Shown here: positions 1-64,000 of the stretch, in pieces
How positions within the stretch are numbered: position 1 is the first letter of the stretch
Layout of the letters: the number at the start of each line of letters is the position of its first letter
Source of the DNA: Mytilus edulis
Taxonomy: Eukaryota
Direction of reading: 5' to 3'
Length of the DNA: 64,000 nt
Assembly: GCF_963676685.1 (NCBI RefSeq)
Contig: NC_092351.1
Coordinates: forward strand, 40,858,001 to 40,922,000
Notes under the pieces: generated by a model
Seen by the model: the letters and a program-made list of their open reading frames with translations, nothing else
Told to the model about the DNA's origin: nothing
Databases searched by the model: none
Made by a program: the position numbers and the translations under genes

Positions 1-213
1 TGATAATAGTGTTGATATATTTTCAAAGACAAAGATTTAGATTGGCCAAAAAATTGAACTAATCTCTCCAACAAATTACAGTATACATTAGATTTCCTCT
101 AAGCTGAGTACAAAATAATGTAATTTGTACCAGTACTTTGATACAACATGTATTTCCTATAAGTACATTGTACATGACATAAAAAACAAAATAAATATCA
201 CAATGATTTAAAT

Positions 214-1602
214 CTAAACGTCTAATACTTGTCCTGACACTTCTTTAGCAACAATGTGAAATCCACCCGATTTCCGAGACAGTAGCGCTAATACAATACC
301 ACACGTTTCCATAGTTATACAAACAGGAAGTAATAAAATTGGTGATATACAGAGAAATAAAAATCTAACTACACCTAAACGTCTATAGTTAAAAGATTTT
401 GTTGAACCAAATACAAATAGAAATAGCATGACCCCACCCATAAAACCACATAAAAAATTGACTATTTGTGGCATGGGCAGTGGACAAAGTGGCACTAATA
501 TAATGTTTGGTACGGTAAACGGCATTGACAGCCAACCAAGTACCATGAAAGATATGCCAAATTTGTACTTTGGAGGTATAGATGGACATAATAAAGTCAT
601 TATAATTCCCTGAACCCAACGTTTTCTTTGTCGAATATAATCCATTGGTGAAAACGTACTTTTTTCCCACATTTCTCCTTCAATGAATCCGAACTGATAA
701 CCACTTTTCCAAGCTGTCAATGCGAAAAAACAATCTTCAGCAATACTTCCGTCTATTCCAAAATCAAAAGTGACTTTTCTTTCAACTCCTGCATTTACAA
801 CTACAAAACTCCCCTTCCAGCTAAATAGAGGCTTATGAAGATAATTTAAGCTAAATCTTAAAATTCCAAAGTCAATTCCAACTCGCACTAAATCTGCTAT
901 GGTTGTAATCCAACTGATAATTTCTTCATTAGCATAAGTGATGACACCCTGACCTAGCTGGTATTTATCTTCATGAATGAAATTAATGATTCCTATGACA
1001 GAAGATTCAGTTAATAAAGTCTCTTCGTCAAGATGTACTATCCAATCGTTATTTGATAACATGTTGACTCCATCTTCTAAACAATATTGTAACGCCCTAG
1101 CTTTGTATAGAGTACCATTGGCAGTGGTGTATGTTGACGGCACAACAAGTTCACGAGCACGTGTACTTTTCTGCATGTCAATTGATTTGTCTGTTACAAC
1201 TTCGAATATATAATTATCCAAGCCAACCAATGAACACATTTCAATATTCCTACCAACATTTCGCTTCACTAAATCTGGATATGTTCCTCTAGTCACAACA
1301 CGGAAACAAATGAAAGGACCAAATAATGTGGACATTTTTAACTTTGGTTTTCTTGGATGAGTGTTGAACATGACAATTCCTAGAAAGTTGCAGATGGACA
1401 ATGGAAGTGGAATTAGTGTCATGTACCTCATAATATACATGATAATTGTTGGCCATTTTCCATAGGCCTCATAAGGATCGAAAGAATTATCTGGAGAACT
1501 CAATCCCCCACTTAGGACACAGAAGATCAACAAAATGGCTAGCAGTAATAACACTGTAAGACAATGTCTAACGTTGAGCATCCTTCTGGTAATCATAGCC
1601 AT
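214..1602 (-). CDS. egh: Beta-1,4-mannosyltransferase egghead/BRE-3-like (GT2 family), single coding exon
   Basis: 462-aa ORF with N-terminal TM segments and ICFRVVTRG, YKARALQYCLE, WIVHLDEET, GSIAED and RQRKRW (QxxRW) motifs, then C-terminal TM helices, as in egh/bre-3. Splice acceptor (tttctaatttcag) ~22 nt upstream of the ATG. Confidence 0.92.
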   Translation of the reverse strand: MAMITRRMLNVRHCLTVLLLLAILLIFCVLSGGLSSPDNSFDPYEAYGKWPTIIMYIMRYMTLIPLPLSICNFLGIVMFNTHPRKPKLKMSTLFGPFICFRVVTRGTYPDLVKRNVGRNIEMCSLVGLDNYIFEVVTDKSIDMQKSTRARELVVPSTYTTANGTLYKARALQYCLEDGVNMLSNNDWIVHLDEETLLTESSVIGIINFIHEDKYQLGQGVITYANEEIISWITTIADLVRVGIDFGILRFSLNYLHKPLFSWKGSFVVVNAGVERKVTFDFGIDGSIAEDCFFALTAWKSGYQFGFIEGEMWEKSTFSPMDYIRQRKRWVQGIIMTLLCPSIPPKYKFGISFMVLGWLSMPFTVPNIILVPLCPLPMPQIVNFLCGFMGGVMLFLFVFGSTKSFNYRRLGVVRFLFLCISPILLLPVCITMETCGIVLALLSRKSGGFHIVAKEVSGQVLDV

Positions 1603-1848
1603 GGTTTTGGATTAGTTGGTTTATCTGAAATTAGAAATGGAAATTGTACACAATCAAATATCTTCCAGTTATTAATCATAGCCATGATTTGAGACTAGTC
1701 GGTTTATTTGAAATTATTATTAGAAATGAAATAGTTGGTTCATCTGAAATTAGAAATGAAAATAATTGTACTCATTCAATTTTTTTCTGGTAATCATAGC
1801 CATGGTTTTTGATAAGTTGGTTGATCTGAAATTAGAAATGGAAATTGT
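1586..1848 (-). repeat. Tandem re-duplication of the egh acceptor + start-codon cassette
   Basis: The unit taatcatagccatg..gttggtt.atctgaaattagaaatg recurs at ~1586-1648, ~1673-1730, partially at ~1732-1770, and at ~1787-1848. Confidence 0.85.
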
Positions 1849-2483
1849 TCCCGATAAAATTGTGTGGACTTTACAACTTAACACTGCACCGACATGCCAT
1901 ACATATTGAAATTATATTCTGTTATATGTAATATAACTCTGAGATAAACTTGTCATTTCATTGATTTCTATTCTTTTCTTTGAATAATTTATCAATACTG
2001 ATATCATTGTCCTTGGAACTAATAACTTTTTTACACCACATAACAGAATTTTACCATACTTTTGCCTAATAATTTATTGAATTAAATTTTTATGTTGTTT
2101 TGAAATATTATTTTTTTCAGTCATGTCGTTAGATATTAATCATTAGTTAAACTATTTCAGGATCAAACATAACATTGTGTTGACAACAATTAATAGTTAA
2201 TTATATTCCATACATGTGATTCTTCCGGTGGGAGTCAAAATCTCACGCTTTTAAGCCCCTCTTCCATCCCTCCCGTTAAAATTTGAAATCTTCCGCTTTT
2301 TGAAAATGTCAACCTTGAAAAAATTTCAGTCGAAATTTTTGTTTACAAAATTGATACTGACAGAGAAAAAGTCTGAGAAACTAGAAATTGATATCGTAAA
2401 ATCTAATTCCATCATTGATGTGTACACAGTTTTGTCATAATTTACTGTAGCATAGAGTTTTAGCCTACAGCTTCTTTCTCATA

Positions 2484-2766
2484 AATAAACTCATCATAGA
2501 TACCTTGGGGATGAAAATGTGAATGCCAGTCACACATTTCATCTACAAAAAACTTGTCAATGACGATCCAAATAAAAATATTTAAAAAGGCCAAATAAAG
2601 AAGGAAGTTAAAGAGCATTGATGACCCAAATTCTGAATGGTTTGCCAAATACAGCTAATGTAATCTATTCCTGGGTAGAAAACGCTTTATATTTAGAAAA
2701 AAGTCAATGTTTTGTAAAAGAGATTATTAATAATTATAACCATATCAATGATTATTCATGTCAACA
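2484..2766 (-). repeat. Degenerate retrozyme-family repeat fragment
   Basis: Shares aaataaactcatcatagatacc with 60850, and aagagcattga..ccaaatt..gctaa.gtaatctat.cctggg..ttcatgtcaaca with the repeats at 39.3-39.8 and 48.4-48.5 kb. Confidence 0.6.
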
Positions 2767-5051
2767 AAGATACACAAGATAAGCATATAGTACATAATAA
2801 CATATGATTATTATGATTTAGGAACTTTGGGCTGTTAGTCACAAAGTTGCTCCCCTAGACTCAATGTAAAAAAAAAAAAACTACCTACCTACCCTGTTTT
2901 TTTTCAGCATGTGACAGTAAACATACATACTTTTTGTTTGGCCTTATCATATTCAAGACTAAAAATATTTTCATCATTTTATGAAATAAAGATAAGAAAA
3001 TCCAACATTCTGATTAAACTCGAGGGATTAAAAAAGCTTTTCTGACTGATACTTTTATACTATGACTGATTAAACTGCACCTACCCAGTATTGTTGATTC
3101 ATCATTTTTCAATAATTTCATTGATAGATGCCTGAACCATGAAATGCAATTGTCAATCAAATATTAATTTCATATATGCTTGAACGGAAAATTTTAGCAA
3201 AGCTGAAATCTAGTATCAAAGAAAATATGATATTTTCTTCAAACCATGAAAATAAACAACTTCACATGCAGTACTATAGAATGATCAAAACTACACTCAC
3301 CCTGTATCAATTTTAAACTTGTTATTACAATAAACAGGGAAGTGACACATTTCCTGTTTTTCTTATTGTGTCTTTATTCACATCCTTAAAATTCACAATC
3401 CCATTGAAGCTTTTTTTTTTCGATCACACTAGGTTACTTTTTACATGTTATAAAAGGAGAAGGTATAATTATAGGACTGTATGATCCCTTTTCACAAGAA
3501 ACTAAAATAAAGTAGACGTTTGGATTTGTTTAAATTTTTTCACAATTTTATAAATTTGAACTTTTACAACCTTTCAAAAAAAAATCTTGCGGTCAAATAC
3601 AGGTAAACCCTCATTATTAACACATACATCACTAGCATAAAATAGTTTTCAATCAGAGAGACAACAATTACTTATTAAGAGATTGAATTTGTTAACTTGA
3701 AAGAAAAGTACAATAGCTCATCTATATTTACCTAGTATACATGTAATGGAATTACAAAGAATAAAGAAGTTGTGGGATAGAGCCAAGTTTTCATTTCCCT
3801 CTAGTTTAGGTAAAACAAATTGTATTTCCCACATGTAATTGATATTCAAATTGATACATCAGTTAAAAGTCACTCTACAGTGCAAAACATACCCATTAAA
3901 CACATACCGATAATCAAAGTTTAGTTACTTACATTTTTAAAAGAGTAAAAAGAAGATCCAATTGAGGATTACAACAAATTTTGCAATAACAAACATGCAA
4001 TAAATTGAAATCAATGGTTCATTGTTGTCCTAACTCTCAGTCAGAGTCAGACATGAATATCCTACCCATAGTTGTAGCACAATGTAAACGAACAAGGTGT
4101 TTGCTCAAGGACAATACCGAAAATGAACATTAAAAAAATAAATAAATTACCCCAGTGACAGAAGAAAGCAATGATAAATCAATACAAATGATTTCTGACA
4201 TTAATCACACGTACCATGATAATCTAAATAAAATGAAATACTTTTCTTACCAAAATGAATATCATAAAAGTACAAATAAATTAAAATCCTGTTAGAAACA
4301 AATTTTTAAGTGTTAGAAACACACTTTTGAGATGGATCATCTGTATATATTTCCTACGATAGGATTTTCTAATACTTTGCCAAAATGAAGATTTCACTTA
4401 CTTTTTTTCAAAAATATAATAAATGATAAGGGTCACAAAAAATAAACTTAAAATCCTGTCAAAAACACACTTTTAGCAGTAGGAAAAAGTTTAAAAGCTA
4501 TCACATGACCTAAACAACTGATTAGAAACTGGGATTAAAATGTTTATCATATTCAGTAAAATTAATTACAATAGAGATAATAAATCAAGATGTTGCACAT
4601 AATGTATTTTGCAAAGTTTATGGATTTCATTGACATGCACACTAAATAACCAGGGGGTAGATATCAGTTTATATGTAATATTTTTAGCAATCAGTTATAT
4701 TCAATGGATAAACAGCATGCTATTTACAATGACCATATATTTTCATGGTCTAACTTTGTACTGATACAAACAAAATCAATTAGATCCAACAATGAGAATT
4801 ATAATGCAAGGAAATGTACAATTAAATCTTTCTTACACAGCTGTATGTTTCTTTTCATTCAATTTTCTAAATATTTTTACATTTTTTGTTTTTCAGGAAA
4901 AAAAACCCAGTTTTTATATTTTCTATTTAATTATAAAGTCCACATCAACCTTTTTTTCCTGAAATTAGTGAATTTGATGTAGCATCAATTCATTATTTAA
5001 AAAAAATTACACATTTTTTTATGTTTATTTTTAACCAATTACTATTGATTC

Positions 5052-5055
<4 letters not shown>

Positions 5056-5092
<37 letters not shown>
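5056..5092 (+). repeat. Poly-T tract (~37 nt)
   Basis: Homopolymer run. Confidence 0.9.
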
Positions 5093-5096
<4 letters not shown>

Positions 5097-7312
5097 ATAA
5101 TAGATAAGGGGAGATAACTCAAACCCTACATTTTTTTTTAAAGAATTCATTGTAAATTCATCTATACCTGTGTAGCAATAAAACTGTAGATGTTTTCAGA
5201 TGTTATATTAATTGTAATAGCATAACATAATTATAGTAATCAAAGATAATAAGAAGTTAAAAGTATAACTCACCAACGCATATACAATGTATATCAAATA
5301 TATAAAAATCCAGAAGTCATATGTCTGACAATGGCTATAGGAGTCTGTAGAAAAACATGAATCATGCAACATATTTTTACCTGTTGCAAAAATTGCATGA
5401 ATATATCTTTTCTGTTAAAGTTCAAAGTCCACTCTTATTCATTACTTTTATTCACGATCATTTTTTGTATTCTTGGTTTAAAAATATTTTTAAAAGTTAA
5501 TGATAGCTTTTACAGAAATCCTTTTTTTTTCATTCTTTCATGCCTTTCTGTCAAATTCAAGTACTTAGTGAAGCTTGCAGTAAATGTTATTTTCAGAATT
5601 ACAGATAGATTGCTGCTGGCTTAACATGCTTAAGGGTCAGATAAATATGGATATGTTACCTATACCTCAGCAGATTGTGACAGCGTAAAAAACAGGGTTA
5701 CAGGCTACTCAAACCTAAAATTCCAGACCAATAAATATTCCCCAAGCATAAAGATGTTCTTATAATATTAATTAGAATTTAAAGATGTACAGTAAATTTC
5801 AAATCTTCCTTTTTTGGTCCCCAATGACTAGCTGGTAGCACACGTTTCTATAACCATGAAAGTAATATCTAAATATTACTTCCATTCTATAACTGATTAC
5901 AAATTTTTAAATATAGGTTTAAATGAAGGTCACATTTATTTCTGTATCAAGTGTCATACTTAGCAATTACATATGGACGAACAAACTTTTAAATGAATAT
6001 ACACATGTATAAAAGTGTTATGATGTGACCACTTGAACTATGATTTTGTCAACTTCAATAAATTTTGAATGTGACATCTTTCATTTACACATGAAAGGAA
6101 ACATATATACATGTAGAACTGTGTTTCACATCTTTAAATAAACTGCCCTTATTTTAAAAAAAAAATGTGGCATTTTAGGAATATTTTTCCACCCTCTGTA
6201 TATCAAGTGGGTCTTTATAGTACTTCAAAATAATTGTACAATTTGGGTACCATCATTTCACATTTAAAGTACTGGATCATATGCCAAGTTTACACATGTA
6301 AAGTAACAGTTTTGTACTTTTAATGCATACAGTATAGGTACAAAACTTTCTTTTGTATCAGTCCAGTTCTTTAAATTAAATAATATAATCAGTCACAAAT
6401 ACCCAAATTTCACATATTTAGTAAAATAGCAGCAGAAATATTACAAGTTCTTTTAGAGACTTAACAATTAGTATGCTATGGAAAAATATAAAAAATCAGA
6501 ATATATTTACAAGATAAACACAGAAGATCAGGAAGGGTATACAGAACTGCTCCACATGTGGCACCCTCATGTTGCTCATGTAAGTAAAAACCTGTAAATA
6601 TTAGTATTACCATAGGTCACATTAGGGGGGAAAGGGGAAAGTGGATGAGATTGTAAAATCATGGTACAAAAATTGTACTATAGTTAAGGAGCATTTCATT
6701 ACTAATACATTACATAGGTGCATTTGTACTCTAAGTGTTGAAATACTAATAAAAATAAAAGAAAATATCATTTTCCTGATAACTTATACTTATATGTATA
6801 CATATTTTATAATGAAGTCACTCACTGATACAAGTAAAATATACTACCTACATGTATTTATCTTGGTTCTAGTTTGATATCTTCTGGGTCCATGCTACCT
6901 GTGTTAGTGTTGTCTCCTACCCATATCTATAGAGATAAAAATATGACGTCAGAAAGGTGAAACATTTACAGGTAAAAATGAACAATTATAGCAATTATCA
7001 TCACACCTTCTGTCAGCTAATTGAATTATATTCTGATGGGGAATATACAAAAATCAATTTGACGTATATATATATATATATATATATAGATAGACAGTCA
7101 AGAAAAATGTAATGAATACAGTTCTCATGTGACAATGTGATCAGAATACAACATAACAATTCCTCAAATAACTCCTGCTGTAATAAATGATACATTAAAT
7201 GTTAATTTTAAAACTGTTTATAAATAATAAATTAGTTTACCCTGACTACCTTCCTTTTGTGGTATTGAACCTTCTGGTAAAATTTCCAAGAGATCCATTC
7301 ACTTACTGAAGT

Positions 7313-7521
7313 TACTGTAGATTCAGAAATTATTGTGAGGTTTTTATTATTGTGAAAAATGCGACAGAGTTGTAAACGCAATAGTTTAAACTCGCAATTT
7401 GAAATATTTTATATGAATTAAACAGAACTTTTCTCAAAATTGTAAAAATTAAATCTCATTTAAGTTTTAAATGACAAAATCCCATTAATAAATGCACGCA
7501 ATCATTTCTGAATTTACAGTA
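7313..7521. mobile_element. MITE with TA ends (Tc1/mariner-like)
   Basis: Inverted ends tactgtagattcagaaattattg / caatcatttctgaatttacagta. Confidence 0.7.
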
Positions 7522-7994
7522 TTGTCTAGTAACCACATGTGTCTTCCAACGATGTCACCAACAACAACGACAACATCATACAATTATAGGAACGCACAAT
7601 TATGACTATTCTTTGTGTCTTGAAATGTGTGCTGCAATGCAACTGTTGTAATAGATTGCCAATTGCAAAGCATAATTATTCTTTTCTCATGTTTTCAGTT
7701 ATAGTGTGTCTGAAGGCAAAATAATCCAATATTTTGTTATGGATGATGAAGAGATTTAAATACAATTTACTGTGTTTTGTCATTTTCCCATTTTGATAAA
7801 AAAAAAAATGTTGACACAAGGATAAGATTTGCCAATATAAAATGTTTGTGGTATAAAGCAAATGACAATACTGTAACATGATAATTATGAAAAACATTCA
7901 AAGTCAATAAACCTTCAGGCCTGACTGAGGGTTTAGGGCAAAACAATCTCTGTGGAAATGACAAACCACCAAAAATGAATGAGCTGTCAAATTC

Positions 7995-9405
7995 GGCATG
8001 TACTAAAAGGTTGAGTGGAGTGGAGTTGTGGAGTGGTGGAGTGCTTGAGTTTTTGAGTGGAGTTTTGGGTTAAAAAGTTTTGAAATTAAACCAATTTATA
8101 AGATATTTTTGTATACATATATGTACCTATAAAATCACAGAATAAATGTTTCAACAGCGTCTAACTCCATTCAAGTAAATTATACCAATATTAATTCACC
8201 TTGGATGTGTCAGGGTCTTTCAGCAATTTTACCTTAGTTATCAACATTCTGGTGTAAATAATTGTACATGTAAAGCAAAGTTAAAATTATAAATTACTAG
8301 CATATTCAAAAACAAAAGCATCAACAGAACAGTCTTTAGCGAGAAAAACGACACTTAGATTCTGTATATTGCAACTGAAAAAGATATGAATTTGCTAATT
8401 TGGTAAAGATCTATGTATCTCTGGCATGCCAATATACATCTATTGTTCATTTGTCCACCCCCCTTAACCTCTCCCCTGCGTATCACATTGTGTGGGGCAT
8501 GGAAATACTGGGCGTCCAGTGTCTGTCCGTTCAGTCTTGGTAGCGCTCTCAAGGGTGCAATTCTTGTCAGATTTTTATTAAACTTATTTATACTATAGGT
8601 TAATATCTGTAATATTTTGGGCAAGTTCTATAATGTGGACGATCGATTTTTTCAAAGAGTTATTCCCTTTGAAAATATAAAATATGTGCAACGCAGGTTA
8701 TACATTGGAACTCTGTTCTTTTATTAAATCAAGAATCATACCTTTGTCTGTTTGACATAAATTATATAGTTTTATTCAATGATCAATCAATGATTTTTTT
8801 CTCAATTTTTTTTTCAATATCAAACCTGTCCAATAAAATTTTGGCCATTACATCTACATGTATCTAAATATATCTAAATATATATACAAAATTTTAAAAC
8901 TCTTCAATATATATACAATTAATTTATTTATGCTTTTCAGTCTTGTTTTCATTATATGCAGCACATATAATGTGTGGTTTATTTTGATTTAACATCTGTT
9001 TATTTTATCAAATAAATCAAAACAACAACATTTTTCATCTACTAAAGTTATTTAGTTTCTGAGGTTATAGTAATGACAGTTTTATGGGTTCTATGGACAG
9101 GTGATGGTGGCTAGATACACTTTCACTATCTAATTTTAATTGGAGGAAACACACTATTTTAAATAGTACAGTCAGTTAAATTAACATGTTAGATCAAATC
9201 AAAGTGAAAATGTTGATTAAAAATTTAATTTTATAATAATATCATAGTCCATTGCTGCAATTTAATTTTTTTTTTTTTTTTTAACAAAAACCAATTTAAA
9301 ATGATTTTAGATAGATACTGAATTTTGGATATGTTAAGTATTTCACTCCATGACTCCACTCCAAAAGTCAAGCACTCGGCTCCACTCCACCTTTTAGCAC
9401 ATGCC
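7995..9405. mobile_element. Non-autonomous DNA transposon with 9-bp TSD (Mutator/MULE-like)
   Basis: TIRs ggcatgtactaaaaggttgagtggagt / ctccactccaccttttagcacatgcc with GGAGT subterminal repeats. GTCAAATTC is duplicated exactly at 7986-7994 and 9406-9414. Confidence 0.85.
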
Positions 9406-9807
9406 GTCAAATTCACAGCAAACCAGGTAATCTGTATTTTGAAAAGTGCTGTAAGGCTTTTGACCTGCCATAATTTCTAAGCCTATTTTGTTAAATCTAA
9501 AAGGGACCATAAATCCTGATGAGTGATGGGCAAAATTGAAAATCCTCAACATCAAACTTGATAACCACAAGCATATTAATATTTTAACCGCATTGTCTGA
9601 ACAATTTATAAGTAATTGCACAAGAGGAAGTATCTTTTAAAATATCTTGATCTCTCTTATTTTTCATTAATAACAAAAACATACAATTTTTTTAAGCACT
9701 GGTCGAGTGGTGTACAAAAACATTTAATAGAACTAGGTAAAAACATATACCGATAACTTCTCAAAGTAAAAATTGTCAAAATGAACTCATCAGAACCAAC
9801 ACATATT

Positions 9808-9962
9808 CAGGGGCGGATCCAGTCATTTAAAAAATGGGGGGTTCCCAACCCAGGACAAAGGGGGGGTTCCAACTATATGTCCCCATTCAAATGCATTGAT
9901 CGTCCAAAAAAAAGGGGGGGGGGGTTCCGACTCCTGGAACCCTCTCCCTGGATCCACCACTG
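9808..9962. mobile_element. Small MITE (CAGGGGCGGATCCAG ends), 6-bp TSD
   Basis: TIRs caggggcggatccag / ctggatccaccactg with CATATT on both flanks. A related inverted copy lies at ~12681-12783. Confidence 0.75.
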
Positions 9963-12269
9963 CATATTGTACTGTTATTTAAAACCATGGGTAAAAGAGT
10001 TTACTAAGAAATGGAACCTAAACAACATAAAGTGCCATTTTTAAATATGGTAAGTACCATAATTTCTAAAGGGTATAAGTGAAGATCATCAACAGTTTTA
10101 ACATATATATCAGATATTGAAAAGCATTGATTGAACTTTGAACGGTTCATGGAAACTGTTGGCAGTAGCTTGCTTGTCCGTCCACCACCCTTAACTAATC
10201 TAATAACATGATTTTCCTTTTGGAATACCAAGTTAACAAAACACTACTTACTTAACAGGGGCATTAGCTGTCCAATTCATTTTCACCATATCACTTCAAT
10301 TCTCATATTTGTTTTATAACATACTAAAACACATATATCCAAATTACAAAATATCCTAAGAAACAATTGAAAATGCATTTCTCATTATTATGTAATACCA
10401 TTTCATGCATATTTTAGACTAGACGCTGTCTGAATAACCTTGAATACCTCTCTAGAATGCAGCTGCTTATATAATTTGATCTAGTTATAAATACAATAGA
10501 CAGACAAGCATGTAAAATCTTATAATGATGATTTTTCTAGGTATGCATGATTTATAATATTCATAGATTAAAAAGATTTGTAAATCATTGTTTTACAGGT
10601 ATAAGAACTATTTTTTTTAAAAGGGGGAAAGGAGGGGAGGGGGGAGAATCTGTCAAAAAATTGTTCTTACTGATGGCAACACCCTTCTTAAATTTTTCAC
10701 AGTTTACCTTAACATCTGAATAATGATGGTAACATACACAACATTAATCTATGTATGGGTCAAATTAAAGATTGGGTGAAAACACTGTAGTAAGATTCAA
10801 ATTAGGTAAAATGGTTGACTTTCAAGAGATAATACATCAGCTATGTTTTTGTGCTGATTATGAAAACTTTAAACAAAAATCTGATTGCCAATAGTGAAAT
10901 ATTATTTTTATAATAAGCTCTTAAACTGTTTGAAAAATATGTTTCTATTTTTTTCTAAATTAAAGAAAGAACCCTTTAGTAATATAGAAAACATCTGAAT
11001 TATGTTTTGTTTCCTGAGAGACATACATGTATAATAATTCTCTGGTTTCTTTGATATAGATAGTGCAAGAAAATATACAGTAAGTTAGGAATATATAAAC
11101 ATTTTTGAAAACGATTCATTGATTTTGTTTATCTTTCTTTGCTTAGTTTATTATTTATGAAAAAATGGTTATGGACAAATAAAATAACTATGCATTCATG
11201 ATCCAGATAAATTGTCAATTTCTATCTGTATCGTTTTTTTCAATAATACCCCTTAAGCCTGGAAATGTCATGGTGGGTCTCATATCAATTCTTAAATAGC
11301 AAAATATATACAGTAACAATTCAAAAATGGAAGAAATGTCTTCTCATTTTGTTCATGTTCGTTTTGAATACCTTAATCAGAAAATAGAAACAAAATTTCA
11401 TTTACCTGTGACCATACATGTACAATAATTTAACGTAGCTCACCTTTATTAGACGACTAACACCACCTACAATCCTCCCTAATATTTGCTTTGGTTATTT
11501 CTTATCTGCAATTGATAAAGTGATTAAAAGACGTTAGTACTGATAACATTGCAATTTTATGTTTGTACTCATAAAATCTGAGGTGTATAACCAAGATTAT
11601 CAAGGGCAAACATTGATATCACCTTTTATGGAGGAAATCAATTCATGTATTAGAATCTTTATGGAATTTATTTACGATTATTGATTCTAAAAACCTCAGT
11701 AGAACTTTAAATGCCCAAATAACAAATGCTAATTTTCTGCATATTTTATTTAAGGAATGACTGTAATATTTTTTCTGTCTATGAAGAATTAAAATAAAAA
11801 ATTTGGTGCACACTGAATAATGTGCATAGCATAACAGTGTGCACCACATTTTTTATGTTATTTCGAATAGACAGAAAAAATATTACAGTCATTTCTTATA
11901 ATTTAATTCTAAATTCCATTTTAAACCGTAGAAAACCATGAAAAAACGTTGATGACGTCACGGTCACATGACTAAATTATGTCTATGGGCTGATAACAAA
12001 ATAACGTCAGCCAATCAGAAAACATGTAACATCCAAAATTAAACTATTTATGTATGTTAAGTATATTTTGTTTGCAAATTCAATTTTTAATCTAAAGTCG
12101 TTGTCTTTGAATTGAGAAAATATGTAAAAGTTTTTACAATATAAATGTATACAATAATAAGTCGACAAAGAAATGTGTCTAACTAATTACATGTTTATGT
12201 AATTTTTATAATATAATGTAAATGTTGAAATTAGAAAAGCAGAATACTTTGGCATGTTAAACATGCTAA

Positions 12270-12850
12270 CCATTCAAAGTCCATGAACCATGATTTGAAG
12301 ATGCAAGGCCAAAACAACCCCCATGGAAACGACAAATGTCAATGACATACAATTGCATACCATACAATTGACTTAAAATAAGGTGTTCCCTTAAAACTGT
12401 CCTAAACACAAACATTTAACATGTAAACTAATTAAAAGTTTCAAAGACAAAAGACAATGACAGAGGGAGTCCAGTCAAATAATTTCTATGGGAATGAGAA
12501 TTAAGTGTCAATGTTAATACAACTGCCTACCAGATATCATTGACCTATCACTAGTGGTTCCCTTAAACTGAATTATAAACTACTAATTTTAACATGTAAT
12601 CTAACCAAAAGTTTTAAAGACAAAAGACAATAACAGAGGAAGTATGGCTAAATAAACTTTATGGAAGTAAGATGAACCAACAGTAGCAGATACCCCACCC
12701 CCCCCCTTTTTGACGATTAATGCATTTGAATGGGGACCTGTAGTTGGAATCCCCCCTTTTTAAAATGGCTGGATCCTCCCCTGTGCCAATGTTACTACAA
12801 CTGCATATATATATATACCAGATATAGTTATTGACCTAACACTTAAGTGC
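12270..12850. mobile_element. Old Helentron-type repeat relic with a nested small MITE
   Basis: Degenerate ~180-bp repeats (caactgc.tacca.atat..ttgac.ta) resembling the 24-28 kb elements, interrupted at 12681-12783 by a reverse copy of the 9808 MITE. Confidence 0.5.
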
Positions 12851-13952
12851 TTCCCAGAATTCATTTTTCCAGTTTAAAAATTCAACCTGATATTTTGACA
12901 GATTCTCTTACGAGGATTTTGTTTGTTAATTTGATAATGATGTCAAGAATAGGCATTAAATAAAAGTCATGTAAAATAACACATATAAATTGATTTTCCT
13001 ATACATAATTACATTCTACCATATTCTTAAAGTAATTACCAATTAATCACAATAAAAATACAGAAGCATCGTTCTATTGGAAAATTACTGGTGGAGCTGT
13101 TTAATCTTTTTTGTCTCCCATTTAAATTTTTTATTCCACTGTAACCTAATTTATCATTCAAATTTCACACAGGATATCAATTATAACTTTTCACATGTCC
13201 TATATTTAGGCAATTTTTTAACAAATCTATGTTATTTTTCCTGTAACAAAATGTGACAACTTTTATAACCCTAGAATAATTTGGGAGATGGTGGTTGAAA
13301 TTCATTGGAAATTTACAAATTAAATTTGAGTTATCTCCCATTAATCATTTAATATTTTGTTTTTCATGCAACAGGTAACATATGAGGGTCTTTTCATCTT
13401 ATATTTAATGACAATATTTGATTCCATCTTTTTTACTTTATATTATGATTTATTAATTATTTTTTTTTAATGCTACACGATTAGTTTGTTAGCTGAATTA
13501 AACCAATATTCATTTGTATATATGTATATCTAAGTAGAAATAAAACAGTATAAATAAGGTACAAATATATATAGGTATTTCTTATTACCTAAAAAATAAT
13601 ATAACAGGACACATTTAAGATTTCAATTAGTTCCAGAAAACTTTTATTTTAAATTAAAATTATAAAAAGTGTACTACTGCAAGGATGATTAAAAATTGGC
13701 AGGTTAATTGTAATTTACAATATAAGAACTAATGTACTCATTAGACCTGACCCCCTGCCAGCTCACACTGTCATGTTTAGATTTTTGACCTTTTTGGTTT
13801 ACTATCTCAAATGTTTTATGACTTCTTTCCTGTTCTGATTGTTTGAAGTCAAATGGTGTTAAATACTACATGTATATATTAAAACAGACATCTGCATATT
13901 TTGTGTTAGGTTCCCTGTAGTTTTTCTTTCAAATTTGGGATGTTAAAAATGC

Positions 13953-15085
13953 CTACAGGTCCATTGTATTTAAGTCATGTTCACCATATAGTTCCCTGAA
14001 GGCAATGATCTAGTTAATATCAGTGGTCAAAAAACAGCTGTGGTAGTTCAGAAATTCTCCTCAATGGATAACATCAGAGAAATCAATGGAGGGTTGCATG
14101 TCAAGATGGGAAAGACCTGGCAATTCAAGTCTAACTTTGTGTTTGAGGTTCTCCATCAAGTTTCAAATAAACGGGAGGCTGTGTATATAGTGAAATTGAC
14201 AAGGAGCGATGGAGTTAGTGGGTAAGGACTTTTTTATGTCTTCTTTTTGAACTCCTTTCATCATGTTCATGTATGTCAGCTTTTTCTGTCAATTTGAGAG
14301 ATTCAAAAGAGGTCTTTCCATTAACTCTGTAAAAAATGTATGATGGAAAAAATATATATAACATACTGTCATGATTGTAGGAAAAGAAAAAAACATATTC
14401 ATACTTGTTTCCTATATGTATCTCCTGGCAGAAAACTTTAGGTCAAGATCTCTGTCTGATTTAATGAACAATAATTTTATTCTTTTGTATATATTTATTG
14501 TGTTAGGGTAGGCATAGACATGACAGATGAAATTGATATTACATCTATCATGTCTATGCCTATACCCTATGAGGAAGGCATCATCAGAAATTAAGGATAG
14601 GCAAGGAAGCAGTAAATTAACAGTATTTTAAGCAAAAACAGTAAAAATAAGGAATTGCCCCGTTGTCCAGAAATTTTTCAGTATTTACGCAAAAAGAGTT
14701 AAATAAGGAGGAGGTTGTCCAGAAATATTCACTTAATTTTATTCACATTTTTGAGGGTTGATGTATACATTTTTTTCTCTCAACTAAATGTGTATTTTTA
14801 AAATATATGAGGTATTGGATATTTTTTAAGCATTCTTTAACCAGTTCAGCATTTTGCAGGATTGTTGATTTGAGGCTGTTTAAACTTTCCTAAAATAAAC
14901 ATGCACTGCGCAGTAAATGCTAATTATTTGCATGAAAGTTAGAATTAGTGAACATGGTGAAAGGGACTGGTAGTTTTCCGTTTTATTGCTTCTAATTGTC
15001 TCATTGTTAAACAACAGCTTGGGTAATTTAAGGGCTTTGTTGTTTCTTATGAAGTTTTTGAAGAATAAAACATCAATAACTCTAC
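13953..15085 (-). pseudogene. Spliced, decayed protein-coding gene of unknown family (exons ~15085-14960, ~14889-14800, 14455-14405, 14326-13953)
   Basis: Four AG acceptors with pyrimidine tracts. The 14455-14405 exon (GT donor) joins the 14326 exon in phase: RDLDLKFSARRYI*ETKLMERPLLNLSN*QKKLTYMNMMKGVQKEDIKKSLP...AFRELYGEHDLNTMDL*, with scattered TGA/TAG stops. Donors of the first two exons are uncertain. Confidence 0.45.
14504..14569. other. Near-perfect hairpin/palindrome (~25-bp stem)
   Basis: tagggtaggcatagacatgacagatg ... catctatcatgtctatgcctatacccta. Confidence 0.85.
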
Positions 15086-15668
15086 CTGTAAGACTGTTGA
15101 GATAAAAAAAATAACACATATTAACTATTAATTAATTAAATCTCAGAATAACTATGGACACCTTTTATGAAATTACGACAGTATACTAACACAGCACCAA
15201 TAAATTTTCCATCACACGAATGCGAAGCAAGACATCTCGGCACATTACAAACTCGGGACATGTCAACTCGGCATAGTGCAATCTCGGCACATTACAAACT
15301 CGGCATATTACAAACTCGGTACATTCATAACGGTCGTATAATAAAAATGTATCAGATGTATTATTGTGCCAATAAAGACTTATTTTCATTTAATTTGAAA
15401 TTTAGTACTTAGTAAAATATATGAACAATTTATAAATGGCTTAGCAAAAACGGTATATTTTATGGTTTTCATAATTATGTCCATAATGTCTGAAAAAGGT
15501 AGATTACAATCACTTCTATCTTCATTTGATAGTATGGAGCTTACTGTACCTTTCATTAAAAAAAGTTGCACTATTAAAGGAGAGGAGACAAAAAACCTGC
15601 ATGAATAATACTGTTATATACTACTTTATATAGTAATGTTTAATTTGTTATGATTTCTGCATATGAGA

Positions 15669-15839
15669 GAGGGGGGATAGGACCTTTATTGGGACTCCGG
15701 GATCGGGTGTTTTAAAACTCTGGATTTCGGGATTGATCCTTTCGGGATCCAGAAATTCTTTTTTTCGAATTTCGGAACCTCAGGATTTTATGTTTTTAAG
15801 CCCGGGATTTCGGGATCAGGACCCCTCCTATCCCCCCTC
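15669..15839. mobile_element. MITE with 6-bp TSD
   Basis: Perfect TIR gaggggggatagga / tcctatcccccctc, ATGAGA on both flanks, internal ttcgggat repeats. Confidence 0.8.
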
Positions 15840-16006
15840 ATGAGACAATATCTGAAAAAGTCTAATTTTTGAAAATAAAAAAAAAACAATTTTTTTTTTT
15901 TAGACCCAGTATTTTAATAGCACAAATCGAAGAACACACATATGGGATCTAGGAACTGTTGTCTGTAATTCAAACAATTGTTTAATAAGGAAACAATGGC
16001 TATTTT

Positions 16007-18322
16007 AACTAGAGGCTCTAAAGAGCCTGTGTCGCTCACCTTGGTCTATGTGAATATTAAACAAAGGACGCAGATTGATTCATGACAAAATTGTGTTTTG
16101 GTGATGGTGATGTGTTTGTACATCTTAATTTACTGAATATTCTAGTTGCTTACAATTATCTCTATCTATAATTAACTTGGCCCAGTAGTTTCAGAGGAGA
16201 AGATTTTTGTAAAACATTACTACGATTTACGAAAAATGGTTAAAAATTGACTATAAAGGGCAATAACTCCTAAATGGGTCAACTGACCATTTCAGTCATG
16301 TTGACTTATTCGTAAATCTTACTTTGCTGAACATTATTGCTGTTTACAGTTTATCTCTATCTATAATAATATTCAAGATAATAACCAAAAACAGCAAAAT
16401 TTCCTTATAATTACCAATTCAGGGGCAGCAACCCAACAATGGGTTGTCCAATTCAACTGAAAATTTCAGGGTAGATAGATCTTTACCTGATGAACAATTT
16501 AACACAGTGTCAGATTTGCTCTAAATGCTTTGGTTTTTGAGTTATAAGCCAAAAACTGCATTTTACCCCTATGTTCTATTTTAAGCTGTTGCGGCCATCT
16601 TGGTTGGGTGGGTGGGTCACGCCACACATTTTTTAAACTAGATACCCAAATGATAGTTGTGGCCAAGTTTGGTTTAATTTGGCCCAGTTGTTTCAGAGGA
16701 GAAGATTTTTGTAAAAGATTACTAAGATTTACGAAAAATGGTTAAAAATTGACTATAAAGGGCAATAACTCTTAAACAGGTCAACTGACCATTTCGGTCA
16801 TGTTGACTTATTTGTAAATCTTACTTTGCTGAACATTATTGCTGTTTACAGTTTATCTCTATCTATAATAATATTCAAGATAATAACCAAAAACAGCAAA
16901 ATTTCCTTAAAATTACCAATTCAGGGGCAGCAACCCAACAACGGGTTGTCCAATTCATCTGAAAATTTCAGGGCAGATAAATCTTGACCTGATGAACAAT
17001 TTTACTCATGTCAGATTTGCTCTAAATGCTTTGGTTTTTGAGTTATAAGCCAAAAACTGCATTTTACCCCTATGTTCTATTTTAAGCTGTTGTGTTCATC
17101 TTGGTTGGGCGGGTGGGTCACGCCACACATTTTTTAAACTAGATACCCAAATGATAGTTGTGGCCAAGTTTGGTTTAATTTGGCCCAGTTGTTTCAGAGG
17201 AGAAGATTTTTGTAAAAGATTACTAAGATTTACGAAAAATGGTTAAAAATTGACTATAAAGGGCAATAACTCCTAAAGGGGTCAACTGACCATTTCGGTC
17301 ATGTAGACTTATTTGTTAATCTTACTTTGCTTAACATTATTGCTGTTTACAGTTTATCTCTATCTATAATAATGTTCAAGATAATAACCAAGAACAGCAA
17401 AATTTCCTTAAAATTACCAGTTCAGGGGCAGCAACCCAACATCAGGTTGTCCGATTCATCTGAAAATTTCAGGGCAGATAGATCTTGACCCTATAAACAA
17501 TTTTACCTTAGTCAGATTTGCTCTAAATGCTTTAGTTTTTGAGTTATAAGCCAAAAACTGCATTTTACCCCTATGTTCTATTTTTAGCCGTGGTGGCCAT
17601 CTTGGTTAGTTGGCCGGGTCACCGGACACATTTTTTAAACAAGATACCCCAATGATGATTGTGGCCAAGTTTGGTTTAATTTGGCCCAGTAGTTTCAGAG
17701 GAGAAGATTTTTCTAAAAGATAACTAAGATTTACGAAAAATGGTTAAAAATTGACTATAAAGGGCAATAACTCCTAAAGGGGTCAACTGACCATTTGGGT
17801 CAGGTTGACTTATTTGTAAATCTTACTTTGCTGAACATTATTGCTGTTTACAGTTTATCTCTATCTATAATAATATTCAAGATAATAACCAAAAACAGTA
17901 AAATTTCCTTAAAATTACCAATTCAGGGGCAGCAACCCAACAACGGGTTGTCCGATTCATCTGAAAATTTCAGGGCAGATAGATCTTGACCTGATGAACA
18001 ATTTTACCCCATGTCAGATTTGCTCTAAATGCTTTGGTTTTTGAGTTATAAGCCAAAAACTGCATTTTACCCCTATGTTCTATTTTTAGCCATGGCGGCC
18101 ATCTTGGTTGGTTGACCGGGTCACCAGACACATTTTTTAAACTAGATACCCCAATGATGATTGTGGCCAAGTTTGGTTAAATTTGGCCCAGTAGTTTCAG
18201 AGGAGAAGATTTTTGTAAAAGTTAACGACGCCAGACGACGGACGACAGACGACGGACGACGGACGCCGGACGCCAAGTGCTGAGAAAAGCTCACTTGGCC
18301 CTTTGGGCCAGGTGAGCTAAAA
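16007..18322 (-). mobile_element. Helentron/HINE-type non-autonomous element with ~4 x 501-bp internal tandem repeats
   Basis: One end has aactagaggctctaaagagcct with subTIR gctcacc. cagaggagaagattttt recurs at 16192, 16694, 17195, 17696 and 18198. The other end has a (gacg)-rich microsatellite and the palindrome tcacttggccctttgggccaggtgagc, in an A/T run. Confidence 0.85.
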
Positions 18323-20139
18323 ATGGTACAAAAAAATCCAGTTCTTTCCAAAGTGAATCAATTTTAAAAAGTTTCTAATGGGAATAAGGAATAAGTTTAA
18401 GACAATATTTGTGGTTTACTAGTATATCCTGCAATAGTTTTTCAAATGCCAATTATTGATTTTAGCATTTGCAATACAAAAGGTTTAGAAATATACTTAA
18501 ATATAGTCAGATATGTCGGTAACATGAAAGAATCTTGAGTAACAGCACAACGGTAACAGGACAGAGTTGGTAACAGAAAGGATTTTTCTGCTTTATTTTA
18601 AAGTTTAAGAAAAATACATAATTTTAAATTGGTCACAATAGGAAGATAACAGCAAACAATGTCATTTATCCTTTGAAACTGTATTTGCAAGATGAAAAAT
18701 CTGCCTAGGTAATGAAAAATTCTAAAATAAATTCCTTTCTGTTTCTTAATATACAATGTACTGTATATTATTTTGAAATTTATTTAATATGGTGGTGATA
18801 ACTTATATTAAATGAAATGGTTGGCATATAGTAGATTAACTTTTCGATTCTTCAGTGAAATTGTCTTGAACATCCTTCCTGTTACTGATGATGGTTATGC
18901 TGTTACTTTTTATCAGGTAACATGACAGAACGTAACAGAAAGGAATTACGCGATAGTTTTTGTCCTTTTTATCACATTAAATGTAAGTGTATTTCCTGTG
19001 ACATATAACTTTTAAAAAGATGATATAAAAACACACTTAATGCTGTGGTGCACACTTAAAAATATTCTCAGAAAGTGTAAGAAAAGGCTGTAACAGGATA
19101 GAACACCAATAAGTATTTTTCTATAAATTCTTACCTTGGATGGGCTTGAATTTTCAAACCTGGCCGCCTTTCCAACTATTTCTTTGTACTAATGCATTCA
19201 GTAAATGATGCTCTTCCCAATACATAATGGGAAAATAACTCTTGGTCTTGTAAACGTTTCCACAGGTAAAAAACCCAGTGGTAACAGAAGGGAAATCACC
19301 CCTGGGGACAATTTTTTTTCTCTTGAAATTTGCAAAATTTTATTACATGCTATAGTTATAATATAAAAAGACAAATTAGGGGCAAGTTTATTACATAATA
19401 TATCATATATCATGTATATGTGAGAATCGGACACCTGTTTAATTAATTTGTATTTTATTTGAATGATTTAGTTTTCAAAAAAACACAGGGGACAACATGA
19501 TTTTAGGGGGGGTTGAACATTTAAACTACATTATTTTATTGGAAGAAATATAAGAATGAGTGTTTAATTGGCAGGCCATGGTGCATTATATAATTTAGTT
19601 TATACTGAAACTTAAAATTTTCAAAAAAGATGGTTGAATAATAAAATAGTTGCTGGTGAAGTGCGGGACATGGATATTAGACTTTTTCAGATATTGTCTC
19701 ATATATATTGTTTGTGTATAGTTTATATATGCCTCCAACCCCTATGGGTATAAATGTGTATAATGAATAAATAAATATTTGTGTTTGTTTTTAATATTTT
19801 TACGGTGAAATTTAAAATAAAATTTGTTATTTTTTTCATCGTAATTATTATATAAAATTTCTTTTTAAGAACCATTTCCATAAATATATTCATTGGTGTG
19901 CCGAGTATGTATACGTAATGTGCCGAGTTTGTATAGGCCGAGTTTGTACTATGCCGAGTTAAACATGTCCCGAGTTTGTAGTGTGCCGAGATGTCATGTA
20001 TTCCACGAATGTATCAAAGCCACAAAATTAACTTAAAGATTCTAGCTGCTTGATGCTTTTTAACTTGTAATGCATGATAAAATAAAATCCACCCAAAATA
20101 GAACATTTTTAGAATTATTTATATATATCAAATATTATT

Positions 20140-20259
20140 GGATGCTGATTTGACTTTAAATACAGGTGCCGATTTGAATAGATGCCGATTTAACCAGGAG
20201 ACAATTTGACTTTTTCTATGGGTGCCGATTTGACCAGGTGTGGATTTGACTTGTACCCA
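20140..20259. repeat. Orphan transposon end (repeated ggtgccgatttga motif)
   Basis: Five or six degenerate gccgatttga units ending in cttgtaccc; no partner end found. Confidence 0.5.
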
Positions 20260-20463
20260 GCTAAGATGATCGAATGTTAAGAAAGAAAATCAGACAAAAA
20301 GAAAATCACAACTCAATTTTGATATGCTTTTTTTCTTTTAATTTAAACAAAATACTAAGTAAAAAATTATTTTTGTAATTTTCATGACATGATGTTATTT
20401 CATAAGATAGTAAAAGCATAGAATGTGCACTCATTATAAGAAAAAGATTTTTTTCCTCTTCAG

Positions 20464-23400
20464 ACGAAAGGTGTTTCCATCAAAGCATTTTACCCACAGC
20501 CACAGGTGCAATTGGGTATATGATACAGATATTTTTATTTTTTGTTGATTCAAATGTTCAATCTTACTCATATAAATTTACAATAGAATGCATTATAAAC
20601 AAGGCTGAGGATCAGATTTAGGGGAGGACAGGGAACCTTCCACCCTATGAAGCTGCAAATAAGAAGGATGCATGGAATTTTTACAAGTATCATTCCAAAT
20701 GTTGATTTTCCAAGGTCATCCCCCTTCCCTCCTTATTTTCAAAATCTTGAGTCTGCACTAATAATGATATATATATACTCATGAGTAAATGTAATGAGCT
20801 TCATTCTTAAATTTCCTTTCAGAAAGGCTTCCTTCAAAACAAGTGACTTGAACAATTCAAAAAAGTTTCATGTGGCAATTAACAGCTCATTTAAACATGG
20901 AGGCCTGATGTGCTTCTTATCAAGAAGACACCTGGTTCCTCTTATGGGAAAATTGGCTAGACAGGCTAGACCCCAGGAAGAGAATAATAGAAAGCAGTTA
21001 GTATTAACTCCTGGTCTGCAGGAGGATGGAGTCCATGTGGTTTTTAATCCAGATCAGATCATAGACATCATCACAGCAACCATGGTATGCAATTTGCTAT
21101 TTCAGAATCTATTTTTTTTCTGGGTAATATTTTTAAAAAGTGCACCAAACATTGTGATTGGTTACAATGGATATTTAACCAATGATGTAAGGTCATATTC
21201 ATTTTGATATTAACAATGAAAATACCCATACTTCTTTAAATTTGAAATCAAGAAACAATTAATCTTAGAGACATGTTAGATGCACATGTATATTTACTAA
21301 ATTAATTTATTATGGTTTAAAAAAAATTTAAACTCTCCGAGATTTGCTGTTTTATATGAATCATAATTAAATAAGTACACAACTTATTGATTTCTTTTCC
21401 TACCCAATAATTTTTTTTCTAATTCGTTTAAAATAATCATTTTCATTCTGTAAAAAATATTAAATAATTCCCTTCTCCTGAAAAAAACCTGTGAAACCTG
21501 AACTATTATCGTTACAATCTTTTCCTCTGTATCAGAAAAGCTTGTGAACTCAACTGTTAACTGTTTGTGTTGTCGCTGTAAATTTAACATTTTAAGCAAA
21601 TAACAGTTGCATTATTTTGAATTTGATATATTGCAATTTCATTTAGGTTAATCCAGATAGATGTGTCTATGTTTGGCCTGACCAGAATGGAGCAGACATA
21701 GAACTACAACATATAATCAATACTCCTCCAGATATACAAATGCTCAAACAATTTCTGACAAAATCATCAACCATCTTTGACAACAACTTTGGACCTGCCA
21801 TTTTAGCATGGAGCAGCATGTATGCAATGACACTGTACAAGAAGTTCTTGAAGGAAATTGGCCATTTCAACCTGCCAGTTCTCCATGGTTTACCAGGGGT
21901 GGGCAAAACTCTTATTGCACAGTGTGGGGCCTGGTTAGTTGGATGTACCAACCTGCACTTCATGGGAAGGTAAGGGAAATAGACTAAAAAGAGTAATACT
22001 ATTATTGTTATATCAACATTGTCATTGAAAATTATGACAAAAATTACAACTAACCAATACATTTCAGGAGCATTTAACAGGGTAAGGCTTGCTAAAATGA
22101 ATCCTGATATTAACAAATTTCATTTATAGCTCTTATTTGTACATCCCTAAAAAAATGTTAAGCGCTAGAATAAACAAGTATTCGATTATTTCAATAAGGA
22201 AATTGAGAATCCATGAATCTCAACCTGCACAAATTATACAGTTTAGCATCATGTTCACATGAAAACTGATAACAAATTTCAGTAAGCCCGTTTTTATTTA
22301 ATTAATAAGTTGATTTACGGACATCAGCCCAAAAATGTTAGGTCATTTTTTAGTAGCAATAAACAAAAAAACTATGTTAATTGGACATGCTTTGATACTA
22401 TATATGCCCTTGAATTTTTACTAGATAACATTTTTGTTCGCTTTGGGGATTCCGTATATCGTCAGATTATCGGAATTCCAATGGGGACTAACTGTGCACC
22501 ACTTATTGCGGACCTCTTTTTGTATTGTTACGAGTTACAATTTATGACAAAAATAAGCAAAGACCCATCAAAACAACATCTGATAAACAAATTTAATAAT
22601 ACTTTTAGATATTTGGATGATATTTTGGCTCTCAATAATGACGACTTCAGTATGTATATTAATGAAATTTATCCTGGTGAACTTACTTTAAATAAAGCTA
22701 ATACTAACAATGACCACTGCCCTTTCCTCGATCTTGATATCTATATCACTAACGGAAAGCTGAATACTAAAATTTATGATAAAAGGGATGATTTTTCATT
22801 TCCTATCGTTAATTATCCGTTTTTAGATGGTGACGTTCCATTGTCACCATCTTACGGTGTTTATATATCTCAACTTGTACGATTCGCTCGTGTATGTAAC
22901 AATGTTTTAGATTTTAACGAGAGAAATTTATGTATTACTGAAAAATTATTACACCAGGGTTTTCGATATCACAAACTAGTCAAAACATTTACTAAATTTT
23001 ATCATCGGTATAAAGACATCATTCGTAAATATAGCTCAACATGCAGACTTTTTATACGTTCAGGTATTTCACATCCAATTTTTTATGGAAATATTCTTTA
23101 TAAAGCACAAAGGTGTCAGTATTCACCTCATAAACTTACAAAACCTTTGAATAGACTTATTAAGAAGGGATATAATTACGATACTGTTGTCAAGTCATTA
23201 AAGATTGCATATTTTGGCGTTAATATTGAGTCACTGATAAGGTCTTTGCGTCGGAACTAAACACATTTATTCTAAAAACAGTTGTTGGCATGACACGGGT
23301 TATGTTCTTCTCATATATGTTATGATGGTATGATACTAAACCCCTTACGGGAAGGATTGTGCCTGATGTTCATATGATGAAATCATAATCTTTCAGTCAG

Positions 23401-26400
23401 TTTAATTGAAGTCTGGAGCTGGCATGTCAGTTAACTGCTAGTAGTCTGTTGTTATTTATGTATTATTGTCATTTTGTTTATTTTCTTTGGTTACATCTTC
23501 TGACATCAGACTCGGACTTCTCTTGAACTGAATTTTAATGTGCGTATTGTTATGCTTTTACTTTTCTACACTGGTGTTAGAGGTATAGGGGGAGGGTTGA
23601 GATCTCACAAACATGTTTAACCCCGCCGCATTTTTTGCACCTGTCCCAAGTCAGGAGCCTCTGGCCTTTGTTAGTCTTGTATTATTTAAATTTTAGTTTC
23701 TGTGTACAATTTGGAAATTAGTATGGCGTTCATTATCACTGAACTAGTATATATTTGTTTAGGGGCCAGCTGAAGGACGCCTCCGGGTGCGGGAATTTCT
23801 CGCTACATTGAAGACCTGTTGGTGACCTTCTGCTGTTGTGTTTTTTTATTTTGGTCGGGTTGTTGTCTCTTTGACACATTCCCCATTTCCATTCTCAATT
23901 TTAAGGTAGGAGGAGGGTAAAGAAATTAATTTAAACTTGATCTTTCAAGTTTTTCTTTTTTTTACTTAATTTGGTTTATGGATATCAGCCACAGAAAATA
24001 GGGTACAAGGTTAAAAAATAATAATTTTAACTTGAAAAGACTTTAATATTTGAAGTTCTGTAAAACTTAAAAAGCCTTTTAGCTCTAATTACTATAGATC
24101 TCTAGAAATTCAACATAATTTCATGAGACAGACTGATCAACATAACAGACAAACAGAGATAATATAGTATACCCTACCTCCTTCAGAGCTTTGGTATAAC
24201 AAATGAAGATTGTCAGCTTCTCTATATAATTAGGGGAGGGGAATTGGGGTGGTCAGGGGGTGTTAAAGCAAGCAACAATTAATCCCTTATTTTATCAATC
24301 TTGTGTATAATACAAGAGTGCACACGCTGAAATGTCTCGCCTTCTATACTAATCAATGATATTATGTTGATAGTCCTAAGTATAAAGCTAAGCTTTATTA
24401 CAACTATCACATAAACTTAACATTAACCAAGATAACTAAACAAAGACCAATGAACCTTGAAAAAGAGGTCCATGTCAGATGAACCATGCCAGGCAGACAG
24501 GTACAGCTAACAATGCTTCTATACAACATACATAGTTGACACATTACTTATAGTTTAAGAAAAATAGACCAAAACACAAAAACTTAACACTGTGCAATGA
24601 ACCGTGAAAATGAGGTCACGGTTAAACAAGAGGCTGTCACAACGACAGCAAACCGGATTTATTAACATTTATTTGTGTCCTGGCAATATCACAAGAACCA
24701 TTACTGATGAATGGTGAAAGTGAAAATCGTCAATATCAAATTTGATCTCCATTTTGTCATCAGTATCAACATATTAATATTTGAACAGCTTAGATTGAAT
24801 GGTTCATGAGTAAATGCAACAACGTGAATGGGAACGCCATTTTACGATCTTTCAAGAACCATAACTTCTGAACGGTAAAAGTCAAAATCGTCATTAATAA
24901 ACTTGACCTCTATTTTGTCATCAGTAACAACATATTAAAATTTCAAAAGCTTTGGTTGAATGGTTCATGAGAAAATGCACGGACACGACGGGAAACACCA
25001 TTTTTCAATCTTTCAAGAACCATAACTCCTGAACGGTAAAAGTCAAAATCGTCATTATTGAACTTGACCTCCATTTTGTCATCAGTAACAGCATATTAAA
25101 ATTTCGGAAGCTTAGGTAGAACAGTTCATGCATAAATGCACGGACACGACTGGAAACTCCATTTTTCAATCTTTCAAGAACCATAACTCCAGAACGGTAA
25201 AAGTCAAAATCGTCATTATTGAACTTGACCTCCATTCTGTCATCAGTAACAACATATTAAAATTTGGGAAGCTGTGGTAGAACAGTTCATGCGTAAATGC
25301 ACGGACACAACTGGAAACTCCATTTTTCAATCTTTCAAGAACCATAACTCCTGAACGGTAAAAGTCAAAATCGCCATTATTGAACTTGACCTTCGTATAG
25401 TTGTCAGTAATAACATATTAAAATTTTAAAAGATTTGGTTGAACGGTTCATGAGTTAATGCACGGACAACATTTGATTGCCGCCCGCCCGCCGTACATCC
25501 CCAAATCAATAACCGACATTTTTGTCACAAAAATCCGGTTAATAAAACCTGCTCGACTGACATAAAGATCATAAAATTTTTCCATACACCAAATATAGTT
25601 GACCTATGGCATATAGCATTAGATAAAAAGACCAAAACTCAAAAACTTAACTTTGACCACTGAACCATGAAAATGAGGTCAAGGTCACATGACATCTGCC
25701 CGCTAGACATGTACACTTAACAATCATTCCATACAACAAATATAGTAGACCTATTGCATATGGTATGAGAAAAACAGACCAAAACACAAAAATTTAACTA
25801 CAACCACTGAACCATGAAAATGAGGTCAAGGTCAGATGACACCTGCCAGTTGGACATGTACACCTTCCATACACCGAATATACTAGCCCTATTGCTTATA
25901 GTATCTGAGATATGGACTTGACCACCAAAACTTAACCTTGTTCACTGATCCATGAAATGAGGTCGAGGTCAAGTGAAAACTGTCTGACAGACACAAGGAC
26001 CTTGCAAGGTACGCACATATCAAATATAGTTATCCTATTACTTATAATAAGAGAAAATTCAACATTACAAAAAATTTGAACTTTTTTTTGAAGTGGTCAC
26101 TGAACCATGAAAATGAGGTCAAGGACATTGGACATGTGACTGACGGAAACTTCGTAACATGAAGCATCTATATACAAAGTATGAAGCATCCAGGTCTTCC
26201 ACCTTCTAAAATATAAAGCTTTTAAGAAGTGAGCTAACACCGCCGCCGCCGCCGTAGCCGCCGCCGGATCACTATCCCTATGTCGAGCTTTCTGCAACAA
26301 AAGTTGCAGGCTCGACAATATTAAAGTATAAATGAAACATGGTACACTTTGTAATTCACAGGTGCCCCTATGCCTTTTTGACAGACTACATGGCAGGCAG

Positions 26401-29400
26401 TAGTCTCCCCTTTGTTTGGGACCATACAACAAAGAGTAAAGAGGTTGCTCGGATACCTAATGATGTGGCAAATGGGCATTCAGTAAGTCAAATTATCATA
26501 GATGTATAAAAATAAAGAGATGTTTTATGATTGCCAATGTGACATCTATCCACCAAAGTTCAAATGAAGTGGATAAAAGCAAGCATATACTCAGAATTTT
26601 TTATTTTCATTGGTACCATATTACAGGACTTACAAGAATACATTTTCAGCTTTGTTATATATTAACATTTATCACTATTTTAAGAGATTTTCTTTTGATC
26701 TTACTGACTGATAATTTCCTTTCACAGCACAGTAAAGTGATATGAAAAATTATTGCTAGAAACTAAGGGCTCACGTAAAAAAGCCATAAACAGATTATCA
26801 TTGGGTATCTTAACTTAGTTGCTTTTCTCACTTTCAGCATTAACGATTCAAGCGAGAAAATCAATCTCGTTGAGATGATCAACAATAATCTATATAAAGT
26901 AAAATATATATGTAAAGCAATTTTGGAACATATAAGAAAGATTTATATATTTTATATCAAAGAAATTGTACAAATATTGTTTTATCCTTCATATTTACAA
27001 ACTGCACTTGAAGCTTTAGTTTATATGCAGACTACAAAGAGGAACCCTACATGAACTGGAGGCAATAATATATGTACTATTTCTAATGTTTATGGGGATT
27101 ATTATACAACCCTATATTATCATGTATACATGCTGTTTGAATGTGAAATTGTTTTCCAAAGTCATTTATCTCAATGGAAAACCAGACTTGATAATTTGCT
27201 GATTTGCTGCTTCACTTAGCACACAACATTCCTGTATAAGTCTTCTTGGATTCAAAATAATGTGTCCAAGTAGGAGGAAATTTCTTAATGATAACTTGTA
27301 CTTACCAATTAGGTATATCATTAAACATCTGGCTCATGGGGTTATCTAGTACAAAGTCAGGGTTTACATTCAAATTATACATTATTCTTGTTAATATGTC
27401 CTTGTTCTGACATTCATGTGTTTATTAATTGTAATTGGAAATTAAACAACAATCCATTTCCTGACATCACCATGATCATCATAATCAAAAGGTTTCAATA
27501 CTGTCAGGGATAGAACTTAAGACTTTGGCAATAATAGCTCACATCTTAAATTTTGTAGCCCCACATGTACATATGTCACATATAAAGTCCTATACCAGAA
27601 GCAGAAATTTCAGTAGCCCACACCAAATTTTAGGGGCCATTATCCTGTGGGCCCCTGCTAATTTCATACCCTGACCTCTAATTAATAATGGAGTCAAACT
27701 AATAGTTCACTAGTAATAATAATAATAAAAACAAGAGTGCACACGCTGAAATGTCTCGCCTTCTATACTAATCATTGATATTATGTTGATAGTCCTATAC
27801 TAATCATTGATATTATGTTGATAGTCCTAAGTATAAAGCTAAGATTTAATACAACTGTCACATAAACTTAACATTAACCAAGATAACTAAACAAAGACCA
27901 ATGAACCTTGAAAATGAGGTCAAGGTCAGATTAACCATGCCAGGCAGACATGTACAGCTAACAATGCTTCTATACAACATATATATAGTTGACCTATTAC
28001 TTATAGTTTTAAGAAAAATAGACCAAAACACAAAAACTTAACACTGTGCAATGTACCGTGAAAATGAGGTCACGGTCAAATAAAACCTGTGCGACTAACA
28101 TAAAGATCATAAAATATTTCCATACACTAAATATAGATGACCTATGGCATATAGTATTAGATAAAAAGACCAACTCAAAAACTTAACTTTGACCACTGAA
28201 CCATGAAAATGAGGTCAAGGTCACATGACATCTGCCCACTAGATAGGTACACCTTACAATCATTCCATACAACAAATATAGTAGACCTATTGTATATACT
28301 ATGAGAAAAACAGACCAAAACACAAAAATTTAACTATAACCACTGAACCATGAAAATGAGGTCAAGGTCAGATGACACCTGCCAGTCGGACATGTACACC
28401 TTACAGTCCTTCTATACACCGAATATACTAGCCCTATTGCTTGTAGTATCTGAGATACATGAGATATGGACTTGACCACCAAAAACTTAACCTTGTTCAC
28501 TGATCCATGAAATGAGGTTGAGGTCAAGTGAAAACTGTCTGACAGACATGAGGACCTTTCAAGGTATGCACATATCAAATATAGTTATCCTATTACTTAT
28601 AATAAGAGAGAATTCAACATTACAAAAAATCTGAAATTTTTTTTGAAGTGGTCACTGAACCATGAAAATGAGGTCAAGGACATTGGACATGTGAGTGATG
28701 GAAACTTCGTAACATGAGTCATCTATATACAAAGTATGAAGCATCCAGGTCTTCCACCTTCTAAAATATAAAGCTTTTAAGAAGTTAGCTAACACGGCCG
28801 CCGCCGCCGTAGCTGACGCCGCCGGATCACTATCCCTATGTCGAGCTTTCTGCAACAAAAGTTGCAGGCTCGACAAAAACTACTATGACACAAAATTATA
28901 ATACAAAAGTCAAAAGGAAGAAAAATGATTATTTAGACTGGTACAATAAACCCTCATCATAAACCTTGATTTATTTGTTTGTGGATACCAATTTTTGTGA
29001 ATTGAGGAAAACTTGTGTTTTGTCATTTCCAAGGTAACATTTAATCCACGAAAATGGATATCCAACAAATAATAATGAATCCACAGAAATTCATTTTAAC
29101 TTTCACATTTCTGGCAAGAAGCATAACAAATTGTTATCTATTTAGTTGTTTTTTTTAAAGAGAAATTAAAGGTGTTATATTCATAATATGTTTAAACTTT
29201 ATTTCAGTTTGGTACAGGATCTGTCAAAAAACTTTTGACTGGTTGCCTTGTTACAGCAAACTTTGATGTATCAAAACTTAGCAAGTAAGAAAAATAATAT
29301 CATTGCCTCACCCCCACCCCATCGATCAAATGCTACTAAATTGACCTTTAAATTGTTTTCACTATTTGCTAAACAACAAAAAATCAGACACATTTTCATT

Positions 29401-30728
29401 ACATAACAATAATTGTAAAAATTGTAGGGATACATTTATTACTTTAAAAAAAGTATTAATAATAGTATTTCCAGGATATCAGATACCTTAATATACTCTC
29501 AAAATTATGTGAGAACTGTTTTAAAATGTAAATGTTATAAAATCCAAACATTAAAAAGTAAATTTCTGGATGCATTAAGTGAAAAAGTAAATGATACCAA
29601 TATGCCAACCTAATATGACCTTATCATTGATATTTGCCTCATACTAATATTACTTAATACTTATCAACATGATCAATGATTATATTCAGATCTTTTAAGC
29701 AACTGGTAGTATTTCCATTGAACACACTGAACAGAGAAAAACAACCTGGTGAAGGGATACATGTACAAGATTTAGCCCGTAATGCATCCTCTGGTCTACC
29801 TGTTGTCATGTCTGCACTGAACAGTATCAAACTTGAAGACATTGAACAAGAAGTGGCAAGACTTCCTGATATTAATGGAGACAACAAGGTACAAATAGGC
29901 ATAGCTGTTCCTATACTGGTTGCCAGAATTGTAAGTTATTTCAAAAAAAATAAAGGGTGCAAAGAGGGAAAAAAACTGAAAGTAGATAGATTAACAGGTC
30001 TTGCTCCTTTTTTTTTTTAAAGCAATGACTAGAGGCTCCTAGGACAATTTAGGAGTCATACCTGCTGAACTACAGTTGAAAAATGTATCTTGCCCAAATA
30101 TGTCATAGCTTGACATAGCAAAACAATATAATTTCACATTAGCATCATCATTACCTCAACTAAAGTATTTAAATGTTTTTTTTATACTCAGTTTAATTAA
30201 AAGTGAACACAAATAAAAACGTTTACTTAAAACAAAGTTTTGTTACTGGAACAAATCAGACATGATCAAACTTACAAATAAAGTTAATTCAGAAGTATTA
30301 CAAAATTCTTCATGTAAAAAATTATTGGATGTTAAAATTGACAGCACATTTTGCTGTAAAAAAACAAATTGATCAGGTTTATATCATTAAGATTATACAT
30401 GTACCTTTTTCCTAAAATATTTAGTTTAATTAGAATAGATATTTGTACTAGGAAAACATATTTTAATGAGTACGTTCTGACTTCTGCTGAAAAGATATTA
30501 TAAACAAGAATATGAAAACTTGCAAAAAGTGCAACAAGAGTAATTATTATTTGCTAAATTTACCCTCTTAAAATAAAGATTTTGAATTTATCATAATTAT
30601 CATTGTTATTTTTTAATCTACAGATACTGAATTTATGTGGATGTAACCATTTCATGTCGGATGCTGATCAGTATGTACAGGAGAAGTTGATACCTTATTA
30701 CAGAGATGTACTACCACAGAATCCCTAG
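20464..30728 (+). CDS. Spliced SF3/DUF927-like P-loop ATPase (replicative-helicase type), 5'-truncated, possibly decaying; exons 20464-20515 (tentative), 20823-21084, 21647-21969, 26362-26482, 29208-29284, 29690-29930, 30624-30728
   Basis: All introns are GT-AG and the phases join without stops (~390 aa). Walker A LPVLHGLPGVGKT; Walker B-like SSLPFVWDH ~40 aa later; motif C/sensor-1 GCLVTAN; then KSFKQLVVFPL where an Arg finger is expected. PGLQEDG..VFN upstream resembles the DUF927 GWQ.DG motif. No start exon found. Confidence 0.75.
22310..23260 (+). CDS. Reverse transcriptase C-terminal fragment (Penelope-like)
   Basis: Uninterrupted RT core and thumb, YLDD catalytic motif. The first ~9 codons are probably flanking DNA. 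Confidence 0.85.
   Translation: MIYGHQPKNVRSFFSSNKQKNYVNWTCFDTIYALEFLLDNIFVRFGDSVYRQIIGIPMGTNCAPLIADLFLYCYELQFMTKISKDPSKQHLINKFNNTFRYLDDILALNNDDFSMYINEIYPGELTLNKANTNNDHCPFLDLDIYITNGKLNTKIYDKRDDFSFPIVNYPFLDGDVPLSPSYGVYISQLVRFARVCNNVLDFNERNLCITEKLLHQGFRYHKLVKTFTKFYHRYKDIIRKYSSTCRLFIRSGISHPIFYGNILYKAQRCQYSPHKLTKPLNRLIKKGYNYDTVVKSLKIAYFGVNIESLIRSLRRN
22338..23903 (+). mobile_element. 5'-truncated Penelope-like retroelement (C-terminal RT, Naiad-like) with 3' UTR, in an intron of the ATPase gene
   Basis: ORF 22310-23260 carries GIPMGTNCAP, FRYLDD, FLDL and YDKRDDFSFPIVNYPFLDGDVPLSPSYGVYISQLVRFARVC, and ends without a GIY-YIG. The ~640-nt tail is repeated at 40.2-40.9 kb. Confidence 0.85.
24312..26318 (-). 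mobile_element. Helentron/HINE-type element (family 2), copy 1, with a nested insertion
   Basis: acaagagtgcacacgctgaaatgtctcgcc end, internal tgaaccatgaaaatgaggtcaagg repeats, (gcc)n microsatellite, terminal palindrome gtcgagctttctgcaacaaaagttgcaggctcgac. Confidence 0.85.
24625..25541 (-). mobile_element. Helentron-type element (family 3) with 161-bp internal repeats, nested in family-2 copy 1
   Basis: ctttcaagaaccataac at 24849, 25010, 25171 and 25332; subTIR aaccggattt / aaatccggtt; (cgcc) microsatellite. The empty site ggtcacggtcaaataaaacc is visible in copy 2 at ~28070. Confidence 0.85.
27730..28876 (-). mobile_element. Helentron/HINE-type element (family 2), copy 2
   Basis: Highly similar to 24312-26318 without the nested insert; has a 32-bp local duplication near 27764-27830. 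Confidence 0.85.
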
Positions 30729-31913
30729 AGGGAAAACTTTCATTACAAACATTTTGATGATACATGTAGATACTTCGAAGCAATGTATGTTGAGCACCAT
30801 GTACCACAATGACTGTTATTGAACAGTGTTAAATATATTTTAAAAATTATCAATACATTGTAGTACTTTCTTTTTGCAAGTTTTAAATATCAAGTAAATC
30901 AAGCTATCAGTTTTTTGTTTTGTTTTTCACTTTCTTCATGAACTTCAAATCCATTTCAATTTTTATGGTTTGCAGAGTTATCTTTCTTGGGAACAGATAG
31001 GTTTCTCTGCACAGTACACATATTAGGAAAAGTTCTGGATCTGCCACTGTATACATGTTATATTGTATAACTGTATTTTACTTATACATGAAATTCTTCC
31101 ATGTGAAACCTAATGTTCTTACAAATGATGACATTATCATCATACCTTGCTGTTAATGCTGTAGCAGTTAGGTCATTATTTAAAGCTTAGTGCAATAAAT
31201 TTGTCATCAATTTTTTAAAATATCATTCTTACACACAAAATTAAGAAAAACTTATCTATATGAAACCTTGTTCTTACAGATAATTAATAACATTATTGTT
31301 GTATCTTGCTGTTAAAGCTGCAGCAGTTAGGTCATAGCTAACAGCTTTAAGTGCAAAAAAATTATAATCAATTTTCATAAAGATAAAATGTTTTCTTACA
31401 TGTATATCAAATCATCCTTTTCTATTATATTTTTATATTTTTTTACAGATCATTAAATTTATGTAAATGGTAATCCCATTGAAGGTTAGATTTGACACCA
31501 TAAACATTAATTCTAAAAGTCAGGGTAGCAGCTGTTCAAAGTAGTAATAATTCAAATCTTATTTGCATGAATGACAAGTACTATATGAAGTCATAAGCCA
31601 TTGTTTCCCTTTAATGAATTTATTCCTGGATAAACTCCTTTTCTCCTATTAAATAATAGTTTTTATAATAACTGTAAAATATAGATCTTTGATCAGGTAA
31701 TTATATAAACCATGCATGGAGTCATATATTAAAACATGATAATAGATAGCAAGTCTCAAATTAGTTCATCTGTGTAAAGTTTTTTCTCTCTAATTTACTG
31801 AACATGTTTATACTTGCCTATGTCTCATTATTCACTTTGATTTATCATCTTTAGTTTTAGAACAATGTATCATTGAGTGCAGTTAAGCTGGACTTTTATT
31901 ATCATGATTATAA

Positions 31914-32030
31914 AAAAGAAGATGTGGTATGATTGCCTATGAGACAACTCTCCACAAGATACCAAAAGACACAGAAATTAACAACTATAGGTCACTGTAC
32001 GGCCTTCAACAATGAGCAAAACCCATACCA
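31914..32030. repeat. Dispersed short repeat (retroelement tail/SINE-like)
   Basis: aagaagatgtggtatgattgcc.atgagacaactctccacaag; related pieces at ~26515, ~53480 and, inverted, ~59330-59505. Confidence 0.55.
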
Positions 32031-32306
32031 CAAAACCATGATAAAGGTCATGATATCATAAGGACCTATTTAAGCCCTTTTTTCAAAGTACATTGAACCC
32101 TTTTGTAATTATTTCTAACTTTAAACTGGTTTTTTTTTGTAAACACTTACTGCTGAAATTTTTAGCAACTGATTTGACATTTTTGGGGCAGACATGGCAG
32201 AGGTCATAAAGGACCCCATAATTTAAATATTTTTATAAAAATCCCTGAAATCATACATCTAATTTTCACCAAATATAAGCTGGTCGACATGTAGCTGTTC
32301 ACTATA

Positions 32307-32465
32307 CCTAGCTTATAACTTTGGTCAAATTCATTGATCATCTGACCTAGCTTATAACTTTGGTCAAATTCACTGATCATCTGACCTAGCTTATAACTTT
32401 GGTCAAATTCACTGATCATCTGACCTAGCTTATAACTTTAGTCAAATTCACTGATCATCTGACCT
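32307..32465. repeat. 39-bp minisatellite, 4 copies
   Basis: cctagcttataactttggtcaaattcactgatcatctga x4; it generates the spurious repetitive ORF 32204-32419. Confidence 0.95.
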
Positions 32466-33443
32466 ACCTGAACACCTCAAAACTATAATTAATGTTCATG
32501 TGCTAACTATCAGCATGATCACAAATGTCAGAATATGCAAAAAGGATTTCATAAGCAGTTTTAATTTTATAACATAATGAATGGTATTGTGTTTGAATTT
32601 GGAAATCATTTCATAAGCTTACTTCATTTTTTTCAGTATATTTGTTGTGAAGACTGCCATGATACAACTAATGATACAACTAATTAACACGAGACATTAA
32701 CTACATGAGATTCAATATTTCTGACAATCCAGACCAGAACATGAGAATGAGGAGATGGAATTTTTTCTGAAAATTATTTGATTGTTTATTATAACTATCG
32801 AGAATTTGTGGTTGTTATCTGGTGTTTCATATTACTGTTGAGATATATGCAAGTGTTCTGATCAGACTTCAGACATTGTGTATATAAATATTTCACATGC
32901 AGCTCTTTATTTTTTAAAGATTTTATATCATGTAGACGAAATAAATTTATTTTAGTTATCATGGTTATATTTTTCAATGTGAAACAGCCAAGTTAGTATA
33001 AGCTTTGTTATCTATCATATTGAATGTCTTGATTCAATCAACATAAAAATATGAACAGTGAAACCTAGGTAAACCGAGCCCTGTTAAAACCGAATAATTT
33101 TCAAAGTCCCACAAAATTTCCCTATTAATTAACGTTAATCTAACCTGTAAAAACCGAACCCTGTTAACACCAAATTCCAAACGCTTTTTGGAAGCTCGCT
33201 AGTAAATATGTATTTAAAAATTACCTTTCAAAATCTATCGATAGCAATCAAAACAAAAAAGTATTTTAATTATTTGCATGATTTAAAAAACAAACACAGG
33301 ATGACAGAGTATCCCTGAGGGTATTTGAGATTTAATGAACTGGTGATTTGTTATTGCAAACTAATTAGCATGTTTGTGTCTATGTTTTCAGTGATCAAAT
33401 GACTTTTTTTTGTAAAGAAACGTTTATGACCGAAAAGGACAAG

Positions 33444-33803
33444 AATACACCTTATCGCTATTTCGTCCATTCTGGGAAAAACAGTCATTTATACAACGTC
33501 CTGTTTAGGTCACTGGCCAAAAAATGGAGGTCATCAATAGTGAGCTGAGGGAGAAAAAACTTTAGAAAGTGATCATCAAGAAACTTTGATATAGTATGAT
33601 ACACTTTTTCCGAAATTAAAATTGAAGTAAAAAAATATTTTGTTTGAAGTATTTACGGTAGTTTAAACAGGTCTCATTAAAAAGTATCATGCATGGTGAT
33701 TGGTGAATTGTTTAAACAGGGTCCCAGATAGCTTCAACTGGATGAACAAGTTGTGTAATTTTAGAACTTATCCGGAATGGAATAAATAGCGATAAGGTGT
33801 ATT
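33444..33803. mobile_element. MITE with perfect 20-bp TIR, downstream of a CAGTGAAACCT-type element end at ~33056
   Basis: aatacaccttatcgctattt / aaatagcgataaggtgtatt. Confidence 0.75.
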
Positions 33804-35556
33804 GAACTTTCCCTTAGATCAATTTATTATTAATGCACGTTACTCAAATATTTACGGCCACAAGTTCATAACTGACATTCAGTAGCTAAACTGTTTAATT
33901 AAATAATAGTTTTAAAGCGTTTCACTGGATTAAGAAGTCGTGCAACACAACAAGGTCAATGTCTTTCGAATTATATTTACGGGATGCCAGTTTCTCTTTA
34001 GAGGCCCTATATATATAATTCAGATGTTCTTCTTCCAGGTAAGGAACTGGACCCCTGCTGTTGTATCGCTCTTATCTTGTGTCAAAGTATCAATCAGAGG
34101 GTGTCCAGTTTAGTCCGAGAACTCGTGTGTACAGATAATTGAAAATGACAATCTTGATTCAACTACAGAATCGTCATTTGACAGTGACTGAAAATCTGAA
34201 TTGGTCAGTGAATTAATGGATGAGAAAATAATTATAAAAATCAAAATTGCTCCATGTCATACATAATACATCCCAGAAAAAATTTAAAATAGCCTTGCCA
34301 GACGTCATTATAATTATTTGGACTACTGTACCCAATGCCCACAGGCACTTGTTTCTATCAATGGAGAGGAATTAAATTTTCTTTGGACTTTCATGTGCAA
34401 TACACAGTGGCAGAATATTCAGACAGTTGATTGCTGCCGCATAACTGGAAGAAGAGAAGAAGAGGAGTGCCGCTACCGGCGAGGGCACCAACCTGTCAGT
34501 GTGTCACAGTTGAAACCCACGTGTTTTGGAAATTCATCGCTTCCTCCTTGCAAATTTTTATCCAGGACCAGTTTAGTGTATAATATTCCTTACATAATTT
34601 TATTACCTGTCAATAAATAGCAATTACATATTTCATAATTCTTCTTCTCTTGCTTTTTTCTTTTTTTCCCAAATTTTTAAGCAGACGGAAATTGAGTTGT
34701 TTTTCTAATTTACAAAGCGTACACGGTGTGGATGTTCGGAAACAGATATATCTTTGAACCACTTTTAAATCTAAGTAAAGTAGATGCAAAATTACCATAA
34801 TTAAAATTAGTGTTAATACAGCGGACATATTATAATGTCTTTCGCCGGGTTGTTGCCTCTTTGACCCATTATATGTTCCATTCTAAATTCTATGACATCT
34901 TTTCAACTAAATAAGATATCTTGAAAATGGAATGAATCAAGTATAAAAACAGCTTGCCATTAATATATCAATGCAAGTTCTGCTTCTTCTTCTGCCTGAT
35001 AATGGCAGGCCCACAATCAACGAGCTGATTAATATCTATGACTTAGGTGCGCATACAGACCCCCATCAATGATGTTGGACGATTTAATTCTTCCTGTACT
35101 TTTGGCTTTTCTAAAATACGGTCACTGCATTTGTATGCTTCTTATCTTTGTATGATATATATATTCCAGTGATGTTTTTTAAAAAGGTGAAAGCGAGTAC
35201 GTTTGCCGTTTGGTCACAAAGTTGTTTAATATTGTATTATACTTATGTTATACGTTTTGTGTTTAAAGCACATTTCTGGATTTACCAGTAAAAATGTCAC
35301 GGAATAGAAGTTCCTTCATAATACAAGTTCCAAATGGAAACAATATTCTGCAATATTATTTCCACTGGAATAAATATTACAGTAAATGTTCCTAACGGAA
35401 TAAATGGTATAGAATATTTGTTCCAACATGAACAGATATTATGACATTGTTTATGACAAAGTTTCCATTGGGACTTCTGTTAGGTGGAACAAATATACGT
35501 TGACAAGAACACTTAACGTCATCATTTTTGACAGCACTGAGAGGACTTTTAATACT

Positions 35557-38500
35557 TCAAAAACTGTAGGAGCTATATGGTAAACCACATTCTAATATGA
35601 CTTTTTTTTTAGCTTTCGGTACAAAGCCATGTTCTAATATTTCATCGTCTTCTGTGCAAGGTACTTCCGGCTGTGTCAAGGTTTCACCTGTTTGTCCTTC
35701 TAATGTTTCTTTGAAAATAAAATAATAGAAACAGCAACTGTTTGTCATTCTAATGTTTCTTTAAAAATAAAATAATAGGAACAGCAAATTAGAATATACA
35801 ACTTTTTTAGTTTACCTACAAATCCGTCAAATATAGTAAACTACATTAAAAGTATAGCAGGAATTATCCAAACTAAGTTATCAAACAGTTCTTCCTATCC
35901 CGCACGCATCGAACTTCCAAACAACACTAGTAGTAACAAAAAAACCAGCAGAGATTGGCAAACAATCCACTTGAGCAGGGAAATGATTTGGCACAGACAA
36001 AAATGGGACAAAGTTAAAAAGAAGTTTGCGCGTGCACATATCATGTTCTTTGCTAAGCTAGTCTAGACCCCGTGTTTTAAAATATGGGAAAAATACTATT
36101 AAAACATTTACATTTTATTTATCATGCTGGGAACAATTGTACAGTTTAATGATTTTGATTTTGTGGACCTTTGCAACATAGTTTCACGTGCACATATAAA
36201 ACGCAGGCCCTAACGGAAAATCAAGGAACAAGGGGCAAACTTTATCAAACAAAGCCAAACGAATCTATGTAATTTTTATATAGCTCCGCGTAAATCCTCT
36301 TAATTTCTAGATTAACATGCATACGTTATATTACATTGGGTATATTATATTTATGTATCCGTCGGCACGGCTGGTAATCTACACACGCAGAAAAATCGGT
36401 TCTGCGATGAAAACCGTGAGCGGGCTTTCCGGTTATGCTTGAGTTGAGTAGTTGTCACCGCTTCGAAAGGTATGTACATTTCTAAATCGCAATTTTCTAA
36501 TTTAACTGATCAAAATATTGAGAATCGGAGAATGATATGCCGTGGCGAATAACGAAGAGACACATATATTATTTACTGTTGTGCATGACAGACAGATCCA
36601 AGATAATAGAGCTGCCAATCCATTTGCCCTCGTCTCAAGAATACTTAATAGTCGACTGATTCTTTGGTCATGCGTCTTTGGCCGCAAAACATATCTTTGC
36701 ATTTTCAATGACATGACTCCGTCAGAAATCAGATACGGTAACAGAGGTATTTTTATCACTTTTTTACACAGCATAATGTAACTTCTTAGAGGCATACACG
36801 CCTTCTTTTCTTCAAGTGGTTTACATTTAGTATAAATAAACATTCGACAAAATATATATAAGTAACAAAGGTTTACGAAATATATCATCCAGGTCACTGA
36901 ATACATAAGAGAAAACTACCAGTAGAACAGCATGACATATTGATATTTAGTCGGAACTTTTGTCGCAGATACTTTTAGAGCTAAGTTGTGTTCTTCAATT
37001 TCCAAAAACAATGTACATATATGTATGTGTGAAAATGGCACGTGAAAAAAGATCAATAATAATTTGAGTATCGATAATTCATTCGATATTACATTAAAAA
37101 TAAAATTCAATGTAATTACCAACTGTTTTTCTTATACTGTCACAAAACTCCCTCAGTTCTACTGGTAGTTTTCTCTTGTCTTTAACTTTGCAGAGTCCCT
37201 CGAAAAATTTGTCAGACAGAATTTATGAACGTTTCTGTGTATATAAGACTTTTTTTCATTAAAATAAAATTCAATGTAATTACCAACTGTTTTTCTTATA
37301 CTGTCACAAAACTCCCTCAGTTCTACTGGTAGTTTTCTCTTGTCTTTAACTTTGCAGAGTCCATCGAAAAATTTGTCAGCTTCTGAACCTGACGAAAAAA
37401 GATTTTAAACACTATATATTTTGCATTTTTTTTTTAAATTTGAACACAAAATGTGTATGTTTTTTTTGGACAAAAATAGAGCAATAGACTCAAAAAATGT
37501 TTAGTTTATGTTATCAGTGTCAAACAATTATTATACATATACACTCGTCATAGATACCAGAATTAAATTTTGTATTTATGCCAAAAGTACGTTTTATCTA
37601 CAAAAGACTCATCAGTGACTACACCACTAGTATCAAATAACTGTAAGCTTTAGAAAAACAAACCATTAACTATTGTATCTACCCAATGATGACACGAACA
37701 TTGTCTAAATGCGATATATTTATCCATTTTAGAACCAATACACTTTCTTCTTGGATATATATATATATATATAGATACCCTTTTGGATTTACCGCGAACC
37801 TGTTCAACGCTCCCCAAATACGAATCAACAATTGTTTTATTGTAATTCAACAGGAACAAATTAGTGGTTCACATTTAGTCTCTTGTAAAAACTTTTTCCA
37901 TGTCGTCTTGTCATATTGCTTGCACTTAGGGATGATAGCATTTGAGTTCATTTAAAATTCGAAAAATGTCGCTTCATCTTGTCATTATGACCTAATTTTA
38001 CAATTTGAAGATAAATTGCGATTACCTCTTGCATTTGAATCTTTAAATCTATATTTTCTCTAATGATGTATAATTTCTTGTTCCAATACGTTATGTAAGA
38101 CCAAATTATCTAGGTTTTCAATGTCTTGAGTTATTGGACATTCCAGGCCGGGTAGACAGGCAAACTTCTCTTTCTTTTGTTTCTTCAACGGTGGTATTGA
38201 CACTTTCTGGTAATGAGATATCGGGTCCAAAATTGTCTTTCCATATACAGTGCTATTAACGTCAAAAACGTGATTTTCCGATATTACTTTGAAAGCCGAA
38301 AAATTACCCTGACGGCCTGAGAACTGTAGATGACATAGACATTGACATTCAGTAGGAGATTTTGGTGGCGTCACAGATGTTCTTCGGTCCTTTACACCAT
38401 ACTACTTAGTACTTTTTTGGTTTATTGGACAGCTGGATGCTTTGATTGACCTAGATTTTCTAATCGTTCCTTCCCTCATTTTGATGTAATGGTCAGATGA

Positions 38501-38574
38501 TTGCATGAACAGAAATCATAATTGTTGTCTTGCAAAAGATGAAAAATCTGCTTCAATGGTTCTTCTTTTGACAT
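35557..38574 (-). pseudogene. Pseudogenised paralog of the DD-CARD gene
   Basis: Exon 1 MSKEEPLKQIFHLLQ.. (38574-38026) has frameshifts and a TAG. Exon 2 is truncated and tandemly duplicated (37097-37392). No DD exon. The CARD exon (~36825-36560, PLLPYLISDGVMSLKMQRYVLRPKTHDQRISRLL) lacks an AG at the homologous acceptor. Last exon TGETLTQPEVPC. Confidence 0.8.
37543..37620 (-). repeat. Degenerate hammerhead-retrozyme fragment
   Basis: The reverse strand reads tcactgatgagtcttttgtagataaaacgtac, a mutated HHR core. Similar fragments at 60848-60930 and 55249-55302. Confidence 0.55.
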
Positions 38575-39281
38575 TATGTTATTGTGATATCTGTATGTAT
38601 TGTTGTGTGCTAGAAAAAGAAAAAGGAACCATGTCTTTTATTATCATATCAAGTGCCCAATGATAATTTTGAATTCATATATTGTAACAATATAGTTCAT
38701 CAACCTTATATTTGAATGTATGCTCTTTTGGTATTTGTTATATATACTCCCTAGTCGGTGTTTAAGATAGAGGTCACCGCACGGGAATTAATAATGAGGA
38801 AACAGTATTTGTTTTTCTTTTTGTTAAAAGGCCGTACAGCACCCTATTGCTGTACACACCCTTATCACATCTCATTTGAAACCCATGATGTATGGTAAGC
38901 TATATCAAAGATTGAACATATATACACTAGTATATACTGATTGACTGTGTGTTGCCTACTGTTAAGTGGCAAATGTTCAAACATGTTCAGGACGGTACAC
39001 ACTAACACTACATACAATAAGGATTTCTGTAATAGGAAAGACCGTGATAAACAGCTGACAATTTAAACTACCACTTGAAAATGAGGATTAATTGGATAGG
39101 GACAGCTATTAATCATTGCAACAGGCCACCGACAGACCTTCCAAAGAGTTGTTTCATGCAAGGGTTCTGAACATGCAGAGAGCGTGGTTCATTTGTCTTC
39201 TATATATCCTAGTGTAGAGATGATTCTAACAAAGTGTGTTTTGATGCATCTGTGTGGTGTTCACTAGTACTGTTTGTACCC

Positions 39282-39852
39282 AATAGTTATCAAAGGTACC
39301 AGGATTATTTTAGTACGTCAGACGCGCGTTTCGTCTACATAAGACTCATCAGAGACGCTCATATCAAAATATTTATAAAGCCAAACAAGTACAAAGTTGA
39401 AGAGAATTGAGGATTCAAAATTCCAAAAAGTTGTGTCAAATACGGATAAGGTAATCTATGCCTTGGATAAGAAAATCCTTAGTTTTTCGAAAAAATCAAA
39501 GTTTTGTAAACAGGAAATTAATGAAAATGACCACATTATTGATATTCATGTCAACACCGAATTTTTGACTACTAAACAGGTGATACCCTCGGGGACCAAA
39601 CGTCCACCAGCAGTAGCATCGACCCAGTGGTGTACATAGTTATCAAAGGTACCAGGATTAAAATTTAGTACGCCAGACTACAGTTTCGTCTACATATAAG
39701 ACTCGTCAGTGACGCTCATATCAAAATATTTATAAAGCTAAACAAGTACAAAGGTGAAGAGCATTGAGGATTCAAAAAGTGAATGGTAATTTATGCATGG
39801 GATAAGAAAATCCTTAGTTTTTCGAAAAAATCAAAGTTTTGTAAACAGGAAA
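39282..39852 (-). ncRNA. Non-LTR retrozyme array (~353-bp unit, 1.6 copies) with two type I hammerhead ribozymes
   Basis: Minus strand at 39315-39360 reads gcgtct-CTGATGA-gtct tatgt agac-GAAAC-gcgc-GTC-tgacgt, and 39668-39717 reads gcgtca-CTGACGA-gtct..agac-GAAAC-tgta-GTC-tggcgt. The unit repeats at 39283 and 39636. Confidence 0.85.
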
Positions 39853-40171
39853 CGTTTTATAAAATAATTGTGGAGTATCTTTTTTTTTTAGTGTGAAACA
39901 TTTATAAAACAAACGGCATAGTGGTTGTTAGCATTTCATTGTTTAAAAAAAAAAGTGTATTTTTAAAAGTTGCATTTCTTAAAAGAGCTCTCAAGAATAC
40001 ATAATATATTACAAAATGAGTTGACACAAATAGCAATGCATTATCAAATGAGAAAGTACATGGTTGATTAGATTATAAATGTGAAAAAAGATATACGATA
40101 ACAAAAGCCTTGTAATCTATATTTCACACAAAACCGTATTTAACATCCTCTATGAATTTTTTTTTATTGTA

Positions 40172-40900
40172 AACTTGTCAGATCATTAAAGATTGCATAT
40201 TTTGATTTTAATATTGCTTCACTTATAGGGTCTTTGCATCGGGACTAAACACATTTATTAAAAAAAAAAATTGTAGGCATGACACGGGTTATGTTCTTCT
40301 CAAATATTTTATGATAGTATGATACTAAACCCCTAACAGGAGGGATTGTGCCTGATATTCATATGATGAAGACATAATCTTTCAATCAGTTTAGTTAAGG
40401 TCTGGAGCTGGCATGTCAGTTAACTGCTAGAAGTCTGTTGTTATTTATATTTATGTATTATTGTCATTGTATTTATTTTCTTTTGTTACATCTTCTGACA
40501 TCGTACTCGGACTTCTCTTGAACTGAATTTTAATGTGCGTATTGTTATGCGTTTACTTTTCTACATTGGCTATAGGTATAGGAGAGGGTTGAGATCTCAT
40601 AAACATGTTTAACACCGCTGCAATTTTGCACCGGTACTAAGCCAGGAGCCTCTGGCCTTTGTTAGTCTTGTTTGATTTTTAATTTTAGCTTCTTGTGTAT
40701 AATTCGGAGTTTAGTATGACGTCCATTATTACTGTACTAGTATACATATTTTTTAAGGGGCAAGCTGAAGGACGCCTACGGGTGCGGGAGTTTCTCGCTA
40801 CATTCAAGACCCATTGGTGGCCTAAGGCTGTTGTTAGCTCTATGGTCGGATTGTTGTCGCTTTTATACCTTCCCCATTTCCTTTCTCAATTTTATTTTTA
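40172..40900 (+). mobile_element. 3' end of the Penelope-like element (RT C-terminus relic + UTR)
   Basis: Colinear with 23185-23903 (tcattaaagattgcatatttt .. ggtctttgc.tcgg.actaa .. ccccatttcc.ttctcaatttt). Confidence 0.85.
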
Positions 40901-41414
40901 TTAAGACAAGAAAATGAAAACAACAATTAAATTACTTAAGTATTTTACCATATTATACATACCCTCTGTTCAAAGTTAATCCAATTCTTAATTTTTACTA
41001 TAAAGGCAGGCGGTCAAATATATATATAAGCTTATTATCTCTGTGCACTTTAATTTGTAGGTCTACTAGTATTACGGTTGGGTCCATACAATCAAAAAGT
41101 ATTGTGTAAAATAAATAGTGTTATTCATCTTGTTTAACACAATCAAAATATATATTAGTTTAGTAAACTTTCATCAAAAATGTTTCCTCGTCTTGTGGTC
41201 ATATGTTTTTGAATTCACATACGAGTATTTAAAGTTTAAGTACATTTAATATAGATACAAGCTTTAATCTGATATCATTTTTTGTGGTTATATCAGTAAT
41301 GCTATATTGCGTTGTCGAATATATAAAGTCCAAGTGCACATTATATATATATATACACGGAAATACTTTTAATAAAACAACATTCAATACACTTTCTTAC
41401 ATTGCAATTACTTT

Positions 41415-44400
41415 TAGTAAGGTGACCAGACCCAATATTTTTTTTATTAAATCGTCAAACATACTATATGGATATTTTATATATGATTGGATTTGGAAAA
41501 ATGAGTACTATTGAAATGTCGATGTCGTCAAAAAGAAATGTGGTAACAGTTTTGCCTAAAATAAGGTTAAAGATCAAATTCTGTTTTTATTTCTTTTCTT
41601 CCATACTTTCAAAATTTGAAGACATGTTCAACAATTTAGGTTAAATTTCAGATACAGACATTTTTTGAAATCAATTAACAATGAATGCTCGCGAAAACGT
41701 AAAAAACAATTAGTAAGAAATCGATTTATTTTGGAAATTTGCGTTTTTCAAACATTTGTTTTATATTATACAAGATTAATGCATATTCTGTTAAAGTTAC
41801 AGTAGTTACCATGCCGGCTGACATTCAACCTAAGCAATACAGGATAAATATTATCAAAATTGCAGAATTATGCCAAGAGTATCATCTGGTTCATCTGTCA
41901 AGGAACATGATTTAAAATGTCTACATAATTATGTTCCTGTACAGGAGCAAAGCTCCGGACATGTAAGGTTTTCCTGTGAACTAACACATGACTTTTTTAC
42001 ATAAAGATTACCCCTTCAATAAAAACACAAGATCCTACAAATTTCTGCTGACATATGCCCTTTAAAATACGCAAGGTGTAATGAATCAGTCAACTATCGC
42101 CAACTGTATTGTAAAATTGACGGAATAGGGGGTTTAGCAATGAGTAATGCGGTACAAATTTTAAGTTTGAATCGAAGTACGTAAATTTATGCTGTTTCAG
42201 TGCCGTCTCACAGGGAGGTTGCCTGATTAAACTTACTTCTTTATTGGTGGCAAGCTTGACTCAAATTGGATAATTATTATGATGAAAGGGGTTTAAAAGA
42301 GATTTTTCTATTCATAAAGCTTTGAAATTAACTTTCATGCCCACACAAGGGCTTGATCTTTGTCAATATTACTGAAACTCTAAAAACCACTGAAATAGTT
42401 GTGCTCGTCCATCAAAGTCTTGTAGACAGTTTCTTTACCTACCCCAAACAGAGACGAAGTTGTGTCGCATCCGGTGAGTGCATGTACAGCAGGCAATAGT
42501 TTTACAAATTGTTGGGGAAAGACAGACACATAATTAGTGAAAGGGTGAAAATCATCGCTCATTCTTTACACTGATAATATTCCCCATCTGCACCCACTAC
42601 TCGCTTGTATGTGTCATATATATATAGTAGTGAACACACAGAACAATCACATTTGTATTAGAGGTCCGTATGATTGTTCTTCCGCTCTTTCCCATTTTTC
42701 TAAACTTCGTGTCAAATGTTAAGGCATTAAATATCGGCCTCCTCTTGAGTGCTAAACAAGTTACGACAGCCACTAACAGTGTTGGTATAAATAACTTTAA
42801 CAGTTTCGGAATTTACAAACGGTCTGGGTATGCAAAGCTCACTTCAGGTGGAATCAAAGGGGATTTGTCAAATTTTTTCCAGTCAAGAATACTTTTCCCC
42901 TAAATAATCTGATACACTTTGATGGAAGCAGAAGTCTTTGTTCGGCGTTCCCTTGCGGCAGACTTTATAAAGTTGTTCATGTCGTAGCGGTCAAAAACAT
43001 CTGCTGTCGTGTGCGCTATAGAAATTTATTGGGATATATGTGTTTAATAGTCAGCTGCAAGGTAACCGAATGTTTTACCTATCTTAACATCAATGCATTG
43101 AACCAATGCCATACCATCTCTGATGTAAGTTGTGAGTGATGGTACAGAGGAAGGTAGGGAAAATGCACAAATGACTTCAGATTCTAATTGGTTCACGAAA
43201 TCAGACTTGCATGATTTTCTCATGGTGCTGTCATCTTGAAAAAGGTAAATTGGAATAGGACCTACCGAGTGCAACAGCACATGTTCTAAGGTAACATCAT
43301 CTCTACATTTTGCCAAAATCTGTGCACGTCTAAATATAAGTTCTGGATTTATGTGACCTAAAAGTATTTCCACCGATTTATATTTAAGATTTGTTTTTGT
43401 GGTCATGTTTTCAAACGTTTTTAGTTTTGACTTTGATATTGGACTATAAAACTCCTTGACTGATCTAAAGAAAGAGCACTAGTGATAAAATCACTTAATA
43501 TCAGTCATGGATCATTCAGACAATGGCAAAAACATGTTATTCATTTCTTTTCATTGTTGTTGGTTTTGTTTCTTTTTGTGAATTTGCATTATTTGCAGCA
43601 ATTCCAGCCCTTTTCAGCGTTACACGACTAAGGAGTTCTAGGACAGGTCTAGTAAGGGTCCATCTAACAAGCGCAGACTTACGATTTGTTATGTCTACAG
43701 TGCCGAATGGTCCCCGTGAGGCTTTTTTAACGGTATTTTCTATTGCCATGTCGTTCATGTACCGTTAAAATGTCCAGGAGTCTATCTAAAGGCAAAGTAG
43801 CCATCTACATCTTTAAAAGGTAATCGAATATTCTCAAAAAGTTATAGCATATCGAGTATATAAACTGACATCCACCTTCAGTAATTGGTACGGCTTGTTA
43901 CAAAAGCATAATGTAAAATTTGAGATGCCGATCTCAAGGAAGTGACCAATTTCCCTCTAGTTCTGCTCTAACATTTGACAACAAAATGTCTACTGCTTCA
44001 ATGAACATATCCCAGTAATTGAATGTAAGTGATACAGCACATCCCCATTGCTTATATGTATGTATAGGAGGCTGTCTATGAGTTTCGAATAGCTCCGTCA
44101 TATGAGCGTTATGAATTGTGTCTTGCTTGAATTGCTAAAATAATGCTTCTGAGATAAATTAATTTGATATCATTGATTAACAAAGATATGAAATATCATA
44201 TAAATGTTAAATATTTTTAATTTTGCGTTTAAAAAAAATGCTGAAATTAAATTTGAATGTACTCAATTAAATGCAAAATATTCGTAGTGTTAATCGTTTA
44301 CATAAACTCTTTGATAACGGATTAATTTTGCTAAACTTAATTTGAAATCGTTAAAATAAGGTGTAACAACCATGTATATAATAACAGAAATCATATCACG

Positions 44401-44626
44401 GATTTTATATTGCAATGTAGACCTCAAAACTTTTTTAAGTCGATTTTTCGTTCAAGTAAACTAACGTACTTCAAAGCCCATTTTACGAAAATTGCAACGT
44501 ATGATTTTTTGACGACAAGTTAAGTTTAGCCTTTGAACTATTAATACTGTGATTTATAGCCGTATATTCAGAATGACGATTAAAATCCTTAAATAAGTGA
44601 CTGTTCCTTACTTGGTCACCGTACTA
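41415..44626 (-). mobile_element. Degenerate Academ (AcademX-type) DNA transposon
   Basis: TAG-starting TIRs tagtaaggtgacca / tggtcaccgtacta. Frameshifted minus-strand fragments DMAIENTV..ITNRKSALVRWTLTRP, DGMALVQ..KTFG, DVFDRYD, LPAVHALTGCDTTSSLFGVGK (XPG/H3TH-like) and PPCETALKQH. Confidence 0.75.
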
Positions 44627-45179
44627 AAGAGTTAAAGTACTTTGAACTGTAAATTAATATATATTTTTTGGTACTTAAAGCAAGCAAGAAATGTAAAATG
44701 ATAATTTATAAGACATGACGTTGTCAGTTTATTTTCGACTTACGAGTTTGAATGTCCCTCTGGTATCTTTCGCCCGTCTTTTGCAAGCCTAACATTGATT
44801 TGTCAACAATCAAATCTAAAGACCATTCAAGATACTTTTACGTTTGTAATATGGTAACGTTAAAATTTTATAGCAGTCGACCTATTTTTTCCTTTCGCTA
44901 CTAGATTGAATAGTTGTTAGGAAACGATGAATTATTCTAAGAAAACAAATTTTACAAACCATGTTTCATGTAAAACTGTATATCTTTTATAGCAAAATTA
45001 GCAAAAAATTACGAAAAACATGGTAATTAATTAATTTTGAACACTGTTAAAAATAGTAGAGTTTTAAAACAAGAATAACACGACTAAACAACTATTTGTT
45101 TTAATATTTTTCTACTCAAGAGCTAGCTGCCTTAAATTCATTAATTAAATATTGATAGACATATTTATTGATGTCATGT

Positions 45180-48100
45180 CTAATGTTTTTCTGGAAAATC
45201 TATCTTGGCTATCATATCTTGTATTTTCATCAATATATTGTAAGCTGGACTTATACTTTCATCACTATCTAAAGATTCACAAGAAGAAAACAACCGCTTT
45301 GGTCTCAACATACAGGTAGCAGACATTTTGCCGGGTCCATACTCTTCAGAACAAGATACTTCAGGCGGTGTCAATGTTTCCCCTGTTTCTTTTTCAAACG
45401 ATGCTACAAATAGACAAACAAACAACCCAACAAATTAAAACTAATAGCTTTAAATTCGAGGCCTTTTGTTGTATGTTATGAGCACATGCAATTTAAAACT
45501 CTAGTTTCTTTAAAAAATATAGTTATGGTTCTGTAACTTCTACTTTTTAACATGTTTTGAATTCGTATTTCCATTGGGTAGTAACAAGTACTTGTTTTAA
45601 TGATAAAACTGCTTTTTTGTATCGAATCTTTGTTATATCTTATCCCCAACCTGATCTGATCATAAATACATGGAGGATTTTTTTCTTTCTGTTTTCAGAA
45701 TTAGATATTGGTAATTGAATATTTCTAACATTCTTCAGTGCGATTGCAAAGTGAACTTATTTCTATTGCCTTTTAGGATTTATATGTAAGTGGATTCTGT
45801 TATTCTTCCAACAGTGGAAAGACAATCGTCCCTCTTTTCTTATTGTGACGTCATTTAAAATTCTTTATTTTCCGTATATATTCTATCTTAAATATTTATT
45901 GACTTGTGTATTTTGAATTTGGATTTATATTTATATGTCTGCTTGTAGATACGCTATATATGTTATATGCTAATAACGATCCAGTAAAGAACATATCACT
46001 CTATTGTGTCTCTTTTCTACATTGTATGTAACGCGAAGAACACTTTTTTTCCGGAGGACTAAAACCAAGGATCAAGAAATTAGAATATTTTAACTTATCT
46101 ATAGTATAGTGATTACTGATTAAGTTTAGGAAAAACGGTACTCTTACATTTTTCCGGCATTGGGTTGGCCTTTTGTGTACCCAAGGCAGGTAAAGAAAGT
46201 CTCATTAGAAGCGCTGTGATTGGATGTAAGGGTACACAATACAGTTGTTTTATATATGATTAGTTGCAGTTTGTATATTTACAATATAAATTTTTGAAAC
46301 CTATTGAAATATTTTCTGGAGAATTATTCGAAAAGTCTTCAAAAGACGCGTACTAAATTATAAATTTAGTGTAAAATGACAGTGAGCAAGGATAATATAA
46401 ACAAGATTCGTTGGAAGTTGGTCATGATACTATTTGGCTTTAATTTTTAAAACATAATAAGAAAGTAATAAAGCACTATCACCACACAGAAATGTTTTAT
46501 CCAAGTTTCAAGTTTTTATTATAAAAAGTGGTAGATTTAGATAATGTTAGTATTGTCGTATATGATAGAATAAATAGTACCGTTTTATAAGTCATTGGAC
46601 AATGAACTTAAACTATCGATGTATGCTATATCGCACATTTTTTTTTAAATGCGTTGGAAAACGACTCATAAAAATTAGGTTAAATTCATTAACCTAACAA
46701 TTCCTGTCAAAATACACTATACAACTAAATATTATGTCTGTACTAAAGGATCTGCAAAATGTTAATAAATAATGTTGTATTGTATCGTGTTGTTAGGTTT
46801 TTTTAAAATTATTTATCTTCAGGTGACGTTGAAAGTTAATGATGATAAACTTAGTCTTCGTGTATTATTTGGTATATTTTGTAACGTGCTTAATTATGTT
46901 TTTCTTACAAAACTCACATTTTAATAAAGCAGAAACATGACTCTGATCTGAAAGATCAATTGCACATAGAAGAGCGTCGAAACCATTCTCCCTTGTCTTG
47001 AGAATATCTAATAGTCGACAGATTCGCTGATCATGAGTCTTTGGATGTAAAACATATCTTTGCATTTTCAGGGACATAACCCCAGCGGAAATTAGGTAAG
47101 GTAACAGTGGCACTTCTAGCATTTCTTCACACATCATACTGAAGTTTCGTTCAAGTACCATTGCTTTCTTTTCATCAAGAGGTTTACCTATATTTTTAAA
47201 AGATGAAATTATGACATAACATGCCCTAGTAAACCAAATGTGGTCTGAATCTGTCATTATGATACAAACAGCTTTTTAAAAAGACTGAATAAGCAATTAT
47301 CAAGTCATGTTCAGTCTTTCAGTTAATTTTCAAACTAGTGCACTGCTGTTAATCCTATATTGTCTAGTCAATATATAGAGAATAATACATGGCAAAATCC
47401 GTATCATCCCGAGATACCAATATCAGCCAGAGGGCCTTTAGGCCAGAAGAATGATATGTTTTATACGCTTTATCATATATTTCAACAGGAGAGTATACAT
47501 GAACTGTTTTCTGATCCCTAGCACCTGGGTTACCTTCAGTTCTACTTTTGTCTTGTTTTAAAACTGTTAAAGAACTTCCCTATTACTCATCCGAAACACC
47601 TTGGTTACCTTACAATTTGCGTGCTGTTGTTTTAAAGATAATTTGTTTATTGTATTTTTTGTGTGTGTTTTGTATGGTATTTCATTGAGTTCTTTTTTAT
47701 ATTGGCATTTCGTTTGTCAAAGTCAAATCTATATAAAATGTGAGAAACGAGAAACTCTTATAAACCACTTCATCAAACAACAATCACTGAACAACAGGCC
47801 CAAGACTTAGTGCAGGTCAGTGAGTTTAAACGTTTTAAAATGCGCCAACATACACCTAACCAGAACAGTAGTGTAACATGTCAACATAGTGTTTCAATTG
47901 AAAAGGCTTAACTCGATCAAAAAGTCATAAAAACAAAAACAAGAAACCATACACTGAAGGAATAAATTTGATTTATGACACACAGTTAAGATCTTTTTTG
48001 TTTGTTCAGACAGTTCAGTAGTTGATTTTTCATGTGCATATATACATCATATTGAGTTGTTTGTAAAGTAATGAGTTAATTGCAAGCCGATCATCTTCAC

Positions 48101-51100
48101 AGTACTGAATTTACCGCTTTCGATAAATATAAAAATTGACTAAAGACTAACAATGACTGAAGAATGTAATATTCAGTGCTTAGCGCAAGAAGAACTCAAC
48201 ACCAATAGTATATCTTTATTTAGACGAAACGCGCGTATGTCGTACTAAATTATAATCCTGGTACCTTGGATAACTATTTACACCACTGGGTCGATGCCAG
48301 TACGACAGACGCGCGTTTCGTCTACATAAGACTCAACAGTGACGCTCAGATCAAAATATTTATCAAGCCAACCAAGTACAATTTTGAAGAGCATTGAGGA
48401 TCCAAAATTCCAAAAAGTTGTGCAAAATGCAGCTAAGGTAATCTATGCCTGGGATAAGAAAATCTTTATTTTTTTCCCCAAAAATTCAAAGTTTTGTAAA
48501 CAGGAAATTTATGAATGACCATATTATTGATATTCATGTCAACACTTAACGCTTAAGTGTTGACTACTGGGCTGGTGATACCTACGAGGACGAAACGTCC
48601 ACCAGCAGTGGCATCGACCAATTTCACCAGCCAATTCCCGTACTCGAGGTCTTTCACGTGACCACAGAGGTTGTTGTTTTAAAAGAAAAGAAAAAAAAGC
48701 TATTGTAGATTTGATTATTAGATCGAAGGAGGAATATATTTGTTCCGGGCCATATGAGTATTTGGACCATATGCGTATACTCATATGGTCCGACCGTACG
48801 CGTATGGTTGGACCATATGAGTATAATACTCGTTTGGTTACTAACGGGCCGGACCATATGAGTATTTGGACCATATGAGTATTTTTTTCAAATTGCATTA
48901 TCAACGTTTCAATAAAACAAAAACTTTATCTAGAAAACAACAATGATGGTTACATGACAATGTATTAATTTTATAATGCAAAGACTACGTAAAAATTAAA
49001 TATTGATGCCATAGTTAGTTATCATCGCTAATAACATTATTGCATGTAGGCTTTGGATGACATTTACTTCCCCACGGTATCATAGCTTATTTGCGCTTGC
49101 AAGTTTTGGTTGTGCACGATCCATTTCATTTTCACCCTTTGTTTGCGAGTGAAAAGCCTTTTTGCAGGTGCGTACAGTGATACCGAGGTCTTGGGCCAAT
49201 CCGATATGTCTAAGGTGTTTTTAAGAAGTTGTAGATTTCAAATATCGTAACATAACTGCAATACACCATGTTCACAAGACAACTTAAATAAACTATGTTC
49301 TTTTCCATCGACTTTTTGTGTAACAGTTCGTTTAGAAATTTTTGGAATTTACTTTTTTAAGTCGACATATTGCCATTTACTCGTAATAACAAATTGGTAA
49401 TTACCATCGGTAATGACCATCGGTATCAAATGTATTTATTATAGTTTTGAGAAGTAAGTAAAATGAGTGAAACTTCTAATTTTTATTTAGCTTATCTTTT
49501 ATCATAATATAAAAATAAAATTACCTATATGGTAGCGTCTTTTTAACGAACGGTCATACCATATGAAGAGTTTTCTTATCCCAGGCATAGATTACCTAAG
49601 CTATATTTGGCACAATTTTTTTGGAATTTTGGATCCTCAATGCTCTTCAATTTTGTACTTGTTTTTATAAATATTTTGATATGATCGTCACTGATGAGTC
49701 TTATGTAGACGAAACGCGCTTCTATCGTACTAAATTATAATCCTGGTACCTTTGATAAATATTTACATCACTGGTTTGATGCCACTGCTGGTGGACGATT
49801 CGTCCCCGAGGGTATCACCAGCCCAGTAGTCAACACTTAAGCGATTAAGTGTTGACATGAATATCAATAATATGGTCATTCATAAATTTCCTGTTTACAA
49901 AACTTTGAATTTTTGGGGAAAAAAAACCTAAGGATTTTCTTTTCCCAGGCATAGATTACCTTAGCTGCATTCTCAATGCTCTTCAACTTTGTACTTGTTT
50001 GGCTTGATAAATATTTTGATATAAGCGTCACTGTTGAGTCTTATGTAGACGAAACGCGCGTCTGTCGTACTAAATGATAATCCTGGTACCTTTGATAACT
50101 CTTTAGAAGTATTAATAGTAAACTGTAACGCAGTGTTAATTACCCCGACCATATGAGTATATACCTATATTGTCATGACCATACGCGTATGGATCAAATG
50201 CACATATGGTCCGGAACATATTCATCGTTAAAGTGCTGTGCTACTTGGCAAAATAACTAAAATTTCAGTGAATTGAAAAGGAAAACAATTACCACTGCAA
50301 AAGGTATAAATAATAATCATTTCACACCGTTTTTGGCCAGCAAGTTTTAAAAATTGAATAACATTATTAAAAATATAGATGTCATTTCATCGTAGTAATA
50401 TACATTACTTACATTTTAAAATGTCTGGATTAACATTACAACATGCTGTAACTAATGCGTGGTAGGATGGTGTTTCCGTCTGCGTACTCCATTCTAAAAT
50501 GATTTGATGCAAACATTCGTCTGCATCTGAGTATTCATCTTCTATATTGCTTAGTTTATTTGGTTCTATTCCCAGTTCTCTTCCTATCTGGCGGAAATCT
50601 TGACCTAATAAACATTATGAACACATCATAAGTACTCCATTACTGATATTCAAGATGTATCTAAAATGTGATCCAACATCATCATAGATATTCAAAATAT
50701 TTAATATTTAAACGTGAACTTGAAATAATATTAAAATAGTGTTATTAAATACATTGTTCACAAAATACAATTTAATCATTTGCTCGGTTTTCCCAAAAAA
50801 AGAGAAATACAGAAAATGAAAATTCCGTTAAAAAAAGTCCTCCTGCCCCTCCCCTTTAGAATATCAAATGGTCGAGCCCTACTTACCAACAGTCTTTCTT
50901 ATAGTGTCACAAAACTCCTTTAGTTGTGGTGGTAATTTTTTGTCCGTTTCTTTAACTCTGTTTAGTCCCTCGCACAGCTTGTCACAAAGGATCTCTGAAC
51001 GTTTCTGTGTACACAAAACCTTTGATAATATATCATCAATAGAAGTAATATGATGGTTCATGCTTTCGTCGTCTTCTTTGTCTTTGTGGAGACTGTTGAT

Positions 51101-53152
51101 ATGCTTTTTAACCTGAACAAAACATATTTTGTCATTTTGTTGTTATTTGTGTATATTCATATCACAAAGATTCAATAAAAAAATGTTCAAAGTTCCCCAA
51201 AATTTTCTTTTCATTTTAAATTTAAAATTCTATTGTATAAATTAAGACAAGACATTATCTTTTTTTTAATATCAAAATAAACTTTTACAAAACATAGAAC
51301 TTTTAGATAAAATATTCACAGAATAAAACAACTTATAAATTTTAAAAATGAAATTGAATAAGATGCAAGGGTATTCATGTTGATGTTCAGTTATTCTATA
51401 AATGTCTGGCGTGAATGGACAGAATTTTTATGGTGGCCTTAAATATGCCCCACTGTTTATATTTAGTCATTCTTCCTAAACAAACAACCCTCAAATAATT
51501 GGCTCTGTAAACACTTACTGGTTGATAAATGACTTATTATAATAACCTATACTCGGATAACATGAAAATCGGCATATGCATGATATGTGAACTCCATACG
51601 CTGAGACAGAGGGATGTCCGTTTTTAAGAAAAGGAAAGTTGACAATGTGAAAACGAAATTTGTCAAGTTTGTTATAGACATTAGTATGAAATCAGTCTGT
51701 TTTAATTTTCAAAAGCAGTGACAGTATATTGTGGCAAAGTTGCGTCACGCTAAAAAAGACTTGCTTGAAGGAGGTCGGATCAAGAGTGTCTAAAAAAAAG
51801 TAAAATCACAAAAAATACTGAAATCCGAGGAAAATTCAAAACGGGAAGTCCCTAATCAAATGGCAAAATCAAATGATAAAACACATCGAACGAATGGACA
51901 ACAACTGTCATATTCCTGACTTGGTACAGGCATTTTCAAATGTAGAAAATGGTGGATTGAACCCGGTTTTATAGCGCTAAACCTCTCATTGTATGACAGT
52001 CGCATCAAATTCCATTATATTTACAACGATTCGTGAACAAAACAGACGTAATAGGTAAATAGTCAAAATATGGGTACAGCAGTCATCACTGTGTCATAAT
52101 CTCAAAACAAACAAATATCTAACAAAAAAGCACAGGAAGCACTTATCAAATTTAAAACCACATGCATTGCTCCGCGTGTTTGGCGTCATAAAATGTAAAC
52201 GTCACATATAGAAATATAAAATAATTTTGCCGTTCAATGTTTTTTTCAAAAAATAAAAAAAAATTCACATAGAGAATGGTGGTATACAGGGTTAGAAAAG
52301 GTATGTTAGAACTTATTTCAGAAAAAGACCGAGATTTTAAATTATCAAGAAGTTCTTTAGAATTTATAAGAATCCACATATGGTTAATACCCCTACGCGA
52401 GTAAAATAATTTTGTTGTTCAAAGTACTTTCAACTTTATAATAGAACAATAACATATTGACATATAATAGAAAGAGAACACATTGGAGGGATCTTTAAAA
52501 GTACAGAGTCACGACATATATAAAGTGTCCACTTGTATTGTTCGCGATGAGTTATTTGTTCATTAAAAAGAAAACTATTTGTTACCTCTTGCATTTGAAT
52601 TTTTAAATCTATATTTTCTCTCATGATTGACAATTGTTGATCAATAATGTTGCCAAAGACAAAGCTGTCAGAGTTTTCAGTGTCTGGTGTTGATGGACAT
52701 GTCAGAGCAGGTGCATTATACTTCTCTTCCGATATAACTTTTTCGACTTCTTTGCTTTCATCTATAGTATTCATAAAATCTGGTAATGGTCCGTCGGATG
52801 TATCAGAAAAGGTAATTTCAGGCAATTTTTCATTCTCGCCCAAAATCTGAATTTCAGACAACACTCGGTTAGTAGAAACGTTGCTATGGTTGTCTACAAG
52901 AAGCTGTTTTTGTTGATCTAAGCATTGGCATTCTATAGGCGATTCTGGTGGTGTTATAGATGTACCTTGGTCTTTGACAATATAATAGTTGGTGCCCCGT
53001 GTGTTTGTTGGACAACTAGCAGCTTTAAATGACCTAGACCTTCTTACTCGTCTTTCCCTCATTTCAAAATATTGGTCAGATGACTTCCAGTAGGCATGAA
53101 TATTTTTTTGCAAAAGATGAAAAATCTGCTTCAAAGTTTCTTCTTTTGACAT
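45180..53152 (-). CDS. Death-fold adaptor-like protein, ~492 aa: low-complexity/coiled coil - Death domain - CARD - Ser/acidic tail; exons 53152-52586, 51112-50887, 50604-50413, 47187-46918, 45403-45180
   Basis: GT-AG introns of phase 0,1,1,1 give 1479 nt with no internal stop. DD: EFCDTIRKTVG|QDFRQIGRELGIEPNKLSNIEDEYSDADECLHQIILEW. CARD: LERNFSMMCEEM..LLPYLISAGVMS..YVLHPKTHDQRICRLLDILKTRENGFDALLCAIDLSDQSHVSALL. Confidence 0.8.
48221..48619 (-). ncRNA. Retrozyme copy with inverted junction; hammerhead with CTGTTGA core variant
   Basis: 48221-48299 is plus-sense (tagacgaaacgcgcgt..actgggtcgatgcca), fused to a minus-sense monomer at 48300-48619. Confidence 0.75.
48741..50218. mobile_element. 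Non-autonomous TIR element with TGT..ACA ends and 4-bp TSD (Ginger-like signature)
   Basis: tgttccgggccatatg / catatggtccggaaca, subterminal gaccatatgagtat repeats, TATT on both flanks. The superfamily is inferred from the ends only. Confidence 0.7.
49566..50100 (+). ncRNA. Retrozyme array (1.5 units) with two mutated hammerheads, inserted inside the TIR element
   Basis: cgtcaCTGATGAgtcttatgtagacGAAACgcgcttc (49686-49722) and gcgtcaCTGTTGAgtcttatgtagacGAAACgcgcGTC (50025-50062). Confidence 0.8.
51795..52400 (-). mobile_element. Internally deleted Penelope-like element in intron 1 of the DD-CARD gene
   Basis: The minus strand encodes GINHMWILINSKELLDNLKSRSFSEIS..LYTTI, a PLE RT N-terminal motif, followed by a UTR-like tail also seen inverted at ~58755-58840. 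Confidence 0.6.
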
Positions 53153-55859
53153 TATTAGTAGTACAGGTGGATTTTATTATACTGAAAAACAAATAAACAA
53201 ATTTATATGCATATAGAAGAAAGAGTGTTATTTGATAATTACCGTTATATCGATTTCCTTAATTTAGATTTTATTTGTTTATATATCAGCCCCTTGAATG
53301 TATATGACTTCTGACATACTTCAGAGCCACTGTTTATTATCAAGATTTTCCAGATACTTGTAGCTAGTATTACGTCCAGGAAAACACCGAAATTGCATTT
53401 TTAGAAAGAAGATGAGGTTAAATAAGCCACAGAAAATCTTTCTATATCATAAAATAAAGTGCGCAAAAGAAGCAACAAGTTATGGTATGATTGCCTTGAT
53501 ACCTTTATTTGTCATTTCTTAATCGGCTTATGAGATTTTGAAAAACGTCGATAAACTACTATCGCCTTATCAAAATATCTCGAGTAAAATTGCCACTTTC
53601 AAACGTTTATAAATTTCATGCGTTTGAAGCGCATACTGGATTTACCTCCATTAGGAACGTTAATACCGAATAATTAAATGGCAAGGTTTGGACCGAAGTA
53701 CTGACTACTGAGCTGATTATACCCTCGAAGATTGATAGTTATAAAATTTCTAACAACTGATGTTTGTCTGGAAAACATTTTAATGGTGTTTTTTTTTAAA
53801 TAACATTAGGGTAAAGTAAACCACTGAAATTCTACCCTTTCTACATTAAAAAGAGGGGAAACATAAATCAAAAAGAGAGGTGTCGAGTTATATTAAGATG
53901 TACAAACGCTATTTGAGATTTCCAAAAATGACCGCCTTGAATATGGGAATTACAGAAATGTGGGGGAAAAATGTTTCAAATTGAACTTTAACCTATAAAA
54001 ACGTGACCTGTCATTTATAAAGATATTTACATGTAGTTAGTGTTTGCACATTGAGATTTGTCTGCCGTGCAATGAAAACTGCAAGCTTGGGCGACCTTAG
54101 CTCATACTGCTCGCATAGTAACTGCAATCATACTTTTTTTTAAATTATGTGCCACCGATTTAAAAAAAAAAAGGAGATGAAAGAGATGCGAAAGATATCA
54201 AATGGCTATTCAAACTCATTAGTCACGTATAAACTGTCAACGCAATGACTGAAAATAGAAAAATACCATCAGTTGAACAAAAATACTCAAAACAAAACAT
54301 AAAATACTAAAGACTGAGCTACACAAACACCCCACCTAAACTGTGGGCTTCGGAAGGATAAGCAGACCCTGATCCAGATCAATAGAGGCATCATCAGATA
54401 ATAACTTATGAATTTTTGTTTCCAAGGGAAACACGGCAGAATCCATATTTGGAGCAGTAACTAATTAATCCGAAGCATTTAATTGCAGAGTGTTTTATGG
54501 AAATATTTGTCCTTTCGTAATTATTTGTTTGAGATAAAGGCATTCTTTATGGTCATAAACACAACTCATATGACCTACCTATTCAAGAATATTAAACAAA
54601 TTTGAATGATTTTAAATTACCTAGAAATTTTGTATATTGGAATTGTTCTAAATAAATACAGTACACACAAAAATAAACTGACTTTGTTTACATATGAATA
54701 ATATATATCAATTTATTAATGAAGTTATGAGCTTGAAATGAAATAAAGTTCTTTTCAGCATAACACATCTACTGTTAACCATGTTAACAGTTTGGACGAA
54801 AATGATTTAATAATCTAAAAGGTAAGATCACAAAATTACGCCGAGGAAAATGTTATATATTTTGTACATGTAGAACCATTTATATATCCAGAGGAAATCA
54901 ACTTCTCATTGAAAATGTGGTTTCAAACATTGAGACATATTTGAACTAAAATACATCAACGTCTAGCAAAACAATACAAAGAAAATGACTTTTAAACAAT
55001 GAAAAACGGAACATTTAATATACAGTTTGTTTAGAAGTTTTGCCCCAATTTAGATTGACCATTTTAACTATTTTCAAGAGACGTCAAAATGAAGTGTTAA
55101 ATCATGATTCGTAGCTGCAAGTAGAGTCTTTTTTAATATGGTATGTTATCTTCACGGGTCAAAGACACAGAAGTTATAATAAAAGGGAACAGAGGCAACA
55201 TTTACAGATATAAGAGAACATTATGCCAAGTTTTGGAAAGGTAAGTTCAACGTGCGTCTGGCTTACTAAATTATAATCCTGGTACATTTGATAACTATTT
55301 ACAGAATCATAGGATTATTAATATTCTAAACCTTTGTGTTTCCTCAGTTATATATTCTTACATTAATCATGAATGTGTTCACTTGTTACATAGTTGGAAT
55401 CCAGACCTATTGTACACGTTTGTATTTGCGGAAATAGAATATTTGTCTTAAAGTATGTCTTGTGTAGAAAGTACTTCTCAAATGGACGATTATCACTTTT
55501 TTTCTCTTATAATCATATTAGATTCTTGTTGTATTGCTATATGGTTTAGACATAGCAAATGATTTTAGTTCGCATATAAAGCTTTTAATTATATATAAAA
55601 CTTCCGAATTCATTTCCTAGGGTCCATTTTGACCTTTTTAATTAAACCATTTGACTATTTGCAATTTGAATATTTTAATTAAAAAGTAAGCACTTCTATC
55701 TCATCAATTGAATTTAAAAATTTAGTTTTGTATTTAAACGTGGAACATACTGCTAAATACTTATTAAGAATGTTTAATAATCAATTTTAAGTGATACATT
55801 GCCAATTGTGGTTGTATTGTCGTGAACACATCAGAAAAATAAGAAAAAAAAAAATATAA

Positions 55860-56200
55860 ACAAACAAAAACATAAACAAATACAAATTAAAGACACAATT
55901 TCGTAAAGTTTTATACTAAATAATACATACCAGCTGATCAAGTAGTTCTACCCTTAAATAAAAAGGACAACTAAACCTAAATTTTTCAAAAAAGTCAATA
56001 TAAATTCGGTGAAATAGTTACTTACGTACAATATGAACTTTGATATATATATATACTAGTATTACGGATGGATATATATATAATCAGGAAGTGTTCCTGT
56101 AAAATGAAAAGTCCCATCTAAATTATTGAACCCAAACAAAAGATGTAAACTTTTACAAATGTTTCCTGATCAAAAGGCCATACTTTGATTTTAAACCATT
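55860..56200 (-). promoter_or_regulatory. Putative non-coding first exon/promoter of the DD-CARD gene with ETS, IRF-like and kappaB-like motifs
   Basis: Homologous to ~40915-41215 upstream of the paralog (actagtattacgg.tgg; gtaaacttt..aaatgtttcct). Minus-strand donor GTAAG at 56025-56021; CAGGAAGT 56085-56092; AAAATGAAA 56101-56109; GGGACTTTTC (-) 56115-56106. Confidence 0.45.
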
Positions 56201-59200
56201 TAAATGTTTGCACTATATTCATCACTACAGTGTACAAATATAAAATTAAAATGGTTTGTAAGGTTTTATTCTACAGCTTTACACATGGTAAACGGTATTA
56301 ACTGATCTCACTGATTAATATCATATACGCGTTCATTATAACACTATGTGTTTTATAATCTAATATATATGCAAATTGTGTTTGATTGTTAAAAAAACCA
56401 AGATAGAAACAAGTTGCGGGTAATATATTTCGTCTGTTTTAAGAGAGACAGAAGTATATTTAAAAAAAATTATTTTTACAGATAAAACACAACTTGTCCG
56501 AGTTTGTCCTACTTTTTCGTCCTTTGTAGCTATATCAACCCTTGAACGTTTGCATCAAGTTTTTGACTTTCAAATATTTTCGCCCCGAGCATCGGAGAAA
56601 GAAAACATCTCAATTTCGAAACCATTTAGCTGTTCTACCTGAAATATTTTAGGCATTTATTTTTTACAAAGAAACATTATTTCTTAAGTGCAAGTAAAGT
56701 TTTCATGAGGTTATCGAAAAATTACACACAAAAAGACAAATAAACAACAGTACACAAAACACAGAATAGAAAAATAAATACTGAGAAACACGGATCTTAC
56801 CAACACACACTGGAATGATTAGCAGATTCTGCTCTACATGTGGTACCCATAGTTTTTTAAATGCAAATTCATACCCGGTTTTTCCTAAATTTTTGCAGAA
56901 AACGCTTTTGTATATTCTAAATCTCTCTGTATTACGACAATTATTTGAAGAAAAAAAAACGACATAGTAAATCCAACATTTCATACCTCTTCTATCATAA
57001 AGGAATTATTAGCTCACCAATAGTAAAGTTGATTGGCACGAAAATCTTTGCTGAATCTTTCATTACAAAACTAATATGGAAAATATTTATTCAAACTAAT
57101 GTGGATACACCCGTGACGAAAAAAGGGTATTCCTCCAATTCACCATGCTATATGTAGAAAAGGGAAATAAATGACTGTAAAACTTATATTTGCCTGCTAA
57201 CAAGTGAAGCAACGCAAACAGCACTGCATCTTAATACCAGAGGGACAATAAAACTCATAGATCGAAAACAAACTCCATGGCATAAAATGAAAAAAGGCAA
57301 ACAGACAAACAACAGCACACACGACACAACATAGTAAATTAAAGAATAAGCAACACAAACCCTACCAAAAAACTGATTTGTGGCATGTCGTTCACTTCCA
57401 AGAATAATGATCGCAGTTAACGCTAATACATTTAAAGCTGAAGCCGAATCGGTTCAACACGAAATGATGGATTGCGTTCATAAATTCAAAGTTATCCCAT
57501 ATAGCGTGCCCTAAATTGCTGGGTGTTCGAAAAGACTTAAATTACTAAAAAACACTGAAAGTACGAAATTATAAGGTCGCTCATTTGTTACTACTGGCAT
57601 GCTTCGAACAATAGTAATTGAAGTATACAGTATACTGAGTACTTGTTCAATTGCAAATACTTCAACAGACGTAACCAATCCATCACCTTTTACGTCATCC
57701 GTTCACCAAATGGAAGGATATTATATTCGTTTCAACATCAAATGGATGATATTGAAAACAATTCTTATTATAAATCATGTAACAAAAAACTATGGAGTTA
57801 ACATAACCTATTGAACATATTCCTGCACATTAACGTTGTAGAAATGAATATGCAGCATCCTAACTAGATTTGCACCATGCGACTGGTTATAATATTCAAA
57901 CTATAAAAGTAGAAGACATCGTACAAGTTCACAACGATTTACAAGGAGATAAGCAGTTGTAAAGGGTTTGATTAATGAAAAGGATGGACTTATACGAACT
58001 GCTATAGACAAAACAGACACGGGTTTAAAAACCGATCAAATGGTGAATTGTATACGGTGGAAATAGAAAAAAAATAATGATTTCATTCTTTTCATTCCCG
58101 CCGGAAGTGATATTCATATTTTATTTAACTAGGCAGGATACTTACTTTTTAGTTTAAAATAGTGCTTTTGGAGTACAGAAACTGTTTAATTTATTGTTAC
58201 ACTGGTGGTAACTTTTAATGAAATATAATGACAGAGGAGCAATGATAAGGACACTTGTGATTTTAGTTATAATATAACAATGCAAGTATCGTACTACAGA
58301 GACAGTAACAGTAGAACTGTTTTCTTTTAGATTGTATTTTTTCTTTATTTCTTAGTAATTTAAATTTTGTTGCAATTGGTTCATAGAATGTTGAGAATTG
58401 CAGGACCACTAAATGAAACTATATATGCCAACGTCACGTTACTGTAACTATGTCATCTTCATTTTAAAATAAAATATTGAACTGTACAGATACATTTCCA
58501 TTAACATTCCAAAATTCTCATAAAAACTCGAAGTACACAACTCAAAACCTAACAACTTAGACAATACCAAGTTTCAGTGAAAAGGGATGAAAGGCATACA
58601 TCAATTTAGCAAGAGCGTTATTAACCTCGATTATAATTCAAACTACATTTCTATAAGCATCATTTGTTAGCAATCGGGTGATCTTGCCGGGTGGTGTTTT
58701 TTTAAACAAATTTCCATCGTAAATACTCATTCTATGTTTTAGGCAATAACAATCGATTACCATTCGTTTAATGTGTTTGAGCTTCGAATTTTGCCATTTT
58801 ATTAGGGACTTTCCGTTTTGACTGTTACTTGGATTTTTTTGGTGATTTATCACATTGAAATACATGTACAAGAAAAATTCTTCTAAAACATTTATGAGAT
58901 AATATTATAGAATATGCAATCCTGATTTTCAATCTTATTATAAAATTGTAATGCTCGGCAAAAGAGAGAAACAAATATGCATAAGTTTCTTTTAAATTGA
59001 TGAACAGTTTTTTTTTAATTTTTCGTGGTAAAAATGTGATTAAACGGATAACTTCCTACTTTTATAAAGTTAATATAATAAATTACTTACCAAGTGACTT
59101 GAATTTTTCATATACCGAAAACAAATGTTGTTTGTTTTGTCTTACGCAACTACAGTAACATTTTTTTTTTATATTTTATTATATTTGACGATGATTACTA

Positions 59201-61003
59201 TTGTTTATATCTCGATAAGTGAGTTTAATGTAGTGTTATGTAGCCTTATAATTGAACCGTTGGGCGTTGTTATGCATAGACGAATGATAAAGGAATATCC
59301 GACTTAGATAATTGTAATTCAGTGGTTGTCGTTGTGTTACATAATTGGTTTTCGTTCATTTTTTGTACATAAATTAAGCCGTTAGTTTTCTCGTTCAAAT
59401 TGTTTTGGATTTTTCATTTAGGGGCCTTTTATAGCTGACTATGCGGTGAGGGTTTTTGTTAATTTCTGTACCATTTGGTATCTTGTGGAAAGTTGTCTCA
59501 TTGATTAATAGAAATAAGATACACTTCCCTCAATTCTATGCAGAAAAATTTAAATGTGGACGGTGATTAGGCAGATTTTGCATATCTTAAGTTTTTTTTT
59601 TGGCACACAAAACACCTTTATTGTCAGCATTTCCCAAAAGAAGACGTCCATTTGGTCTGTTTTTCAATTGTACAATCCTCACACCCCTTAATGAAGATAA
59701 AATGAATATGCATTATCAATATTTGAGTGTACTTAAGTGATCTGTTGTATATCAACCATCAAATTCCCATTCACACTATACCATGTATTTGAAATACATG
59801 TACTACAATGTGTTTTAAGATTACTACTGAAATAATAAGAATTGTCAGAAATTATGTTATTCTATATGAGTGTATTGTTCAATTTATCAATGCTTTACAA
59901 AAGCAAGTTAGCACATGGAAGTAATTAATTTTGTAGTCATTTGAAACCCAGAAGTTCATTAATAGGTTAATTATAGATCATTATTGATCGGTAGCATATG
60001 CCAAAACAGATATAAATATCATTTTTTTGTAAAATATTTTATAGTCTCAATTGCACGAAGTTGTGTTAAATGACCGCCCTACCCAAGTAATACTTTCACT
60101 TGAATTGTCGTCGTTTCGATTTTAAAAAGTTATTATTGCGTCGATTTAACCAGTCCTAGTTACACAGTTCTTTTTAGAAATACATGTACAGTAATTTTAT
60201 TGACGTTCAAACCGAACAATGGGCGAGTTCGTGTTGTTTATTTAATTAACTTCTACGGTGATCGTATTGATAAACACATTTTCTTAAACGGTCAACTTGT
60301 TCATCTTGCGTGCAGATATGTGAGCGTGCTCAGAAAGGTTTTTTGAAATTCTGTTTCCGACATAGAAATACTTGGAAATAGTAAGGAATACAGGAAGAAA
60401 ACAGTTGTCATCGTAAGTAAATCTCGCTCCCGTTCATTCTTTTTCTCATCTTTACAAGATTTTGTAACTACTTCACCTCAAGTTGCCAAAATATTTTACT
60501 GGAAACTAGATATTTAAATAATCGTGATTTGAAGCACACAAAATAAATACTTATGACTCAGAGGGTAAATTTCTTAGTTCTGTCAAATTAAAGAGAATAT
60601 TTTTTCAATCCGTTTTAATATAAAAATGGGTGTAACATACTTTGTGTCGGTGTTATAACACGATGAACACATGGAATGTTGTTAATAAGAAATGAGATGT
60701 AATCAGTCGAGAAGCAGGAATCATCGGTGATGTTAATTAATCATTGGCTTCCATTTTACTATCATTGACACACATTGTGTGATAGATGTCCCATAACTAA
60801 ACTGTCCTACATTTGTTATTTGTTGCCGGGTTTAGGGAGATTTTGTACAAATAAACTCATCATAGATACCAGGATTGAAATTTTATATTTGCACAAGACG
60901 CGCATTTCGTCTACAAAAGACTTATCAGTTAAGAGTGTGACCTAGTCGAAATGGAGAATGAAAAGGCATAGCAATGAACATTCATCTTATTCGTTGCTTT
61001 CTC

Positions 61004-61345
61004 AAAGAGGGACGACAGATACCAGAGGGACAATTAAAGTCATTAATCGAAAATAAACTGACAACGCCACGGCTAAAAATGAAAAAGACAAACAGACAAA
61101 CAAAAGTACACATGACACAACATAGAAAGCTAAAGAGTAAGCAACACGAACCCTACCAAAAACTGGGGGTAATTTAAGGTGCTCCGGAAGGGTAAGCAAA
61201 TCCTGCTCCACATGTGTTACCCGTCGTGTTGCTCATGTTATAACAAATCCGGTAAATAGTTTAATTTGGTAGGTCACATTCATGAAAGGGAAGGGGATTG
61301 TAGTTACGACGTAAGAAACATATCCGATATCATTTGTAAAAATTT
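61004..61345. repeat. Dispersed repeat family (gagggacga.agataccagaggga..), retroelement-tail-like
   Basis: Partial copies at ~6525-6650, 44715-44782 (inverted), 54180-54370, 56725-56850, 57232-57375 and 63577-63682. Confidence 0.7.
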
Positions 61346-63682
61346 CAACTGCACCATTTGGAACTCAAAGATATACGGAACTGATTTGATGATAATTAAC
61401 AACTTGTTCTACTTAACCCTCTTTTTTTTTTTATTAAGTATCAATCTTAATGAATTATATGTATTTCGACAAGACTACATGTTTTTCTTCATTTTAAGTA
61501 TTTGACTTTCAATCAATACAAACAACGGTAAAGGCAGATGCCAGCAATCAATATCTGTCAAAGCCGATGTCGACCCGTTTTACCGCGACACGTCAACCAG
61601 ACGTTATTAAGCATTGTCATTTGCGAAACCAGCGTTGGAAAAAAATCATACAACAAAGTTTCTAGTATATTCTGTACTTAAACGCCACAGACTATATTGC
61701 AAAAGAAATATTAAGGTTTATAGATGGAATCGCGTCATGACCAAAACAAACTGCAAATGACTTGACTACAGTTTCGCTGATGATAGACAACACATTTACT
61801 GATGTGTTCATGACGTTTTCAAACAACAACCTTTTGAAATCCGGTGTTGGTATGTTACACGTTGTGTGTGAATTTTTGTTTTCATGGGTATTGTGTTGTA
61901 GAAAAAGTGTAAATAACCTTCCATTCCTCGCTCGCTTACTTAAACATGTTAAAGTACATCTTAAAGGAATATGTAGATTAATGCATTTTAAAGAATTTCA
62001 TCGAATTTAGTAACGGTTTTCTATTCATTTACGTTTCCCAAGTGTTGTACCCAATTACAAGAACCCGCAGGCAAAGTTTAAGATCAAGCTGAACATCTAC
62101 TCACTTAACGATGTATTTATGAACAGTATAATAACTATATAACTTCATTGATGTTTGAAGTCAATAGATACGCACGTCTTCCTTATAATGGTATTGAAAG
62201 GATATTTATTTGTGTGTTTAAGTGATATTCAGGAGAGTCAAAACACCTAGTATTTATGCATATATGTTAATGTATTATATATGTGTTTCTCGTTTGATAA
62301 ATATTGGATGAAGTATCATCTTAGAAAAGTGAAATGGTACAACTAGAATGAATTTTCAGGTACGTAACATTCTAGTATAGGTTATATAGCAAATACCGGT
62401 GTGCTCGATTTAAGTCATATTAACAACAATATGATTCTATATGTTAAACCGTTTTATTCGATGAAATAAGATGAAAAAAGAACACAGAATTTAATGCACA
62501 ACATTTTGTCGTTCCCTTTGCTAAATAGAACAAACAAAACTTGTATACAGTTTATAAAATAGCAATAGGAGCAAACTGAAAATAAGTTCATTCTACCCTA
62601 TTATCAGAAAGGAAGCAAAAAAGTTTTAGAAACGTTTAGTATATTTTTGAACTTAAGTGGAAAGCAGTCTACCTCTGAATTTCATTTAAACTTTTATTTC
62701 AAGATTAACGCCGTTAATTTACACTGCCGATATAACTATTACATTTACCACTGGACAGTGAACGCATTCGATTATGTTACGCGTTTCCGTTGAAAATTGA
62801 TTACTCTCGCCATTATTAAACACGAGCTTTCAGTTTTGACTTGTAGAAATAATTCGTCTACAAATCAGCCCAACAAGGTTAGACCTGTAAATTTGTTTCG
62901 CAAATTTTATAAGTATATATATACATATCAATATGCAACAAATGATTTTTGCTGTACAATTTCAAAATATTTCAAGGAAATCATATCTTAAACGGCAAAA
63001 TCAAAATAAAATAATTAAGTGAAATATATTTTCTCTTACTTTCATTATTGTATAATTTTAATATGTACAATATTACAATATAATTCACTGACTCACAAAC
63101 AGTTGACACATTTGATATTTTGTAGATACACAGAAGAGCCAAGAGAATTGATGGAAAATATTCGTTTTTATTCATTTTGATACTATCTGTGACAAAAATT
63201 CATCCAACATTTGAATAATCTGCTCAATCGGAAAACAAATTGATGATGATATTGATGAATTTTAGTGAATACGATACTATATTTTAAAAGATGGTATTAC
63301 GACTCACAAATAAAGCGGTTTGGTAATATTGAGATTAATGTATCTAGTATTCATTTCATTACTACACTCCCAGTTTAAAAAATCCAGAATCAGTCGTTTT
63401 AGTAAGATTTCATCTTCATTCATATCGCGTGACGTCCTCTAAAATTATTCCCATGGGTGAACACTTTTTAAAAAAAGTACCTATTAAAATTTCAAAAGGG
63501 CATAACTTCCGAATGAATGAAGACGAACAATAGAAAATAACTTTCCATTCCTGAAAAATAATGGAGAGTTTGACCAAAAGAAGGACAAAAGATACCTGAG
63601 GGAAAGTCAAATTCATAGATTGAAAATAAACTGACAACACCATGGCAAAAAATAGACAAATAACAGTACAGAAGACACAACA

Positions 63683-63944
63683 TATTCTATATTCATAAGA
63701 ATCAGATATCATTTTAAATAAAACATCATATATTCAGTAAAATATGTGTGAAATAACAATATGCTATTGATAAGTTTCCATGGGAAGATAACCTAAAATA
63801 TTATTCCTCTGAATAAAAACTTTTTGAAAGAAAAAATGATTATCTCCCCATAGAAACTTCCTACAAACATATTGCAATTTTACACATATTTTACTGAATA
63901 TGAAATGTTTTCACATCATGTCTGATTCTTATGAATATAGAATA
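63683..63944. mobile_element. Foldback MITE with long imperfect TIRs
   Basis: tattctatattcataagaatcaga..atattcagtaaaatatgtgt / acacatattttactgaatat..tctgattcttatgaatatagaata. Confidence 0.75.
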
Positions 63945-64000
63945 CTTTTAGAAAGAAATCTGTATGAAAGCTTAGTTTGGACATTTTTATAGCCATTCAA

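Follow-up and report, generated by a model that had tools for sequence, protein, structure and literature searches.

Helicases of the Cch/SaPI-Rep type occur in bacterial mobile islands, plasmids and phages. A gene for a protein predicted to have this fold lies in a 64,000-nt stretch of the Mytilus edulis genome (NC_092351.1, positions 40,858,001 to 40,922,000; here called the window, and all positions without a locus name are counted from its first nucleotide), raising the question of whether the gene derives from a mobile element and, if so, of what kind. The original prediction was of a large element at 13740–32470, made up of the helicase gene and an unknown divergently transcribed gene, with the middle of the element deleted.

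Structure and expression of the helicase gene

The plus-strand, spliced helicase-like gene that had been proposed was confirmed. It consists of seven exons with GT-AG introns (14064–30728; Table 1), and their exact translation is an intact protein of 428 aa (P0003). Position 14221 is spliced to 20823 in contigs from two of the four runs (X1 and X8), both RNA by guess only; no indexed run is recorded as RNA. One contig of 1504 nt spans exons 1, 2, 3, 6 and 7, and its 200-nt gap would accommodate exons 4 and 5 together. The gene is weakly transcribed (approximately 1×), with reads of mixed strand over exon 1 in the single library that looks stranded. It had been supposed that the helicase lacks its 5′ exons and starts at 20464, but the first coding exon lies further upstream, and the stretch at 20464, where plausible splice sites are present, is passed over (Table 1). 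A glycosyltransferase gene adjoins the locus.

Table 1. Features of the helicase locus in the window
Feature	Position	Strand	Remarks
Candidate alternative upstream first exon	6901–6971	+	From a single M. galloprovincialis model (P0005)
Coding exon 1	14064–14221	+	ATG at 14064; transcribed sequence extends to at least 13985; also present in the oyster, ark-shell and C8:33.64 Mb relatives
MITE body (dispersed, approximately 1-kb non-autonomous TIR element), intron 1	14617–15222		Left terminus lost
Nested insertion, 4.8 kb	15223–20003		TIRs of approximately 85 bp, 88 % identical; 8-bp TSD (15215–15222/20004–20011)
Inner parts of the 4.8-kb insertion	15840–15866/19676–19702; 16007–18322		Second TIR pair; tandem-repeat element of 501 bp ×4
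MITE, right part with right terminus, intron 1	20012–20258		Right end 20026–20258
Exon-like stretch of the original prediction	20464–20515	+	Skipped in both contigs seen; no homologue
Exon 2	20823–21084	+	N-terminal DUF927-like domain
Exon 3	21647–21969	+	Walker A intact (GLPGVGKT, residues 221–228)
5′-truncated reverse-transcriptase retroelement, intron 3	22286–23905	+	Pfam RVT_1 only at E 0.06; presumably Penelope-type
Tandem-repeat interspersed element, intron 3	24312–26318		Same family as 27731–28876
Exon 4	26362–26482	+	Walker B altered (WDH; WDD in relatives)
Tandem-repeat interspersed element, intron 4	27731–28876		
Exon 5	29208–29284	+	LVTANF motif
Exon 6	29690–29930	+	Gln318 in place of the conserved Arg of relatives (likely arginine finger)
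Exon 7 and stop	30624–30728	+	Protein terminates short of the C-terminal domain and PHD finger that longer relatives carry
Old local duplication, approximately 120 bp	31098–31375 (31098–31214/31255–31375)		76 % identical; no further copy among scored candidates
Tandem array, 39 bp ×4.1	32306–32466		98 % identical; only at this locus

The divergent partner gene is not there. The three minus-strand frames of 13740–15085 contain 34, 39 and 15 stops in 448 codons, with longest open runs of 35, 75 and 71 aa, and none gave a match in the retrieved regions or to any of 126 retrieved proteins, although this protein set was collected with the helicase as bait and is not equivalent to a database search with the minus frames. 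The plus frame matches 11 proteins. What had been read as a decayed minus-strand gene is the antisense of helicase exon 1 together with a MITE, and its supposed exon start at 15085 falls inside a dispersed repeat (14617–15140) found at 39 other loci when 40 of 569 candidates were scored.

Nested insertions and the proposed element

Several nested repeats lie within the introns (Table 1). The TSD-bounded insert at 15223–20003 was found as described, and it splits the MITE in intron 1 in two. The lone transposon end that had been placed between the two genes is the right end of this MITE; the body and right end are joined in five of the nine other copies fetched, and whole copies at other loci are bounded by 8-bp TSDs. 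The lost left end, or a TSD partner, was not found within 60 kb upstream. Downstream of the helicase, the duplication, previously put at approximately 130 bp, and the four-copy 39-bp array are also present.

Though the insert, its TSD, the single terminus and the downstream repeats all exist, the element built from them is refuted. Exon 1 is on the plus strand and splices into the helicase, the minus-strand 'exon' belongs to the MITE, and instead of a head-to-head pair there is one plus-strand gene. The unique parts of this region are single-copy, with one close counterpart in each of several Mytilus species, and in copy number this is the outcome that the original prediction had named as its refutation. 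Among the 25 longest of 370 inverted-repeat pairs in 12000–33500 none convincingly bounds 13740–32470.

Predicted fold and altered motifs

When the predicted structure of P0003 (pLDDT 91) was used with Foldseek, Cch was recovered (5DGK, E 9e-13). Structural comparison gave SaPIbov1 Rep (8TCH; Z 23.5, rmsd 3.9, 352 aligned) and Cch (Z 22.7, rmsd 4.0, 383 aligned), followed by an MCM at Z 13.1, and D5/E5-type helicase chains reached only Z 11–12.5 compared to 23 for Cch/Rep. Cch was also the best match in a sequence-profile search of the PDB (E 3e-5), and the Atlas score for DUF927 was 0.98. Pfam DUF927 did not match P0003 and matched three relatives, all below the cut-off; neither Pfam nor PHROGs assigns P0003 to a family. 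The protein is predicted to comprise a DUF927-like N-terminal part and an MCM-like AAA+ core in the Cch/SaPI-Rep fold, and because this fold is AAA+ of the Cch type it is not a Helitron Pif1 (SF1) helicase.

The Walker B motif is WDH in all three rows of the window lineage and WDD in all ten other rows, and the same rows divide in the same way at the Gln318 site (Gln in 3/3, Arg in 10/10). The conserved Arg, which follows the sensor strand, is likely to be the arginine finger. Judged from these motifs, the window helicase is probably impaired as an ATPase. Residues 1–428 of the model superpose whole-length on Cch residues 8–442, and P0003 ends near the last of these (~442), i.e. without the C-terminal DNA-binding domain. 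Longer bivalve members carry a C-terminal domain and a PHD finger; a profile made from the C-terminal exon of the relatives had no match in the window, and no remnant of either part was detected in the window or in the 40 kb upstream.

Linkage of relatives to KDZ transposases

Eight loci of the helicase family were found in this genome. At two of these, and in one oyster gene model, a transposase from one rare clade of the KDZ group precedes the helicase on the same strand. The better preserved pair, G000:C8:33.616–33.646 Mb (C8:33.6 Mb), has open exons in both genes, including all of those for the helicase. Exons for CxC5 (E 1e-9) and KDZ (E 8e-7), both over the Pfam cut-offs, lie at 33.616–33.625 Mb, 11.8 kb upstream of the helicase, in a transposase gene of which some small exons were not located. 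At C11:5.912 Mb, remnants of both genes lie on the same strand, that of the KDZ transposase 14.3 kb upstream. The oyster link rests on one automatic gene model (Ostrea P0009), which fuses KDZ exons to helicase exon 1.

Only three loci of this KDZ clade were found in the genome, two of them with the helicase, and those at C8 and C11 are approximately 50 % apart at the amino acid level. The chance of linkage at two of eight loci is roughly 0.006, even allowing for tenfold clustering. The tree, whose deep branches in the bivalve clade are poorly supported, has the three linked cases to either side of the window lineage. Between two KDZ copies, 43 of 57 changes are at third codon positions, and therefore more than one functional copy existed.

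Downstream of the third KDZ locus no helicase occurs within 57 kb, and no KDZ of the linked clade was seen in the 33–60 kb upstream of the other six helicase loci. In the window and the 40 kb upstream of it, neither tblastn nor four exon profiles detected a trace of KDZ, and the Pfam search listed none. A TIR, TSD or common terminus could not be found for any KDZ-helicase pair; at C8:33.6 Mb there is a single 21–26-bp inverted match with one arm within a common repeat, and no TIR pair. Likewise, a 7–8-bp TSD and defined ends were not found at the window locus, nor was a young multicopy KDZ-helicase family found in this genome. The MITE termini, with their 8-bp TSDs, were considered as ends of KDZ-helicase elements and rejected, the subterminal motifs being absent from the flanks of the C8:33.6 Mb and C11:5.9 Mb pairs.

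Copy number, relatives and origin

The window helicase is single-copy, and three Mytilus species hold one close counterpart each, 94–96 % identical. Of the eight family loci, six are fragments that share a chromosome, and their exon-3 copies have diverged neutrally, which fits segmental duplication. Intron-bearing relatives were found across bivalves and in eukaryote-type contigs. One of the profile matches, P0025, was false and derived from a repeat.

Alternatively, the helicase may belong to an ancient host family: after a single transfer into animals from a bacterial plasmid or a phage, it would have acquired introns and turned into an ordinary low-copy gene, with the KDZ neighbour domesticated and frozen in place and the extra copies due to segmental duplication. 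Three intron positions and phases are common to the window gene and distant eukaryote-type contigs, the searches made returned one or two copies per bivalve species, oyster members are 74–84 % identical, the DNA around the window and C8:33.6 Mb copies is CpG-depleted (o/e mostly 0.1–0.4), and element ends were not found. However, at least three deep helicase lineages coexist in one mussel genome, many lineages only 20–55 % identical occur among further sequences (four of them from contigs with one assembly prefix), most mussel copies are broken, and the other known proteins with this fold come from mobile elements. This origin is possible but, in our estimation, unlikely.

The closest prokaryotic sequences are cyanobacterial primase-helicases (23–29 % identity over approximately 250–300 aa, E 1e-8 to 1e-3). 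In bacterial relatives, primase and helicase are fused, and one such fusion adjoins an integrase on a plasmid. In contig L053, of eukaryotic type, the sequence upstream of the helicase includes SF3-type ORFs and a Crypton-like piece. Together with the lack of an adjoining KDZ gene in all seven eukaryote-type contigs (just two of which have >6 kb upstream), this could mean that the helicase is the replication gene of another unrecognised large or virus-like endogenous element, and the KDZ link an accident specific to bivalves. We find this doubtful. No capsid, polymerase, primase, recombinase, packaging ATPase or integrase was seen in the mussel ORF lists, which were inspected by eye for part of the regions and could miss spliced remnants, and no primase gene was seen near any helicase copy. 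A scan of viral contigs gave nine loci matching the Walker A region only (E 3e-4 to 7e-4), and PHROGs matched none of five animal-type proteins.

The reading we favour, with moderate confidence, is that this seven-exon gene is an orphaned, probably ATPase-impaired remnant of an old transposon that carried a KDZ transposase and a helicase. The case for a disabled transposon leftover is that relatives sit just behind the transposase at two mussel loci and in the oyster model; mobility is only inferred, as no element ends were found. The earlier notion of an intron-bearing element of no known class therefore survives in part, on the strength of the Cch/SaPI-Rep fold and the KDZ linkage of relatives: the helicase is of a mobile-element type, but its partner would be a transposase that the window lacks and not a divergent gene.

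Comparison with known systems

Cch of SCCmec and SaPIbov1 Rep are DUF927, MCM-like initiator helicases (PMC7581432). The window protein resembles them over the whole length of its predicted fold (DUF927-like N-terminal part and AAA+ core) and in its intact Walker A motif, and some of its relatives likewise lie beside a gene for an element-mobilising enzyme. It shares only 9–13 % identity with them, its gene has six spliceosomal introns, and the acidic Walker B pair and conserved Arg are altered (WDH, Gln318). The window copy lacks the C-terminal domain, to which longer bivalve members add a PHD finger. In place of the Ccr recombinases of SCCmec, the partner of these relatives is a transposase of the DDE type, and no primase or SSB was seen. 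SaPI Rep binds iterons through its C-terminal domain (PMC7581432), and the downstream arrays (39 bp ×4 in the window; 61 bp ×57 behind the C8:33.6 Mb helicase) were considered as iterons. They were kept as a weak lead only, because 12 of the 15 genome regions scanned hold such arrays (units of at least 25 bp, at least three copies), the units do not match each other at the thresholds used, and the binding domain that this would require is missing from the window protein.

The cyanobacterial proteins (e.g. WP_013325793.1 from Gloeothece plasmid NC_014504.1, and Crocosphaera proteins) share the order of motifs, but are intronless fusions with Prim-Pol and zinc-finger domains and form their own starred clade.

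Other eukaryotic transposons also bear helicases, of different classes. That of AcademH/AcademHP and KolobokH is of the RecQ type, AcademHP also having a PHD finger, and that of Polintons/adintoviruses is of the SF3 D5 type. Helitrons carry HUH-Pif1 (PMC12730594). No HUH, pPolB, capsid or integrase was seen with the mussel helicase. KDZ (Kyakuja-Dileera-Zisupton) transposons can carry TET/JBP cargo genes, and Kyakuja elements have no TIRs (PMC12730594). The C8:33.6 Mb gene has the CxC5 and KDZ domains of this group; however, helicase cargo is not mentioned in the available text of that account (PMC12730594), no 7–8-bp TSD or ends were found at the loci studied here, and the window has no transposase. 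In the literature outside Repbase and subscription journals, we found no report of an animal DUF927/Cch helicase, or of one associated with KDZ.

A possible history of the element

Cch is thought to help SCCmec copying or insertion beside the Ccr recombinases. By analogy, in a complete element the KDZ DDE transposase of CxC5 type would cut and paste, and the helicase, perhaps assembled as a ring, with its C-terminal domain and PHD finger directing it to DNA or chromatin, would unwind DNA and so aid copying or insertion. The window copy would have shed the transposase and C-terminus before the Mytilus species split, and then become fixed beside the glycosyltransferase gene. It is likely to be a fixed, degenerate relic. 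The chances that it is now slowly decaying seem slightly better than even, and those that it is retained for a non-catalytic role, binding DNA or damping elements, slightly less than even.

More tentatively still, animals may host undescribed large, intron-rich and possibly self-copying transposons that combine a KDZ DDE transposase with an MCM-like Cch-type helicase from a cyanobacterial plasmid, a eukaryotic parallel to SCCmec, with the window gene a domesticated, still spliced pseudo-helicase kept by Mytilus. If the KDZ link is true, eukaryotic DNA transposons gain a fourth helicase class, KDZ elements, which are poorly understood, acquire a replication-type partner, and the residence of a prokaryotic MCM-like replicon enzyme in animal genomes becomes open to testing. 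Here, a helicase type of bacterial mobile islands is a spliced animal gene, with relatives throughout bivalves and intron positions that recur in distant eukaryote-type contigs.

A spliced gene for a predicted Cch-fold helicase

The seven plus-strand exons of the helicase gene are separated by six GT-AG introns and form an open frame of 428 aa, the spliced product showing no difference from the M. edulis protein P0003. This identity marks the window, C8:40858001-40922000 of the assembly, as mussel DNA. Exon 1 ends in a GT donor, and in contigs from two of four sequencing runs examined (X1 and X8, from two organisms and guessed to be RNA) the match breaks off at 14221, and the next letters are those that open exon 2. 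A single 1504-nt X8 contig runs through exons 1, 2, 3, 6 and 7 in sequence and leaves a gap of 200 nt, close to the combined length of exons 4 and 5 (198 nt). In run X21, first mates over the bins of exons 2 and 3 are largely minus-strand (1.31 and 0.74 versus 0.12 and 0, at about 1x depth), which fits plus-strand RNA as the library looks stranded; over exon 1 the reads are few and the strands mixed. In one M. galloprovincialis model of the gene, the first exon matches 6901–6971, so that transcription may begin 7 kb further upstream.

The decayed minus-strand gene of the original prediction is absent. The minus frames of 13740–15085 contain 34, 39 and 15 stops per 448 codons and match none of the 126 proteins fetched; the plus frame finds 11 matches among them, oyster and ark-shell proteins included.

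Features in and around the window (plain positions count within the window)
Feature	Position	Strand	Remarks
Glycosyltransferase family 2 ORF	217-1611	-	intact, single exon; PF13632, E 8e-34
M. galloprovincialis first-exon match	6901-6971	+
Helicase exons 1-7	14064-14221, 20823-21084, 21647-21969, 26362-26482, 29208-29284, 29690-29930, 30624-30728	+
MITE pieces	14617-15140, 20026-20258
Insert	15223-20003		8-bp TSD, ~85-bp TIRs
Duplication	31.1-31.4 kb		~120 bp, 76 % identity
CARD-domain gene copies (two)	36500-38600, 46900-53200	-	decayed, related; PF00619, E 2e-6 and 0.018
KDZ-helicase candidate unit	C8:33616200-33646150		L012-L015
Two successive ORFs (L044)	C8:40835700-40837750		479 and 214 aa

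Pfam and PHROGs searches with P0003 returned no family. In the Atlas, DUF927 clusters ranked top (0.98), with DUF927 on 10–49 % of cluster members, and the best PDB match of a 66-sequence family profile was Cch (5DGK; 200 positions, E 3e-5). The predicted structure (pLDDT 91, pTM 0.89) matched Cch (E 9e-13) and SaPIbov1 Rep (7e-9), with whole-chain Z scores of 22.7 and 23.5, respectively, versus 11–13 for MCM and D5-type chains; its viral matches were phage DUF927 and primase-helicase proteins. In PMC7581432, Cch is presented as a self-loading initiator, an MCM-like helicase of DUF927 type that is kin of SaPIbov1 Rep.

The window gene is a degenerate member of this Cch-fold family. Its lineage retains Walker A, and among rows in which the patterns were found has WDH (3/3) where the others have WDD (10/10), and Gln (3/3) in place of a conserved Arg (10/10). 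The protein also ends too early to include the C-terminal domain and the PHD finger that a 699-aa Saccostrea protein carries. On these grounds of sequence it is probably impaired as an ATPase; a working Cch was considered and rejected over the two motifs and the C-terminal domain. Counterparts differ at 19/424 and 21/428 positions in M. galloprovincialis, 16/410 in another M. edulis model, 19/314 in M. trossulus and 38/181 in M. coruscus (where the frame seems to shift close to the end). Such divergence is high for close mussels and suggests weak constraint.

Relatives in bivalves and beyond

Named relatives occur in Ostrea, Saccostrea, Crassostrea, Tegillarca, Mya and Mercenaria. A second group, 20–30 % identical, comes from Logan, ENA and metagenome records, possibly from sponge-like hosts, though this is a guess. 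Its genes have GT-AG introns, and three introns share position and phase between the window gene and contigs L047/L049: those that precede exon 2 and the last exon, and the one that follows the ANF motif. Among bacteria, the closest relatives are primase-helicase fusions of cyanobacteria, two of which are plasmid-borne. In a midpoint-rooted tree of 35 rows, one a composite of C11 pieces, the bivalve rows form one starred clade and the bacterial rows another; the M. edulis assembly contributes three lineages (window, C8:33.6 Mb and the C11 family) in weakly supported branching order.

This assembly holds at least eight loci of the family, six of eight being on C11. About half of its KDZ matches (14/30 rows) lie at C11 5.9–37 Mb, which the data suggest is an element-rich, rearranged region. 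Metagenome contig L053 carries, at 3344–3625 and 5836–6706, a Crypton-like (QRICH1) fragment and ORFs for SF3/Rep-like helicases, all upstream of a decayed Cch-type gene.

Association with KDZ transposases

At C8:33.6 Mb, the end of a CxC5-KDZ transposase gene is followed after 11.8 kb, on the same strand, by a helicase with open exons and a C-terminal extension; this stretch, which continues into a 61-bp x57 array, is our best candidate for an intact KDZ-helicase unit. The C11:5.9 Mb locus holds remnants of both genes, again on one strand and 14.3 kb apart, the KDZ upstream of the helicase. The Ostrea gene model P0009 opens with two KDZ exons of this clade, at 56 and 65 % identity to their mussel equivalents, and runs on into helicase exon 1. 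The clade has three loci in the assembly among at least 30 KDZ matches; the rough chance of such proximity comes to 0.15 % for a single locus and, allowing for tenfold clustering, to 0.006 for 2/8. Selection acted on the divergence of the two C11 KDZ copies (6/8/43 changes by codon position) and of two PHD exons (1/1/9), while the C11 exon-3 helicase copies (8/11/9) diverged neutrally.

No KDZ of this clade was found in 33–60 kb upstream of the other six of eight helicase loci, the window included, no helicase within 57 kb downstream of the third KDZ locus, no KDZ beside the helicase in seven eukaryote-type contigs, and no element ends or TSD around the pairs. The window itself was rejected as a KDZ transposon, neither transposase nor ends being found. 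We lean towards an ancestral KDZ transposon that carried a Cch-type helicase. An old host gene, acquired horizontally and with its KDZ neighbour frozen alongside, is a less likely origin; cargo of some other element is less likely still.

In the favoured KDZ transposon, the transposase would excise and insert the unit as in Zisupton, Dileera or Kyakuja; PMC12730594 gives 8-bp TSDs for the first two and a 7-bp TSD without TIR for Kyakuja. The helicase would assemble into a ring, which the C-terminal domain and the PHD finger would direct to its target, and, by analogy with Cch, could open up DNA so that the unit is copied or inserted with the help of the host's primase and polymerase. The window copy would have lost transposase and C-terminus, become fixed beside the intact glycosyltransferase gene and gathered intronic repeats. 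It lies in about 50 kb of CpG-depleted DNA.

Within the full-text literature covered (including PMC12730594, PMC7581432 and PMC7641404; Repbase and most subscription journals fall outside it), no DUF927/Cch helicase was seen described from animals or in company with KDZ elements. In another M. edulis model, P0020, exon 3 of the C8:33.6 Mb helicase (100 %) is joined to transposase fragments absent from that region of the assembly, hinting at haplotype structural variation or a faulty model.

Repeats and boundaries of the locus

The TSD-bounded insert, the duplication downstream of the helicase and the 39-bp array there (x4.1) are real, as predicted. The supposed gap of ~600 bp between head-to-head genes is instead a MITE split by the insert. 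Its left piece matches 39 other genome loci (best 40 of 569 candidates scored), the right piece likewise matches other loci (best 40 of 779), and the two are contiguous in five of nine fetched copies; thus, the MITE within intron 1 is the older element, and the 4.8-kb insert went into it. Whole copies of ~0.9–1.1 kb with 8-bp TSDs were seen at L086, L089 and L091/L092 (four of the six copies listed; two are probably the same locus). The nested elements, 14617–20258 and 15223–20003, represent two related TIR families; both make 8-bp TSDs and carry short repeats in subterminal position. Intronic repeats make up ~10.7 of the 18.7 kb originally flagged.

The locus is neither multicopy nor bounded: in genome searches, 12850–14500 and 32040–32900 each match themselves alone, and 28890–31880 (best 40 of 981 candidates scored) and 30700–32900 (best 40 of 3150) match elsewhere only via short repeats. 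None of the 25 longest of 370 inverted-repeat pairs in 12000–33500 convincingly bounds the proposed element. A large element with a divergent gene pair, its insert and downstream repeats real, is thus very improbable. The original prediction, wrong in anatomy, nevertheless leads to what seems to be an undescribed family of animal helicases and, plausibly, to a new variant among KDZ elements.

Neighbouring genes

The glycosyltransferase ORF, presumably egghead-like, stands head-to-head with the helicase gene. The L044 ORFs lie outside the window and are long; they may represent a Mab-21/cGAS-like gene.
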